From the NCBI GenBank assembly GCA_943349075.1, contig CALQYY010000001.1, forward strand, positions 8,312 to 72,311: a DNA stretch of 64,000 nt, written 5' to 3'. Of this stretch, positions 1 through 64,000 are shown piece by piece (within the stretch, counting starts at the first letter, position 1; the number at the start of each line of letters is the position of its first letter). The position numbers and the translations under genes are program-made. The DNA is from Candidatus Magasanikiibacteriota bacterium. GTDB taxonomy: Bacteria; Patescibacteriota; Patescibacteriia; Magasanikbacterales; 2-02-FULL-50-9b. The notes beneath the pieces are model-generated. The model was not told where the DNA came from and ran no database searches. It worked only from the letters and a program-made list of their open reading frames with translations.

Positions 1-141
1 ACGAGCTCATCTTTAAGACAAAACGAAGGAGGTATTCGTCGTCGCGCGTGATATTTTTTGTGAATTCACGAATCGTTTTCATACGATTGACGGTATCATG
101 AATTTCTGGTATTTTCAATAGTACACCAGAGGAGGTGGATC

Positions 142-969
142 ATGGTTAGTGTAAAGTCAGTGCGTTTCTTCGTAGATTCTCAGAACTTTCTGAGATGTTT
201 CTGGCCAGAGAACAGTAGCGCTCAGTTCGCGCTTCGTGAAGTTAATTGGGGGTTACTTACAAAGGCAATTGTTGAAAAAATAGGAGCAACATCCTACAAC
301 ACAGTTAATTTTTATGAGGCATTTCCTGGGGGCGAGCTTCCAAAAGACCCGAGTACTTATCGACCGGGTTTTGCTCAACTTGTAGGAAAGGAGCTTCAGA
401 GTAACCCGAAATTTCTTATCAGGCCAGGGAGTCTTAAAATGAACGACTACGGTAGGCTTAGTGAGAAAGGTATAGACACGACAATTGTTGTTGATATGAC
501 GCGCGGCGCAATACTCGGAGAGTATGACGTTGCAGTGCTGTTTAGCGGTGATCTGGATATGAAGCCAGGGGTCATAGAAGTCCTTCGAAGTGGTCGCGAG
601 TGTGTCATTTGCGGCTGGAATCAGCGAGGCTTGTCGTACGAGCTGAAAAAGCTGATACAACAAGGAAATGGCTTGACCTACCTGGACTTAACTACGCTTG
701 GCACCGCGTTCATAACGCGTGTCAGCTCACTAAAAAAGAACCGAGAGTTATCGTCTGGTGAGTTTGCGGTTTACCTGCTGCTCGCGGACTATCATAATCA
801 GGGGATAAACTGGGTGCCCGCCCAAGATGTGGTTAGCTCAACGTTTCGTGGGATGCCTCCTGGACCCATGAATCGATACAGCTTTCTGCGCAACTTGGCC
901 ACCAATAACCTAATAGAAACAGACTTCTTTCAGATGGGTCCGCAGGCGAACGTACGGCTTGTGGCCTGA
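142..969 (+). CDS. NYN/LabA-like (DUF88) domain protein with a C-terminal domain of unknown function
   Basis: N-terminal FVDSQN and the VAVLFSGDLDMKP motif match the conserved acidic residues of NYN-type nuclease domains. This is recognised by eye from the translation only. Confidence 0.5.
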   Translation: MVSVKSVRFFVDSQNFLRCFWPENSSAQFALREVNWGLLTKAIVEKIGATSYNTVNFYEAFPGGELPKDPSTYRPGFAQLVGKELQSNPKFLIRPGSLKMNDYGRLSEKGIDTTIVVDMTRGAILGEYDVAVLFSGDLDMKPGVIEVLRSGRECVICGWNQRGLSYELKKLIQQGNGLTYLDLTTLGTAFITRVSSLKKNRELSSGEFAVYLLLADYHNQGINWVPAQDVVSSTFRGMPPGPMNRYSFLRNLATNNLIETDFFQMGPQANVRLVA

Positions 970-1050
970 TTATAAATAACCGTCTCTAGCAGCTAGAAGC
1001 TTAATTGCTCGCTGCTCGAGGCGGTATTTTTTGATCACACCTCCTGCATC

Positions 1051-1079
1051 TTGCCAAAAAATAATCCCCATGATACACT
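1051..1079 (+). promoter_or_regulatory. sigma70-like promoter for rpmE-prfA (TTGCCA, 17-nt spacer, TACACT)
   Basis: The -35 and -10 hexamers are spaced 17 nt apart and lie about 10 nt upstream of the rpmE start. Confidence 0.35.
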
Positions 1080-1088
1080 GCACCCACT

Positions 1089-1376
1089 ATGAAACAGGGT
1101 ACACATCCAAAATATAACGCTGCTGCAACCGTAAGCTGTGCTTGTGGAAACACTTTTGAAGTTGGTTCAACACAGGCAACGATTCGTGCTGAGCTTTGTA
1201 GCACCTGCCATCCGTTCTACACGGGTAAGCAGAATTTTGTTGACACTGCTCGTCGTATCGAAAAGTTCCAAGACAAAGCTACAAAACTTTCGTCAACTGA
1301 TGCTGTTCGCAGCAAAGCAGAAAAGGAGCTTGCTCGTAAGGCAAAGCGTGCAGACAAAACTGCTGCAGGAAAATAA
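1089..1376 (+). CDS. rpmE: 50S ribosomal protein L31 with a Lys/Ala-rich C-terminal extension
   Basis: MKQGTHPKY start, a CxCG...CSTCHPFYTGKQ zinc ribbon, and the typical L31 family signature. Confidence 0.9.
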   Translation: MKQGTHPKYNAAATVSCACGNTFEVGSTQATIRAELCSTCHPFYTGKQNFVDTARRIEKFQDKATKLSSTDAVRSKAEKELARKAKRADKTAAGK

Positions 1377-1382
1377 ATTTGT

Positions 1383-2432
1383 ATGAAAGCCGAAGAAGTT
1401 CTTCGCGAATTTCAAGCGGCAGAATTAGCTCTCCAGGACCCCGCGGTTTCTGGAGATGCTTTTCGTTTAAAAGAACTTTCTCAGAAATATTCTGAACTTC
1501 GACCGGTTGCAGAAAAGGTTTTAGAGCTTCAGCGCTACGAGGGTGCGCTTAAAGAATCGGAAGAAATCATTGCAGCCAACGATGAGCCTGAGTTGGTTGA
1601 AATGGCGCGTCTTGAGGTTGATGAGCTCGTGATTAAGATTGCAGCGCTTCAGGCGGAAATCAAAGAAATGCTTCGCGAGCCAGATCCATTTGTAAATAAA
1701 AACGTAATTGTTGAAATTCGTGCGGGAGTTGGCGGTGATGAGGCGGGGCTTTTTGCTGCTGAACTTTATCGAATGTACACCATGTTTGCGGGTACGCGCG
1801 GGTGGAAGGTTGATTTGATGTCGATGAGCCGATCGGGGATTGGTGGAATCAAAGAAGTGGTTTTTGGAATCAAAGGCCGTGGTGTTTACGGCGATCTTCA
1901 GTTTGAGTCGGGTGTTCATCGTGTACAGCGCGTGCCAGAAACCGAAAAAGCGGGGCGCGTTCATACCTCAACAGTGACCGTTGCGATTATGCCTGAGCCT
2001 GAGGCGGTTGATATTAATTTGGATTTGAAGGATTTAAAAATTGAAACAACAACATCGCAAGGTGCGGGAGGTCAGTCGGTTAATACGACCTACAGTGCGA
2101 TTCGCATGGTTCATTTGCCAACGGGTATTGTGGTTTCGTGTCAGGATGAACGCTCACAGGCGCAAAACAAAGAGCGTGCGATGCAGATTATGCGTGCACG
2201 TGTGTTTGAGGCCGAGGTTGCGCGAGTTGCAGCAGAGCGCGCAGCAAAGCGCAAGTCGCAGGTTGGATCAGGTGATCGATCAGAAAAAATCCGCACATAT
2301 AATTTTCCGCAAGATCGTGTTACCGATCATCGCATCGAAGAGTCGTGGCATAATTTGCCAAAGATCATGGCGGGTGAAATCGAACCGATTATTGATGCTC
2401 TTAAAAGGGCTGATGCGGAGTCTCAGGACTAA
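1383..2432 (+). CDS. prfA: peptide chain release factor 1
   Basis: GGQ motif ([12 protein letters not shown]), RVQRVPETE codon-recognition loop, and full-length colinearity with RF1 as recalled from E. coli. Confidence 0.9.
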
Positions 2433-2433
2433 C

Positions 2434-2462
2434 TTGACGAGTTTAAGCTATTTTGCTAAACT
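2434..2462 (+). promoter_or_regulatory. sigma70-like promoter for rpsB-tsf (TTGACG, 17-nt spacer, TAAACT)
   Basis: Hexamers with a 17-nt spacer upstream of rpsB. The -10 TAAACT is the same as in the rpsL promoter. Confidence 0.4.
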
Positions 2463-2564
2463 TCGACCACTAATTAACAAATCATCTGCCTAGCAAACCG
2501 TCCGCGACCTGCCCGTTTATTCGGGTCCGCGAGGCGAGGGTAGAGCCGATTAAAAGGATAATTT

Positions 2565-3320
2565 ATGCCAAAACTTCCAACACTCGAGGAAATGCTCGCA
2601 GCGGGCATGCATTTTGGCCATCGCTCACAGCGCTGGCACCCTAAGTCAAAGCCGTTCATTTTCGGTGAACGCCAAGGTATCCATGTAATTAACCTTGAAG
2701 CTACACAGGAAAAACTTGCAGAAGCATGTGACTTCGTAAAGAAACTCGCATCAGAAGGCAAGTCAGTATTGTTTCTTGGAACAAAGCAGCAGGCTCAGGC
2801 TATTGTGAAAGCAGAAGCAGAGCGCTGTGGAATGCCTTACAACATCGAAGGATGGCTTGGAGGTCTCGTTACAAACTTTGATGAAATCGGAAAGCTTCTC
2901 GAACGCTATCGCAAGATGCGCTCAGACCGCGAAGCTGGTGCTTGGGACAAGTACACCAAGAAAGAGCGTTCAGTTATGGAAGCTGACTTCCAGAAAAAGC
3001 GCGTTGTTCTTGAAGGTCTTAGCTCACTCAAGAAAACTCCAGATGCAATGTTCATCGTTGACATCCGTACAGAAAAAACAGCTGTTGTTGAATCATTGGT
3101 TCGCCACATTCCAACAATTGCGATTACTGATACAAATGTAAATCCAGAACAGGTAACACATCCAATTCCAGCTAATGACGATGCAGTTAAGTCAATTGCA
3201 CTCATCACAAAAGCACTCGCAGATGCGATCCTTGAAGGAAAAGCACTCCGCGCAGCAGCTCCGGAGGAAAAAGTTGTAAACAACAATAACGCAGCACCAC
3301 TCGTCGCTGCAAAACAATAA
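2565..3320 (+). CDS. rpsB: 30S ribosomal protein S2
   Basis: MHFGHRSQRWHPK and GIHVINLEAT signatures of S2. Confidence 0.95.
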   Translation: MPKLPTLEEMLAAGMHFGHRSQRWHPKSKPFIFGERQGIHVINLEATQEKLAEACDFVKKLASEGKSVLFLGTKQQAQAIVKAEAERCGMPYNIEGWLGGLVTNFDEIGKLLERYRKMRSDREAGAWDKYTKKERSVMEADFQKKRVVLEGLSSLKKTPDAMFIVDIRTEKTAVVESLVRHIPTIAITDTNVNPEQVTHPIPANDDAVKSIALITKALADAILEGKALRAAAPEEKVVNNNNAAPLVAAKQ

Positions 3321-3330
3321 TCATCATACT

Positions 3331-3924
3331 ATGATCGATTCTAAGCTCATTGCACAACTTCGTGAAAAAACTGGCGCAGGCATCGTTGATGTTAAGGCGG
3401 CGCTCGACGAAACAAATGGCGACATGACTGCGGCAGAAGAATTACTTCGCAAGAAGGGAATTTTGAAGGCTGGTAAAAAGTCAGATCGCGTTGCAGGTGA
3501 AGGTATTGTTTACTCATACATTCACGGCGGTGGTAAGGTTGGTGTTATGCTCGAACTTCGTTGCGAAACAGATTTTGTTGCTCGCACTGACGGCTTCGTT
3601 CAGCTCGCACACGACATCGCACTCCACATCGCAGCGATGAACCCTCTTTACTTGGACGAAACAGCAGTTCCTGCTGAACTCGTTGAAAAAGAGCGTGAAA
3701 TCTACAAAGCAGAACTCGCAGAATCAAAAAAGCCAGAAGAAATTATGGCAAAGATTCTCGACGGTAAGGTTCAGAAGTACTACAGCGATATTTGTCTTCT
3801 TAAGCAGGCATTCATCAAAGATGAATCAATGACTGTTGAAGATGTAATCAAGCATGGTATTTCAAAGATGGGTGAAAACATTCAGATGAAACGATTCGTT
3901 CGCTTCCACCTCGGACAGGAATAA
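3331..3924 (+). CDS. tsf: elongation factor Ts (short form, 197 aa)
   Basis: N-terminal UBA-like LREKTGAGIVDVKAAL motif, the dimerisation core, and the conserved rpsB-tsf gene order. Confidence 0.9.
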   Translation: MIDSKLIAQLREKTGAGIVDVKAALDETNGDMTAAEELLRKKGILKAGKKSDRVAGEGIVYSYIHGGGKVGVMLELRCETDFVARTDGFVQLAHDIALHIAAMNPLYLDETAVPAELVEKEREIYKAELAESKKPEEIMAKILDGKVQKYYSDICLLKQAFIKDESMTVEDVIKHGISKMGENIQMKRFVRFHLGQE

Positions 3925-3940
3925 TCCTTGAAGATTTAAA

Positions 3941-3970
3941 AAGCCGGCTGCTAGCCGGCTTTTTTGTTTT
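3941..3970. terminator. bidirectional intrinsic terminator between tsf and the convergent MazG-like gene
   Basis: aagccggc-tgct-agccggctt hairpin flanked by an A-tract on one side and a T-tract (tttttgttttt) on the other. Confidence 0.6.
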
Positions 3971-4286
3971 TGAACCATTTTTCTTCAAACGCTGTCTCGA
4001 GATCTATACCGAGTAGGTGGGCGTTAACGATTGCCATACCGACGACGTCGGCGAGTTCCTTAGCAAGTTCATTTTTTGATTCAATCTCAGAGAGTCTTTT
4101 TTCTGGACGACACTTATTATGATGAATCAGTATTGCTTGTGCAAATTCACCAACCTCTTCGTAGAGTTTGAGAAGTGCGAAATTTTGATCAATTTCAATT
4201 CCGTAATGTTTTCCATAGCTATCCGCGTTTGCAACAATTTTCTCTTGCAACAATTTAAAATCCATATTATTTTGAGAGTAATTCAA
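3951..4286 (-). CDS. MazG-like nucleotide pyrophosphohydrolase domain protein
   Basis: EEVGEF...ELADV helical EExxE/D metal-binding motifs typical of the MazG/HisE fold. Confidence 0.55.
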   Translation of the reverse strand: MNYSQNNMDFKLLQEKIVANADSYGKHYGIEIDQNFALLKLYEEVGEFAQAILIHHNKCRPEKRLSEIESKNELAKELADVVGMAIVNAHLLGIDLETAFEEKWFKNKKAG

Positions 4287-4515
4287 GGTCTGTTTCGAGA
4301 TTGTCTAAGTTTTCACGAAGGATGATGCGTGATTGCTGAACTCCTTTTTTGAAGATGTCTTCACCACAGGTGTTGAGCAGGAAGTCGAGCAAGTCTTCGG
4401 CTGCAATCATTCCAATTTCTTCACCACGCTCGGCGTTAAAATATGCAATCAGTTCGTTTATTGTTTCGGCGCGTTTCTCGCGTGTAAGAAAATCACCTTT
4501 TCGATTGATGGTCAT
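4267..4515 (-). CDS. DUF2164-like small protein (start moved to the internal Met)
   Basis: LIAYFNAERGEEIGMIAAEDLLDFLLNTCG resembles my recollection of the DUF2164 family. The upstream 32 codons lack an RBS and look like a spurious extension. Confidence 0.35.
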   Translation of the reverse strand: MTINRKGDFLTREKRAETINELIAYFNAERGEEIGMIAAEDLLDFLLNTCGEDIFKKGVQQSRIILRENLDNLETDLELLSK

Positions 4516-4636
4516 AGGTGAGTAGATGGTAGCATATGAGTATGTTTTTGAGAACTTATATTGATGGTTTTTGTTCGTTCGGCCCAGTTTTCTATTTGTG
4601 ATATAATGCAAATAATTTTGTACCTTTGTTTTTTAT

Positions 4637-6235
4637 ATGTTAACAACACCGCAAAAAATAGTAGAAGCAACCGTACATTCGGTTGATTTGATTGCTCATG
4701 GTGTTAAAAAGATTTCGTTCAAAGTTAACGGTAATTTTAGCTTCACACCGTCGCAGTATGTTTGGCTTGAAATTCTGGATGGTCAAATCGCTGATAAAAA
4801 AGGAACACGAAGAGCTTTCTCAATTTTAAATACTCCTAATGATGAAAATGTCATTGAGATTGTTGCGAGAATTAGCGAGAGCGGCTACAAACAAAATTTG
4901 TTTGCGCTTAAGTCGGGTGATCGTGTTTTATTGCATGGGCCTTTTGGATGTTCTTTTGTTTTGAACGAAAAGAATCTCCCAAAAAACCTAATGCTTATAG
5001 CTGCGGGCGTTGGTATAGCACCATTTTTGTCAGTTATTCGAAATATTAAGGACAAGAAAATTCCGATTAATTGTTTTTTGGTTTATCTTAATAACGATAA
5101 AGAATCAACGCCTTTTATTGAAGAGATTGAAGAAATTAAATCAAAAAATAAATTTTTTGATTATATTATTTCGTATGAAAATTTTACATGGGAGAGCGCA
5201 AAAAAATTGAATAATGATTTTTCTGAACAGTCTGTTTGGTGGGTTGCTGGACCTCAAGCAATGGTTGACCATACTTTTCTCGAGCTTGAAGGCGCGGGGA
5301 TATCAAAAAATAGCATGGTTTTTGAGAATTATTATCCGACGGTTCGAAATAATTTGACTGCAGAAAAAATCGCTGAGCAATTTGTTGGCAATAATATTTT
5401 TGCAAAGGCAATTCAGAATTCAACAAATCACACAGTTATTACGGATTACAACGGAGTTGTTTTGTTTGCAAACCTCGCTGCAAGTCGAATTACGGGTTAT
5501 ACCTCAGATGAGATTATTGGAAATACCCCTCGATTGTGGGGAGGTCTCATGGATGGAGATTTCTATAAAAGTTTTTGGGTAAAAAAACGATCAGGCCTTC
5601 CATTTGAAGGTGAAATTATGAATCGTCGTAAAAACGGAGATGTGTATTTTACGATTGCACATATAGCTCCGATTCTTGATGAGGACAAAAATATAATCGG
5701 CTATATTGGGACTGAAGAAGATATTACAGAATTAAAAGCGAAGGAGGAAAAAGTCAGAAATAGTGAGATGCGATTTAAGTTTGCTTTTGAAGGAAGTCGC
5801 GATGGTTTGTGGGATGCAAATCTAGAAACGGGTTCAACATTTTTTTCACAAAGATCGCTTGAGATTGTTGGGTGCGGAAAAGAAGATCAGATAGCGTCTA
5901 TGAGTAAATGGAAAGAGTTTATTCTTGCAGAAGATCTTGCGAGAGTTGAGGAGGAGTGGGCTGCACATCTAAGTGGTGCAAAGCCATATTACGAAAGTGT
6001 CTACAGAATTCAGTGTAAAAATGGTAGTGAGGTAAAGTGGGTATTGGATCGCGGCCTAATCACAGAAAGAGACGCGCGCGGAAAGGGTTTGCGCGCCGTT
6101 GGTACTTTTACAGACATAACAGAGTCGAAAGAAAAAGAGAAAGAGTTAGAGTTGATGAATTCGGCTATGATAGATCGAGAATTGGTTATGGTGAATTTGA
6201 AGAAACGCATAAAAGAATTGGAGTCACATCTATGA
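4637..6235 (+). CDS. ferredoxin-NADP reductase-like FAD/NAD(P)-binding oxidoreductase fused to two PAS domains
   Basis: N-terminal FNR-type RxFS (RRAFSIL) FAD site and GVGIAPF NAD site. These are followed by two PAS blocks (ANLAASRITGYTSDEIIG... and WDANLETGSTFF...) and a short C-terminal helical motif, DRELVMVNLKK. Confidence 0.6.
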   Translation: MLTTPQKIVEATVHSVDLIAHGVKKISFKVNGNFSFTPSQYVWLEILDGQIADKKGTRRAFSILNTPNDENVIEIVARISESGYKQNLFALKSGDRVLLHGPFGCSFVLNEKNLPKNLMLIAAGVGIAPFLSVIRNIKDKKIPINCFLVYLNNDKESTPFIEEIEEIKSKNKFFDYIISYENFTWESAKKLNNDFSEQSVWWVAGPQAMVDHTFLELEGAGISKNSMVFENYYPTVRNNLTAEKIAEQFVGNNIFAKAIQNSTNHTVITDYNGVVLFANLAASRITGYTSDEIIGNTPRLWGGLMDGDFYKSFWVKKRSGLPFEGEIMNRRKNGDVYFTIAHIAPILDEDKNIIGYIGTEEDITELKAKEEKVRNSEMRFKFAFEGSRDGLWDANLETGSTFFSQRSLEIVGCGKEDQIASMSKWKEFILAEDLARVEEEWAAHLSGAKPYYESVYRIQCKNGSEVKWVLDRGLITERDARGKGLRAVGTFTDITESKEKEKELELMNSAMIDRELVMVNLKKRIKELESHL

Positions 6236-8274
6236 TCTTCGATAAACAAAACTTAATTCGGTTATCATTATATTTAGGCTCTGCTGGACTGTGTGTATTT
6301 GCATATTTTGGTTGGGTCACTTACGTAACTCCAATTATCCTCAAGGTACCGCATGATTTTAGTTATGCAGCAGATCTTGTGTCGGTTGATAATTTTTTTG
6401 ATGAAAATGAAAACGAATTTAGTGGTGAAAAATATTCTAATAGTTCGTTTTCATACAAAGTAGTATCTTACGAAAAAGATATTGCAAAAATTCAAAACAA
6501 TTTTGAGGTAAAATCTTTTGGAGGAAAAAAAATTTTTGCAGCTAGCCCTGTTTATGGGATTGATACAAAAACGTGGAAACATGTTAAGGGATATGGTGAC
6601 AAGGATAGGGATGGTTATTTGTTTGCTCCGCGTGGTTTAAAAAAAGACCAAACATTTAAATTTTGGTATGTTAGCACCTCGGTGGGGGCAGACATGAGAT
6701 TTGTTCGCGAAGAAAATCTTTATGGTTTAAAGGTCTATAAGTTCGAAAAAACTAGCACAGACCCTGTTGATCAGACCGAGTTTTTTACTCATTTAAAAGG
6801 TGTTCCAGAGGAGAGAGGTGTTAAGCTTGTAAATAGACTAAATATTTGGGTTGAACCTGTCTCTGGCTACGTTGTTAAGCAGGAAGAGTTTTCTGATGAT
6901 TATTATTTCTTTGACCAACAAACCGGCAAAAGAATCTCCACATATAATAAATTTTCAAACGTATATTCAGAGAAGAGTATAATTGCTCATGTAAATCAGG
7001 CGCGTACTGAGAAATATAAAATTTTAGCTCTTACTTACGGAGTACCCGCGTTGGTTCTCCTAGTTGGACTTGCTTTATTTGTCGTTAATTATTCTCACTT
7101 GAACCATACAAAACGAGTTAAAATTTTCGGTGGTATCGTTGTAATTTTCTTGATTATAATCACATCGGTTGTCACATATTTTATTAAGAAAAATATCGAT
7201 GACTCGGAATATGCGTTATTAGCCCAACAAGCAGATGAGGTTTATTTAAATGTTGATCGGAGAGTTAATTCGTATGTGGATATTTTGCGAGGAGCTCAAG
7301 GATTCATTGATTCTAGTAGTTTCGTTGATCGATCAGAGTGGACGAGGTATATAAACAATTTAGAATTGGAAAAAAAATATCCAGGAGTTTTATCAATTGG
7401 TTATGCTCCATTAGTTGATGGGGAGAATAAAGATCGTTTTATTTCGACTATTCAAAAAAATGATTTGAGTAATTTTAATATTTTTCCCGTAGAAAATAAA
7501 GCAAAGTATGCACCAATTCTGTATATTGAGCCTCAAATAGAGAGAAATGTAAAAGTGATAGGATTTGATTTTTATTCGGAATCCAGTCGAGCTAATGCAT
7601 TACAACAGGCATCAAAGATAGAAAGTCTTTCTCTTACGGGTAAAATTAAATTATTAAATGAAGGGACAGAAGACGAACATCCTGGTTTTGTGATGTATTT
7701 GCCGATATTTAATAAAACAGAAAGATCTTCTGATTTTATATATTCAAAAGAAGAGATAATTGGCTATGTATTTGCCGCATTTAGAATGGAGGATTTAATG
7801 CGCGACCTGCTCGGCTCAAAGTCGATTGATCTCTGCTTTCATATCTATGACGGCTTAATTACATCTCCAACGGCTTTAATGTATGATTACGACCCTGACA
7901 GAGTTGAAGATGTAAAAACATTGTTTTCGCGTACAGACGTTTTGAATATCGGAGATCGAATCTGGGCAATAAAATTCTATAATGATCCTAAGATTAGGGT
8001 TGAAAAAACGAAGAGTGTTTTGCCATATATAATATTCTTCGGTGGTGTGCTCTTTAGCGTGCTTTTCTATGTTGTGTTTTATTTCTTAATCACCACAAAA
8101 GAGCGGGCGATTGTGATGGCAAATGAATTAACCGAAGAATTGAAAAAAAGCGAACTAGATCTGATGGAGAAGAACAAAGCAATGGAAGAACAGATAATTG
8201 AGTCAAACAAATTGAATCAGCTCATGGTTGATCGTGAACTTGCGATGATTGAGCTTAAGAAGAAGACAAAATAA
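6232..8274 (+). CDS. membrane sensor with two extracytoplasmic domains (unknown domain plus CHASE) and no enzymatic output domain
   Basis: Start ATG overlaps the upstream stop (ATGA). Four predicted TM helices. CHASE-like block (PILYIEP...VIGFDF...GFVMYLPIF). C-terminal coiled coil ends in DRELAMIELKKK. Confidence 0.5.
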   Translation: MIFDKQNLIRLSLYLGSAGLCVFAYFGWVTYVTPIILKVPHDFSYAADLVSVDNFFDENENEFSGEKYSNSSFSYKVVSYEKDIAKIQNNFEVKSFGGKKIFAASPVYGIDTKTWKHVKGYGDKDRDGYLFAPRGLKKDQTFKFWYVSTSVGADMRFVREENLYGLKVYKFEKTSTDPVDQTEFFTHLKGVPEERGVKLVNRLNIWVEPVSGYVVKQEEFSDDYYFFDQQTGKRISTYNKFSNVYSEKSIIAHVNQARTEKYKILALTYGVPALVLLVGLALFVVNYSHLNHTKRVKIFGGIVVIFLIIITSVVTYFIKKNIDDSEYALLAQQADEVYLNVDRRVNSYVDILRGAQGFIDSSSFVDRSEWTRYINNLELEKKYPGVLSIGYAPLVDGENKDRFISTIQKNDLSNFNIFPVENKAKYAPILYIEPQIERNVKVIGFDFYSESSRANALQQASKIESLSLTGKIKLLNEGTEDEHPGFVMYLPIFNKTERSSDFIYSKEEIIGYVFAAFRMEDLMRDLLGSKSIDLCFHIYDGLITSPTALMYDYDPDRVEDVKTLFSRTDVLNIGDRIWAIKFYNDPKIRVEKTKSVLPYIIFFGGVLFSVLFYVVFYFLITTKERAIVMANELTEELKKSELDLMEKNKAMEEQIIESNKLNQLMVDRELAMIELKKKTK

Positions 8275-8275
8275 T

Positions 8276-10420
8276 ATGTATAAGATTATTTTTGGATTAC
8301 TAGTATGCTTGCTCTATTCTCAGGGGGTTGCTCAGGCAAGTGATGGTAGTGGTTTGGTTAACAAAACAAATCCTTTTGTTGTTGCTATCGAAAAAGACTA
8401 CCCACCATTTTTGTTTTTTGAAAATAATGAGGTGCAAGGATTGTCATTTGATTATCTAAAATTGGTTTCAAAAATAATGGGACAGCAAGTTCAATTTACT
8501 GAACCCTTGCAGTTAAATGAAATGCTCGAATCGATAAAAAATGGTAAGAGCAATATCCTTATTGATATAACGAAAACACCCGATCGCGATCAATATTTGG
8601 AATTTTCAAATTCATATATTGATGCGCCAGCAGTTGTTGTTGCAAGAAAAAACCACATAAGTGTCTGGGATGGTGGGGGGTCAAATACTGGAATAACTAT
8701 TGCTGCAGGAAAATCGTATGGAGTCGTTTCGTTTCTCAGAGCTCGGTACCCTAAGGCAGTTATTGTTGAAATGCCGACTGATTATGATGTTCTAAAAGCA
8801 GTTTCACTTAACGCAGTAGATGTGGGCGTTTTAGATGTTGGCAGCTACTCGTATTTACAAAAGAAAATTAATTTTGAAAACCTAACAATTCTTGGAAACT
8901 CAGGATTCTTGTATTCTCTGAGCTTTGCTGTTTTGGAAAAAGATAAAGAATTCATTCCGCAGCTAAATAATGCTATCGCATTAATTTCTGAAGATGAAAA
9001 GACGGGTATATATTCAAAATGGATTTCTACTTATGCGAATGAAGATGTTTTGTTGGTTTCAAAACTAACAAAAGAAATTGTGGGAGGTATCTTAGGATTT
9101 GTTCTAATTGTTATTTTGTGGAATTTGATTTTGCAGAAAAAAGTTAAGCAGAGAACAGCAGAACTCGAAAAAGTCCAAAAAGAGATTGATGAGTCGCTTG
9201 TGCGAAGTAGAAAAGAAGCGCTTGTGTATCATGATGAGTCGGAGACTAAAACAACAAAGCTTGAGAAAACAAAAAAAGCGATGTTAAATATTTTGGAAGA
9301 TATTCAGCAAGAAAAAACAGCGCTTTCGCTCCTCACACGAAAATTCAAGATTGCTACAGAATCGGCAAAAATTGGTGTGATGGAAATGGATATTGCGGCG
9401 AATCGTATCTACGGCGATGACATTACATGTGCTTTATACGGGGTTGAAGGTCTTGAGTTTGAGTGTACATTTGAAAAGTGGATGTCATTTGTACACTCAG
9501 ATGATAGAAAAAGGGTCTCAGATAAGATGAATAAATCAATGCAAGACGGCTCAATGTTTGAGGATATCTTTAGAATTATTCGGCCGTCTGGTGAGACTCG
9601 GTATATTAAGGGTTACGCTCAGATTGATTTTGATGAGAAGCATAATCCAGTTAAAATGGTTGGTGTGAATTATGATGTAACTCACGAAAAAGAGGTTGAT
9701 TTGGAAAAGACGGAATTTGTTTCACTTGCGTCGCATCAGCTGAAAACTCCAATCGGATCAATTTCGTGGAATCTCGAAATGCTTGAAAATGGTGACTACG
9801 GAGACCTGACGGACACACAAAAAGAGATTGTTTCTGAAATGTATCTCATGAGCCGGAGAATGAACGAGCTCGTAAACAGTCTTTTGAATGTTTCACGCAT
9901 AGAGCTTGGGGTTTTCATTATTGAACCAGAACCTGTTGATTTTGGTAAATTATGTGACGAGGTTTTGCTTGAACTTAAGCCTCGTATCGAAACCAAAAAG
10001 CACGAAGTATCAAAGACTTATACGGGAAATATACAAAATATTCCTGCAGACCCTAAACTGCTTCGCATAATATTTCAGAATTATCTGTCGAATGCGGTTA
10101 AATATACGCAGGATCATGGAAAAATTGAAGTTAAGATTGTGGCCGATAGCGCGAATGTGCTTGTAAGCGTTTGGAATAATGGAGATCCAATTCCAGAAAA
10201 AGATAAGGAAAAGATTTTTGGAAAAATGTTTAGAGCAAGCAATGCGCAGGCGCAGGACCCTGATGGAAATGGGCTTGGCTTATATCTGGTTAAAAAGATT
10301 ATTGAAAATGGGGGTGGCAAGGTCTGGTTTGAGTCGTCAAAAGAAAAGGGAACAACGTTTTATATTTCAATTCCACTTACCGGGATGGTCCGCAAAGAGG
10401 GAACTAAAAAGCTTGACTAA
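8276..10420 (+). CDS. sensor histidine kinase with a periplasmic family-3 solute-binding domain, a PAS domain, HisKA and HATPase_c
   Basis: Signal peptide, an SBP_bac_3-like domain, a TM segment and a PAS domain. The H-box is LASHQLKTPIGSI and the G-boxes are GNGLGLYLVKK. Confidence 0.8.
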   Translation: MYKIIFGLLVCLLYSQGVAQASDGSGLVNKTNPFVVAIEKDYPPFLFFENNEVQGLSFDYLKLVSKIMGQQVQFTEPLQLNEMLESIKNGKSNILIDITKTPDRDQYLEFSNSYIDAPAVVVARKNHISVWDGGGSNTGITIAAGKSYGVVSFLRARYPKAVIVEMPTDYDVLKAVSLNAVDVGVLDVGSYSYLQKKINFENLTILGNSGFLYSLSFAVLEKDKEFIPQLNNAIALISEDEKTGIYSKWISTYANEDVLLVSKLTKEIVGGILGFVLIVILWNLILQKKVKQRTAELEKVQKEIDESLVRSRKEALVYHDESETKTTKLEKTKKAMLNILEDIQQEKTALSLLTRKFKIATESAKIGVMEMDIAANRIYGDDITCALYGVEGLEFECTFEKWMSFVHSDDRKRVSDKMNKSMQDGSMFEDIFRIIRPSGETRYIKGYAQIDFDEKHNPVKMVGVNYDVTHEKEVDLEKTEFVSLASHQLKTPIGSISWNLEMLENGDYGDLTDTQKEIVSEMYLMSRRMNELVNSLLNVSRIELGVFIIEPEPVDFGKLCDEVLLELKPRIETKKHEVSKTYTGNIQNIPADPKLLRIIFQNYLSNAVKYTQDHGKIEVKIVADSANVLVSVWNNGDPIPEKDKEKIFGKMFRASNAQAQDPDGNGLGLYLVKKIIENGGGKVWFESSKEKGTTFYISIPLTGMVRKEGTKKLD

Positions 10421-10478
10421 TTCTACATAAGACTGGTAACGATTATTTGTTCGGCGTGGTATACTTACTTCGTACCGC

Positions 10479-13160
10479 TTGGTTTGGTATATGATGTTTA
10501 AGCAGGAAAATTTTTTAAAAACGTTGTTTGTTTTTTTTGGGTTTGTTCTAACTATTTTTTTGGCGCTTATTAGTAGAAACGTATTTGATGCATATTCTTC
10601 GGTCGAAACATACGTAGATCTTACATCATCAAATACTTATACGGACACCACAAACACAAGTGGAATTTGGAAAACAAATTATTTAGGTGGGGCGCATGCG
10701 GGACGACGGTGGGGAAGTTTGGGAGGTGGTAGTACGTCAACAGCGGAGTTGATGGTAACAAGTACGATCTGGCAAACAGGAAGAAATGGTTATGCTCAAT
10801 TTGATATTGATAGTAGTGATAACATACATTTAGCCTCTCTTGATTTTCCAAGTGCAACAACATATCGAATTAGTGCTTCAAAATTTGGATCTGCCACAAA
10901 ACAATGGAGCGCTTATTCGGGTTCTGATTCAGCAAGCATACTCTTTGTTACATCGACAGCCATCTCATACAATCTTTCATTGGTGCTTGACCAATTAGGA
11001 AATCCAGCAATTGTATATACTGACACAGGAGCTGCTTCAAATTTGTACTATACAAAATGGAATTCAAGTACAAACCAGTGGGAGGACGTTTCAGGTAATG
11101 CAAGTGTTATAACCTCACTTGTCGGACAAGACAGTTCTTATGCTGTCGGTGCGAACGGTTTTGTTCCTACATTTGATAGCAGCAACAATCTTGTTGTTGC
11201 TTATTCACAAGCAAGCTCCACATTTACTGATATCAAAATTGGAAAATGGAGTGGTAGTGACTTTGTTGGACTATCAAGCGCAACCGCGCCAGATAGTTTG
11301 GCTTATGTTGGTGGTTTAACGGGAAAAGCTTTGCTATGGCCAAGTATTAGATTTAGCCAAGATAATAAAGCTTATTTATTCTTCGTTGAAGATGTTCCTG
11401 CTTCATCAAATGAAAAGGCCCATATAATCGAGTTTGATGGTTCGCAGTGGATTAATCCTGTCACTGGTTTGGCGGGCTATTATCAATACATTAATCCGGC
11501 TGCATATTTTTCATATCACGGTACACGTTCCCGATCTACTGCATTTTATGGTTCGGAAATCTATTTTGGATTTCGTGTATGGCCATCGTCAAGTGAAGCA
11601 AGATCGTTGTATTTAAGTAAAATCAACACATCATCTAACTCTTTTTCTGCATTAGATGGAACTGTGGGCACATCCTCTACAGCCAACTTGATAACACCAG
11701 CCTCAACAGCTATAAATACGCTAGACGCGATTGATGTTCTAAGCTCAGGCGTTGTTAGTGTGCGTTTTAATGGATCAGGTTCGACAAATAAAAGTTCTTT
11801 TTACCAATATTGGGACCCTACCGCACTTACGTGGAGATCCTTCGTTGGTGCTCTTGATGGTGTTGCTGAGGGAGATATTATTCCATATGGACGGACAGCA
11901 GCAAACGGTTTAAACAGCGGTGTTACTAAGTTTGATTCTTATGGGTTGCCTGTAATTCTTACTCGAGCAAAAGACCCGAATGATACAACTCATGATGCTA
12001 TTTTTATGGCCCGCGGTTTTTATGTAACATCAACACCATCGGTAATTCAGACAACAGACTTGTTGACACAAACAGGTGAGGAATTTATAAAGGCAACTGC
12101 TACATATTCAGGTAATTTAAACGGAGGATCCGCAACTATTGAATTATCAGCTGACCAGGGTGAAACGTGGGTTAGTGCAAATGCTGCAGGAGAGTATGTT
12201 TGGTCAAGACCGAGTAATGATGTGCGAGCACGAATATTGATTAATCCAGAAAGTTCTGGGTATACGACACCAATACTATCATCGCTACGAGTTAGTTTTG
12301 TGCCAACCGGACGATTTGCAAGTGTTGTTGAGCATCTTCCTAATGCTCCTATATTTGAATCTATTGAAATTTTAAGTTCGTCAACTGTTAAATATACATT
12401 CACGCCAGGCTCAGGCGATACAACGGGTTTTAAAATTGTTTCGTGTAACAATCTTACTGTGGCAACCTCAACATCTGAAAAAGATTGTGTCAGCATTGTT
12501 GATACAGGTTTGACGGATCAGACAGAAGTTCGCTCGTTGATTGAAACTGGGCTGGAGTTAGGCAGAACATATTGTGATCGTAAGATTGTAGGATTCAATC
12601 AGTATGGTTTTGGCGAACTCTCAGATATTCCGTGTTTTTCAATGCCTAAAAAAGCTGAAGATAGCGATCTTTCTCAAGAGGATGTATCAAAAACTGCCGC
12701 ACCGCTCGGCAGTGAACAGGCGGTATCGAGTACCTCTGAAATAAAAACTACTAAAGGTTCAAAAGAACCACTCTTGCTAAAGGGCTTTAGTGTGTTAGAC
12801 AGCGCACTATTCGTACGTCCGCTTTCGGGCCCAAATGTAAACGATGTTTTTGTAATCGTGCGCGGAAAAGCGCGACTTATATCACCAACAATTCGTAAAG
12901 CACTTGATATTCCGGATTCTCATGTCGTTAGAATTTGGAAAGAGGAGTTGTCTGAATATGCCATCGGGCCACGATGGACCTTACAAGAAGGGTATCCTGA
13001 TGGTACACTGATTTCATTCAATGATGGTGGTGTTGGTTATGTTATCATCGATCGTATCCCACAACCAATTGATGGTATTTATTTTTTGTTTTCTGATTTA
13101 GTTTCAGAAAGGCAAATAATTACCTCGAGAAAGAAATTCGATTTAATAATGGAAAAATAG
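10479..13160 (+). CDS. large Ser/Thr/Gly-rich secreted or surface protein, beta-propeller-like, with a BNR/Asp-box
   Basis: N-terminal hydrophobic anchor. 893 aa of low hydrophobicity and beta-rich composition. One clear SxDxGxTW Asp-box (SADQGETW). Confidence 0.45.
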   Translation: MVWYMMFKQENFLKTLFVFFGFVLTIFLALISRNVFDAYSSVETYVDLTSSNTYTDTTNTSGIWKTNYLGGAHAGRRWGSLGGGSTSTAELMVTSTIWQTGRNGYAQFDIDSSDNIHLASLDFPSATTYRISASKFGSATKQWSAYSGSDSASILFVTSTAISYNLSLVLDQLGNPAIVYTDTGAASNLYYTKWNSSTNQWEDVSGNASVITSLVGQDSSYAVGANGFVPTFDSSNNLVVAYSQASSTFTDIKIGKWSGSDFVGLSSATAPDSLAYVGGLTGKALLWPSIRFSQDNKAYLFFVEDVPASSNEKAHIIEFDGSQWINPVTGLAGYYQYINPAAYFSYHGTRSRSTAFYGSEIYFGFRVWPSSSEARSLYLSKINTSSNSFSALDGTVGTSSTANLITPASTAINTLDAIDVLSSGVVSVRFNGSGSTNKSSFYQYWDPTALTWRSFVGALDGVAEGDIIPYGRTAANGLNSGVTKFDSYGLPVILTRAKDPNDTTHDAIFMARGFYVTSTPSVIQTTDLLTQTGEEFIKATATYSGNLNGGSATIELSADQGETWVSANAAGEYVWSRPSNDVRARILINPESSGYTTPILSSLRVSFVPTGRFASVVEHLPNAPIFESIEILSSSTVKYTFTPGSGDTTGFKIVSCNNLTVATSTSEKDCVSIVDTGLTDQTEVRSLIETGLELGRTYCDRKIVGFNQYGFGELSDIPCFSMPKKAEDSDLSQEDVSKTAAPLGSEQAVSSTSEIKTTKGSKEPLLLKGFSVLDSALFVRPLSGPNVNDVFVIVRGKARLISPTIRKALDIPDSHVVRIWKEELSEYAIGPRWTLQEGYPDGTLISFNDGGVGYVIIDRIPQPIDGIYFLFSDLVSERQIITSRKKFDLIMEK

Positions 13161-13187
13161 TGTCGTATTATGTTTTTTTCATCTATG

Positions 13188-14183
13188 CCAACACGCGTTG
13201 CAATTAATGGGTTCGGTCGTATCGGCCGCCAAGTTTTTAAAGCTGGTTTTGATAATAAGAAGATCGAATTTGTTGCGATCAATGATTTGGGCGATGCTGA
13301 AAATCTCGCGTACCTGCTTGCACATGACAGCGTGTATGGTAATTGGCCGCATAAAGTTTCGGCAAAGCCGGGAATGCTTATTGTTGATGGGGTGAAGATT
13401 CCGGTGTTTGCGGAAAAAGATCCCGCGCTCTTGCCATGGGCAAAATTAAAAGTTGATGTTGCGATTGAGTCGACAGGGCGATTTACTGACGAAGAGGGTT
13501 TGCAAAAACATATTGCTGCGGGCGCGCGCCGTGCGATTTTGTCAGCACCTTCAAAAGGTGGTGGCGTTCCAACGTTTGTGCGCGGCGTTAATGATGAGAA
13601 GCTGGGGAAATCTCAGATAGTTAATAATGCAAGCTGTACTACAAATTGTGTTGCTCCGGTTACTGCGGTAATTACCGAAGCGTTTGGGGTTCTGAAGGCG
13701 GGTATGACCACGATTCATTCGTACACAGCCGACCAGGCACTTGTGGATGGTCCGCACAAAGATTTTCGCCGTGGACGCAGCGCAGCGCTCAATATGGTTC
13801 CAACAACAACGGGTGCAGCGATTGCGGTTACCGAAACAATTCCAGAACTCCGCGGAAAATTTGATGGCAGTTCGATTCGTGTGCCAACGCCAGTCGGATC
13901 GATTTCCGATTTTACGTTTTTAACACGCAAAAAAACAACAGTCGAAGAGGTGAATGCAGCGCTCGTTGCAGCAAGCAAGCTTCCACGCTGGAAAGGTATT
14001 CTTGTGTGCTCAAATGAACCACTCGTATCGCATGATATTGTTGGAAATACGGCGAGTGTTGTTGTTGATTTGGCGTTCACGCAAGTTATTGATGGTGATC
14101 TTGTTAAGATTTTGGGATGGTACGATAATGAATGGGGCTATTCTCATCGTTTGATTGAGATGGTTCAGAAAATGGGTAAGTAA
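13188..14183 (+). CDS. gap: glyceraldehyde-3-phosphate dehydrogenase
   Basis: INGFGRIGR Rossmann motif and the SCTTNC active-site Cys. Confidence 0.9.
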   Translation, partial: PTRVAINGFGRIGRQVFKAGFDNKKIEFVAINDLGDAENLAYLLAHDSVYGNWPHKVSAKPGMLIVDGVKIPVFAEKDPALLPWAKLKVDVAIESTGRFTDEEGLQKHIAAGARRAILSAPSKGGGVPTFVRGVNDEKLGKSQIVNNASCTTNCVAPVTAVITEAFGVLKAGMTTIHSYTADQALVDGPHKDFRRGRSAALNMVPTTTGAAIAVTETIPELRGKFDGSSIRVPTPVGSISDFTFLTRKKTTVEEVNAALVAASKLPRWKGILVCSNEPLVSHDIVGNTASVVVDLAFTQVIDGDLVKILGWYDNEWGYSHRLIEMVQKMGK

Positions 14184-14191
14184 TTGTTTTT

Positions 14192-15328
14192 ATGAAATTA
14201 AATTCGCTCGCGAGCGCACCCATACAAAAAGGGACACGCGTTCTTGTTCGTATAGATTCGGATATCGACTTTGTTCGTGGCAAGATCGCGCCGGAATCAG
14301 CATATCGTTTGGATTGTGCGGTTCCGACATTGAAATTCTTACTTAAGAATAAGGCTGTGGTGACCGTGATGGGGCATCGAGGACGGCCAGCTGGGAAAAA
14401 AGTTGCAGCACTTTCACTTGCGCCGGCGCAAAAATATTTAGAAGGAAAGCTCAAAATGAAATTGAGTTTTTTGCCAAACACGCGTTTCGATGCGCGCGAG
14501 GAAAAAAATGACATCGGCTATGCACGCGAGCTTGCTGAAGATCAGGATATTTTCATCAACGACTCGTTCGCAACAGCGCATCGCAAACACGCATCAACAC
14601 ATGCGATTACGCGAGTGCTTCCTAGCTACGCAGGTCTTCAGTTTGTAAAAGAGGTAGAAGAGCTCGAGGCGATTCGTGACGCCTCGCCACAACCGCTTTC
14701 GCTCATAATTGGAGGGTCCAAGATCGAAACGAAAATTCCCCTGATCAACCAGTTCACGAAATATGCGCAGCATATTTTTATTGTGGGTGCTGCAGCAAAT
14801 GCGTTTTTTGCAGCGCGTGGCATGAAAATTGGAAGCTCAGTTGTTTTGCCAGCATCTATTCGTGCCGCCAAGAAATTACTGCTCCAGAAAAATATTATCA
14901 TTCCGGTTGATGTAATTGTTCAGTCGGGAAAAAAGAGTCGCGCAGTTGCGTTGCCTGACGAGTCGAATCAGAAGCGGTTTGAGATTTGCTCAGGACGCGA
15001 AATGATTTTGGATATTGGTCCTGCTTCGCTCGTATGTATGTCGGAAATGCTCGCGAGCGCGCGTGGAATCATTTGGAATGGGCCGCCGGGGAAGTTTGAG
15101 CAGCAGCCGTTTCACCTCGGAACGGTTCGTGTTGCGCGCATGCTCGCGCACGCGGGGCGCTCGGGCGCGACCGTTGTTGCGGGAGGTGGCGAGACTGTGA
15201 CAGGAATTTTGCAGAGCAAAATGTCGAACGGCTACACGCACATTTCAACCGGTGGCGGCGCAATGCTCGAATTCTTAAGCGGTGCACGCATGCCGGTGAT
15301 CGAAGCTCTCCTTGCAAAAACCGAATAA
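14192..15328 (+). CDS. pgk: phosphoglycerate kinase
   Basis: N-terminal RVDxNVP-like block, and C-terminal GGGETV and STGGGAMLEFL motifs. Confidence 0.9.
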   Translation: MKLNSLASAPIQKGTRVLVRIDSDIDFVRGKIAPESAYRLDCAVPTLKFLLKNKAVVTVMGHRGRPAGKKVAALSLAPAQKYLEGKLKMKLSFLPNTRFDAREEKNDIGYARELAEDQDIFINDSFATAHRKHASTHAITRVLPSYAGLQFVKEVEELEAIRDASPQPLSLIIGGSKIETKIPLINQFTKYAQHIFIVGAAANAFFAARGMKIGSSVVLPASIRAAKKLLLQKNIIIPVDVIVQSGKKSRAVALPDESNQKRFEICSGREMILDIGPASLVCMSEMLASARGIIWNGPPGKFEQQPFHLGTVRVARMLAHAGRSGATVVAGGGETVTGILQSKMSNGYTHISTGGGAMLEFLSGARMPVIEALLAKTE

Positions 15329-15355
15329 TGCTATACTAACGCTAACAAAAATCAT

Positions 15356-16234
15356 ATGTATATCAACGAAAAATGTCCTTGTGAAAACGATTGCTGCGCA
15401 AACGGAACGTGCAGTACGTGCGCAAACGAAGCGTTCTCTTCAGCAGATGAAGGATCGTGCTGTTCTTCGGGTGGCGATGCAGAAATGGTGCATCCGCTCA
15501 GCAGCCCCGTATTCAAGTTCGTTGGTGTTTTCCTCATTATATTTTTGATAACACTGATTGCGAATAACATTAAAACGTTTCGTCGAATTGGATTTGCTGA
15601 TCGCTTACAAAACACAATAACTATCGATGGAACCGGTAAAGTTACTGCAGCTCCAAATATTGCAGTGACGAGTGTTGGACTCGTTACAGAAAAGTCTGAT
15701 GTTGCGGCAGCTCAGCTCGAAAATTCTAAAAAAATGAACGAACTTGTTTCGAGTCTTAAAAAACTTGGAATTGCAGATGAGGATATCAAGACAGCGCAGT
15801 ACCAAATTTATCCAAAATATTCATACGAAGAAAAGAAGGGTAGTAATATCACAGGATATTCAGTTTCTCAGAGTTTGGATGTAAAAATTCGCGACCTCGC
15901 AAAGATTTCTGAGGTTTTGGCTGCAGCGGGTGCAGCAGGCGCAAATCAGGTGAGTGGAATTCAGTTCACCATCGACGAACCAAAGAATCTTCGTGCGGAG
16001 GCTCGCGCAGAAGCTGTAAAAGATGCCCAGGATAAGGCTGATAAGTTGGCAGAAGATCTTGGGGTTCGCCTTGGCCGTGTGATTGGATTTAGCGAATCGC
16101 AGGGTGGTTCGCCAGCTCCGTATGCGATGATGACAAAAGATGCGGTTGGTGGCTACGCAGAGGCGGCACCACAAATTCAGGCAGGTACACTTGATATTCA
16201 GTCGAACGTTTCAGTCACTTACGAAATTCGATAA
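15356..16234 (+). CDS. SIMPL/DUF541 domain membrane-anchored protein with a Cys-rich N-terminal tail
   Basis: One TM helix followed by the SIMPL-like domain (QIYPKYSY...GYSVSQSL...GANQVSGIQF). The N-terminal 40 aa contain about 10 Cys (CPCENDCCANGTCSTC...SCCSSGG). Confidence 0.55.
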   Translation: MYINEKCPCENDCCANGTCSTCANEAFSSADEGSCCSSGGDAEMVHPLSSPVFKFVGVFLIIFLITLIANNIKTFRRIGFADRLQNTITIDGTGKVTAAPNIAVTSVGLVTEKSDVAAAQLENSKKMNELVSSLKKLGIADEDIKTAQYQIYPKYSYEEKKGSNITGYSVSQSLDVKIRDLAKISEVLAAAGAAGANQVSGIQFTIDEPKNLRAEARAEAVKDAQDKADKLAEDLGVRLGRVIGFSESQGGSPAPYAMMTKDAVGGYAEAAPQIQAGTLDIQSNVSVTYEIR

Positions 16235-16236
16235 GT

Positions 16237-17469
16237 ATGAAAATAACCTCCATTCGCGCACAGGAAATTCTTGATTCACGTGGTAATCCAACAGTTCGTG
16301 TATTTTTGACTGCGGGAAAAATTACGGTAAGCGCCTCTGTTCCAAGCGGCGCTTCGACGGGGTCACACGAAGCGCTTGAGCTGCGCGATGGAGATGAAAA
16401 GCGATATGGAGGGAAGGGTGTTTTAAAGGCGGTTCGAAATATTGAAAAGAAAATTGCGCCAATGCTCATTGGTGTTGATGTGCGAAAGCAGCGCGAGATC
16501 GACGCGATCATGATCGATCTTGATGGAACAAAAAATAAAACACAATTGGGTGCGAATGCAATTTTGGGTGTTTCGCTTGCGGCTGCACGCTGCGCGGCGG
16601 CGCTCTCAGGAATGGAGCTCTGGCAATACCTCCAGAAAACATACAGATTAAAGGGTGGCAAAAAATTGCCTTACCCAACGATGAACGTTATCAATGGAGG
16701 TGTTCACGCAGACTCGGGACTTTCGACGCAGGAATTCATGATAATCCCGCAGCAGAAAAAAATGAGTGAGCGCGTGCGCGTTGGGTCTGAAGTTTTCATG
16801 GCTTTGAAAAAGATTTTGAAGGATGAAAAATATGCGGTTGGCGTTGGCGATGAGGGTGGTTTTGCGCCGCGCCTCGGCTCGTCCGAAAAAGCGCTTCAGG
16901 TTTTGATGGCAGCGATTCAGCAGGCCGGCTATAAGCCAGGAGCTGACGTCAAACTCGGAATGGATGTTGCTGCATCTGAGTTCTACGACAAAGGCGTGTA
17001 TAAATTCGAGGGCAAGAAAAAAACAGGTGCTGAGATGATCGAAATGATTGCGGGCTGGGTTCAGAAATATCCGATTGTTTCGGTTGAGGATCCACTTCAC
17101 GAAGATGATTGGGAGCACTGGGAAAAGTTTACAACAAAACTTCGTCATTTGATTACGATTGTTGGTGATGATTTGTTTGTGACCAATGTTGAGCGCTTGC
17201 AGCAAGGAATTTCGCGCCGCGTTGCAAATGCGATTCTGATTAAAGTGAATCAAATTGGTTCGCTTTCTGAGACAATTGACACAATTTTGCTCGCGCAGAA
17301 AAATAACTATAAGGTTTCGGTGTCGCATCGTTCGGGTGAAACTGCTGACACGTTTATTGCAGATTTGGCGGTTGCCGTTGGTGCGGACTTTTTGAAGTCA
17401 GGGTCGTTGTCTCGGTCGGAGCGTGTTGAGAAATATAACCGTGTCAACGAAATCGAAATGCAGAAATAA
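16237..17469 (+). CDS. eno: enolase
   Basis: ILDSRGNPTV start and the SHRSGETED-type active-site loop (SHRSGETAD). Confidence 0.95.
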   Translation: MKITSIRAQEILDSRGNPTVRVFLTAGKITVSASVPSGASTGSHEALELRDGDEKRYGGKGVLKAVRNIEKKIAPMLIGVDVRKQREIDAIMIDLDGTKNKTQLGANAILGVSLAAARCAAALSGMELWQYLQKTYRLKGGKKLPYPTMNVINGGVHADSGLSTQEFMIIPQQKKMSERVRVGSEVFMALKKILKDEKYAVGVGDEGGFAPRLGSSEKALQVLMAAIQQAGYKPGADVKLGMDVAASEFYDKGVYKFEGKKKTGAEMIEMIAGWVQKYPIVSVEDPLHEDDWEHWEKFTTKLRHLITIVGDDLFVTNVERLQQGISRRVANAILIKVNQIGSLSETIDTILLAQKNNYKVSVSHRSGETADTFIADLAVAVGADFLKSGSLSRSERVEKYNRVNEIEMQK

Positions 17470-17621
17470 TAATTGTTTATGCGCACGCGTCGATTTTCCC
17501 TGCGGAAAATCGCGCTCTCTCTCGGCATTGCTCGCCTTGCACGGCAAGGCGCCGGCCCGCATTGCCTCCGAGGGGCGCATTCACAATCATTATTGCTGCA
17601 AATGTAGTAATAATAGTTTTT

Positions 17622-18287
17622 ATGAATTTTGAAAAGCCAGAAATTAATTCAACATCTCAAGATAAGGTTGTTTCTCCAAGCCGAGGTTATGGTTTGCAAA
17701 AAAGAATCGTTGCTGCGCTTGCCTCAATTGGTTTACTTGCGGGAGTGGGTGAATCGGTGGCACATGCTGACACTAAAGTAGAAGTGCAGACAGGGGACCA
17801 TGTTGAAAAGACGGTAAAGTTTGGAAAAGCTGTCTATTCGGTGACACCTGAAAAATCAAATAAACTTGGCGAAATTCACACTTTAATTATCACCCATGGG
17901 GGCGAAAAATTTACTCTTATTTATCAATCACTCATTGATTCCAAGTCGGGTGTTTCCCAGGATCGAGTTAAAGCAGAGGGAGTTTTTCCGAAGCAATATG
18001 AGTTATTTGGTCCACTGCAAATTGAAACATTCACTAAGTCCATGAATAAGGTTGTTCAAGAAGATTATTTTGGTGATCGTTCGATGTTTGAAATAGCGTT
18101 TTCGGATCAGTTGCAGAATTTTTCCCAAGATTATGTTGTGATCAGCTCTTTAAAGGAGTTAGGAAAAGGCTCTTCTTCCGAGTGTGTAAAAAAAGTGGAG
18201 AATTTAAAAAAGGAACTTAGTAGTTTCATGAAAAAATATCCTGACTACAAGATTAATGCAGAGTTACTCAGTAATTTGGGTCTGTAA
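17622..18287 (+). CDS. hypothetical secreted protein
   Basis: Start moved to the internal Met. A hydrophobic signal-like segment (IVAALASIGLLAGVG) is followed by AHA. No recognisable domain. Confidence 0.35.
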   Translation: MNFEKPEINSTSQDKVVSPSRGYGLQKRIVAALASIGLLAGVGESVAHADTKVEVQTGDHVEKTVKFGKAVYSVTPEKSNKLGEIHTLIITHGGEKFTLIYQSLIDSKSGVSQDRVKAEGVFPKQYELFGPLQIETFTKSMNKVVQEDYFGDRSMFEIAFSDQLQNFSQDYVVISSLKELGKGSSSECVKKVENLKKELSSFMKKYPDYKINAELLSNLGL

Positions 18288-18290
18288 ATT

Positions 18291-19856
18291 TTGATTATGC
18301 CAACTCCATTTCGACCAACGGTTTTGATTATCAACGACGGATGGGGTATTGCTCCGGACAGCGAAGGGAATCCAATTACGCGCGCGAAGACGCCGAATTT
18401 TAGTAAGTGGATTAAGACGTATCCGGCGATGACGATTAAGGCTGCAGGTATTGATGTGGGGCTTTCGTGGGGTGAGATGGGAAATTCTGAGGTTGGGCAT
18501 TTGAATATTGGTGCGGGGCGCGTGTATTATCAGACGCTGCCGCGTATCGGTAAGGAAATTTCGGATAAGAGTTTTTTTAGCAACGAGACATTGCAAAAAG
18601 TTGCGGCTAACGCAAAAAAAGGAGGCAAGTTGCATCTACTCGGTATTGTTTCGGTTGGAAACGTACATGGTTCGCTTGATCATTTGTTTGCGATTTTGGA
18701 ATTTTGTAAGGCGCAAAAATTGACCGATGTTTTTGTTCATGTGATTTTGGATGGACGTGATTCGAAATTTGATTCGGGCAAGGGTTTTGTTGAGCGACTG
18801 CTTGTGAAAATGAAAGAGCTTGGGGTTGGAAAGATTGCAACGATGGGTGGTCGTTTTTATGGAATGGATCGCGACAATCGTTGGGATCGAATCGAAAAGA
18901 TGTATCGCGTTATGGTAGAGGGTGGAAAGTCTGCGGGGAATCCTGCGGATCTCATTCAGAAATCGTACGACGCAAAAGTGTATGATGAAGAATTTGTGCC
19001 GGTGCTGATCGATCCGAAAGGAATCGTGACGCCAGGTGATTCGGTTCTGTTTTTTAATTTCCGCCCTGATCGTTCACGCGAATTGACGCGTGCGTTTGTT
19101 GCTCCGGATTTTGATAAGTTTAGCCGAACCAAAATCGAGCCGCTTATGTTCGCAACCATGACTGAATACGAAAAGGGTTTGCCGGTCGATGTTTGTTATC
19201 CGCCTGAGGTGATCAAGATGACGCTCGCGGAGACGATTTCAAAAGCGGGGAAGACACAATTTCATGTTGCGGAGACAGAAAAATATGCGCACGTGACGTT
19301 TTTCATGAACGGAACGATTGAGGAGGCGTGGCCCGGCGAGGATCGAAAAATTATTCCATCGCCGAAGGTTGCGTCATACGCGGAGGCGCCGGAAATGTCC
19401 GCGCTTGAGGTCGCAAAAGAGGCTGTGAAGGCGATTGAGTCGGACAAGTATGATTTTGTGCTCATGAATTTCGCAAACGCGGATATGGTCGGGCACACAG
19501 GCGATTTTGCAGCAACACTTCGCGGTGTTGAGGCCGTTGATAAGGCGATGGGCATGGTCGTTGCAATTACGCTCGCGAAAAACGGCGCGGTTTTTATTAC
19601 AGCAGACCATGGAAACGGCGAAGAGGTTTTGAATTTAAAAACAGGCGACAAAGACAAAGAGCATTCGACGAACCCAATTCCGTTTTTGTGCATCAGTCGC
19701 GATTGGGAAGGGCAGGTTGGTCCGGGTGGCGAAGTTATCGGTGGCGACATGTCGCTTGTGCAGCCCGTTGGAATGCTTGCGGATGTTGCGCCCACAATTT
19801 TGCATACGATGGGAATTGAGCAGCCAGCGGAGATGACGGGGCGGGCATTGATTTAA
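18291..19856 (+). CDS. gpmI: 2,3-bisphosphoglycerate-independent phosphoglycerate mutase
   Basis: Metalloenzyme-superfamily motifs (DGWG, SEVGHLNIGAGR) and the phosphatase/transferase domain arrangement. Confidence 0.9.
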   Translation: MIMPTPFRPTVLIINDGWGIAPDSEGNPITRAKTPNFSKWIKTYPAMTIKAAGIDVGLSWGEMGNSEVGHLNIGAGRVYYQTLPRIGKEISDKSFFSNETLQKVAANAKKGGKLHLLGIVSVGNVHGSLDHLFAILEFCKAQKLTDVFVHVILDGRDSKFDSGKGFVERLLVKMKELGVGKIATMGGRFYGMDRDNRWDRIEKMYRVMVEGGKSAGNPADLIQKSYDAKVYDEEFVPVLIDPKGIVTPGDSVLFFNFRPDRSRELTRAFVAPDFDKFSRTKIEPLMFATMTEYEKGLPVDVCYPPEVIKMTLAETISKAGKTQFHVAETEKYAHVTFFMNGTIEEAWPGEDRKIIPSPKVASYAEAPEMSALEVAKEAVKAIESDKYDFVLMNFANADMVGHTGDFAATLRGVEAVDKAMGMVVAITLAKNGAVFITADHGNGEEVLNLKTGDKDKEHSTNPIPFLCISRDWEGQVGPGGEVIGGDMSLVQPVGMLADVAPTILHTMGIEQPAEMTGRALI

Positions 19857-19860
19857 CGCA

Positions 19861-19897
19861 AATAAAAATACAGCCCATCGGGGCTGTATTTTTTATT
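19861..19897. terminator. bidirectional intrinsic terminator shared by gpmI (+) and the convergent 675-aa gene (-)
   Basis: acagccc-atcg-gggctgt hairpin flanked by aataaaaat upstream and attttttatt downstream. Confidence 0.7.
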
Positions 19898-19909
19898 ATC
19901 TAAGCCGGA

Positions 19910-21937
19910 TTACTCGCGAAAGGTCTCTGCTTTTTTTGCAGCATTCAGAGTAAGTTTCGCTACGAATTCGGCTGCGAGATTTGGATTAAACTTGTATTTA
20001 GTTGTAAATAAGCCACGAACCTTATCGCTTACAGCTTCAGATATTTTTGTAGTATAACGTTCTTGTGGTGAAAGAAGGTCTTGGTATGATGGACTTTCCA
20101 TCTGATTTAATGCATTTTCAAGCTCAACAGCTGTTGAAATATGTCCAGATCTCAATTGTTGTTGTACAGAATTTAAATACTCTCCTGCAGCTTCGTGCAT
20201 TGCACGAGGACTCTCAATATTTTTTGTTTTTGGTGCTTGAGCGCCTTCTTTTTGCCACATGACTAAGTCAGTAGTCTTTATATACTTACGAGCATCTTCA
20301 CCTGTTTTTGGATCTTTCCATACCACCAAAGCTCTCCCATCGTCTGTCAGAAGTTTTACGCGACCATTTGAGTCCATCTCACCAGAGCTTCGTTTAATAA
20401 ATACAGGCGTTTCGTTATCGATATATGAATCGACCTCTCTTTGTATTTCGATGGCTTTTGCTCTCTCTGCCCCCTTCTTCTTTTCAACTTCAAAACTTTC
20501 TTTAGTTGCTAATTGAGATTTAGCAATATCCTGAGCCCACCCTTCATCTTCCTTTGCTCTTTGAGCACCCTCGTTTATTGTGTCGGGATGATATGTAAAT
20601 GGTTCGTTAGTGTGCAACTTCGTCGTAATTTTTTCGCCTGACAGCGTGAGTTCTCGTTTAGCTGTGATAATTTTTTTATCATTTGAAACAGGTCGACTAT
20701 CTACTGTTTGTGAGGCTTTATCGAAGGCTTTGGATGCTAGGTCTAAGAAATGGTTCTGAGCCGTTTTTTTGTCGAACCAAGGTTTTCCAAATAATCCAAT
20801 TATTTTTTTACCGAACAATTCAGACGTACCCTTTCTTTTCTCAGACGCGGGAAGAAGTTCTTTAATTGCGTTGGAAAGACCAAGATTTTTTATTTCCGCA
20901 TCGAGTTGATCAAAATTTTGAATTGTATCGCTTGCGATTGCTTCTCTAATATTATCAAAGTCTAAGCCTGATTTATTAAAATCAATAATATCAGCTTCTT
21001 CCCGCTGGCTTTCTATGAGCGCTTCTTTAGCTTGTTTGGCTATAAACTCCTTAGCAGTTGCCGGGCTAAAAGCGTACTGATCTTTAGATGGATCAATAGG
21101 AGATCTGAGGGTAAAAGCTGATTGTTTCCTTGTAGGTGTGAGCGTCTCTTTACCTCCCATTGGACTGTTATTTCGCGCATCGATTTCTTCTTGAGTGCGT
21201 ACGGGAGCAACATGAGACATTCGCTCTGCGTCCGCAGCTTTTTCTGCGAGGAGAGCATCTTCTTCGTCAGCCTTAGCGATAAGATGCGGAACTTGTTCAG
21301 GTGTGATTACGCCTGCATTATCAAGTTCAGAAGCTCTACGAAAAGCATCTTCATATTTATTAAGTTCTGCTACAGTTGTATTATTTCCTGGATGGACAAT
21401 TGTCTCTGTAAATGGTTTCGGTTTTTGTTGAGGTTTAACACCACGAAGCGCTTCACGAACAGCGGCCTGTCTTGCTGAGTGCTCAGTGATATTTGCTTCA
21501 ATGGTAATTCTCGCCTCAATTCTCGCAAGAGTCTTTGCCCAAAAATCACGGTTTTGAGCAGTAGTAAGACGCATTGGATTATCAGCAACAACGCCAAGAT
21601 CGCTTAAATCTTGATCAAGTTTTGAATACGCTTCGGTTGCTGCTACAAGTTCATCCCTGGATTTATTCAGCTTATTTTTGATATTATCTGTCTCTGCTTG
21701 TAGTTTTGCGTTCTCTCCACTGGTTATATCTCCATGGCTATGGATTCTTTCTCGTTCTTGACGCAAACTTGTTAAACCATCAATTTCTCGAATCGAGCGA
21801 TCTGCGCGTTCCGTTAGTTTTGAAATCGTGAACGTTGCATCAGAATAAAGTTTTTTCGCTGATTTTTCTGGATTGACCGAGACCTCTTTTTTTGGAGGTA
21901 ATTCAGGTATAAAAGGTCTTTTATTTTCAAGTGCCAT
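19910..21937 (-). CDS. hypothetical 675-aa charged, coiled-coil-rich cytoplasmic protein
   Basis: Long ORF with no TM segment or signal peptide, Lys/Glu/Ala-rich heptad-like stretches, and no recognisable catalytic motif. Confidence 0.45.
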   Translation of the reverse strand: MALENKRPFIPELPPKKEVSVNPEKSAKKLYSDATFTISKLTERADRSIREIDGLTSLRQERERIHSHGDITSGENAKLQAETDNIKNKLNKSRDELVAATEAYSKLDQDLSDLGVVADNPMRLTTAQNRDFWAKTLARIEARITIEANITEHSARQAAVREALRGVKPQQKPKPFTETIVHPGNNTTVAELNKYEDAFRRASELDNAGVITPEQVPHLIAKADEEDALLAEKAADAERMSHVAPVRTQEEIDARNNSPMGGKETLTPTRKQSAFTLRSPIDPSKDQYAFSPATAKEFIAKQAKEALIESQREEADIIDFNKSGLDFDNIREAIASDTIQNFDQLDAEIKNLGLSNAIKELLPASEKRKGTSELFGKKIIGLFGKPWFDKKTAQNHFLDLASKAFDKASQTVDSRPVSNDKKIITAKRELTLSGEKITTKLHTNEPFTYHPDTINEGAQRAKEDEGWAQDIAKSQLATKESFEVEKKKGAERAKAIEIQREVDSYIDNETPVFIKRSSGEMDSNGRVKLLTDDGRALVVWKDPKTGEDARKYIKTTDLVMWQKEGAQAPKTKNIESPRAMHEAAGEYLNSVQQQLRSGHISTAVELENALNQMESPSYQDLLSPQERYTTKISEAVSDKVRGLFTTKYKFNPNLAAEFVAKLTLNAAKKAETFRE

Positions 21938-22068
21938 AGAACAAAAAGTACGAATTGTATTATATTGAAGTCATTATAAATTTTTCTGTAAAAACAAGCA
22001 AATCAAGATGTTGACAATATTTGATAAATAGGGTAGGGTACAACGTTCTCAATGCGCAAGGAGGGACT

Positions 22069-22602
22069 ATGCTACCAGAACAAACGGTTCGAGAGTTTGA
22101 TCCTGATACGAGGCTCAGTCAACTGGTTCTTTTGAATTTAGTGAGGGATCTACGTACTAGCCCACAGAATCGACAAAAAATCGAAAGCGGTAGAGCTTTA
22201 GTGCTTGTCGTATTCCCAGATGAGGAGGGTGAATTACCGGTGATTATCATCGCCGCAAAAGACATGGAGACCTCTGAGAAGGTATCGACGGGTCGGATTT
22301 TCCTGACCTGGCGGACGACGTGCTATGCAGTCAAAGAATGTGAGTTCTACGTCCCAGCGCAGCGGCTGCATCGGGAGGTGATCGAAGATGGTGGTGTTCT
22401 CCTCTACGCTGATCTGGAAACAGCGAAGTATGATGGTGAGAATATCCATGGACGATCTTTGCCACTTGGTGATTTCCGTTATCTCATTGAGGTCGGCATT
22501 TCGCTGGGTCCTTCGGCATCTCGGATCTACCTAGACACAGAAGCCACTGCATCCGCACGAAACAAGCCGCTTCGCTTTCTGCGGTTTGATGTGCTGTTGT
22601 AG
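22069..22602 (+). CDS. hypothetical protein in a high-GC insert
   Basis: Start set at the ATG after an AAGGAGG RBS. GC is about 57 percent against an AT-rich background. TTGACA-N17-TAGGGT promoter upstream and a T-tract downstream. Confidence 0.45.
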   Translation: MLPEQTVREFDPDTRLSQLVLLNLVRDLRTSPQNRQKIESGRALVLVVFPDEEGELPVIIIAAKDMETSEKVSTGRIFLTWRTTCYAVKECEFYVPAQRLHREVIEDGGVLLYADLETAKYDGENIHGRSLPLGDFRYLIEVGISLGPSASRIYLDTEATASARNKPLRFLRFDVLL

Positions 22603-22684
22603 TTTTGCTCACCGCTTTGCTCTGAGAGACATCTTTCGGGGCAGGCGGTGGGCGTTTTATTTTTTGTGCTATAATTTCCTAACT

Positions 22685-23203
22685 ATGAATCTCGACTCAC
22701 AAATTGTTTTAAGTGTTCATGCGTTCGTTGTTGCACATCCACTCGCGGCAACAATCGCATTTGTTTTTAATTACGGTTTTGTTGTCCTGTTGTTGGTGCT
22801 GTGCGGGGGACATATGTTCGTTAATCGAAAAAAGATGGAGGTTTTGTTTGTCCCGTTTTCGATGGCGGCGGCATATGTGGTGAGCCGTGTGATTGGCATG
22901 ATTTATTTTCGACCACGACCGTTTATCCCACTCGATTTTGTTCCGCTCATCGTTCAGTCGCCGTTGAGCAAATCATTTCCGTCGAGTCATTCAATTGCGG
23001 CATTTGCGGGGGCGTATATGCTCTACAAATTTAACAAACAGTGGGGTCGCTGGGCGCTCGGGTGCGCGGCAATGATCGCGATTTCGCGTGTTTTGGTGGG
23101 CGTTCATTATCCAACTGACATCCTTGCCGGGGCAGCGCTTGGCGTGCTACTATCTGAGCTCATATACCGCTATCGAAAGAGCCTATGGGGCAGCTCAAAA
23201 TAG
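22685..23203 (+). CDS. PAP2-family phosphatase (undecaprenyl-diphosphatase-like)
   Basis: KxxxxxxRP, PSGH and SRxxxxxHxxxD motifs (FPSSHS; SRVLVGVHYPTD). TATAAT -10 upstream. Confidence 0.7.
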   Translation: MNLDSQIVLSVHAFVVAHPLAATIAFVFNYGFVVLLLVLCGGHMFVNRKKMEVLFVPFSMAAAYVVSRVIGMIYFRPRPFIPLDFVPLIVQSPLSKSFPSSHSIAAFAGAYMLYKFNKQWGRWALGCAAMIAISRVLVGVHYPTDILAGAALGVLLSELIYRYRKSLWGSSK

Positions 23204-24252
23204 TCATTCGCGCCGGTGGAACAGGGACACGTTTGTGGCCGCTTTCAACGTCGGATTTGCCAAAACAATTTGTTCCTGTTTTGTCGGACAAATCACTCCT
23301 TCAAGAGACATTTGAGCGTGTCCGATCTTTTGGTGCTGAAAATATTTTTGTAACAACGAACGCTCGATACGTTGGGTTAGTTGGGGAGCAGTTGCCGGAA
23401 CTTGACCCACATCACATCATCGCTGAACCATTGAAACGAAATACCGGTCCGGGCGTTGCGTTTGAAACGGCGGTGCTTTCAGGTTTTTTCGGTGACGAAA
23501 ATCCGACGATCGCAAGTATTCCATCTGACGATTTTGTCGGGAATCCTGAGGCATTTGCTTCGGCGATAAAAAAGATTGCGCAGTATTTGGATGAGCATGA
23601 GCGGTTTATTGTGATGCCACTCGTAACACCTGAAACGGTTGATCCGGGATACTCGTATGTGCGCGCGGAGTTTGGCGAGAGCGAGACTGCAAAGGTTAGC
23701 GAGTGGGTTGAAAAGCCGGACGCTGAACTTTGTCGCGCGATGATTGATGAGGGGTCGTGGTTTGCACACACAGGAATGTATATTTGGAAATTAAACACGG
23801 CTGCTGCGATGTTTGAACATTTGGTTCCAGCGGTTTGGAGACGAGTTATCGAAATTCGTGATGCAATTTCAGCGGGCGATGAGTCACGCGCGCTTCAGGC
23901 TGCACACGATTTGCCGATTGTCTCAATCGAATCGATGGTAACGAAATTGTATGATGCGAAGGTTGGGTTTTTAGCGGATGCATGGAATTGGTCGGATGTT
24001 GGAAAGTGGACGGTGGTGAAGGAGTTGCTCAAAGCCGATGACAAGAAAAATGCATCGTCGCATGATCAGGTTCATTTTGTGAATGCGCAAAATAATTTGG
24101 TCTATGGCGCGCAAGGAAAACGCGTTGTGTGTATCGGGGTTTCAAATTTGGTGATTGTTGATCGTGGCGACCATCTGCTTGTGTGCCGCATTGAGGAGTC
24201 ACATAATATCGGGGCGATCTCAGAGGAGCTCAATAAAAAAGGGTTGTTATGA
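23185..24252 (+). CDS. mannose-1-phosphate guanylyltransferase-like sugar nucleotidyltransferase
   Basis: N-terminal GGxGTRLWPLS nucleotidyltransferase motif and the ManC-family length. Confidence 0.75.
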   Translation: MGQLKIVIRAGGTGTRLWPLSTSDLPKQFVPVLSDKSLLQETFERVRSFGAENIFVTTNARYVGLVGEQLPELDPHHIIAEPLKRNTGPGVAFETAVLSGFFGDENPTIASIPSDDFVGNPEAFASAIKKIAQYLDEHERFIVMPLVTPETVDPGYSYVRAEFGESETAKVSEWVEKPDAELCRAMIDEGSWFAHTGMYIWKLNTAAAMFEHLVPAVWRRVIEIRDAISAGDESRALQAAHDLPIVSIESMVTKLYDAKVGFLADAWNWSDVGKWTVVKELLKADDKKNASSHDQVHFVNAQNNLVYGAQGKRVVCIGVSNLVIVDRGDHLLVCRIEESHNIGAISEELNKKGLL

Positions 24253-25232
24253 AGAAAATTTTTAGTGGCCTCGCTGTTGTCGGCATTTTTTTGTGGTGGG
24301 CTAGCTCTGTTTCTCCTGGCTCAATCGTAATTGAAGGAGGGGATTCTGTTCAGTCTGTTGCAGTCAAGCTTCGATCTGAAAAAATTGTTCGATCGGAAAC
24401 ACTTGTTAAAATCGCGTATCGCTTGTTCGGTTCTGGAGAACATGTGTATCCAGGAACCGTTGTAATCGGTCCGAGCTGCTCTATTCGTTGTGTTATTCGA
24501 GAGATCACATCAGCGCAGCCGTCGATTGTAAGGATTCGTTTAACTGAAGGCCAAGACATTCGTGATTTGGCAACGGTTTTGGAATCAAAAAAGATTGGTA
24601 CTGCAGCTGACCTTCTTGCGATTGTTGGAACACCCGCTGTTGTCCCAACAAAACATGCGGATTTTTCTGGTGAATTTTCGTTTCTTGCGAGCGCTCCAAA
24701 AAATATAAGTTTGGAAGGGTATTTATTTCCGGACACCTATGATTTTTCGGGAAGTGCCACGCCTGAACAAGTTGTTCGAACAATGCTCAAGAATTTTGAT
24801 CGTCGGGTGACGCCCGAGATGCGTGAGCGTGCGGCGAAACAAGGGAGAACGCTTCATGAGGTAGTAACGATGGCAAGTATTTTGGATCTTGAGGTTCGTG
24901 GCGCGGAAGACCAGCGAATGGTTGCCGACATTTTGTGGCGCAGAATTTCGCGTGGAATGGGGCTTCAGGTTGATTCGTCGGTGAAATATTTAACAAAATC
25001 GGCTGGTGTTTTCACAACAAAACAGGAGCGCGCAACGGTTTCGCTCTGGAATACCTATAAATTTCGAGGGTTACCGCTCGGCCCAATCGGGAACCCGGGT
25101 ATTAGCGCAATTGAGGCTGCGCTTAGTCCAAAGCCAAATGAATATTGGTTTTATTTGACATCTCCGGATGGAACGGTGCATTATGCGCGGACGCTCGATG
25201 AGCATGTGTCGAACAAACGATTTCTCAAATGA
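24249..25232 (+). CDS. mltG: endolytic murein transglycosylase MltG/YceG family
   Basis: N-terminal TM helix, and the LEGYLFPDTY and WNTY...GLP motifs of YceG-like proteins. Confidence 0.8.
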   Translation: MKKIFSGLAVVGIFLWWASSVSPGSIVIEGGDSVQSVAVKLRSEKIVRSETLVKIAYRLFGSGEHVYPGTVVIGPSCSIRCVIREITSAQPSIVRIRLTEGQDIRDLATVLESKKIGTAADLLAIVGTPAVVPTKHADFSGEFSFLASAPKNISLEGYLFPDTYDFSGSATPEQVVRTMLKNFDRRVTPEMRERAAKQGRTLHEVVTMASILDLEVRGAEDQRMVADILWRRISRGMGLQVDSSVKYLTKSAGVFTTKQERATVSLWNTYKFRGLPLGPIGNPGISAIEAALSPKPNEYWFYLTSPDGTVHYARTLDEHVSNKRFLK

Positions 25233-26248
25233 AAACAACTGAGCTTGACTACCATCTTCCAGAACGCTTGATTGCACAACACTCGGTAACGCCGCGTGAT
25301 AGTTCGAAATTGCTGGTTTTTAATCGTGCAACGCAATCAATTGAACATCGCGTGTTTAGAGATATCGTCGACTATTTGCAGCCAGGGGATTTGCTCGTTT
25401 TCAATAATTCAAAGGTTTTTCGTGCACGTTTGCATGATATTTCAGGTGTCATTGAGATTTTTTTGCTGCGCCCGCGTGGAGATTTTAGCTGGGAATGTCT
25501 TGGAAAGCCGGGGAAAAAATTGCAGGTTGGCGATGAGGTTGTGTTTGAGAAAGGAGTTATCGGAGTTGTTGAAGAGCGATTTGAAAACGGTCGTTTTTTG
25601 CTTAAATTTTCGTTAACACCTGCTGAAGTTATTGCATTTGCCAATGAGGTTGGAGAAATTCCGATTCCGCCATACGTTGCGCAAAAACCGCTTGAGCTTA
25701 AGGATTATCAAACGGTATACGCAAAACATACCGGCTCTGTTGCTGCGCCAACAGCAGGTTTTCATTTTACCGAGCGATTATTTGCTGAATTAGCCGAGAA
25801 AAAAATCGAAACTGCCGAGGTGACACTCCATGTTGGAATCGGAACGTTTCAGCCGATAAAATCTGACACAATCGAAGAACATGAAATGCATTTTGAATGG
25901 GCAGAGATTTCTGCGGAAACAGCAGAGGCGATTGCGCGAACGAAAGCGCGCGGCGGACGGGTGATTGCGGTTGGAACAACGACTGTACGGGCGCTTGAGG
26001 GGCTTGAAGGCGCATCTGGTGCGGGGGATGTGAATATCTTCATCAATCCGGGCTACCAATTTAAAATCATTGATGTGCTCGTCACAAATTTTCATTTGCC
26101 GCGCTCAACCTTGATGCTGCTTGTTAGTGCGTTTTTACAGAACGGCTACGAAATCGATGGGCTTTTGCTTCTAAAATATATCTACGGAGAGGCAATAGAT
26201 AAGGATTATCGGTTTTATAGTTTTGGAGACGCGATGCTTGTGTTATAA
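25229..26248 (+). CDS. queA: S-adenosylmethionine:tRNA ribosyltransferase-isomerase
   Basis: DYHLPERLIAQ start and QueA-family colinearity. Confidence 0.9.
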   Translation: MKTTELDYHLPERLIAQHSVTPRDSSKLLVFNRATQSIEHRVFRDIVDYLQPGDLLVFNNSKVFRARLHDISGVIEIFLLRPRGDFSWECLGKPGKKLQVGDEVVFEKGVIGVVEERFENGRFLLKFSLTPAEVIAFANEVGEIPIPPYVAQKPLELKDYQTVYAKHTGSVAAPTAGFHFTERLFAELAEKKIETAEVTLHVGIGTFQPIKSDTIEEHEMHFEWAEISAETAEAIARTKARGGRVIAVGTTTVRALEGLEGASGAGDVNIFINPGYQFKIIDVLVTNFHLPRSTLMLLVSAFLQNGYEIDGLLLLKYIYGEAIDKDYRFYSFGDAMLVL

Positions 26249-26310
26249 TAAATGAAACTTTCTTTTAAGTTTCAACGTATATCATATTAGGTGGCGTTGC
26301 CGCTATAACT

Positions 26311-29002
<2,692 letters not shown>

Positions 29003-29036
29003 TCTGACTGGAATAAATTTTAAATGGGAGGGACGT

Positions 29037-31034
29037 ATGGCGATTGATTTTAAAAAAGAGTTGAACGAAGAACAATATCCAGTTGTAATGCACGGCGATG
29101 GGCCGTGTTTAGTTTTAGCGGGCGCGGGGTCAGGTAAGACGCGTACGATTACATTTCGTGTTGCGTATTTACTCGAAAAAGGAATTCCGCCAGAAAATAT
29201 TTTACTCTTAACATTTACGAACAAAGCCGCGAAGGAAATGGCGGATCGTGTTTCGAAATTAACAGGGCAATCGCCGAAGGGTTTGTGGAGCGGTACATTT
29301 CATCATATCGGTTATCGATTGGTGCAAACATATTCGAAGCTCCTCGGATTTCCGTCGCACATAACCATTATTGATTCGGAAGATTCTCGAAATTTGCTCA
29401 CGCAGGTGATGAAGAGTGAGGGAATTGATACGAAGTCGAAGAAGTATCCGCCGGTCAATGTGATCGCGGATATTTATTCGTACGCGCGCAACGCAATGAT
29501 TTCGGTTGAGGAGGCAATTGATATTAAGCGTCCGAGCGCGTTTGGTGTTGCGACGGAAATCGCGAATGTGACGCGCGTATATGAAGCGCGTAAGCGCGAG
29601 AGCGGGTTTGCGGATTTTGACGATCTACTTTGTTTGTGGCTGAAATTATTGGAGGAGCACCCAGATGTTCAGGCGAAATTGTCGGGGCAGTTTAATTATG
29701 TGCTCGTTGATGAGTATCAGGACACAAATCGTGTTCAAGCGAAAATTATTCAGAAAATGGCGGTTGTGCACGGCAATGTTTTGGCGGTGGGCGACGATGC
29801 TCAATCGATTTATTCGTTTCGCGCGGCGGACATCGCAAATATTTTGGATTTTGAAAAACACTATCCGGGCGCGAAGATTTATCATTTGCTGAATAACTAT
29901 CGTTCGTCGCCAGAAATTTTGGCGGTTGCGAATCATGTGATTAAACAGAACGAGCATCAATATAAAAAAGAGCTGCTCAGTATTTTGGCAGCACACGAAA
30001 AACCACATTTGATTAAGGCAGATACTGCAGAGCTCGAGGCAGAAAAAATTGCGGATTCGATTAACACACTTCGCCGCGAAGGTCACAAACTTTCTGAGAT
30101 TGCGATTTTGTTTCGCTCAACGTTTCATTCGCAGCCGCTTGAAGTTGAACTCACGCGTCGCGGTGTTCCATTTGATTATCGCGGAGGCCAACGTTTTTTT
30201 GAGCGTGCGCATGTAAAAGATATTTTGGCGTATCTGCGTGCGTTTACGGCGCCGAAAGATTCGATCGCGTGGCACCGACTCTTAATGCAGCAAGAGGGAA
30301 TTGGTCCGGAATCTGCGCGCAAACTTTATGATCAGATTAAACAATTTGGTTCGACGCAGGATTTGCTCCACGCAGAGAATCAGTTTGAGATTGAAAAGCG
30401 GTGGGCTGGTGGTTGGGCGGTCGTGAAAAAAACGATGTGGGAGTTGTCGCTCAAACATGAAACCGTTGGAGAGATGGTGCGCGCGGTGAACGAATGTGCG
30501 TACAAACAGTATTTGAAGAGCGAGTTTCAAAATGCTGACGATCGTTTGAAAGATGTTGAACAGCTTGCAAGTTTTACGGATCGCATCACGGATTTGAAAG
30601 CCTTTTTGGCCGAGACCGCGCTCCAAGAGCAGCATCGTGCAAAAACAGCTGCGGCCGATGATCGGCTCGTGCTCTCAACAATTCACCAATCAAAAGGTCT
30701 TGAGTGGGACACTGTGTTTTTGATTAATTTGATTGCAGGGGCGTTTCCAAATGAGCGTGCATCGCTCGAGGAGGGTGGAATCGAAGAAGAGCGTCGTTTA
30801 TTTTATGTTGCGCTGACGCGTGCGCGCAAGAATTTGTATTTGTCGTACACGTTGCTTGGCGGAAAGCAAAATGATTTTGTGGTGTCGCCATCGCCGTTTA
30901 TTGAGGAGATCGATCAGGTTTTGCTTGATGTTGGACGCAAAAATAGCTCGCAGGAGCCATCATACACCTACGAGCCAGATCCGACTGTCGACTGGCGCAA
31001 GAAAAGTTTCTTGAGCTCAGTTGATGAGTTTTAA
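29037..31034 (+). CDS. ATP-dependent DNA helicase, UvrD/PcrA family
   Basis: Walker A (AGAGSGKTRT) and helicase motifs II-VI (VDEYQDTN, YRS..., HQSKGLEWD). Confidence 0.85.
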   Translation: MAIDFKKELNEEQYPVVMHGDGPCLVLAGAGSGKTRTITFRVAYLLEKGIPPENILLLTFTNKAAKEMADRVSKLTGQSPKGLWSGTFHHIGYRLVQTYSKLLGFPSHITIIDSEDSRNLLTQVMKSEGIDTKSKKYPPVNVIADIYSYARNAMISVEEAIDIKRPSAFGVATEIANVTRVYEARKRESGFADFDDLLCLWLKLLEEHPDVQAKLSGQFNYVLVDEYQDTNRVQAKIIQKMAVVHGNVLAVGDDAQSIYSFRAADIANILDFEKHYPGAKIYHLLNNYRSSPEILAVANHVIKQNEHQYKKELLSILAAHEKPHLIKADTAELEAEKIADSINTLRREGHKLSEIAILFRSTFHSQPLEVELTRRGVPFDYRGGQRFFERAHVKDILAYLRAFTAPKDSIAWHRLLMQQEGIGPESARKLYDQIKQFGSTQDLLHAENQFEIEKRWAGGWAVVKKTMWELSLKHETVGEMVRAVNECAYKQYLKSEFQNADDRLKDVEQLASFTDRITDLKAFLAETALQEQHRAKTAAADDRLVLSTIHQSKGLEWDTVFLINLIAGAFPNERASLEEGGIEEERRLFYVALTRARKNLYLSYTLLGGKQNDFVVSPSPFIEEIDQVLLDVGRKNSSQEPSYTYEPDPTVDWRKKSFLSSVDEF

Positions 31035-31036
31035 AT

Positions 31037-31447
31037 TTATTTAACAATTACTGTTCCTTGGAATTTGGTGTCACGTCCATTTAAGTGGTCGTGGAATTTC
31101 CATGTGCCAGCTTTGGTGAACTTGAAGGACCACACGCCACCAGGAGCGAGTGCTGCCTTTGGATCGAATTCAGGGTAGTCAGCGTGTGATGGATGTGGGT
31201 TTGATGCGAGCCAGTGTGGTTTCACGTCGCTGTTGCGGAATTCAACGGTGTCGCCAACTGCGATGGTGAGTTCTTTTGGAGTAACGCCCTCAGGATTGAT
31301 AGTGAGCGGGTACATTGTGCTCTGAACGGGTCTGTTTGCCTGAACAGGTTCTTCAGTGATCGAGAGTTGACCTTCTTTGCTGCAACCTCCGCCAATCAGA
31401 AGGAGTGCTGCACCGAACGCTGCGAGTTTGAGTTTTGTAGTGTTCAT
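31037..31447 (-). CDS. lipoprotein with a cupredoxin-like domain lacking the Cys copper ligand
   Basis: Lipobox LLIGGGC. GDTVEFRNSDVKPH and WKFHDHL resemble Cupredoxin_1, but the Cys ligand is absent. Confidence 0.4.
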   Translation of the reverse strand: MNTTKLKLAAFGAALLLIGGGCSKEGQLSITEEPVQANRPVQSTMYPLTINPEGVTPKELTIAVGDTVEFRNSDVKPHWLASNPHPSHADYPEFDPKAALAPGGVWSFKFTKAGTWKFHDHLNGRDTKFQGTVIVK

Positions 31448-31522
31448 AGTAATCGCATTATATCGACGCGCTTGTCAGTCGTCAAAAAAGATGCTACACT
31501 CGGGCCAATAATGTAAACTTTT

Positions 31523-32005
31523 ATGAAATTTGAAGGCGTACACGAAAAAACATTGGTTCTTATTAAGCCAGATGCAGTTCAGCGCGGACTCGTTGGCGAA
31601 ATCGTCAAGCGTTTCGAAATTAAGGGTCTCCGCATCGTTGGTATGAAAATGATGCGCCTCGACGAAGCAACACTTCGCGAGCACTATGCACACATCGCTG
31701 CAAAGCCGTTTTATCCAACTGTTGAGAAGTTCATGATGTCATCTCCAGTTGTTGCGCTTTGTCTCGAAGGTCTCGAGGTTGTTGACGCTGTTCGCTTGGT
31801 TATGGGAATCACCAAATCACGCGCAGCAGAAGCGGGCTCAATTCGCGGTGACCTTGCGATGGGTTACGGCAACAATGTGATCCACGGATCAGATTCAGTT
31901 GAGAACGCAAAGGCTGAGGTTGCTCGCTTCTTCAAGGAAGAGGAGCTCCTTGATTACACAAAGGACGAATTCATGCACGTGTATTCAGAGGACGAACGCG
32001 TTTAA
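31523..32005 (+). CDS. ndk: nucleoside diphosphate kinase
   Basis: LVLIKPDAVQRGLVGEI and the NVIHGSDS active-site His region. Confidence 0.9.
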   Translation: MKFEGVHEKTLVLIKPDAVQRGLVGEIVKRFEIKGLRIVGMKMMRLDEATLREHYAHIAAKPFYPTVEKFMMSSPVVALCLEGLEVVDAVRLVMGITKSRAAEAGSIRGDLAMGYGNNVIHGSDSVENAKAEVARFFKEEELLDYTKDEFMHVYSEDERV

Positions 32006-32024
32006 ATTTTCTTTCACAGATAAA

Positions 32025-32054
32025 AGCGGGCCCCGAAACGGGCTCGCTTTTTAT
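32025..32054 (+). terminator. intrinsic terminator after ndk
   Basis: agcgggcc-ccgaaac-gggctcgct hairpin followed by ttttat. Confidence 0.6.
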
Positions 32055-32116
32055 ATTGACAAAATGCGGATTTTAGGGTAGGTTGGGAAAAGACCTACGA
32101 GGCTTAGGAGGCCCAC

Positions 32117-33475
32117 ATGACACGGAGTATCTTAGAGTATCTACGGTTGGATCGACCCCAGCTGTTTGCGCAGGTTGCTGCGGATCCATCTCTGGTTGAT
32201 TCGTTGGAGCAGCCGCTGCAGAAAGTGGTGGAAGAGCTGCTTGGGATCGTTCAGCCGATCATGAAAGAGCGGCGTACGATCGACAACGTTCGTCCTGACG
32301 AGGAAAAGGAGATTTTCTCTATCATGACGCGCATTGCTGGGATTCCGGCGAACAGAACGAACATGGCGCTTGCGTCAAAGCGAGTGACCGAAATGCTGGA
32401 GTCGCTCAAGAAAGACTTCATTCTCGCGCAGGTGTCGCACCAGTACGGGTCTGATGGCTCTCTTCATGAGCACGATGTCGTGACACAGGTTTTGACCGCG
32501 TGTTACCCGTGGCTCGATTTCAGTGGCGATGAGGTGGTCGAGCTTGACCACCACGAGCCTATTCTGGAGCTTCGGAGCTGGGCAGCAAATCGTCGACTCA
32601 TTTGCTCAGCCATGTTTTTGCCCTACGCGGCCGGAGATTTGACGCACGAGAGAAATATTCGGATCGTGCGGACATTTCTGGAGAGCAAGAAGACTGGTCT
32701 GTTCAGGGCGCCGCCGGGCGACATCTACCAAGAGAAGGTCAGTGTTCGGTACGACCCTCATGCTGGGTGTGTGTTTGCTGGATTTGATTCACACTCAGCA
32801 AAAAACGTGGTGGTTTTTCCCATGTTGCCGCGCTTCATCTACGTTGCAGAACGTGCCGAGTATCACCAGGTGTTTGTTGAGTTTCGTCCCCGAAAGGATC
32901 CTGCGAGTTGGTTTTGTAAGCGTCTCTCGGGGCGCGACGTTGGAGACGACATCGCCTTTCGGCTCATCGTTCGGACGCGAGAGGAGTGGCTCGCTATTCA
33001 GCCGACGCTCGATCGTGTGATGTGTGGAAAGGAGGTCGGGGGAAAGCCGCACATCATCGATGGGGTGCGCGTTGATGGCGCAAACAATGCTCACAGCGTC
33101 GAAGACGCAGGAGTTCTCTGGAAAGGGACTGTGTGCATTCCCCAGGTTGAGTCGAGTGCTGTTGAGTTGCAAGTTGTGTTGTTCAGCACGTACTGGAACC
33201 GAGTTTACTCGATTTCTCAGGCGAGCGACGCGGTCTACAAGGTGGCACAATGGTTCAAGGTGATCAAGGAGTTGTCGGTCGCTCCTATCGAAGTTGTGTT
33301 CCCTGTAGCAATTCACCCCGAGCTTCGGCGGTGGGGGTACCGAAGCGAGATGTTGCGGACGCGTCTGCTCAAGAAAGTCTCTGACCCTGCCAGAATCGAT
33401 GCTGACGTGCTTGTGTACATCGACCGGGCGGTGGAGCACTTCAGAACCAAGGAGAACTTCAAGCTGTCCGACTAG
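32117..33475 (+). CDS. hypothetical 452-aa protein in a high-GC insert
   Basis: GC is about 58 percent against about 40 percent in the flanks. TTGACA-N17-TAGGTT promoter and AGGAGG RBS. Bracketed by the ndk terminator and its own terminator. No confidently recognisable domain. Confidence 0.5.
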   Translation: MTRSILEYLRLDRPQLFAQVAADPSLVDSLEQPLQKVVEELLGIVQPIMKERRTIDNVRPDEEKEIFSIMTRIAGIPANRTNMALASKRVTEMLESLKKDFILAQVSHQYGSDGSLHEHDVVTQVLTACYPWLDFSGDEVVELDHHEPILELRSWAANRRLICSAMFLPYAAGDLTHERNIRIVRTFLESKKTGLFRAPPGDIYQEKVSVRYDPHAGCVFAGFDSHSAKNVVVFPMLPRFIYVAERAEYHQVFVEFRPRKDPASWFCKRLSGRDVGDDIAFRLIVRTREEWLAIQPTLDRVMCGKEVGGKPHIIDGVRVDGANNAHSVEDAGVLWKGTVCIPQVESSAVELQVVLFSTYWNRVYSISQASDAVYKVAQWFKVIKELSVAPIEVVFPVAIHPELRRWGYRSEMLRTRLLKKVSDPARIDADVLVYIDRAVEHFRTKENFKLSD

Positions 33476-33480
33476 TCCTG

Positions 33481-33533
33481 CCCCTGCGTTTTTGTGGAAT
33501 AACTATCCACCATAAAACGCAGGGGCTTTTTTA
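33481..33533 (+). terminator. intrinsic terminator (12-bp stem, long loop) after the high-GC gene
   Basis: cccctgcgtttt ... aaaacgcagggg inverted repeat followed by cttttttattt. Confidence 0.5.
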
Positions 33534-33571
33534 TTTGTCAGAACGCGGGATTTTCGCTAGTATAGCCTTAC

Positions 33572-34615
33572 ATGAAGTTACTAATTATCACTCAAAAAGT
33601 TGATAACCAGGATGATGTCCTGGGTTTTATGCATCGCTGGATAGAGCAGTTTGCGGCGCAGTGCGAGCAGGTGACAGTGATTTGTTTGTTTGAGGGGCGC
33701 CACGCGCTTCCGGCGAATGTGCGGGTTTTTTCGTTGGGGAAAGAAAAAGGCGTTTCACGTTTGGAATATTTGGTGCGTTTTTTTAGAATTATTTGGCGCG
33801 AGCGTGCGGCGTATGACTCGGTGTTTGTGCACATGAATCAGATTTATGTTTTGCTTGGTGGATTGCTCTGGCGTGCGCTCGGGAAGCGTGTTGCTCTGTG
33901 GTATGCACATGGAGCAGTGCCCTCGTCGCTGCGGGTGGCGGAGAAGATGGTGAATACTGTTTTTACATCAACAAAATCAGGTTTTCGTTTGCCAAGCAAA
34001 AAGATTCGCGTGGTTGGACAGGGAATTGATACGGACTTTTTTTGTCCGAAGGCTCGTGAGGATGCTCAAGGTTTTAGAATTGTTGTGGTTGGGAGAATTT
34101 CGCCGATTAAGGATTATGAGACGTTGATTTTGGCGGCAGAAAAGTTGCAGAGTAAAATTGAAGGTTTGTCTGTTGAAATTGTTGGGGGCGCTGGACTACC
34201 GGAGCAGGAAAAATATTTAGATCAACTCAAAAAGTTGGTCACAGAAAAAAAACTCGAGGGTGTTGTGCGTTTTGCGGGGCCGCTCGCGAACAATGATATT
34301 GTTTCGCGTTTGCAGCGCGCAGATCTTTTTGTTAATACGAGTTTTACAGGAAGTTTGGATAAGGCGATTCTTGAGGCAATGTCGTGCGGAGTTCCGGTTT
34401 TGACGTGCAATGAGGCGCTTCAGGAGGTTTTGGGATCCTACACGAATCAACTCATGTTTGAGAAGAAAGATGTCGACGGTCTTGAAGAAAAGATAAAATT
34501 CTTGGAGGCGATCGGTGAAACAGAAAGAAAAAAACTCGGACAAAATTTGAGGGAGATTGTTGTGCGGGGTCACGGGCTAGAAGGTTTTGTTGCGCGAATT
34601 ATTTCACTACTATGA
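33572..34615 (+). CDS. glycosyltransferase family 1/4 (GT-B)
   Basis: C-terminal E...FxxP...E nucleotide-sugar binding motifs (ILEAMSCGVPVL). Confidence 0.75.
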   Translation: MKLLIITQKVDNQDDVLGFMHRWIEQFAAQCEQVTVICLFEGRHALPANVRVFSLGKEKGVSRLEYLVRFFRIIWRERAAYDSVFVHMNQIYVLLGGLLWRALGKRVALWYAHGAVPSSLRVAEKMVNTVFTSTKSGFRLPSKKIRVVGQGIDTDFFCPKAREDAQGFRIVVVGRISPIKDYETLILAAEKLQSKIEGLSVEIVGGAGLPEQEKYLDQLKKLVTEKKLEGVVRFAGPLANNDIVSRLQRADLFVNTSFTGSLDKAILEAMSCGVPVLTCNEALQEVLGSYTNQLMFEKKDVDGLEEKIKFLEAIGETERKKLGQNLREIVVRGHGLEGFVARIISLL

Positions 34616-35697
34616 ATCCTGTAAAGTTGTACATGGAAGATTGGTATCGCGAACCGACGTTGCGAAGTTATATTTTTTTGTTGTATCCGCGATGGGGAGT
34701 TGTTGCTAAAAGCTCCATGCCTTATATTGCGGCTGCGGTGACGAAATATAAATATTCTGGCGAGGATTATGTTTTTGTAGATAACATTGCTGATACTGAT
34801 TATGTGCTTGTTCCACATCCGCCCGGACTTTTTTTGAAATTTAATAAGGAAAAATACGAAAAAATAATTGCGCAGGCGCGTGCGGCTAAAAAGTTAATTT
34901 TAATCGAGGGTTCGGGGGATATTGAAATGCCGATGGATGGTGATGATCTGGTTTTGCTGCGTCAAAGTCAGTATCGGTATTCTGCGCGTCCAAATGAAAT
35001 GACGGTGCCGCTACCCGCAGATGATTTGCTTCAAGCGTATTTTGAAAATAAGTTAGTTGTTCGAAAAAAAAGTGAAATTCCGTCGGTTGGTTTTGCGGGT
35101 TGGGCGCAGATTAGTTTGAAACAGCGATTGAAAACGTATTTAAAATTTGCACCAACATTTGTGCGAGCAATCTTTCATCCTGAAAAATTTGCAGAGCAAA
35201 AAGGTGTGTTGCTGCGAGAAAAAGTTTTAAAAAAATTATTTGCAACTCAAGGAATTAAGACAAATTTTTTGGGACGCACAAGTTATGCAGGGAATCCGGT
35301 AACCGCTTCTGGGTCAATGGAAAAAAATCGTCAGGAATTTGTCGAAAATCTTGCGGGGTCTGATTACGCGTTGTGCGTTCGCGGTGATGGAAATTCGTCG
35401 ATCCGTTTTTATGAGGCGCTGAGCCTCGGGAGAATACCATTGTTTTTGGACACAGCATGTGTTTTGCCGTTGGAACATGCGATTGATTATAGAAAGTTTT
35501 GCGTTTTTGTGGACCATAAAGATTTAAATAAAATTGGTGAGAAGCTTTTAGAGTTTCATAAAAATTGTAGTGCGGCTGAATTTGAGCAAATGCAACTTCA
35601 CGCGCGTGAAGCGTATGAAAAATATTTACGACCAGATGCTTTCCCAAAACACTTAGCGGAGGAGCTCAGTGTGTATGCTGCAAAATATTATGAATAA
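34612..35697 (+). CDS. exostosin-like (GT47-like) putative glycosyltransferase
   Basis: YALCVRGDGNSSIRFYEALSLGRIPLFL and the following block match the exostosin-family C-terminal signature as I recall it. Confidence 0.45.
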   Translation: MNPVKLYMEDWYREPTLRSYIFLLYPRWGVVAKSSMPYIAAAVTKYKYSGEDYVFVDNIADTDYVLVPHPPGLFLKFNKEKYEKIIAQARAAKKLILIEGSGDIEMPMDGDDLVLLRQSQYRYSARPNEMTVPLPADDLLQAYFENKLVVRKKSEIPSVGFAGWAQISLKQRLKTYLKFAPTFVRAIFHPEKFAEQKGVLLREKVLKKLFATQGIKTNFLGRTSYAGNPVTASGSMEKNRQEFVENLAGSDYALCVRGDGNSSIRFYEALSLGRIPLFLDTACVLPLEHAIDYRKFCVFVDHKDLNKIGEKLLEFHKNCSAAEFEQMQLHAREAYEKYLRPDAFPKHLAEELSVYAAKYYE

Positions 35698-36676
35698 AAA
35701 AATATCCGTAGTAATTCCGGTATATAACGAAGTTCAGACAATTGAAAAGCTTCTGAGTGAGTTGCAGAAACTTCCAGAGCACGCGGATTTTGAATGGGAA
35801 TATATTTTTGTAGACGATGGTAGCAATGATGAGAGTTTAAAAAAAATAGAAGTATGTGCAAAGACATATAGTCAGGTTTGTTTTCTTGCGTTTACGCGAA
35901 ATTTTGGAAAAGAAGCTGCTGTTGCTGCGGGCATTGAAGTATCATCGGGTGATGCTGTTGTTATTATTGATGCGGACTTGCAGCATCCTCCTGCAATTAT
36001 TTCTGAATTTATTAAAAAATGGAATGATGGCGCGCTTGTTGTTAGTGGTGTGCGCACTGTTCGTCAACACGATGGTGTTATCAGAAAAGCTGGATCGCGA
36101 ATCTTTTATGGTGTCATGTCGCTTTTGACACATGAAAAAAAGATGCAGGTTGAATCAACTGATTTTCGATTGCTCGACAGAATCGTTGTTAGTGAATTTT
36201 TGCGTTTAAAAGAGCATCGAAGACTAAATCGATCGCTTATAGATTGGCTTGGGTTTCAAAGTGTTGATGTACGTTTTGACGTAGCAGATCGCTCTCAGGG
36301 GTCTGCGCGGTATAGCTATAGTAAACTCACAAAAACAGCAATTGGTGCGATTGTATCCAACAGTCAAATTCCACTTTCATTAGCTGGTTATCTTGGTTGT
36401 CTCATAACTTTTTTTGCAGGATTTTTGGGTCTCTTTATCATTGTTGAACAGCTTATTTTGAAAGACCCATGGCGCTTGAATGCGTCCGCATCTGCAATGA
36501 TGGCGGTGTTTATTTTATTCTTGAACGGGATTGTTTTGATGTGTCTTGGGCTTATATCACTATACATCGGTTCAATTCACGAAGAGTCGCTCGGGCGTCC
36601 GTTGTATGTTGTTGGTAAGCGTTCTAGTTTTTCTTCGAATGTTTCGCAAAGAACTGAGAAAGAAGAAACGAACTAA
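35690..36676 (+). CDS. glycosyltransferase family 2, polyprenyl-phosphate sugar transferase (DPM1/GtrB-like) with C-terminal TM helices
   Basis: VVIPVYNE, DDGSND and DADLQHPP motifs plus two to four C-terminal TM segments. The start overlaps the upstream stop. Confidence 0.75.
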   Translation: MNKKISVVIPVYNEVQTIEKLLSELQKLPEHADFEWEYIFVDDGSNDESLKKIEVCAKTYSQVCFLAFTRNFGKEAAVAAGIEVSSGDAVVIIDADLQHPPAIISEFIKKWNDGALVVSGVRTVRQHDGVIRKAGSRIFYGVMSLLTHEKKMQVESTDFRLLDRIVVSEFLRLKEHRRLNRSLIDWLGFQSVDVRFDVADRSQGSARYSYSKLTKTAIGAIVSNSQIPLSLAGYLGCLITFFAGFLGLFIIVEQLILKDPWRLNASASAMMAVFILFLNGIVLMCLGLISLYIGSIHEESLGRPLYVVGKRSSFSSNVSQRTEKEETN

Positions 36677-37904
36677 GCGCAAGATTAAAAACACGGCTTG
36701 CGATTTTTGCAATAACTGCGCCTAAGATAAAATATTTTGGAATCAAAACAAAAAGCGCGGCAATATTAAAACATGCAGAGGCAATATTGAAAATATATAG
36801 CTCGCGTTTTGCTGTATGTGCTTGGAGAACTGCGACAGGAATTATTGTTGCGATTGGAATCAGCGCAAACACGTATATTTGTGTGTAATAAATTGAATCC
36901 GCGTATTTCGGAAAAAGGTAGTCGAAAATGTATGGCGCAGCAAAATAAAACACAATAGAAACGAGTGTTGCTAGGAATGTGAAACCAATAATTTTTCTCC
37001 AAAATGATTCTTTGATTTCGCTAATATCACGGTTTGCAAATTTTGGAAATGCAAGAACGGATGCTGTATTAAAAAGCGCTTTAAGTTGGTCGGGAATTGC
37101 TTTTGTAAAACTATAAACAGCAAGCTGGGCTGCGCCTAAATAGTGAAAAGTTAATATCTGATCGATTTGCGTCGAAATCGTGTTCAATATATTCATCGCA
37201 CTAAAATGAGCACCGACCTCGAGAAGGTTTTCACTGTTGATTGTATTTGGCTTGTATTTTTTGAATGTCCAGACGCATAAGGATGCTCCTGTAAGAATAT
37301 GAACAACAAGATAAATTAAAAAGAATGTTAGAGGGTTTTGAACAAAAAATGTTCCTACGAGGAGTGCGATAGCAGGAATTGCATTAAGTATAATTCCGAA
37401 ATAGCTATTAAATCGAAACTCTTTTTTTCCTTCGAGAAATGATCCGTATAAGTAGGCAAGCTGAAAGAGCGGTCCGAGAATCGCAATAGCAAGTGCTCCA
37501 AGACCAAGTGTTGGGTTTGTGTGATAGAAATGGTAGTAAGCAATTCCAAATGCAATTGCAGACATTGGAGCGCTACCAATAATTGAATATTTAAATGACT
37601 GTCTGTAGGCACCCTCTTTTCCTTGGGCTATTGCACGAACGACTGCGGCTGAAAGGCCTGTAAATGAAAAAGCGGTGAGGGTCCAAAACAATGAAAGAAG
37701 AAAGCGGTAAGTTCCGTAGACCTCCTTTGAGACATATCGAGCAAAAGTGATTGATAGGATGAACGCTATGAAACTAATTCCTACTTGGCCAAATCCTAGC
37801 CAGAAACCACCCTTTGCTAAATACACCATATCTGTTTTGGTGTATTTTTCAGATGTTCGCAAAAGGCTGTAAATCCTGTTTCGAAGCTTTGGCAAAAGTT
37901 CCAT
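36624..37904 (-). CDS. polysaccharide flippase, Wzx-like MOP superfamily
   Basis: About 12 predicted TM helices and the polysaccharide-biosynthesis-protein-family architecture. Confidence 0.7.
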   Translation of the reverse strand: MELLPKLRNRIYSLLRTSEKYTKTDMVYLAKGGFWLGFGQVGISFIAFILSITFARYVSKEVYGTYRFLLSLFWTLTAFSFTGLSAAVVRAIAQGKEGAYRQSFKYSIIGSAPMSAIAFGIAYYHFYHTNPTLGLGALAIAILGPLFQLAYLYGSFLEGKKEFRFNSYFGIILNAIPAIALLVGTFFVQNPLTFFLIYLVVHILTGASLCVWTFKKYKPNTINSENLLEVGAHFSAMNILNTISTQIDQILTFHYLGAAQLAVYSFTKAIPDQLKALFNTASVLAFPKFANRDISEIKESFWRKIIGFTFLATLVSIVFYFAAPYIFDYLFPKYADSIYYTQIYVFALIPIATIIPVAVLQAHTAKRELYIFNIASACFNIAALFVLIPKYFILGAVIAKIASRVFNLALSSFLLSQFFAKHSKKN

Positions 37905-37910
37905 AGTATT

Positions 37911-38582
37911 TTATTTTTTTGCAGTCACCAAATACCCGAGTGGATAATGGTTCTCGTTGTAGTTTTTTCTACTCTGCTTGCTTAGCTTCTGAAAAAGTTT
38001 GTCGAGCCAAGATGCAATGAAAGAGCAGGGTAGTTCAACAATGTGACTTAGTTTTTGTGGGAGATGGCGGCCTAGCATTAAATGTCGAGCTTTCATAATG
38101 CCTGGTGCGATTGGTGTTATCGTAATTGATGAAAATCCGATATTCTCAAGAAGTTTTTTTAACGCTTGGTCGGTGAAGCGGTGGTAATCGTTCGGTGATG
38201 GGTGAATTGGAAACATGAACGGCACAACGATCAAAACCGAACCGTCTTTTTTGAGTACGCGAAATGTTTCGGTTAATAATTGATGGTAATTGAAAACGTG
38301 CTCAATGACGTTCATGAGAATAGCGCCATCGTAGTGATTGTTGGGAATGGAGAGTGGTTTTTCTAGATCGGCAACAATGTCTGGTTTTGCATCGACGTCG
38401 ATATTGAGAGACGTTGCTTTAAAATTACCTTTGATCAGGTTATGATATTCCGCAGTTGTTCCACCACCTAAATCTAAAACCGAACCATTGAGTGTTTCTG
38501 ACTGAAGAAGCTGATAGGTTGATCGTCGAAAAATACTAAGCATAATCATCGAAGTATACGGTTCTGTGTCACTAGTTGTCAA
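37911..38582 (-). CDS. class I SAM-dependent methyltransferase
   Basis: VLDLGGGTT motif I and a Methyltransf_11-like core. Confidence 0.7.
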   Translation of the reverse strand: MTTSDTEPYTSMIMLSIFRRSTYQLLQSETLNGSVLDLGGGTTAEYHNLIKGNFKATSLNIDVDAKPDIVADLEKPLSIPNNHYDGAILMNVIEHVFNYHQLLTETFRVLKKDGSVLIVVPFMFPIHPSPNDYHRFTDQALKKLLENIGFSSITITPIAPGIMKARHLMLGRHLPQKLSHIVELPCSFIASWLDKLFQKLSKQSRKNYNENHYPLGYLVTAKK

Positions 38583-38632
38583 AATAAAAACTCACCAGAA
38601 TATGGTGAGTAATTATCGATATTTAATGAAAA

Positions 38633-38818
38633 TTAAACAATCTCTTTTGCAAGTTTAGTCACTGTTTTCCAGCAGTTTGTGCAGATGAGTACGCGAGTAC
38701 CCAAAACACGACGTGGCTGCAAATTAATGCTTGACCACTTTTTTGACTGGATGTTTGAGTGACTGCGTGTTGCAGAGCGGACAGGGCCGCGGGTGCAAAG
38801 TTTACAGATTTGAGCCAT
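38633..38818 (-). CDS. rpmB: 50S ribosomal protein L28
   Basis: MAQICKLCTRGP...SHSN... matches the L28 family. Start set at MAQ. Confidence 0.8.
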   Translation of the reverse strand: MAQICKLCTRGPVRSATRSHSNIQSKKWSSINLQPRRVLGTRVLICTNCWKTVTKLAKEIV

Positions 38819-38892
38819 AGTGTTACGCTTTACTCGTAATTTCAAGTGCTAGAAGTGTATCAGAAACACGTTAATTAAGCAAGGGGTCGCCT

Positions 38893-39489
38893 ATGGATAT
38901 CATTTTTGACATTATCATCATTGTATTTTCCGCTATTTTGCATGAAATTTCTCACGGACTGGCGGCGCGGGCGCTGGGGGACAAGACTGCTGAATATGCA
39001 GGAAGGTTGACGCTTAACCCGATGGCACATATCGATCCTTATGGCTCGGTCATCATGCCGTTATTTTTGTGGTTTGTGTCGGGTGGACGATTTTTGTTCG
39101 CATACGCAAAACCAGTTCCGTTTAATCCGTACAATCTAAGAAATCAAAAGTGGGGACCTGCACTCGTTGGACTTGCGGGGCCGGCAACGAATTTCGCAAT
39201 TGCAATCGTGCTTGCTGGAATTATTCGGCTCGACCTGTTTTCATTTGGAATTGCTGAGTTTCTAGTTCGTGTTTTGCTTATCAACCTTTCGCTTGGTGTG
39301 TTTAATTTATTGCCAATTCCACCACTTGATGGTTCGCGTCTTATGTATGTTTTTTTGCCGCGACGGCTTGAGCGATATAAAGCAATGTTTGAGCAGTATG
39401 GAATGTGGGTTGCCCTACTTTTTGTTTTCTTTTTTTCGTACCTACTCTTGTATCCGATTGAATGGATCGCGCGGATTTTGATTGGATAA
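38893..39489 (+). CDS. site-2 protease family (peptidase M50) membrane metalloprotease, short form
   Basis: HEISHG HExxH motif within a TM helix, and a later LNLLPIPPLDG motif. Confidence 0.7.
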   Translation: MDIIFDIIIIVFSAILHEISHGLAARALGDKTAEYAGRLTLNPMAHIDPYGSVIMPLFLWFVSGGRFLFAYAKPVPFNPYNLRNQKWGPALVGLAGPATNFAIAIVLAGIIRLDLFSFGIAEFLVRVLLINLSLGVFNLLPIPPLDGSRLMYVFLPRRLERYKAMFEQYGMWVALLFVFFFSYLLLYPIEWIARILIG

Positions 39490-39493
39490 AATT

Positions 39494-40645
39494 ATGAAAA
39501 AATTGGTTTACATTGCAAATAATCGAATGCCTGCAGAGAGAGCGTACAGTTCTCAAATTATGTCCATGTGCATGGAATTTGCTGAATTATGTTCACAACG
39601 TAATTGGAATTTTGAGCTAGTCATTCCTCGTCGATATTTACCAGCAGGAGAGGATGTTTTTTCTTATCATGGTTTTGAAAAAAAATTTAATGTAGTTTAT
39701 CTAGCTTGTTATGATGCAATACATCTAATACCTCAATTAGGGCAGCTTGCATATTGGCTCCAATCAATAACTTTTGTTGCTAGTTTATTGTTGTGGCGTC
39801 TTAAACAAACAGACAAAATAACTGTTTACACAAGAGAGATCTATATTTCAGCATTTTTTTCTCAAAGTGCTTATGAAATGCACACTATTCCGGAGAGAGC
39901 ATCGTGGTTATTACGCAGGTTATTGCGGCGTTGCACATATATCATTGCGATTACACATGGAATGAAACGAGATTTAATCTCTCTTGGATGTGATGCTGAG
40001 CGCATTTTGGTTGCGTCTGACGGCATTGATCTAGAGCGATTTGGTAATGAGATTAGCAAAGAATCTGCTCGTAGAGATCTTGTACTACCCGTTGATAAAT
40101 TTATTGTTGTCTATGCGGGTAGTTTTTTTCAGCATCTATGGAAGGGGGTGACTACTTTACTGAGTGCTGCAAAGAAATTGGATCATGAGACGCATATACT
40201 GTTTATTTTTGTCGGAGGGCATCCGGAAGAGATTGATGCGATAAACGAAGGTCTTAAGAACTATGAGAATATTAAGCTCGTTGAGCACTCACCATTTCAA
40301 GTGGTGAGAAAGTATTTAGCTGCTGCAGATGTTCTGGTTATCCCTAACAATAGCGGATATCGCGTCTCAAATCACTATACGTCGCCGCTAAAATTATTCG
40401 AATATATGGCTGCGCAGCGATTAATTGTTGCTTCAGATTTGCCATCCATTAAAGAAATTATTAGTGAAGAAAGTGCTGTATTTTTTGAGCCAAATAATGT
40501 TGATGATTTATCATCTGTACTGCAGAATTTGTCGCATAATTATGGTCTACATAAACAAAAAGTGTTTAATTCGTTTAATCTAGTAAAATCCTATACATGG
40601 AAAAAGCGTGCTGAGCGCATTTTAGGCTTTTTGGATTTACATTAA
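39494..40645 (+). CDS. glycosyltransferase family 1/4 (GT-B)
   Basis: C-terminal GT1 signature (SPLKLFEYMAAQRLIVASD). Confidence 0.75.
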   Translation: MKKLVYIANNRMPAERAYSSQIMSMCMEFAELCSQRNWNFELVIPRRYLPAGEDVFSYHGFEKKFNVVYLACYDAIHLIPQLGQLAYWLQSITFVASLLLWRLKQTDKITVYTREIYISAFFSQSAYEMHTIPERASWLLRRLLRRCTYIIAITHGMKRDLISLGCDAERILVASDGIDLERFGNEISKESARRDLVLPVDKFIVVYAGSFFQHLWKGVTTLLSAAKKLDHETHILFIFVGGHPEEIDAINEGLKNYENIKLVEHSPFQVVRKYLAAADVLVIPNNSGYRVSNHYTSPLKLFEYMAAQRLIVASDLPSIKEIISEESAVFFEPNNVDDLSSVLQNLSHNYGLHKQKVFNSFNLVKSYTWKKRAERILGFLDLH

Positions 40646-40670
40646 ATATTATGATAAAGTTGCTGACGCT

Positions 40671-41582
40671 ATGAAGAAAAATGAAAAAATTATAATTACA
40701 GGAGGTCTAGGGTTCATATTCTCTTATGTGACTGAGTATTATGTCGCACAAGGTTACGATGTCGTTGTTATTGATAATCAGACAGAAGGGAGTCACCCTG
40801 AAATAATTGATGGCAGCTTTCATTACTACAACCTAGATGTTGCTGAGCCATCAGTAATGAAAATTATAGAGGAGTACAACCCGGATTATATTATTCATGC
40901 TGCGGCTATTTCGGACGTTGATTATTCAATTAGAAATCCATACCAGACTTTGCAAAAAAATATTATGGGTAACCTTAATATTTTTGAAGCTGCGCGTCAT
41001 CTTACAAACTTGAAAAAAATTGTATACGTCTCTACGGATGAAGTGTATGGTGAGTGCGAACATTTAAAGCGTGAGGATGAAATCATTTTTCCAAAAAATC
41101 CTTACTCATGTTCTAAGGCTGTTGGTTCGCTATTTCGGATTGCATTTGAAAGTACCTTTAGTGAGTTGAAGGATAAGACTGCTGAAACGCGTTTTTGCAA
41201 TGTATTTGGACCTCGTCAGGATAGTAGAAAAATTTTACCGGCTATTAAAGAGGGTCTTGAGAAGGGGAAATCATTACCATTACACAGCGAAGGAAAAGGT
41301 TATCGTGAATATATTTACGTCAAAAATATTCCTGAAGCCGTTGATCTCATTTTACATAACGGTAATCGTACATATAATCTTACCTTAAATGAGGGCTTTA
41401 CTGTTTCAGAGCTGATTAATAAAGTTGAAAAAGTTTCAGGCAAGAAAATTATGACACACCCAACAGATCGGCCAGGAATGGATCTTAAATATCAAATGGA
41501 TAATAGTAGAATTATGGAACTTGGTTGGAAACCTCTATACAGTTTCGAGCAAGGTCTTACTGAATATTTAGGGGAGCTCTAA
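40671..41582 (+). CDS. NAD-dependent sugar epimerase/dehydratase (SDR family)
   Basis: TGGLGFIFS Rossmann motif and a YSCSK catalytic YxxxK. Confidence 0.8.
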   Translation: MKKNEKIIITGGLGFIFSYVTEYYVAQGYDVVVIDNQTEGSHPEIIDGSFHYYNLDVAEPSVMKIIEEYNPDYIIHAAAISDVDYSIRNPYQTLQKNIMGNLNIFEAARHLTNLKKIVYVSTDEVYGECEHLKREDEIIFPKNPYSCSKAVGSLFRIAFESTFSELKDKTAETRFCNVFGPRQDSRKILPAIKEGLEKGKSLPLHSEGKGYREYIYVKNIPEAVDLILHNGNRTYNLTLNEGFTVSELINKVEKVSGKKIMTHPTDRPGMDLKYQMDNSRIMELGWKPLYSFEQGLTEYLGEL

Positions 41583-41588
41583 GAGATT

Positions 41589-42500
41589 ATGAGAAAAGCT
41601 CTGATCACGGGCGGCGGTAAATTTATTGGTTCTCATCTTGCAGAGGAACTAATGCTGCGTAATTATGAAGTTCATATAACCACTAGTTCACCTCAGGGAA
41701 TAGAGGAAAAATATAATGTTGGTGCAGCTGTGCATGTTTGTGACATACGTGATTTTGATGCCATGATGAAGTTGTGTGAAGGAGTGGACTATATTTTTCA
41801 TTTTGCTAGCCATGCGGATCAGGCATGTATTGATAATCCAATTGAGACCGAGAGTGTCAATGTTGGGGGGGCTGTCTCAATGCTGGAAGTTGCTCGACGT
41901 ACAAGGGTAAAAAAGTTTATCTTTGCTTCGTCTGCTATGGTATATGGTGATCAAAAGCAAGTACCTCTTCGAGAAGACCTCTCTGCATTACCAGTTGAGC
42001 CATATGGGTTATACAAGTATTTTGGCGAACGCCTTATGAAATTTTGGGCGGAGCAGTATGCTGTCCCAACAGTTACATTGCGATTTTTTAATGTGTATGG
42101 CCCTCGAGATCCTGTCGGACCTGCTGCGTATGTTATAGGTCGATTGTTAGATAGACGAATAAATAAGTTGCCTCTAACGATTGATGGCGACGGGACTGAT
42201 ACACGTGATTATATCCATGTTACTGACGTTGTTCGCGCATGTATTATCGCAGCGGAACATCCTGATGTGAGTAATGGAGAATTGTTCAATATTGCCACTG
42301 GTATAGAAACCTCACTTAATACGCTTGCGGCACATATAGGAGGAAAAGTAATACATCTTCCAAACCGTTCCGGCTCACGTCGCGGTCCGAATCGACGTGT
42401 CGCAGATATTTTACATGCTAAAACTGTTTTAGGTTGGGTGCCGAATATTACGATTGAGGAGGGTATACAAGCCCTCAAAAATGATCTTGGTATAAGTTAA
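41589..42500 (+). CDS. NAD-dependent sugar epimerase/dehydratase (SDR family)
   Basis: TGGGKFIGSHL Rossmann motif and YGLYKYFGE YxxxK. Confidence 0.8.
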   Translation: MRKALITGGGKFIGSHLAEELMLRNYEVHITTSSPQGIEEKYNVGAAVHVCDIRDFDAMMKLCEGVDYIFHFASHADQACIDNPIETESVNVGGAVSMLEVARRTRVKKFIFASSAMVYGDQKQVPLREDLSALPVEPYGLYKYFGERLMKFWAEQYAVPTVTLRFFNVYGPRDPVGPAAYVIGRLLDRRINKLPLTIDGDGTDTRDYIHVTDVVRACIIAAEHPDVSNGELFNIATGIETSLNTLAAHIGGKVIHLPNRSGSRRGPNRRVADILHAKTVLGWVPNITIEEGIQALKNDLGIS

Positions 42501-42524
42501 AGCTGAAATGATCATGCAAAATAT

Positions 42525-43169
42525 ATGGATCACGAGAATGATTTAGAAAATTGGTTTAAGTCTCAGCAGGAGATTCTTGCTATTGATGTAAAAGAGATAG
42601 CGCTGGCAGATGGTCAGGATTGGGTGATCACTCAGGAAGATGGACGTCCTCATCACATTGGACATAAGACAGGGAAGTATCATCGCGGTGTTTTACTTAA
42701 AGCTTGGGATAATGTACGGCAAGCGTGGATAGAGCGCTTTTTATTAGCGCCAATTCCTCCTGAGGGTGTTGAAAAATTCTATGGCGTTACTCTCATAGCT
42801 CGCTACAACGATCGATATCTGGTACAAGCGAAAGCAGAGCCGGGTAATCCGACTCCGGGCCATGTCCAATTGACTTCTACAATTCAGGCCTCTTATACGA
42901 ATATAATGGCGCAGCTTTCTGGGTCAATTCCTTTTACTTGGATGTATAAGAATGAACGCTGTATACAACTCATTAGCTCTCAAGATGGAGCGCAATTATA
43001 TCTAAAGAACAATAAAGTATCTTTTCTTGAACTTGCAGAAGAACCGAAAGAAATTCCAGAAAATTTTGCTTGGGCAACAGCTGCAGAAATTAAGTCATTT
43101 GCTCAGCGTGGATTAGTTTCAGAACATATAATGCAATGCTTGGGTGTCTGTTTTTTGGCAGATAAATAG
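42525..43169 (+). CDS. single-domain NDP-hexose 2,3-dehydratase-like (Nudix-fold) protein
   Basis: VQAKAEPGNPTPGHVQLTSTIQASYTNI resembles my recollection of the QAKxEPGN...LSPTVQAT signature of EvaA/TylX3-type dehydratases. It is only about half the length of canonical two-domain enzymes. Confidence 0.45.
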   Translation: MDHENDLENWFKSQQEILAIDVKEIALADGQDWVITQEDGRPHHIGHKTGKYHRGVLLKAWDNVRQAWIERFLLAPIPPEGVEKFYGVTLIARYNDRYLVQAKAEPGNPTPGHVQLTSTIQASYTNIMAQLSGSIPFTWMYKNERCIQLISSQDGAQLYLKNNKVSFLELAEEPKEIPENFAWATAAEIKSFAQRGLVSEHIMQCLGVCFLADK

Positions 43170-43241
43170 CTTGCGGTGTTACTTCTGTTTTGATAGTATT
43201 ATTTCGTACATGATAATGTCTGTGCGACAATCTAATATTGT

Positions 43242-44270
43242 ATGAAAAAAATTAAGCTTTTTAAGCCATATGTAAGCTGGCGGGCAATATGGAATGTGGT
43301 GAAGGTTTTACGGAGTGGTCAATTGGCTGAAGGACCTCAGGTTGCTGCATTTGAAAAAGAGTTTGGAGAAATGTTTGGTTTGTCTGATGTTATCACGCTT
43401 AATTCAGGTACGGCCGCACTTGAGTTGGCGTATGAGCTAGCTGGTATAACAGTAGGCGATGAGGTTATCAGTCCTGTTCTTACGATGCCGGCAACTAATA
43501 TTCCTTTGGTCCGACGCGGAGCAAAAATTATTTTCGCAGATACCGAAGATGATTTAAATATTAGTATTGCGGATGTTGAGCAAAAAATAACACCAAACAC
43601 AAAAGCAGTTGTTTTTGTTCACTTTAATGGCAATAACCGAGGGCTTAATGAGCTTGTGGCTCTGTGCGCAAAGAAAAATATTATTCTTATTGAAGACGCT
43701 GCTCAGGCTGTTGGCTCTGATAACTGGGGAAAGGGGGATTTTGTTTGTGTTTCATTTCAGGCAATTAAGACATTTACTACAGGTGATGGTGGGGCTTTAA
43801 TCTGTAAAAATAAGGAGTTGACACCAAAGGCACGTCGATTGCGTTGGTTTGGTTTCGACCGACAGCGCAGACAGACTGCTGACATTACTGAAGCAGGATA
43901 TAAATATCATATGAATGATATTGCAGCGGCGATTGGCCGCGGTAATTTACGTTCAGTTCAGAAAGTGATTGCACATCGCAAGAGTCTTGTAGAAGAATTT
44001 AATAAGCACGGTATACCTGCGCATATCTGGCGCGCATTTATTCTTACAGATCAGCGTGAGGAATTACAAAAAAAATTAAAAGATAATGGTATTGATGCTG
44101 AGGCATACGATAATCGGAATGATATCTATTCGTTATTTGGTGGTCGACAAAGTTTTCCAAACATGGATCGTTTGGAAAAGCGCTATCTGCTTCTACCGCT
44201 TCATATGGGAGTTTCTTTAGACGATGTTCGTAGAATGAGTAAGATAATTAAAGAGTTTTATGCAATATAA
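43242..44270 (+). CDS. DegT/DnrJ/EryC1/StrS-family PLP-dependent sugar aminotransferase
   Basis: N-terminal fold-type I aminotransferase blocks, and an FQAIK-type Lys region (SFQAIKTFTTGDGG). Confidence 0.85.
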   Translation: MKKIKLFKPYVSWRAIWNVVKVLRSGQLAEGPQVAAFEKEFGEMFGLSDVITLNSGTAALELAYELAGITVGDEVISPVLTMPATNIPLVRRGAKIIFADTEDDLNISIADVEQKITPNTKAVVFVHFNGNNRGLNELVALCAKKNIILIEDAAQAVGSDNWGKGDFVCVSFQAIKTFTTGDGGALICKNKELTPKARRLRWFGFDRQRRQTADITEAGYKYHMNDIAAAIGRGNLRSVQKVIAHRKSLVEEFNKHGIPAHIWRAFILTDQREELQKKLKDNGIDAEAYDNRNDIYSLFGGRQSFPNMDRLEKRYLLLPLHMGVSLDDVRRMSKIIKEFYAI

Positions 44271-44820
44271 AAATCCCGACATCTATTCATCGTACAGAGA
44301 AAACGATCTTGGAAGAACTTTTTATGATTTAGTGCTTGAGCACAAACCAAAGAAAATTATAGAGTTTGGAACATTATACGGTTACTCCACTGTTGCAATG
44401 GCAATGGCTCTTGATGAGTTGGGTGAGGGACATGTCTGGGCAAACGATTTGTTTGAAGACTATGAGTTCAGACACTCAACAATGGAAGAAACTCAGAAAA
44501 ATATTGATACCTACGGTGTTACAAAATACATAACCTTACAAAGGAATGATTTTGAGGAGTGGTTAAAGAATCCAGAACCTTTTGATCTTCTTCATGTTGA
44601 TATCTCAAACAAGGGTGATACGATTGAACGATTATATGAAGCAGTGAAAGATCAGATTGCGCATGGAGCAATTGTTATTTTTGAAGGAGGAACTGAAGAG
44701 CGCGATCAAGTAGAATGGGTTACTAAATACAATTGTAAAAAAATTTATGGATCAGGAATTCCATATAAGGTATTAAATCCTAATTTTACTTCATTATCTC
44801 AATTGATTATACCAGAATGA
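44260..44820 (+). CDS. class I SAM-dependent methyltransferase (Methyltransf_24/TylF-like)
   Basis: IIEFGTLYGYST motif I. The small size and deoxysugar context suggest a sugar O- or N-methyltransferase. Confidence 0.55.
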   Translation: MQYKNPDIYSSYRENDLGRTFYDLVLEHKPKKIIEFGTLYGYSTVAMAMALDELGEGHVWANDLFEDYEFRHSTMEETQKNIDTYGVTKYITLQRNDFEEWLKNPEPFDLLHVDISNKGDTIERLYEAVKDQIAHGAIVIFEGGTEERDQVEWVTKYNCKKIYGSGIPYKVLNPNFTSLSQLIIPE

Positions 44821-45647
44821 AATTAGCTATTATCGCCAGTGGTTGGCATTTTCCACTACATTTTTTTAAGCAGATGTCCGAACAAAAAATACCAGCTGGG
44901 TGGACGGTTGATATGTTTTGCGTGTCTCATCGAGATCCCTCATTTTCTGTATCTGAAAAAAAGGAAATGCTTGCGCATATGGGCTATACACGTCGCGAGC
45001 TGTATGATCGAATACTATATGAGCAGATAGCGACTGTTGATGATATTAGAGAGCTTGGATGGGCTTACGTGCTTGAACCGAACATTATTGGTGACATGGG
45101 TAATGTAAATCAATGGCTTGAGAAAAACGATTATAAACAGTACGACAAGTTCTTGTTTACGCACGATGACAACTTTATTCTTTCTACTGAAATGTTGAAA
45201 GATATATTGCCACAGAATGATTGGCTTGTCTTAAGTAATAGCGATGGACATACGCAGCGTCGGCTACGTAAATGGCTTAAATTACCTAAGGAGTTTAGTA
45301 TTCGTGGTTCGTTCGAGTTTTTTACAAAAGAAATGCTTGATATTATGGGAGGTAAATTTGATTTATCTGATGTTCAGTTGACAAGAGACGGAGAGGTTAC
45401 CACAAGCGGTGTATTTGATGAGTTGAGTGATTGGAACGCTACAGTTGTGCCCTGGCAGCGTCTCATTGAAGAAAAAAAACTTAGATCCCGTATACATGCG
45501 CTTTCGGGTTATTATCGGGTTAGCAAATATTGCATTGAGGGAGAACGTGGTTTTATACATCGTACCGAAGCTTGTAATACTGACGAAGAAAATCGAGGTC
45601 TTGATATGGTTGAAAAAAATTTTGAGCGATTGAAGGCTCGTGCTTAA
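44817..45647 (+). CDS. hypothetical protein in the sugar locus
   Basis: Translationally coupled to the upstream gene (ATGA overlap). No recognisable motif. Confidence 0.4.
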   Translation: MKLAIIASGWHFPLHFFKQMSEQKIPAGWTVDMFCVSHRDPSFSVSEKKEMLAHMGYTRRELYDRILYEQIATVDDIRELGWAYVLEPNIIGDMGNVNQWLEKNDYKQYDKFLFTHDDNFILSTEMLKDILPQNDWLVLSNSDGHTQRRLRKWLKLPKEFSIRGSFEFFTKEMLDIMGGKFDLSDVQLTRDGEVTTSGVFDELSDWNATVVPWQRLIEEKKLRSRIHALSGYYRVSKYCIEGERGFIHRTEACNTDEENRGLDMVEKNFERLKARA

Positions 45648-45910
45648 GATGGCGGCATTGTTGAAAGCTACTTTGGAACACGAAGAATTCGAGAATTTCA
45701 TGGTGAATTTAAGTGTGGTAGGGGAATACAACAAACATTTTGGTGGCCACATGGATGAGATTGTGATACTCTGCGAGTAAAGCTTGAACGACTAGTAAAG
45801 CATTATTTATAAACCTAAATATCTAGTCTAAAATCATATACAAATCCAATGAGGAGTGCTCATCAGTTTTGAAGCATATTTAATTTTCTTGGATAAAATA
45901 GAGAAAGTTT

Positions 45911-46636
45911 ATGAAAATAAAAGATTTTGTTTTAGCATTAGTTTCTCCAAATTTACGATTTCGCATTGTAAATTTTAAAAACAGTATTTACGGCGGATAC
46001 AAAAAATTTTATTTTTCTCAAAACGGCGAAGACGTTGTCGCTGCTACATTGTTTGATGATTTAAAAATTAAAAATGGTTTCTATGTTGATGTTGGTGCGC
46101 ATCACCCTCAACGATATTCGAATACAAATTTGCTTTTCTTAAAAGGTTGGTCAGGTATCAATATTGATCCAAACCCCGAGACTATTAGGCTTTTTAACTC
46201 AGCAAGAAAGAGAGATATAAATCTTAATGTGGGTGTTGCTGAAAATAAATCTGAAATTACTTACTATAATTTTTCCGACCCAGCTGTGAATACTTTTTCT
46301 GCACAAGCTGCTAAAAAGTATGAGGATAAAAAATGGATTTCATTAATAAGCAAAACCCTTGTCAGCGTTACTCCGCTCCGCGAAATTTTGGCGCAGCACT
46401 TACCAACAAATAAAACCGTTGATCTTTTAAATATTGATGTCGAAGGTTTTGATATGGAAGTTTTGAGATCAAATGATTGGGAAAATATTAAACCCTGTGT
46501 GATAATTATAGAAGACCATCTTTTTGATATTAAAAAATCGGAAAATAGTGAAATATACTCTTTTCTTTTACAGAGAGGTTATCGACTGCATGTGTATTTA
46601 GGATTTTCGTTAATTTTCGTAAGAGGGGGTATCTAG
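45911..46636 (+). CDS. FkbM-family methyltransferase
   Basis: YVDVGAHHPQ and LLNIDVEGFDMEVL motifs characteristic of the FkbM domain. Confidence 0.7.
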   Translation: MKIKDFVLALVSPNLRFRIVNFKNSIYGGYKKFYFSQNGEDVVAATLFDDLKIKNGFYVDVGAHHPQRYSNTNLLFLKGWSGINIDPNPETIRLFNSARKRDINLNVGVAENKSEITYYNFSDPAVNTFSAQAAKKYEDKKWISLISKTLVSVTPLREILAQHLPTNKTVDLLNIDVEGFDMEVLRSNDWENIKPCVIIIEDHLFDIKKSENSEIYSFLLQRGYRLHVYLGFSLIFVRGGI

Positions 46637-46699
46637 ATAAATTTTAAAAAAAAGACTATTATATATTTTCCCCATCACATTGCGGGAAGGAGATTTCAC

Positions 46700-46912
46700 A
46701 TGAGCGATCGGTTCGAGACCTCAATCCTGTGCGGATTGAGCCGTTCTTTGGTTAGAGACAGTTCGCGGGGACCAAGTCTCCAGCCTTCCGGAAATCCTGT
46801 GGAGGATTCTGAGATTGAAGCGCCTGTTCCGTGGGGATCGCATCGGATTGATCCGAGTCACATCCCTCCGCCGCCAGGCCACATTTCGGATCCGCCCACC
46901 CCATCCAACTAA
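46700..46912 (+). CDS. questionable 70-aa Pro/Ser-rich ORF at the 5' edge of the high-GC island (it may instead be a structured RNA)
   Basis: Strong SD GGAAGGAG sits 7 nt upstream of the ATG. The product is low-complexity and the region is rich in short hairpins. Confidence 0.25.
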   Translation: MSDRFETSILCGLSRSLVRDSSRGPSLQPSGNPVEDSEIEAPVPWGSHRIDPSHIPPPPGHISDPPTPSN

Positions 46913-46972
46913 CAGGACAACCTGTCCTGTTTTCGCGCCACTGACGTAACTGTTGGTGGCGCTCGTTTTTAT
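46912..46972 (+). terminator. tandem stem-loops plus T-tract, copy 1 of a repeated terminator element
   Basis: acaggaca-acc-tgtcctgt then tttcgcgccactgacgtaactgttggtggcg then ctcgttttta. Confidence 0.5.
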
Positions 46973-47092
46973 CATTTGATTGTTGACCGTCTTGTGTATT
47001 TGTTATAGTTTGTTTTGGCAGATAGGCTGCGATGAAGGTGATATCGGTCTCGTTTTTGGGGTGGTGGCGGGAACGGCCTATGCGCACATTCG

Positions 47093-47368
47093 GTGAGCGA
47101 CCAAGAGTTATTCAAATTGTGGCTGCTGGAGGAGTTCATGAACAAAGGTCCTGAAGATGAGATTCTCAAAAGAATTGCCAAGATGGGGGTCGGCGAAGAA
47201 GTTACGTTCGGGCCACAGATTACCGGAACTGAATGGGCTTACCAGCTCATTCGTACCGAGGGAGGAAGACTTGATCTTCGGATGGTCCATGTTTCGGGGA
47301 CGTGTGAGTTCTCGACCGTGGGAAATCCGAATGGAGACATACTCTTCACTCACAAGCACTCTGAGTAG
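47093..47368 (+). CDS. hypothetical 91-aa protein, short member of a two-gene paralog family (with 49097-49693)
   Basis: GTG start with a weak RBS. Shares the motif E(E/S)VTFGP(Q/E)xTGT(E/Q)W(A/S)Y with the 198-aa protein downstream. Confidence 0.35.
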   Translation: MSDQELFKLWLLEEFMNKGPEDEILKRIAKMGVGEEVTFGPQITGTEWAYQLIRTEGGRLDLRMVHVSGTCEFSTVGNPNGDILFTHKHSE

Positions 47369-47391
47369 TCTTGCATCAAGAACGCAACCGT

Positions 47392-47432
47392 TTTTTCGCG
47401 CCATTGACGTAACTGTCGGTGGCGTTGTTTTA
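47392..47432 (+). terminator. copy 2 of the repeated terminator element
   Basis: ttttcgcgccattgacgtaactgtcggtggcgttgttttatt is near-identical to copy 1. Confidence 0.5.
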
Positions 47433-47441
47433 TTATTCACG

Positions 47442-47470
47442 TTGACACTCGAAAGGTTTGTTCGTAGTAT
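47442..47470 (+). promoter_or_regulatory. sigma70-like promoter (TTGACA, 17-nt spacer, TAGTAT)
   Basis: Consensus -35 with a 17-nt spacer. It implies the true start of the downstream gene is the ATG at 47512 after a GGAGG RBS. Confidence 0.45.
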
Positions 47471-47511
47471 GTGGATTACAAGCCTTTAATACGGGCCGTT
47501 TGGAGGAATTC

Positions 47512-48162
47512 ATGCAGAAGGGTGATTGGCGTTCGTGGTTAGCGAGACATCGCGAGCAGAGCTCAATGAGGGCTGAAGTAGTTCCGATTTCGCAGGTCGG
47601 TGACTGGCAGGTTCTGGTTGACGAGTCTGGACAAGCGGTTTCTGTCGGGCGCGCGGACGGGAAGTATCATGAAGCGGTCGTTGTGCGTGTGAGCAACGCT
47701 CGCCGCGAAGTGCCTGATTATTCGACACTCCTTTTCCGAGAGGCAACGAAGCCAGGAGAAGAGGGCGTCATGGTTTTGGTCGGAGACGGCCAGGGAAATT
47801 TCCTGATTCAGGCAAAGGCCGAGCCGGGAAATGACACAGAAGGCAAGGTTCTTCTTGCGGCGACGCTGCAAGTCTCCAGGGCCAATCTCGGACAGGCGCA
47901 TGGGGGGGGTATACCTCCGCGAGCAGAGCTTTTCGGTCAGGTCGATCCCGCCGGATGGTGCCTCATTCGGGCTGATGGCGCGCGTTTTCTCAGCAAGCGA
48001 AACTTGTTTGCAGTCGCGATTGTTGATCGCGGTGGGTTTGAGACAAGCGAATCTGAGCGCTGGTTCACAGACGCGGAGCTCTGCGAGGCGCTTCAGGATG
48101 GGGAAGTTGGTGAGCTTTTGGCGCACGCCTGGCTTGCAGCACTCAAGATGCCACGAGTCTAG
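47512..48162 (+). CDS. single-domain NDP-hexose 2,3-dehydratase-like (Nudix-fold) protein, high-GC paralog of 42525-43169
   Basis: GKYH and LIQAKAEPGNDTEGKVLLAATLQVS are shared with the sugar-locus protein. GGAGG RBS. Confidence 0.5.
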   Translation: MQKGDWRSWLARHREQSSMRAEVVPISQVGDWQVLVDESGQAVSVGRADGKYHEAVVVRVSNARREVPDYSTLLFREATKPGEEGVMVLVGDGQGNFLIQAKAEPGNDTEGKVLLAATLQVSRANLGQAHGGGIPPRAELFGQVDPAGWCLIRADGARFLSKRNLFAVAIVDRGGFETSESERWFTDAELCEALQDGEVGELLAHAWLAALKMPRV

Positions 48163-48171
48163 GACAAGGCT

Positions 48172-48224
48172 CATGGGCGGCAGTTCGAGGTTGAAACGAC
48201 CTCGGCTGCCGCTTTCTTTTTATC
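48172..48224 (+). terminator. intrinsic terminator
   Basis: Imperfect long hairpin, ggcggcagttcgaggt...acctcggctgccgc, followed by tttcttttta. Confidence 0.45.
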
Positions 48225-48236
48225 TAAATTCACGTA

Positions 48237-48265
48237 TTGACAGTAATTAATTTTTGATGTATTAA
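48237..48265 (+). promoter_or_regulatory. sigma70-like promoter (TTGACA, 17-nt spacer, TATTAA)
   Basis: Consensus -35 with a 17-nt AT-rich spacer, upstream of the GGAGG-ATG at 48313. Confidence 0.45.
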
Positions 48266-48312
48266 TCATGCACGCTAACTGCGCTGCCATCTAGTGGCAG
48301 AGGAGGCTGTTC

Positions 48313-49008
48313 ATGTCTAGGAGCTTTTCATTGCGGCCTCGCCGCGAAACGCTCGAGGAAGTGAACCGGTTGATAACCAAAGAGTGTCCTTGGTTTGTTC
48401 CAATTGCAGATGAGCGCGAACTCGGTATGTGTTCGAAAGGTGAGATTGAGATTATCGCTGTGGCTCAGGTGGTCGCGGATTTGTGGCATGCGTTCGCGCA
48501 TGTGCAGTTCACGACCATCCAGCCCGACGGTAGCTTCAAACCCTACACAGTTCGAATCGACAAGCCGGCCGCGCTCGTTTATGCGGTGATCAATGGAAAA
48601 CTGCTCTTGTCGTACCAGTCTCGGCTGGCGATCGGTAGTAAGTGGACTCTTGAGTTGCCGCGTGGTTGGGTCTCGCCGGAGGATGCGAGAACGCCTGAGT
48701 CAGCGGTGCGTGCACTGTTGACGCGGGAATGTGGATCGGCATTCGTGGCTTCGCTAAGCTCGTTTCGGCCTGTAGAGGTAAAACGAATTTGGCAGGATAC
48801 GGGTACGATGCGCAGTGATTTGCCGGTGTACTATCTCGAGGCAGAATCTGTGCTCATACCACTGGAACGCCAGGGTGTGTGCAAGCCGAAGCTTTACGGC
48901 TTTGGTGAAGCAGATGAATTGGAAGAGAAAGGAAAGCTGAATGACGCACTCTCTCTCGCAGGGTTGCGAGTGGTGGAGCGTTATCTGCAACGCACGGTCC
49001 GGCTCTAG
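48313..49008 (+). CDS. Nudix-like fold protein with a degenerate Nudix box
   Basis: AALVYAVINGKLLLSYQSR beta-strand followed by WTLELPRGWVSPEDARTPESAVRALLTRECG follows the Nudix topology, but the REUxEE catalytic glutamates are not conserved. Confidence 0.4.
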   Translation: MSRSFSLRPRRETLEEVNRLITKECPWFVPIADERELGMCSKGEIEIIAVAQVVADLWHAFAHVQFTTIQPDGSFKPYTVRIDKPAALVYAVINGKLLLSYQSRLAIGSKWTLELPRGWVSPEDARTPESAVRALLTRECGSAFVASLSSFRPVEVKRIWQDTGTMRSDLPVYYLEAESVLIPLERQGVCKPKLYGFGEADELEEKGKLNDALSLAGLRVVERYLQRTVRL

Positions 49009-49096
49009 GCCGGGAACATACTACGCAGGCTGCTCGTCTCGGAGCAGGTGTGGCACCTGGCAGACCCTACGGGGACTGCGATAACGGTGCAGTGCT

Positions 49097-49693
49097 ATGA
49101 ATACTTCAAGCAAGATCAATGTTGAACTCCAAGCAGCTCTCGGCGCGCTGATCGCTCAGCTTCCGGCGGGCGAGAGTGTCACCTTCGGTCCCGAACAGAC
49201 AGGTACGCAGTGGAGTTACACTCTCACGGCGTGCGAGATTGACGGGAAACGGCGCGTGGATGCCCGGCTTCACAACACAAGCGATGGCATGGATTGGTTC
49301 TACGCTGTGGACACACAGCCGCACAAGCTCGGCGCGCCGATCATGTACGAGGAGCCGTCACTACGCGTGCCGTGTGCGGAAGCGGGCATCTTGGATCAGG
49401 AGGGATTTCTGGTTGGTGTCGTGGCTTTCGGGGACAGCACGCTGCGCGCGAGCTGGTCCAAGTTGGTCAAAATCGAACAGAAGCAGTTCGGGTTCGCCCC
49501 GGATCGCAGCTTCTCGATCAACGGCGAACTCATCGGGTACGTGTGGGCAATTGTCCTTGCGAACAAGAATCGCATCGATGGCTACGTGGCAGTCGTCCGC
49601 CCCGAGTCGCCGATCGGTCCGGTGTGGGTGTTGGAGCTCGAGGACGTCGTGCGCGAAGCGGTCCTCCAGGATGCGCTGCGTGTGAACGTGTAG
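49097..49693 (+). CDS. hypothetical 198-aa protein, long member of the paralog family with 47093-47368
   Basis: Shared N-terminal motif GESVTFGPEQTGTQWSYTL. The C-terminal about 110 aa are unique. Confidence 0.4.
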   Translation: MNTSSKINVELQAALGALIAQLPAGESVTFGPEQTGTQWSYTLTACEIDGKRRVDARLHNTSDGMDWFYAVDTQPHKLGAPIMYEEPSLRVPCAEAGILDQEGFLVGVVAFGDSTLRASWSKLVKIEQKQFGFAPDRSFSINGELIGYVWAIVLANKNRIDGYVAVVRPESPIGPVWVLELEDVVREAVLQDALRVNV

Positions 49694-49719
49694 CTCGGTT
49701 CCTTCGGGGTCTGGGCAGT

Positions 49720-49762
49720 GGGTGGTAGGTTGTCGTCAAGACGCCTGCCACCCTATTTTTAT
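49720..49762 (+). terminator. intrinsic terminator
   Basis: gggtggtagg...cctgccaccc stem with one G.U pair, followed by tattttta. Confidence 0.5.
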
Positions 49763-49763
49763 A

Positions 49764-49791
49764 TTGACTTTTTTTTAAAAAACGATACAAT
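49764..49791 (+). promoter_or_regulatory. sigma70-like promoter (TTGACT, 16-nt spacer, TACAAT)
   Basis: Hexamers immediately follow the terminator. This implies the real start of the next gene is the ATG at 49831 after AAGGAGG. Confidence 0.45.
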
Positions 49792-49830
49792 TCCAAAATG
49801 CTCTGTAATTTTGTGGGGCAAGGAGGCGCG

Positions 49831-50616
49831 ATGTCTGAGATTAAAGATTTGTATGGTCAGCTACTTGAGCTGACTGCGGGTTACCAGGATATTGATGTTG
49901 GGGCGATGCGGGCTGATGCAAAGCGTCGCGGTATTGACCCTGAGTTTATGAACTGGCTGGTGGATCGTCTGGAACACTACAAGGACGAGATGGTGGTGAC
50001 GCGCCGGTCACTTTTGGATATGAAGCCATGGGACATTGTGGAGGGCGTACTGCTCAACATGGCTCGTGCGTTCTTTCAGATCTGGGGCATCGAAGTCTAT
50101 TTGCGTTCGAAAGGTCAACGCTTCACGCAGCCGATCATTAGCTACCCCGAACCGGGAGTAGAGGTGCTCGTGCATGCAGTGAAGGACGACCGATACCTTT
50201 TGCGTCTGCGTCAGGCTCCGGGTGGCAGCGACAGCCGAAGCAAGCTCGGCTTTGTCCCAGGGCTCACAGCATCAGCCTCTCACCTCAAGGGGCTCGACGC
50301 TGCGAAGCATCCGGCACGGGCACATCTTATTGAGCTCGCGCTCCAAAAATTCTCGGAGCTTCCGAACGACAGGATCCCGGCATGGTTCTTCATGCCCAAG
50401 GATCAGGCTCGCTATGACAATTCCTACAACTTCGTCGTGCCGCTGCGTGTCTGTAACAAGAGCAGTGTGCCGGAGATTGATGATCCGGATGAGTTATGGC
50501 TCAGCCCTGCAGAAGTGCTTTTTTGCGCGCGCTGGTGTCTGCTCGACCAGCATGCGTACGAGGCGTTCGGCGCGCTCCGTATTGTCGAGGATGTACTGCT
50601 TCGGGTACACCCGTAG
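49831..50616 (+). CDS. hypothetical protein, possibly a divergent third member of the 2,3-dehydratase-like/Nudix-fold family
   Basis: LLRLRQAPGGSDSRSKLGFVPGLTAS aligns loosely with the QAKAEPGN...LTSTIQAS block. The C-terminal DDPDELWLSPAEVLF parallels the WxTxAEL region of the paralogs. Confidence 0.4.
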   Translation: MSEIKDLYGQLLELTAGYQDIDVGAMRADAKRRGIDPEFMNWLVDRLEHYKDEMVVTRRSLLDMKPWDIVEGVLLNMARAFFQIWGIEVYLRSKGQRFTQPIISYPEPGVEVLVHAVKDDRYLLRLRQAPGGSDSRSKLGFVPGLTASASHLKGLDAAKHPARAHLIELALQKFSELPNDRIPAWFFMPKDQARYDNSYNFVVPLRVCNKSSVPEIDDPDELWLSPAEVLFCARWCLLDQHAYEAFGALRIVEDVLLRVHP

Positions 50617-50634
50617 TGGTTTCGGCAGCAGTTG

Positions 50635-50686
50635 GACAGCGGCACGTATTCTTCGGGATTCGTGCCGCTGTCCTCTTTTTTATTTT
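50635..50686 (+). terminator. intrinsic terminator closing the high-GC island
   Basis: gacagcggcacg...cgtgccgctgtc 12-bp stem followed by ctcttttttatttt. Confidence 0.6.
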
Positions 50687-50857
50687 CGGAGTTTGGAAAA
50701 TGGTGTCGACACTATTAATGAGTCTTTGGGCGCTTCCGGGAGACTGCGCACAAGCATTCGCGCGCAACATTATGTTGCGCATCGCGAATGCGCGGAGGAA
50801 CAAGTGAATTTCGCGGTTAAGCGAAATGAGCGGTCTCGCGGAAGCGCCCAAAAACTC

Positions 50858-50886
50858 TTGACAGCCTTTCAAAATTCCGCTAAACT
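50858..50886 (+). promoter_or_regulatory. str-operon promoter (TTGACA, 17-nt spacer, TAAACT)
   Basis: Consensus -35 with a 17-nt spacer, about 80 nt upstream of rpsL. Confidence 0.5.
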
Positions 50887-50965
50887 CTCCCTACATTCCT
50901 TTCAAAACTTATTCTCTCATCTGCGCGCGGCTGGAATGTGAACCGCTGCCAGAGTAACCAGTGCT

Positions 50966-51430
50966 ATGCCTACCATGAGCCAATTGCTCCGTAAGGGGCG
51001 TACGCCGGCGAAGAAGAAGAGCAAGTCTCCTGCAATGCAGTGGACTTTAGATTCTCTCCATCGCCGTCGTCACGAAATTAAAGACGGTGCGCCATTTAAG
51101 CGCGGCGTTTGTACAAAGGTGACAACAATGACACCTAAAAAGCCTAACTCAGCTATCCGTAAAGTAGCTCGTATTCGTTTATCAAACGGTATGGAAGTTA
51201 CTGCCTACATCCCAGGTGAAGGTCACAACTTGCAGGAACACTCAATCGTTATGATTCGTGGTGGTCGTGTTAAGGATCTTCCAGGTGTGCGCTACCATAT
51301 CGTTCGCGGTGTGTTTGATGCACAAGGTGTTGCAGGTCGTCGTCGAAGCCGTTCGATTTACGGTATGAAGAAGCCAAAAACTCCAGCTGTAAAGCCGGTT
51401 GCAAAGGCTAAGAAGGGTAAGAAGAAATAA
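50966..51430 (+). CDS. rpsL: 30S ribosomal protein S12 with an internal insertion of about 12 aa and a Lys-rich C-terminal tail
   Basis: [14 protein letters not shown] and [13 protein letters not shown] motifs. An extra segment, [21 protein letters not shown], precedes KRGVCT. Confidence 0.9.
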
Positions 51431-51431
51431 T

Positions 51432-51899
51432 ATGCGTGGAAAACAAGCTCCAAAGCGTGATATCACGCCAGACCCAATTTACAACAACCCAACTCTTGGT
51501 AAATTCATCAACTTCTTGATGTTCTCAGGTAAAAAGAACACTGCACAGAATATTGTGTATGGTGCTTTTGATATCATCAAAAAGAAAGAGGACAAAGACG
51601 CTCTTGAAATCTTCGAAACTGCACTCAACAACGTTGGGCCTTCAGTTGAAGTAAAGTCAAAGCGTGTTGGTGGTTCAAACTACCAGGTGCCAATCCCAGT
51701 TAAGCCAGAGCGCAAGAATTCACTCGCTATGCGTTGGATTATTGACGCAGCTCGCGCAAAGAAGGGTCGCGCTATGCAGGAAAAACTTGCAGAAGAAATT
51801 ATGCTTGCTGCAAAAGGTGAAGGTGATGCAATGAAAAAGCGTGCAGATGTGCACCGCATGGCAGAATCAAACCGCGCGTTCGCTCACTTCGCTTACTAA
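51432..51899 (+). CDS. rpsG: 30S ribosomal protein S7
   Basis: Start set at MRGKQ. VEVKSKRVGGSNYQVP and DVHRMAESNRAFAHF motifs. Confidence 0.9.
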   Translation: MRGKQAPKRDITPDPIYNNPTLGKFINFLMFSGKKNTAQNIVYGAFDIIKKKEDKDALEIFETALNNVGPSVEVKSKRVGGSNYQVPIPVKPERKNSLAMRWIIDAARAKKGRAMQEKLAEEIMLAAKGEGDAMKKRADVHRMAESNRAFAHFAY

Positions 51900-51911
51900 T
51901 CGATCATTTTT

Positions 51912-53990
51912 ATGCCCCGAGATTATTCTCTCTTGCACACACGTAACTTCGGTATTATTGCGCATATTGATGCGGGTAAGACAACTGTTTCAGAACGTAT
52001 TTTGTTCTACACAGGTAAGAAGCATAAAATTGGTGAAGTTCACGAAGGTGAAGCAACCATGGACTGGATGGAACAGGAGCGCGAACGTGGTATTACCATT
52101 ACAGCTGCTGCGACAACATGTTTTTGGAAGGACACTCGCATGAACCTCATCGATACTCCAGGACACATCGACTTTACTGTTGAAGTTAAGCGCTCACTTC
52201 GCGTGCTTGACGGTGCTGCGGTTATTTTCGATGGTGTTGCGGGTGTTGAACCACAGTCAGAAACCAACTGGCGCTACGCTGATGAATTGAACGTTCCACG
52301 TCTCTGTTTCATCAACAAGCTCGACCGTACTGGTGCTGACTTCTATAAGGACGTGAAGTCAATTCATGATCGTTTGACGAAGAATGCAATTCCAATGCAG
52401 CTTCCAATCGGTCAGGAAGGTGGTTTCCGTGGTTTCGTTGACTTGCTTCGCATGAAATCGGAAGTTTACTACGATGAAATGGGAAATGATGTTCGCGAAG
52501 AAGAAGTTCCTGCAGATATGCTTGAAAAAGCAAAAGAATATCGCGCAGTTCTTGTTGAAAAGATTGTTGAAAATGACGAAAGCGCAATGAATCGCTACCT
52601 CGCGGGTGAAGAAATTCCTCTCGATGAGCTCAAGAAAATCATTCGTAAAGCAACAATCGCTGGTACTTTCATCCCAATTTTGTGTGGCAGTGCTTTGAAG
52701 AACAAGGGTGTTCAATTCTTGCTTGACGCAATCGTTGACTATCTCCCAAGTCCTCTCGACGTACCACCAATCGTTGGTCATGATCCAGACGATGAAACTG
52801 TTGAAATTCTCCGCCACGCTGATGACTCAGAACCGTTTACAGCGCTCGCGTTTAAAGTTGCCGCTGATCCATTCGTGGGTAAGCTCACTTTCTTCCGCGT
52901 GTACTCAGGTACTTTGAAGTCAGGTTCATACGCACTCAACTCATCAACAGGTGAAAAAGAGCGCTTTGGACGTATCGTGCGTTTGCATGCAAACACACGT
53001 GAGGACGTAGAAGAAGTTTACGCAGGTGATATCGCAGCTGCTGTTGGTCTCAAATCAACAACAACAGGTAACACTTTGTGCGACCTCGAAAAGACAGTAC
53101 TTCTTGAAAAGATTGTGTTCCCAGAGCCTGTTATCTCGCTCGCTATTGAGCCAAAGACAAAGCAGGATCAGGAAAAGATGGGTATGGCTCTTCAGAAGCT
53201 TGCTGAAGAAGATCCAACATTCCGTGTTCACACCGACGAAGAAACCATGCAGACAATTATTGCTGGTATGGGTGAATTGCATCTCGATATTATCGTAGAT
53301 CGCATGAAGCGCGAATTTAAGGTTGAAGCGAATGTAGGCGCTCCTCAGGTTGCGTTTAAAGAAGCAATTCGTGGCGCAGCAGAAGCAGAAGGTAAATACG
53401 TTAAGCAGTCTGGTGGTCGTGGTCAGTTTGGCCATTGCTGGATTAAAGTTGAGCCAAATGAAGGTGGTAAGGGCTTTGAATTCATTGATGCTGTTAAGGG
53501 TGGTGTAATTCCAAAAGAATATATCGCACCTATCGAAAAAGGTATCAAGGAAACCATGCAGCGTGGTGTTTTGGCTGGCTACCCAATGCTCGACATTATC
53601 GCGACTGTGTACGATGGTTCATACCACGAAGTTGATTCGTCTGAAGCTGCGTTTAAAGTTGCAGGTTCGATGGCGTTCCGTGAAGCATGTACCAAAGCAG
53701 GTCTTATGCTCCTCGAGCCAGTTATGAAAGTTGAGGTACTCACACCAGAATCAAACATGGGTGATGTTATCGGAAACATTTCATCAAAGCGTGGTGTTGT
53801 GCGCGAAATGCGCGACCGCGTTGGCATCAAAGTTGTGGACAGCGAAATTCCACTCGCTTCGATGTTTGGTTACGCAACTGAACTTCGTTCAATGACTCAG
53901 GGCCGTGCATCATACTCAATGGAATTCAGCCACTACGCTGAAGTTCCACGCAATGTTGCAACCGAAGTAATTGAAGGACGCAAGAAATAA
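51912..53990 (+). CDS. fusA: elongation factor G
   Basis: [10 protein letters not shown]1 motif, and DTPGH, NKLD and EF-G domain IV/V signatures. Confidence 0.95.
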
Positions 53991-54014
53991 AGCGGTTAAA
54001 AGCCGGAATATAGA

Positions 54015-54038
54015 GCCGCCCGAAAGGGCGGTTTTATA
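54015..54038 (+). terminator. intrinsic terminator after fusA
   Basis: gccgccc-gaaa-gggcgg hairpin followed by ttttat. Confidence 0.55.
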
Positions 54039-54096
54039 TTCTTCTTGTTTGAATTTTGTGTGTGCGGTACTATGTTTTAGTAGATTTTATATTTTT

Positions 54097-54783
54097 ATGG
54101 ATCATTTGAAATACATGGTGGCATACGCAGAACCTCTCATGAAAAAAGGGGTTTTAGATGTTGGTAGCGGAGAGGGTGATTTTGTTATTGCAGCTGCAGC
54201 AGCAGGTTTTAATGCTGCAGGCATTGAGTTGAATCCAGATAAGGTTGAGATCGCACGAGCAATTCTTGTGCAGAAACGATTAAAAGCGGAAATTCGGGAG
54301 GGTGTTGGAGAAAAAATGCCATTTCCGGATGAAATGTTTGGTTTTGTAAATTGTAGCGAAGTGACAGAACATGTGGAGAACACAGAGGAGGTTTTGAAGG
54401 AGATTTTTAGAGTTTTGATTCCTGGGGGAGTTGCGTATCTAAGTTTTCACAACCGATACGGTTATTTTGATCAGCATTTTAAAATGTTTGGAATTAATTG
54501 GATGCCACGTGCGTGGGCAGATGTTATTTGCCGACGGCAAGAGAAGATCCGTAAATATAACGGAAAGTCGGGGAGACAGCTTTTGGGAGAGATGCATTAT
54601 TTCCGATATAGCCAAATCGTAAAAATGCTTAATTCATTGGGGTTTCGAGTTCAAGATACGCGTGAACTGCGAATTGAGAAAAGGTTTAAAAATTTATTAG
54701 TTAAAAGCCTTGTTTTAGCTATTTACCGCGTGTTTCGGTGCACATTCATCAATACGTTCCATGTGCTTGCAACAAAAGCTTGA
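54097..54783 (+). CDS. class I SAM-dependent methyltransferase inserted between fusA and tuf
   Basis: VLDVGSGEGDF motif I (start set at MDHLKY) and a Methyltransf_11/25-like core. Confidence 0.6.
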   Translation: MDHLKYMVAYAEPLMKKGVLDVGSGEGDFVIAAAAAGFNAAGIELNPDKVEIARAILVQKRLKAEIREGVGEKMPFPDEMFGFVNCSEVTEHVENTEEVLKEIFRVLIPGGVAYLSFHNRYGYFDQHFKMFGINWMPRAWADVICRRQEKIRKYNGKSGRQLLGEMHYFRYSQIVKMLNSLGFRVQDTRELRIEKRFKNLLVKSLVLAIYRVFRCTFINTFHVLATKA

Positions 54784-54808
54784 CACGTCCGCTAAGATTA
54801 GCTACAAT
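54780..54808 (+). promoter_or_regulatory. sigma70-like promoter for tuf (TTGACA, 17-nt spacer, TACAAT)
   Basis: Consensus hexamers overlap the 3' end of the methyltransferase gene, about 165 nt upstream of tuf. Confidence 0.5.
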
Positions 54809-54974
54809 ACCGCCGTATCCTAAATCTGAGCGCGCAAGCAGAACGTTGGAAAAGCAGGAAAGTGGTGTGAGATCATCGTAGATTATCCCCACTTGCAGGT
54901 TTTTCTAAGTTCTGCTATAGTACTGCTCACTTTGGAACAACGAAATTTTCTCTTAATTAAGCGAATAACGTCAT

Positions 54975-56165
54975 ATGGCAAAATTCGAACGAACAAAACC
55001 ACACGTTAACGTAGGTACTATTGGCCACGTTGACCACGGAAAGACAACATTGACAGCTGCTATTTTGGCAGTTGCATCAGCTAGCGGTTACGCAGCAACC
55101 CACAAGAAGGTTGACGAAATCGATGGTGCTCCAGAAGAAAAAGCACGTGGAATTACAATTTCAACTGCTCATGTTGAATACGAATCTGCTGCTCGCCACT
55201 ACGCACACGTTGACTGTCCAGGACATGCTGATTATGTGAAGAACATGATCACTGGTGCTGCTCAGATGGATGGTGCTGTACTCGTAGTATCAGCAACTGA
55301 CGGTCCTATGCCTCAGACTCGTGAGCACATCTTGCTCGCTCGTCAGGTTGGTGTACCACACATCGTTGTTTTCCTTAACAAAGTTGACATGGTTTCAGAT
55401 CCAGAACTTATCGACCTCGTTGAAGAGGAAGTTCGCGATCTCTTGAAGAAATACGAGTTCCCTGGCGACACAACTCCTATTATCCGTGGTTCAGCTCTTA
55501 AGGCTCTTGAGAACCCAGGTGACAAAGAAGGTGCTGCAAAGCCTGTTCTTGACCTCCTCGCAGCTCTCGACAGCTTTATCCCAACTCCAGAACGTGCAAC
55601 AGATAAGACTTTCCTCATGCCAGTTGAAGACGTGTTCTCAATTGAAGGCCGTGGAACAGTAGTAACTGGTCGTATCGAACGTGGAATGATCAAGATTAAC
55701 GAAGAAGTTGAAATCGTTGGTCTCGGTGAAACACGCAAAACTGTTGTAACTGGTATCGAAATGTTTAATAAACAGCTCGATGAAGGTATGGCAGGTGACA
55801 ACGCTGGTCTTCTCCTCCGTGGTATCAAGAAGGAAGATGTAGAACGTGGTATGGTTCTTGCAAAAACAGGATCAATCAAGCCACACACTGAATTTACAGC
55901 TTCTGTATACTGCTTGACTAAGGAAGAAGGTGGACGCCACAAGCCATTCTTTAACGGCTACAAACCACAGTTCTACATCCGTACAACAGATGTGACTGGT
56001 GAGGTTGTACTCGCAGAAGGCACAGAAATGGTTATGCCTGGTGACCGCACAGAAATGACAATTAAACTTATTACTCCAGTTGCTATGGAAGACCAGATGC
56101 GCTTCGCTATCCGCGAAGGTGGACGCACGGTTGGTGCAGGTGTTGTAACTAAGATCATCAAGTAA
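54975..56165 (+). CDS. tuf: elongation factor Tu
   Basis: [21 protein letters not shown] and NKVD motifs. Confidence 0.95.
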
Positions 56166-56261
56166 TCGATCGAGTTAGCGAGCCAAAGGAAACTTTGGCT
56201 CGTTGTACTCCACCGATGTGGCGGAGAAAGAAGTTAAGGTATTCACGTTAGTTATACGCAC

Positions 56262-56612
56262 ATGTCTACAGTAATTGCGGAAGAAAAAAAGAAAGTAGAA
56301 GAGGCAGCTGGCCAACGCATTCGTCTTAAAGTTCGTGCGTTCGATCACAAGATTATTGATGCTGCGACTCGCACCATCATTGAGACTGTTGAACGATCAG
56401 GAGCAAAGGTTCGTGGTCCTGTACCACTTCCAACTTTGATTAAAAAGTTTACGGTTAACCGTTCAACTTTTGTACACAAAGATGCTCGCGAACAGTTTGA
56501 GATGCGTACACACGTTCGATTGCTCGACATTCTTGAGCCAACTGCAAAAACAGTTGACTTGCTTATGTCACTCGCGCTTCCTGCAGGCGTGGACGTAGAA
56601 ATTAAAATGTAA
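56262..56612 (+). CDS. rpsJ: 30S ribosomal protein S10
   Basis: [16 protein letters not shown]...GPVPLPT signature. Confidence 0.9.
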
Positions 56613-56635
56613 GACCACGATTTCTTTGGGGGGAG

Positions 56636-56700
56636 GAAATCAGAAGCTAGCCACGGCACGTCCCATAAGGATACGACCGTAACTGACTTCTGGTTTTTTG
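56636..56700 (+). promoter_or_regulatory. stem-loop plus U-tract in the rpsJ-rplC spacer (possible attenuator or processing site)
   Basis: tcagaagc...(37 nt)...acttctgg followed by ttttttg, within an unusually long (about 155 nt) spacer inside the S10 operon. Confidence 0.3.
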
Positions 56701-56769
56701 TTACCGAAAGCTCCGCTCAGTGTTAGGTGCTGATGAGCTACAATAACCACGGATAACCACCGATAAGGT

Positions 56770-57480
56770 ATGAAATTCATTCTTGGAAGAAAACTCGACA
56801 TGACACAGGTGTTCCGCCCAGATGGTGCGGTAATTCCTGTTACTCGTATTCAGGCAGGTCCTATTACTGTTACTCAGATCAAGAAACAAGGAAATGATCA
56901 GGTTGCAGTACAGGTAGGTTTTGAAACTACCGGTAAAACATTAAGCAAAGCGATTCAGGGTCACTTGAGTGGTTTGCCAATGTTCCGCGTACTCAAAGAG
57001 TTCCAGACAACACAGCCAGTTAAGCGCGGTGATGTGATTTTGGCAGATACATTTGTAGCTGGCGAACTCATCAACGTAACTGGTACATCAAAAGGTAAGG
57101 GTTTCGCAGGTGTAGTTAAGCGCCATCATTTCCGTGGTGGTCCTGCTTCTCACGGTCATAAGGACAACTTGCGCGCTCCTGGTTCTATTGGTGCAGGTGG
57201 TGTGCAGCGCGTGTTCAAAGGAATGCGTATGGCAGGTCACATGGGTGATGAGCAGGTAACTGTTCAGAACTTGGAAATCGTTGCAGTAGATACAGAGAAA
57301 AATGAGATTTTGATTAAGGGTGCTGTTCCAGGCGCTCGTAACTCACTCATTGTTTTAAAAACAAATGCAGGCGACCTTGTAGTTAAGGCGGCAGAAGAAG
57401 TTTCTGCTCCTGAGGAAGTTGTTGCAGAAACAGGCACTGACGTCGAAGGTGTTGAAGAGAAGACTGAAGTAATTGCTTAA
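56770..57480 (+). CDS. rplC: 50S ribosomal protein L3 with an acidic C-terminal tail
   Basis: GRKLDMTQVF start and the FRGGPASHGHKDNLRAPGSIG signature. Confidence 0.9.
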   Translation: MKFILGRKLDMTQVFRPDGAVIPVTRIQAGPITVTQIKKQGNDQVAVQVGFETTGKTLSKAIQGHLSGLPMFRVLKEFQTTQPVKRGDVILADTFVAGELINVTGTSKGKGFAGVVKRHHFRGGPASHGHKDNLRAPGSIGAGGVQRVFKGMRMAGHMGDEQVTVQNLEIVAVDTEKNEILIKGAVPGARNSLIVLKTNAGDLVVKAAEEVSAPEEVVAETGTDVEGVEEKTEVIA

Positions 57481-57481
57481 T

Positions 57482-58120
57482 ATGTCGGTAAATCTTAAGA
57501 CATACAATGTAAAGGGTGAAAAAGTTGGAGAGCTTTCAACTGACAGTCTCTTGTTCAACGAAGAAGTGAAGCCAAGTGTTGTTCATGAAGTTTATACACT
57601 TCTCACATCAAACATGCGTCAGGGAGGTGCTCATACCAAAACTCGCGGCGAAGTTCGCGGTGGTGGTAAGAAGCCTTGGAAACAGAAAGGTACTGGCCGT
57701 GCTCGTCACGGTTCAATCCGATCTCCAATCTGGGTTGGTGGTGGTGTGACTTTTGGTCCACGCAAAGAAAAGAGCTATAAGCGTTCAGTTAACAAGCAGG
57801 TTGCACGTAAGGCACTTCGTATGGTGCTCACAAATCGCGCAGCTGAAGATCACATTTTTGTGATGACTGACTGGAACACCGAAGGTAAAACTAAGGGTTT
57901 TGCAGAGCTTATCAAAGGACTTGGTATTTTGGGCCGCTCAGTGCTTGTAGTTACTCCTGGAAACGGAAAGAACGAAAAAGCATATCTTGCAGCTCGTAAT
58001 ATTGAGCGCGTTGATGTTGTGCCAGCAAATGAAGTAAATATTGCTGAACTTCTTGAGCACATGTATCTCGTAATTAACGAAGACACCATGAAGTCTCTCG
58101 AACAGCTGTTTGTGAAGTAA
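57482..58120 (+). CDS. rplD: 50S ribosomal protein L4
   Basis: KPWKQKGTGRARHGS signature. Confidence 0.9.
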   Translation: MSVNLKTYNVKGEKVGELSTDSLLFNEEVKPSVVHEVYTLLTSNMRQGGAHTKTRGEVRGGGKKPWKQKGTGRARHGSIRSPIWVGGGVTFGPRKEKSYKRSVNKQVARKALRMVLTNRAAEDHIFVMTDWNTEGKTKGFAELIKGLGILGRSVLVVTPGNGKNEKAYLAARNIERVDVVPANEVNIAELLEHMYLVINEDTMKSLEQLFVK

Positions 58121-58121
58121 T

Positions 58122-58661
58122 ATGGGAATCTTAAAAAAAGTAAAAGACCTTGCAGGTCTCGAAACAAAAGAAGAACCAAAGAAACCGCGCGCTAAAAAAG
58201 CAGCTGCTTCTTCAGATACTGAAGAAAAGCCAAAGGCAAAGCGTGTTTCAAAGAAGGTTGCTCCAGCTGCAGCGGTGGAAGAGCACAATCATGAAGATCA
58301 CGCAGGTCACGACCACTCACACGAGGAAGGTTCTGTGATTATGCACGCACCTGAATCAGTTCAGGCTGCAATTGGTATAGGTGCTACAAAGTACATCCTC
58401 AAACCACTTGTTACAGAAAAGGGAACATACGCAGCAGAATACAATACTTACTTGTTCGCAGTTCTTCCACACGCTGGAAAGCTCGCTATCAAGCAGGCAA
58501 TTGAAAAGCTCTACGGTGTTACAGTAACTAAGATCCGTACCATGCGCTACGATGGTAAGGTTGTTCGCTCAGGTCGTATCGAAGGTCGTCGATCGAACTT
58601 TAAGAAAGCTTATGTGACGGTTGCAAAAGGCCAGTCGATCACGATTCATAAGGGTGTTTAA
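58122..58661 (+). CDS. rplW: 50S ribosomal protein L23 with an N-terminal extension of about 85 aa (Lys/Ala-rich plus a His-rich motif)
   Basis: The L23 core (KYILKPLVTEKGT...KKAYVTVAKGQSI) is preceded by an extension containing HNHEDHAGHDHSHEE. It is translationally coupled to rplD, though an alternative internal start at MHAPES is possible. Confidence 0.8.
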   Translation: MGILKKVKDLAGLETKEEPKKPRAKKAAASSDTEEKPKAKRVSKKVAPAAAVEEHNHEDHAGHDHSHEEGSVIMHAPESVQAAIGIGATKYILKPLVTEKGTYAAEYNTYLFAVLPHAGKLAIKQAIEKLYGVTVTKIRTMRYDGKVVRSGRIEGRRSNFKKAYVTVAKGQSITIHKGV

Positions 58662-58666
58662 ATAAT

Positions 58667-59512
58667 ATGGCAGTAAAGCGATATAAACCAACCACAAACG
58701 CCCGTCGTCAGAGCAGTGTCGACACTTTTTCAGACGTTACAAAGTTTGAACCAGTTAAGTCGCTCACTATCTTCCGCAAATCAACCGGTGGACGTAACAA
58801 TACCGGTAAAATCACTGTTCGCCATCGTGGCGGAGGTGCACGTCGTTACACACGTGTTGTTGACTTTGTAGCAAACAAATTCGACATGCCTGCAACAGTA
58901 ATTGCAATCGAATACGATCCAAATCGTGGTGCACGTCTCGCACTTCTTGAGTACACCGACCTTACAAAAACCTACATGATCGCACCGCAAGGTCTTTCAG
59001 TTGGTGACATTGTCATGTCTTCAAAGGATTTGATTGAATCAAAAACAGGAAACCGCATGCCACTCAAGCACATTCCAACAGGTATCATGGTTCACAATAT
59101 TGAACTTAAGCCTGGACAGGGTGGAAAGATGGTTCGTGGTGCTGGTATGGGAGCTCAGCTCATGGCTATCGAAAATGGCATGGCAACTCTCCGTATGCCA
59201 TCAAGCGAAATCCGCATGGTTCTCGCAGACAGCGCTGCAACAGTTGGTAGCGTTGGAAATTCAGACCATAACCTCATTCGTTGGGGTAAGGCTGGACGTA
59301 CACGTCTCCGCGGTATCCGCCCAACCGTTCGTGGTAAGGTTATGAATCCAGTTGACCATCCACACGGTGGTGGTGAAGGACGTAACCCAATCGGTATGAA
59401 GTTTGCAAAAACTCCATGGGGTAAGCATGCACACGGTGTTAAAACTCGTGATCACAAGAAATACAGCAGCAAATTCATTGTAAGCCGTCGCGCTAACAAG
59501 AAGAAGAAATAA
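58667..59512 (+). CDS. rplB: 50S ribosomal protein L2
   Basis: [16 protein letters not shown] and HPHGGGEGR motifs. Confidence 0.95.
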
Positions 59513-59517
59513 ACCAT

Positions 59518-59841
59518 ATGTCACGAAGTAGCAAAAAAGGACCATACACAGACGTGAAGCTCATGGAAAAGGTTTCGAAGCTCAAGCCGGGCGACAAAAC
59601 TGTTATCAAAACATGGGCACGTTCAAGCACAATCACACCAGAAATGGTTGGTTTCACCTTTGCCGTGCATAATGGTAAGGATTTTCTTCCTGTATACGTA
59701 ATTGAAAACATGGTAGGACACAAGCTTGGTGAATTTTCACTAACTCGTAAGTTTGTTCGCCATGGTGGTAAGCTCGCTAAGGATGCGGGTCCAGGTGCTA
59801 AGCCAGCTGCAAAACCAGCTGCTGCTCCTAAGAAGAAGTAA
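59518..59841 (+). CDS. rpsS: 30S ribosomal protein S19 with a Lys/Ala/Pro-rich C-terminal tail
   Basis: SSKKGPY start and the [12 protein letters not shown] signature. Confidence 0.9.
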
Positions 59842-59844
59842 GCT

Positions 59845-60246
59845 ATGAAAACTAAAGCACAAGCAAATACAATCAGAATGTCGGTTCGCAAAGTGCGGCT
59901 CATCATTGATATGGTTCGTGGTTTGAATGCGCTCGAAGCGGTTACTCGCCTTGAGTTTGTTCGTCGCGATGCTGCAGAGCCGGTTGCAAAACTGATCAAA
60001 TCTGCAATTGCAAATGCAGAGCATAACCACAAAGCAGAGCCTGCTAAGTTGTGGATCTCAAGCATTAGCGCAGATAACGCTGGTTTTCTCAAGCGTTTCC
60101 GCCCACGTGCAATGGGTCGTGCAGCTGAAATTCATAAGCACTTAGCGCATGTTAGCCTCGAGCTTTCGGACGAACCAAAAACTGGTCGTGCGTTGGTAAA
60201 GGAAACTAAGACACTTGCGAAGCGCGCTAAAAAGGTAACCAAGTAA
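59845..60246 (+). CDS. rplV: 50S ribosomal protein L22
   Basis: RMSVRKVRLIIDMVRG signature. Confidence 0.9.
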   Translation: MKTKAQANTIRMSVRKVRLIIDMVRGLNALEAVTRLEFVRRDAAEPVAKLIKSAIANAEHNHKAEPAKLWISSISADNAGFLKRFRPRAMGRAAEIHKHLAHVSLELSDEPKTGRALVKETKTLAKRAKKVTK

Positions 60247-60250
60247 TCAT

Positions 60251-60943
60251 ATGGGTCACAAAGTACATCCAAAAATTTTCCGAATGGGCGAACTCTGGAC
60301 ATGGGATTCACGTTGGTTCCGTGCTAAAAATAAGTTTGCTGAAAGTCTTGAACTCGATCACGATATCCGTAAATACTTGAAAAAAGAATTGAAGGGTAGC
60401 GCTGTTGATGCAGTTAAGATTGAAATGAATCCTCGCGATGTAACGATTACGATTTTAACTGGTAAGCCAGGTATGATCATCGGTCGCGGAGGTGCTGGTA
60501 TCGAAGATCTTCGTAAGAAAGTTCAGAAAACATTTTTCAAGAATAATAAGGACAAGCAGATTCGCCTTAATGTGCAGGAACTTGCAAACCCAAGTCTTTC
60601 ATCGACAGTGGTTTCAGAGCAGATGGCACTTGATCTTGAAAAGCGTATGCCATTTCGTCGTGTGCTCAAGGGCACTATCGAACGTGCGCAGCGCGCAGGT
60701 GCACTTGGTATCAAAGTTGCGGTTTCTGGCCGTTTGAACGGTGCTGAAATTGCACGTCGCGAATGGTTGACATGGGGCAAAGTGCCACTTGCAACACTTC
60801 GTAGCGATATTGATTTCGCAATTGGTACTGCACACACCATCTATGGTGCGATTGGTATCAAGGTTTGGATCTATAAAGGGGAGCGCTTTGGTCGAAAGGA
60901 TCGCTTCGTTGATGATGCTAAAGAGAAATCTTTCACCAAATAA
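60251..60943 (+). CDS. rpsC: 30S ribosomal protein S3
   Basis: GHKVHP start, a KH domain, and GRLNGAEIAR. Confidence 0.95.
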   Translation: MGHKVHPKIFRMGELWTWDSRWFRAKNKFAESLELDHDIRKYLKKELKGSAVDAVKIEMNPRDVTITILTGKPGMIIGRGGAGIEDLRKKVQKTFFKNNKDKQIRLNVQELANPSLSSTVVSEQMALDLEKRMPFRRVLKGTIERAQRAGALGIKVAVSGRLNGAEIARREWLTWGKVPLATLRSDIDFAIGTAHTIYGAIGIKVWIYKGERFGRKDRFVDDAKEKSFTK

Positions 60944-60953
60944 GTAAACCACT

Positions 60954-61370
60954 ATGTTAATTCCACGAAAGGTAAAACATCGCAAGTGGCACAAGGGTCG
61001 CCGTCGCAACACAGGTGTTGCAACGAGCAAAGTTACCGTAGCTTTTGGTACATTTGGTCTCAAAGCAACGTCATACGCATGGGTAACCTCACGCCAAATC
61101 GAATCAGTTCGTAAAGTGCTGACTCGCTACACAAAGAAGACTGGTAAGATCTGGATCCGTATTTTCCCAGATAAGCCAATTACACAGAAGGGTGCTCAAA
61201 CTCCGATGGGTAAAGGAAAGGGTTCAGTTGATCACTACGTTTGCATCATCAAGCCAGGAACAATCATGTTTGAGATGGACGGTATCACTGAAGCGCAGGC
61301 AAAAGAAGCTTTCGACCTCGCTGAGTTCAAGCTTCCAATGAAGACAACGTTAGTCAAACGTCACGTGTAA
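60954..61370 (+). CDS. rplP: 50S ribosomal protein L16
   Basis: MLIPRKVKHRK start and the RMGKGKG-type loop (PMGKGKGS). Confidence 0.9.
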   Translation: MLIPRKVKHRKWHKGRRRNTGVATSKVTVAFGTFGLKATSYAWVTSRQIESVRKVLTRYTKKTGKIWIRIFPDKPITQKGAQTPMGKGKGSVDHYVCIIKPGTIMFEMDGITEAQAKEAFDLAEFKLPMKTTLVKRHV

Positions 61371-61374
61371 CACT

Positions 61375-61575
61375 ATGAAAGTAACAGAACTTCGCGACAA
61401 ATCAACAGAGCAGTTGACTCAGATGGCATCAGAGCTATCAGAGCAGCTTCGCGCGTTGAAAACAGCGCTTCGTACAAATAGCTACACACGCTCACACGAG
61501 CTCGGCGCAGCACGCAAATTGCGCGCTCAGGTATTGACTATTCTGAGTCAGAAGCGTACAATAACACGTTCGTAA
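61375..61575 (+). CDS. rpmC: 50S ribosomal protein L29
   Basis: Size, position and the ELRDKSTEQL start. Confidence 0.85.
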   Translation: MKVTELRDKSTEQLTQMASELSEQLRALKTALRTNSYTRSHELGAARKLRAQVLTILSQKRTITRS

Positions 61576-61576
61576 T

Positions 61577-61819
61577 ATGGAAAAAGTAGCACACAAACGA
61601 ACCCACTCAGGGACTGTGATCTCAACTGCAATGCATAAAACCATTGTTGTTCAGGTTGACAGCATTAAAACCCACCCAAAGTACAATAAACAGTACACTC
61701 GATCAAAAAAATATCACGTACACGATGAGAAGGAAACTTCAAAAGTTGGAGACGTGGTAACTTTTGTAGACTGCCGCCCACTTTCTAAAACAAAGCGCTG
61801 GCGCGTCTTGACCGCATAA
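61577..61819 (+). CDS. rpsQ: 30S ribosomal protein S17
   Basis: [14 protein letters not shown] and KYHVHDE signatures. Confidence 0.9.
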
Positions 61820-61823
61820 TTCT

Positions 61824-62195
61824 ATGGTACAACATCGTTCAATGCTTAAGTCAGCAGACAATACAGGAGCAAAAAAGCTCTATGTTATTCGCGTGCTCGG
61901 AGGTTACCAGAAGCGTTATGCAACCATTGGTGACTTTGTTGTGTGCAGCGTTAAAATCGCTGAACCACACGGTCAGGTGAAAAAAGGTGACGTAGTAACT
62001 GCAGTTATCGTTCGTCAGCGCAAAGAAATGCGCCGCAGCGACGGTACCTACGTTCGTTTCGACGAAAATGCAGGCGTAATCATCGACAAAAAGACAAAAG
62101 AACCAAAAGGCTCACGTATCTTCGGTCCAGTTGCACGCGAACTTCGCAATATGGGCTACCAGAAGATTGTGTCGCTCGCACCTGAAGTTTTGTAA
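61824..62195 (+). CDS. rplN: 50S ribosomal protein L14
   Basis: [17 protein letters not shown] start. Confidence 0.95.
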
Positions 62196-62197
62196 AT

Positions 62198-62521
62198 ATG
62201 AAAAAGACACATCTTAAAATCAAAACTGGTGACACCGTTCAGGTGATGGCAGGTAAAGATAAAGGCAAGATCGGAAAGGTTTTGCAGATCTTTATCGAAC
62301 GCAATCGCGTGGTAGTAGAAGGTGCAAATTTCATGAAAAAGCACATCAAAGCTCGTGGTGGTAAGGATGCAAAGGGTCAAATCTTGCAGCTCTCAGCTCC
62401 AATGCATCTTTCAAATGTGATGCTCGTGGACCCATCAAACAGCAAACCAACTCGTGTAAAAATCGAGATGCAGGGCGACAAAAAGGTTCGAGTTTCTAAG
62501 AAATCTGGAACAGCTATCTAA
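62198..62521 (+). CDS. rplX: 50S ribosomal protein L24
   Basis: KIKTGDTVQVMAGKDKGK KOW motif. Confidence 0.9.
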   Translation: MKKTHLKIKTGDTVQVMAGKDKGKIGKVLQIFIERNRVVVEGANFMKKHIKARGGKDAKGQILQLSAPMHLSNVMLVDPSNSKPTRVKIEMQGDKKVRVSKKSGTAI

Positions 62522-62522
62522 T

Positions 62523-63071
62523 ATGAAGAGAATGCAAGAGGTCTACAAAACAGAAATTGCTCCAGTTCTTAAGAAGGAACTCGGAATTGACAACGTTAAT
62601 GCAATCCCAAAGGTTGTAAAGATTGTTGTTTCAGTTGGTGTTGGTAAATTGTCAAAAGACAGCAAAATGTTGGAGACAGTTGAAAGCACATTGACTCGTA
62701 TTACTGGCCAGAAGCCTGCTCAGACTCGCGCACGTGTTTCAATTTCAAACTTCAAACTTCGTGAAGGCATGGTTGTTGGTTACAAAGTGACACTTCGCGG
62801 CGCTCGCATGTGGGATTTCTTACAGAAACTCGTACACATCACATTCGCTCGCGTTCGTGATTTCCGTGGTATCTCAATCAAGCACATTGATGACAATGGT
62901 AACATCTCTATCGGTTTCAAAGATCAGCTTGCGTTTCCAGAAATTCGCAATGACGAGCTCGAAGCTGTACATGGAGTTGAAATTACTATACATTCAACTG
63001 CAGGTGATCGAAAGAGTGGGGAAGCGTTATTCCGCGCACTCGGGTTCCCATTTAAGGATGGTGTGAAATAA
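62523..63071 (+). CDS. rplE: 50S ribosomal protein L5
   Basis: L5 signature blocks and position in the operon. Confidence 0.9.
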
Positions 63072-63075
63072 TTAT

Positions 63076-63261
63076 ATGGCAACAGAAGGACAGATTGCTC
63101 AAACTAAAAAAGCGCCAAAGTTTTCAAGCCGCAAAGTGAATCGTTGTTTTCGCTGCGGTCGAAAGCATGGCTACATGCGCCTCTTCAATCTCTGCCGTAT
63201 TTGTTTCCGCGAATTAGCGAACCGCGGTGAGATTCCAGGTGTTACCAAATCAAGCTGGTAA
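63076..63261 (+). CDS. rpsN: 30S ribosomal protein S14 type Z (zinc-binding)
   Basis: 61 aa with CxxC...CxxC (CFRCGRKHG...CRICFRE). Confidence 0.9.
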
Positions 63262-63266
63262 AAGAT

Positions 63267-63662
63267 ATGACTACAGATCCAATCGCAGACATGCTCACAA
63301 GAATCCGCAATGGCTACATGGCTCACAAGCATGAAGTATCTATTCCGTATTCAAAATTAAAAATGGCACTCATCGCAATTATTGCGGAAGAGGGCTTCGT
63401 TTCATCTGCTGAAAAAGTTGATGGTAAAGACGGATTCCCTGAAATCAAAGTTCGCTTGAAATATGCAGGTGGTCGACCAGCAGTTACTGAAATCACGCGT
63501 GTTTCACGCCCAGGTCTTCGCGTTTACAAAAAACGTGGTGAATTTCCTGTGGTACAGAGTGGTTACGGTATCGCAATTGTTTCAACTCCAAAGGGTTTGA
63601 TGACTAATCGTAAGGCTCGCATTAGCGGTCTTGGCGGTGAACTCATGTGCACCATCTGGTAA
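63267..63662 (+). CDS. rpsH: 30S ribosomal protein S8
   Basis: DPIADMLTRIRN start. Confidence 0.95.
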   Translation: MTTDPIADMLTRIRNGYMAHKHEVSIPYSKLKMALIAIIAEEGFVSSAEKVDGKDGFPEIKVRLKYAGGRPAVTEITRVSRPGLRVYKKRGEFPVVQSGYGIAIVSTPKGLMTNRKARISGLGGELMCTIW

Positions 63663-63673
63663 TCTAGACTTCT

Positions 63674-64000
63674 ATGTCACGTATCGGTAAAAAACCAATT
63701 CAAATTCCTGCAGGTGTTGAGGTAACCGTTAAAGACCACACTGTTTCAGTGAAGGGTCCTAAAGGTTCATTAAGCACAACACTTCACGATCATGTTACCG
63801 CAACAAAAGAGGGTGATGTGCTCACTGTTACAATTGCAGACGAAAACGAAAAGAAAGACCGCTCACTTTGGGGACTTTCAGCAACACTCGTGAACAACAT
63901 GATTGTTGGTGTTACAAAAGGCTACGAGAAAAAACTTGAACTCGTTGGTGTTGGTTACCGCGCAGCAATGCAGGGTAAGGATATCAAGATTGAAGTTGGT
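63674..64000 (+). CDS. rplF: 50S ribosomal protein L6 (5' part; runs off the window end)
   Basis: MSRIGKKPIQIPAGV start and the expected position after rpsH. Confidence 0.85.
   Translation, partial: MSRIGKKPIQIPAGVEVTVKDHTVSVKGPKGSLSTTLHDHVTATKEGDVLTVTIADENEKKDRSLWGLSATLVNNMIVGVTKGYEKKLELVGVGYRAAMQGKDIKIEVG

Follow-up and report, generated by a model that had tools for sequence, protein, structure and literature searches.

Half-size NDP-hexose 2,3-dehydratase-like proteins in a sugar locus and an adjoining GC-rich island of a Candidatus Magasanikiibacteriota bacterium

The window, a 64,000-nt stretch of a contig from a Candidatus Magasanikiibacteriota bacterium, harbors three genes for PF03559 proteins, designated H1, H2, and H3, and all features described here lie on its forward strand. 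H1 (42525–43169, 214 aa) is a half-size protein encoded in a low-GC glycan locus. Two SDR genes precede it. SDR1 (40671–41582) is an RmlB-like NDP-hexose 4,6-dehydratase: its best NCBIfam match is TIGR01181 (dTDP-glucose 4,6-dehydratase; 195 bits, under the equivalog cut-off), its best PDB matches are dTDP-glucose 4,6-dehydratases (2hun, E = 1.6e-39), and its translation shows STDEVYG and YSCSK motifs. SDR2 (41589–42500; PF01370, 188 bits) is an NAD-dependent epimerase/reductase and a candidate ketoreductase, with no specific NCBIfam equivalog. H1 is followed by a DegT/DnrJ/EryC1-type PLP sugar aminotransferase (43242–44270; PF01041, 245 bits), whose PDB and NCBIfam matches span both C-3 and C-4 aminotransferases, a Methyltransf_24-type SAM methyltransferase (44260–44820; PF13578, 55 bits), and U276 (44817–45647), an orphan protein of 276 aa for which Pfam, NCBIfam, and PDB searches, profile searches included, gave no match. 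An FkbM-family methyltransferase (45911–46636; PF05050, 85.6 bits; TIGR01444) is the final low-GC gene of the glycan locus. A ManC-like nucleotidyltransferase is present in the window, and no RmlA was found there.

The gene order SDR-SDR-H1-DegT-(methyltransferase)-U276 recurs among bacteria of the Candidate Phyla Radiation (CPR) as a module at loci L015–L020, including those in MAGs named as Paceibacteria and Saccharibacteria, with an RmlC-like isomerase added at one of them. Homologues of SDR1 upstream of H1-type genes elsewhere are 65–69% identical, those of SDR2 53–58% (L015, L018, L019, L020), those of the DegT gene, again following H1-type genes, 61–75% (L015–L019), and those of the Methyltransf_24-type gene 81% (L015 and L018). 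U276 is likewise conserved in the module and follows the DegT or methyltransferase gene in L015–L019 (49–66% identity). A DegT gene was detected in 37 of 80 metagenome loci; where inspected, it usually lay no more than a few kb from the half-size gene. The preliminary description, made from the nucleotide sequence, had placed H1 beside a DegT aminotransferase and methyltransferases; this is correct, and the neighborhood extends to the RmlB-like 4,6-dehydratase and the second SDR.

A 39-nt hairpin/terminator-like direct repeat (12-bp stem and T-run) marks the GC-rich island's left edge (copy 1, 46930–46968) and recurs at 47393–47431 (copy 2); contig L002 (99.9% identical) ends at copy 1. Between the copies is A1 (47093–47368), a small ORF of uncertain coding status, whose N-terminus has a motif in common with A2 (45% identical across 44 aa) and which has an in-frame TAG in L009 and L010, although the DNA is ~88% identical. 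H2 (47512–48162, 216 aa; dN/dS 0.09 against L006) is a half-size protein preceded by a GGAGG ribosome-binding site and a promoter-like site (47442–47470; TTGACA-17-TAGTAT, 10/12 matches, a consensus match only). C (48313–49008) is an orphan protein of 231 aa with only five relatives (dN/dS 0.20–0.22) and is a recurrent neighbor of H2-type genes in this lineage (L006–L008, L032–L034, L035); its fold prediction had a pLDDT of 50, and hhalign against the half-size family gave 1.7%. A2 (49097–49693, 198 aa) has a homologue in L006 (77% identity, dN/dS 0.25) and no family match in Pfam and further family searches. H3 (49831–50616, 261 aa), a divergent and putatively non-catalytic homologue, has its own promoter-like site (49764–49791; TTGACT-16-TACAAT, 10/12 matches, likewise by consensus only). 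The H3 start has an AAGGAGG ribosome-binding site 5 nt ahead of it, and the alternative ATG at 49798 was rejected because it abuts the promoter-like site. The right boundary (50617–50965; inverted repeats I3 and I1) consists of the H3 terminator hairpin, a ~140-nt structured element (folding z-score −9.5; 95% identical in L009–L011; no Rfam match), and an rpsL promoter-like site (TTGACA-17-TAAACT, 50858–50886). The three half-size ORFs are present as first described, including the H3 start at 49831.

All three proteins are single-domain and belong to the EvaA-type NDP-hexose 2,3-dehydratase family, as had been proposed from the sequence. Each passed the PF03559 model (203 positions; gathering cut-off 25 bits) with one single domain: H1 at 62 bits (E = 6.7e-17, model positions 2–189), H2 at 69.7 bits (E = 3e-19, positions 4–191), and H3 at 29 bits (E = 8.7e-7). 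H3 also aligned at full length along positions 4–203 of a profile made from half-size proteins. In phmmer searches, H1 and H2 matched both halves of EvaA (4j7g), the N-half more strongly (E = 5.8e-18 for H2, both halves). The AlphaFold model of H1 is complete and confident (pLDDT 92); EvaA ranks first among its structural matches (Foldseek E = 1e-10, TM 0.63–0.68), ahead of Nudix hydrolases acting on NDP-sugars (ADP-ribose pyrophosphatase, GDP-mannose hydrolase, and NUDT14), in line with the Nudix-like fold that had been anticipated. Neither the Nudix box nor PF00293 was matched by H1, H2, or H3 in the Pfam search. PDB searches with H1 and H2 retrieved no half-size structure, EvaA being the only PF03559 entry found. 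H1 and H2 are 30% identical (BLASTP E = 3e-19) and have the motifs GKYH, QAKAEPGN, and WxTxAE(I/L) in common, as reported earlier, but the (L/V)QxS continuation attributed to both fails for H1, which reads IQAS. Canonical PF03559 enzymes, given in the preliminary description as two-domain proteins of about 450–500 aa, do contain two stretches and measure about 400–510 aa in the family clusters and in the literature (PMC8987622).

The half-size form is a widespread branch within an established family rather than a novel enzyme type. Single-stretch proteins of 195–250 aa account for ~43 among the best 150 family clusters, and in over 80 clusters and at dozens of loci the half-size proteins keep a steady length of ~200–250 aa (198–237 aa in 26 relatives of H1; 154–238 aa in a further set). 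A marine group added dozens more half-size loci with one PF03559 match apiece, and at the related loci inspected no second PF03559 match was found beside the half-size genes. A neighbor-joining tree of 279 domains, based on simple distances and on a sample biased towards sequences resembling the query profile, resolved three clans that are not rootable, one of half-size proteins and one each for the N-halves and C-halves of the canonical enzymes. The first of these was monophyletic in 67 of 100 bootstraps and in 26 more once the long-branch H3 was excluded. Within it, two deep subclans separate H1 from H2, whose subclan is ancient and also takes in H3. The small size was rightly noticed, but it is common in the family rather than peculiar to the window.

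Alignment of the half-size proteins showed that K103, E105, N108, N126, and K161 are kept, positions that are conserved to 95–100% in N-halves and 26–89% in C-halves. R65 is kept as well, a position conserved at 98% among C-halves but not among N-halves. E105 aligns with the catalytic E139 of EvaA, in which pocket A is active and pocket B inactive (PMC8987622). Both acids, E105 and D154, are conserved in H1, as is the Lys/Asn signature found in EvaA's active pocket. The second catalytic acid is Asp, not Glu, and it falls in the same column as EvaA E190 in one alignment and at the neighboring position in another. H2 has every family-invariant residue and looks catalytically intact. In H3, QAKxEPGN is replaced by RLRQAPGG, K161 and N126 are gone, and most invariant residues and the catalytic Glu are lost; the third, more divergent candidate of the preliminary description is a family member, but probably a degenerate, non-catalytic paralogue.

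H1 and H2 also differ completely in composition, as stated previously: GC is 0.41 and GC3 0.33 for H1, and both are 0.58 for H2. The slot consists of two segments that deviate in opposite directions (GC3 0.26–0.34 and 0.58–0.74) from the core str-operon genes rpsL, rpsG, and fusA (GC3 0.40–0.42). The GC excess of H2 sits at synonymous sites, and at seven or more separate loci H2-type genes exceed the GC content of their flanking DNA by ~7–20 points; in other phyla, where they stand alone, the surplus is always about 10 points. The same or analogous low-GC/high-GC junctions recur in independent assemblies from other samples, which rules out an assembly chimera at this point. The GC-rich segment lies next to ribosomal genes, with the H2 slot upstream of rpsL, and the interval from the M50 gene to rpsL differs among the window, L009, and L032. 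Between conspecific strains (EF-G 100% identical, dS 0.15), H2 alleles are only 55% identical within conserved flanks. The two deep subclans and the location of H1 and H2 in separately variable DNA segments support the earlier proposal that the two were acquired independently.

Taken together, we regard it as fairly likely that these half-size clan members comprise a putative homodimeric dehydratase (H1), a cassette-borne protein of probably the same chemistry (H2), and a degenerate relative (H3). The most likely reading of H1 is an NDP-4-keto-6-deoxyhexose 2,3-dehydratase acting as a homodimer, two identical chains replacing the N- and C-domains of EvaA, and making an amino-deoxysugar destined for a surface glycan. 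Judging from gene order, SDR1 would supply the NDP-4-keto-6-deoxyhexose, and H1 would strip its C-2 hydroxyl to give a 3,4-diketo-2,6-dideoxy intermediate. The adjacent DegT aminotransferase and SDR2 may then carry out amination and reduction, and the methyltransferases may decorate the product, yielding an amino-2,6-dideoxy sugar for the strain-variable surface glycan of this ultra-small CPR bacterium. H2, of the GC-rich subclan, would move as a small cassette, which here fills the variable slot separating the glycan locus from rpsL. The 2,6-dideoxy/amino-sugar context proposed earlier suits the H1 copy, but H2-type genes in other phyla stand outside sugar clusters, so the role of H2 is less certain.

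Solo H2-type genes in other phyla lie beside valS or holA, and relatives in Magasanikbacteria and Doudnabacteria lie among housekeeping genes without an SDR or DegT partner; a dedicated sugar-pathway role is therefore unsupported by context outside this lineage. Instead of serving as pathway steps, the island copies (H2, perhaps with C and A2) might make up a mobile cassette that varies between strains and acts by itself on NDP-sugars, for example draining the pool of NDP-4-keto-6-deoxyhexoses into an unstable diketo product in conflict or defense, or as a glycan off-switch. When the downstream enzyme is absent, the 2,3-dehydratase product decays to maltol and NDP, which agrees with such an activity, as do the GC excess at synonymous sites, the divergence of H2 alleles within conserved flanks, and the varying cassette content (H2 alone; H2-C-A2-H3; H2-C-A2 with a cupin-like gene; C-H2; an H2 interrupted by a stop, then C and another H2-type copy). 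We nevertheless consider this unlikely. The island genes searched matched neither PADLOC defense models nor PHROGs, no relatives were found in 2.9 million viral contigs, and no integrase, transposase, or tRNA lies nearby. Moreover, a glycan locus, a classic strain-variable region, invariably borders the cassette in this lineage, so ordinary glycan diversification explains its variability.

A pairing of H2 and H3 as a heterodimer, with H2 as the catalytic N-half-like pocket and H3 as a degenerate C-half-like remnant, would recreate the asymmetry of EvaA. The two genes share one 3.5-kb island, and their intact and eroded residues mirror EvaA, whose pocket A is active and pocket B is not (PMC8987622). 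This is improbable: H3 was found solely in the genome of the window, whereas L009, L006, L032, L023, and L030 carry H2-type genes without it; two genes separate H2 from H3, which has its own promoter-like site; and H3 belongs to the H2-type half-size subclan, not to the C-halves.

That the half-size ORFs are truncated or split pseudogenes of full-length enzymes or metagenome misassemblies, as the in-frame stop in the H2 copy of L035 and the N-like and C-like matches in separate reading frames or ORFs of a Deltaproteobacteria MAG might suggest, is effectively refuted by the steady lengths with no adjacent second match, purifying selection on H2 (dN/dS 0.09), C, and A2 (0.20–0.25), the distinct clan, the complete H1 model, and the recurring junctions; the half-size proteins are a real architectural variant, not broken two-domain copies.

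Among known systems, hypervariable loci of the O-antigen/capsule type resemble this region in carrying glycan genes of atypical composition between conserved flanks, with alleles and modules exchanged among close strains. They differ in that here two segments deviate oppositely and the GC-rich part holds orphan proteins and no recognizable glycosyltransferases. The NDP-sugar Nudix hydrolases (ADP-ribose pyrophosphatase, the GDP-mannose hydrolase YffH/NudK of E. coli, human NUDT14), next-best matches to the H1 model (TM about 0.4–0.5), are similar in size (~150–220 aa) at 7–15% identity, but they hydrolyze pyrophosphate rather than dehydrate and have the Nudix box that H1, H2, and H3 lack. These hydrolases are homodimers, so a half-size dehydratase working as a homodimer would have an architectural precedent in them. 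The closest relatives are the dTDP-4-keto-6-deoxyglucose 2,3-dehydratases EvaA (Amycolatopsis orientalis; PDB 4J7G/4J7H), TylX3, Gra27, OleV, and SpnO. In contrast to these, the half-size proteins have one ~215-aa domain instead of two in tandem, form a clan separate from both halves, carry Asp for Glu at or next to E190, and are known, from sequence only, in CPR surface-glycan loci rather than actinomycete antibiotic clusters. Common to both are PF03559, the Nudix-like fold, the QAKxEPGN block that includes the catalytic Glu, and the Lys/Asn signature seen in the active N-domain; H1 also has the same pathway neighbors, with a 4,6-dehydratase gene before it and a DegT aminotransferase gene after it.

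We confirmed the three ORFs named in the preliminary description, which encode the half-size proteins H1 (42525-43169, 214 aa), H2 (47512-48162, 216 aa), and H3 (49831-50616, 261 aa). In a Pfam search, the NDP-hexose 2,3-dehydratase HMM (PF03559; 203 positions, gathering score 25) matched each protein once, and all three scored above the curated 25-bit cut-off: H1 with 62 bits (model positions 2-189), H2 with 69.7 bits (4-191), and H3 with 29 bits (3-119), in line with the family assignment proposed for them. The start assigned to H3, 49831, was also correct: AAGGAGG precedes it, and the alternative ATG, at 49798, lies directly against a promoter-like site. When compared with EvaA (PDB 4j7g), the sole PF03559 structure in the PDB copy searched, H1 and H2 gave phmmer E-values of 2.1e-10 and 5.8e-18, respectively; each aligned to both halves of EvaA, the N-terminal half better. 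H1 and H2 are 30% identical to each other, and H2 can hardly be aligned with H3 at all in a pairwise comparison. An AlphaFold model of H1 built on a 22-sequence alignment (pLDDT 92, pTM 0.85) showed the Nudix-like fold that had been anticipated and was superimposable on an EvaA domain: the top Foldseek matches were EvaA 4j7g and 4j7h (E about 1e-10, query-normalised TM 0.63-0.68), followed by ADP-ribose pyrophosphatase, GDP-mannose hydrolase, and NUDT14. Family membership of half-size proteins was already known, because some relatives are annotated in the sources as "NDP-hexose 2,3-dehydratase" or "oxidase EvaA"; in the PDB and literature searched, no structure or enzymology of the single-domain PF03559 class turned up, nor any paper discussing it.

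We found 26 relatives for H1 (198-237 aa) and 15 for H2 (154-238 aa). When 1.84 billion representative proteins were searched with a profile, no more than 1,324 family clusters came back; among the 150 best, about 43 consisted of single-stretch proteins of 195-250 aa, and the remainder were mostly two-stretch proteins of roughly 400-510 aa. Scanning metagenomes added dozens of marine loci of about 30% GC, each with one single-domain PF03559 protein of about 249 aa and with no second PF03559 match near the gene. The dN/dS ratio was 0.09 for H2 and 0.20-0.25 for its island neighbours C and A2 (two orphan proteins), which points to purifying selection on all three; the H2 comparison with locus L035 was excluded because an in-frame stop disrupts the codon alignment. 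Given the consistent relatives, the many clusters and marine loci, and this purifying selection, we conclude that the half-size architecture is a large conserved class, neither an artefact nor peculiar to the window. A gene for a DegT aminotransferase was detected in 37 of 80 fetched metagenome loci, usually no more than a few kb away in those inspected. In the marine contigs (L045-L114), the abundant group of about 249 aa had no GC excess, and DegT often lay about 1-2 kb off. A Deltaproteobacteria MAG locus (L024) carried an N-half-like and a C-half-like PF03559 match at 7779-8627 and 8777-9373, one in a 282-aa ORF and the other in a distinct stretch downstream of it; either the enzyme is truly divided between two genes here, or a frameshift or assembly error has split it.

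We constructed a neighbour-joining tree from 85 half-size domains and 97 two-domain proteins cut into their N- and C-halves. Three clean clans emerged, half-size, N, and C, so that the half-size proteins stand apart from both canonical halves; their clan appeared in 67 of 100 bootstrap replicates and, with the long-branch H3 set aside, in another 26. Since the half-size proteins are nested in neither half, they are not recent fission products. The mean distances were 1.68 between N and C, 2.02 between half-size and N, and 2.38 between half-size and C; in this tree, which has only three clans and cannot be rooted, they agree with divergence of the half-size proteins before the duplication, short of proof. 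H1 and H2 belong to two separate deep subclans, with 38 and 47 members, and H3 was placed within the H2-type subclan. With a profile made from half-size proteins, H3 aligned over positions 4-203, nearly the whole domain, but few of the invariant residues remain in it; those missing are Q101, K103, E105, N108, N126, G155, and K161 (H1 numbering). Among the loci compared, H3 was seen in the window's genome only. Judged from these losses, H3 is probably non-catalytic.

EvaA is a dimer of two-domain subunits; its active site is pocket A, which contains E139 and E190, and pocket B is a vestige of gene duplication (PMC8987622). E139 corresponds to the Glu in the EPGN block, and its counterpart is present in H1 (E105) and H2; this Glu is kept in 97% of half-size proteins and is replaced by Ala in H3 (RLRQAPGG). 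For the second catalytic acid, Glu in EvaA (E190), the candidate in half-size proteins is the Asp of an invariant Asp-Gly (D154 in H1), which lies at or beside the same position, namely at E190 in the HMMER alignment of H2 and one position after it in the MAFFT domain alignment. We then expressed conservation in each column as the percentage of sequences in a group with a given residue (half-size, N-halves, and C-halves, in this order; H1 numbering). The values were 89, 100, and 56 for K103; 97, 100, and 89 for E105; 96, 95, and 26 for N108; and 98, 100, and 37 for N126. K161 was found in 94% of half-size proteins and 100% of N-halves and was lost from C-halves (Glu commonest, 38%), whereas R65 was found in 88% of half-size proteins and 98% of C-halves and was not conserved in N-halves (Gly commonest, 41%). 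Thus, the N-half signature and the Arg of the C-half are joined in a single half-size chain. Such a union of features that are split between the halves of two-domain enzymes is, we infer, what a homodimer would require. As H2 retains every invariant residue, the same chemistry is expected of it. To our knowledge, all biochemistry and structures of sugar 2,3-dehydratases come from two-domain actinomycete enzymes, whose one pocket is active and whose other has been described as left over from gene duplication, and the EvaA structure paper reportedly inferred a pre-duplication form of the enzyme. A clan that combines the signature of the catalytic half with one residue of the C-half makes the duplication hypothesis directly testable: a half-size homodimer either has two active pockets or has not. 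The main value of the class lies in this testable model of the pre-duplication enzyme; a protein of about 215 aa also offers a minimal scaffold for engineering 2-deoxysugar biosynthesis.

H1 had been assigned to a sugar locus, and its neighbourhood supported this. Upstream lies SDR1 (40671-41582), an RmlB-like SDR with TIGR01181 as its best NCBIfam match, dTDP-glucose 4,6-dehydratases as its best PDB matches, and the motif STDEVYG. It is followed by a second SDR, H1, the DegT aminotransferase, a Methyltransf_24 enzyme (MT24), the orphan protein U276, and an FkbM methyltransferase. A 4,6-dehydratase with a downstream aminotransferase or ketoreductase was conserved in L015-L020, and the core SDR-(SDR)-H1-DegT-(MT24)-U276 recurs in five other loci with 49-81% identity, two of them in MAGs named Candidatus Paceibacteria and Saccharibacteria; one H1-module locus adds an RmlC-like isomerase. 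The module follows the standard logic of a putative amino-2,6-dideoxy sugar pathway, in which DegT could aminate C-3 or C-4. With regard to the nucleotide carrier of the sugar, a ManC-like nucleotidyltransferase is encoded at 23185-24252, and no RmlA was found in the 64-kb window. U276 (44817-45647, 276 aa) is conserved as a module member, at 49-66% identity, in five or more other loci and has many invariant residues, for example in the motifs HDDN and GERG. Searches of Pfam, NCBIfam, and PDB gave no match for it, including those with a four-sequence profile; it may be a sugar-modifying enzyme of a kind not yet recognised. CPR (Candidate Phyla Radiation)/Patescibacteria live attached to host cells, and outside these bacteria, amino-2,6-dideoxy sugars have been described chiefly in antibiotics. 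The H1 module predicts such sugars on the surfaces of these bacteria, and the evidence it gives for them is the other main value of this analysis. Over the whole window (1-64000), nearly all long ORFs are on the plus strand and the cumulative GC skew climbs steadily, as expected inside a single replichore; the gene content, which includes glycolysis genes, ribosomal operons, and large glycan loci, is consistent with a reduced genome of the CPR type.

H2 and H3 lie 4-7 kb from the 4,6-dehydratase and aminotransferase genes, in a GC-rich segment at 46.9-50.9 kb. The very different composition claimed for H1 and H2 was evident in GC3, at 0.33 versus 0.58. The whole sugar locus ranged from 0.26 to 0.34 and the island genes from 0.58 to 0.74, both atypical compared with the core genes rpsL, rpsG, and fusA (0.40-0.42), in opposite directions. 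Because GC3 is also raised, an effect of amino-acid composition on the island's GC was rejected. From left to right, the island consists of a terminator-like hairpin, the small ORF A1, and a second hairpin copy; a promoter-like site, H2, C (231 aa), and A2 (198 aa); another promoter-like site, H3, and its terminator; and a conserved structured element before the rpsL promoter. The hairpins belong to a 39-nt direct repeat (46930-46968 and 47393-47431, 87% identical) that flanks A1 on both sides, each copy forming a 12-bp hairpin with a T-run. Integron-like cassette or att sites were rejected since there are only two copies, bracketing A1 and resembling ordinary terminators. A 99.9%-identical contig from another sample (L002) terminates within the first copy, which suggests that strain heterogeneity begins there. 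A1 (47093-47368) and A2 (49097-49693) have a motif near the N-terminus in common, GE.VTFGP..TGT.W.Y, with 45% identity over 44 aa; neither matched a known family. A1 may be decaying or not coding, because L009 and L010, whose DNA is about 88% identical there, carry an in-frame TAG.

The spacer between H3 and the rpsL promoter (50617-50900) folds at -134.7 kcal/mol (z = -9.5 versus shuffled controls) and contains a terminator hairpin followed by a multi-stem element of about 140 nt (core about 50720-50857), whose closing arms, 31 nt each, lie at 50720-50750 and 50827-50857. L009-L011 carry this element with 95% identity and L006 has part of it; Rfam gave no match in this region. Comparison of the closing stem with L009 by eye revealed one compensatory change from G-C to A-U and one from G-C to G-U. 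A defence or phage origin of the island was rejected: no island protein matched PADLOC defence-system models at E up to 1, and no PHROG match, viral relative, tRNA, integrase, or mobile-element signature was found. Protein C was also considered as a third Nudix-fold protein, on account of a degenerate Nudix-box-like stretch seen by eye and a single-sequence phmmer match to ADP-ribose pyrophosphatase (E 0.009). This was rejected as the match faded to E 0.34 with a profile and hhalign with the half-size family returned 1.7%; the AlphaFold model of C (pLDDT 50) was unusable.

The interval from the M50 peptidase gene to rpsL is a variable slot. In L009, EF-G and S7 are 100% identical to those of the window (EF-G dS 0.15) and the DNA is 96% identical from 50639 onward; its H2 is just 55% identical, and C, A2, H3, and the H1 module are absent. 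L006 has H2, C, and A2 at 68%, 86%, and 77% identity, respectively, plus a cupin-like ORF. In L032 and L033, rpsL is immediately preceded by M50, C, and an H2-type gene. In these two, the plus strand at 8706-9452 and 3134-3880, respectively, encodes an H2-type PF03559 protein (229 bits), whereas the public gene call there is a 223-aa minus-strand ORF, likely a mis-call from the high local GC (0.60-0.65). In L035, a copy of H2 (162-812) 87% identical to the window's has an in-frame stop at codon 28; after it come C (94%) and another H2-type gene, this one nearer the L009 allele, an arrangement that looks like allele turnover in progress. A CPR-like lineage of about 32% GC (L041, L042, L012, and L013) has an insert of several kb between rpsG and fusA of the str operon; among its genes are one of the H2 type and those for a LytR_C protein and an SDR. 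In Magasanikbacteria and Doudnabacteria, H2-type genes occur solo beside valS or holA and lack sugar-pathway partners. Overall, H2-type genes exceed their flanks by 7-20 GC points in most loci examined, and one distant Peregrinibacteria relative has almost no GC excess. No sugar-pathway partner (4,6-dehydratase, aminotransferase, or ketoreductase) was found by the H2-type genes of L023 and L030.

One joint reading, which we regard as improbable, is that the H2-type clade is a circulating GC-rich CPR element with a stand-alone activity and, separately, that the half-size clan is a surviving pre-duplication form. The element would be a horizontally circulating single gene or small cassette, swapped between conspecific strains and landing repeatedly upstream of rpsL, between rpsG and fusA, and beside valS or holA. 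Its 2,3-dehydratase-like activity would serve conflict or surface variation rather than a fixed biosynthetic pathway, for example by depleting NDP-4-keto-6-deoxy sugars or channelling them elsewhere. The entire half-size clan may represent a survival of the enzyme form from before the duplication that the EvaA structure paper is said to have inferred. Placed by the str operon, the GC-rich, strain-swapped H2 cassette is a puzzling feature of how CPR genomes change.

Canonical EvaA-type enzymes have two tandem PF03559 domains in about 450-500 aa, and two stretches were found in all 102 full-size comparison proteins, whereas H1, H2, and H3 have one stretch each. By sequence and, for the H1 model, by fold, the three are members of the EvaA/PF03559 family that fail its canonical two-domain architecture. 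They also differ from canonical Nudix hydrolases (PF00293): H1, H2, and H3 lack the box GX5EX7REUXEEXGU, and the PF00293 HMM matched neither these three nor C at E up to 1. The NDP-sugar Nudix hydrolases, ADP-ribose pyrophosphatase, GDP-mannose hydrolase, and NUDT14, are homodimers. The half-size proteins probably work most like EvaA and are probably assembled like these homodimeric NDP-sugar Nudix hydrolases.
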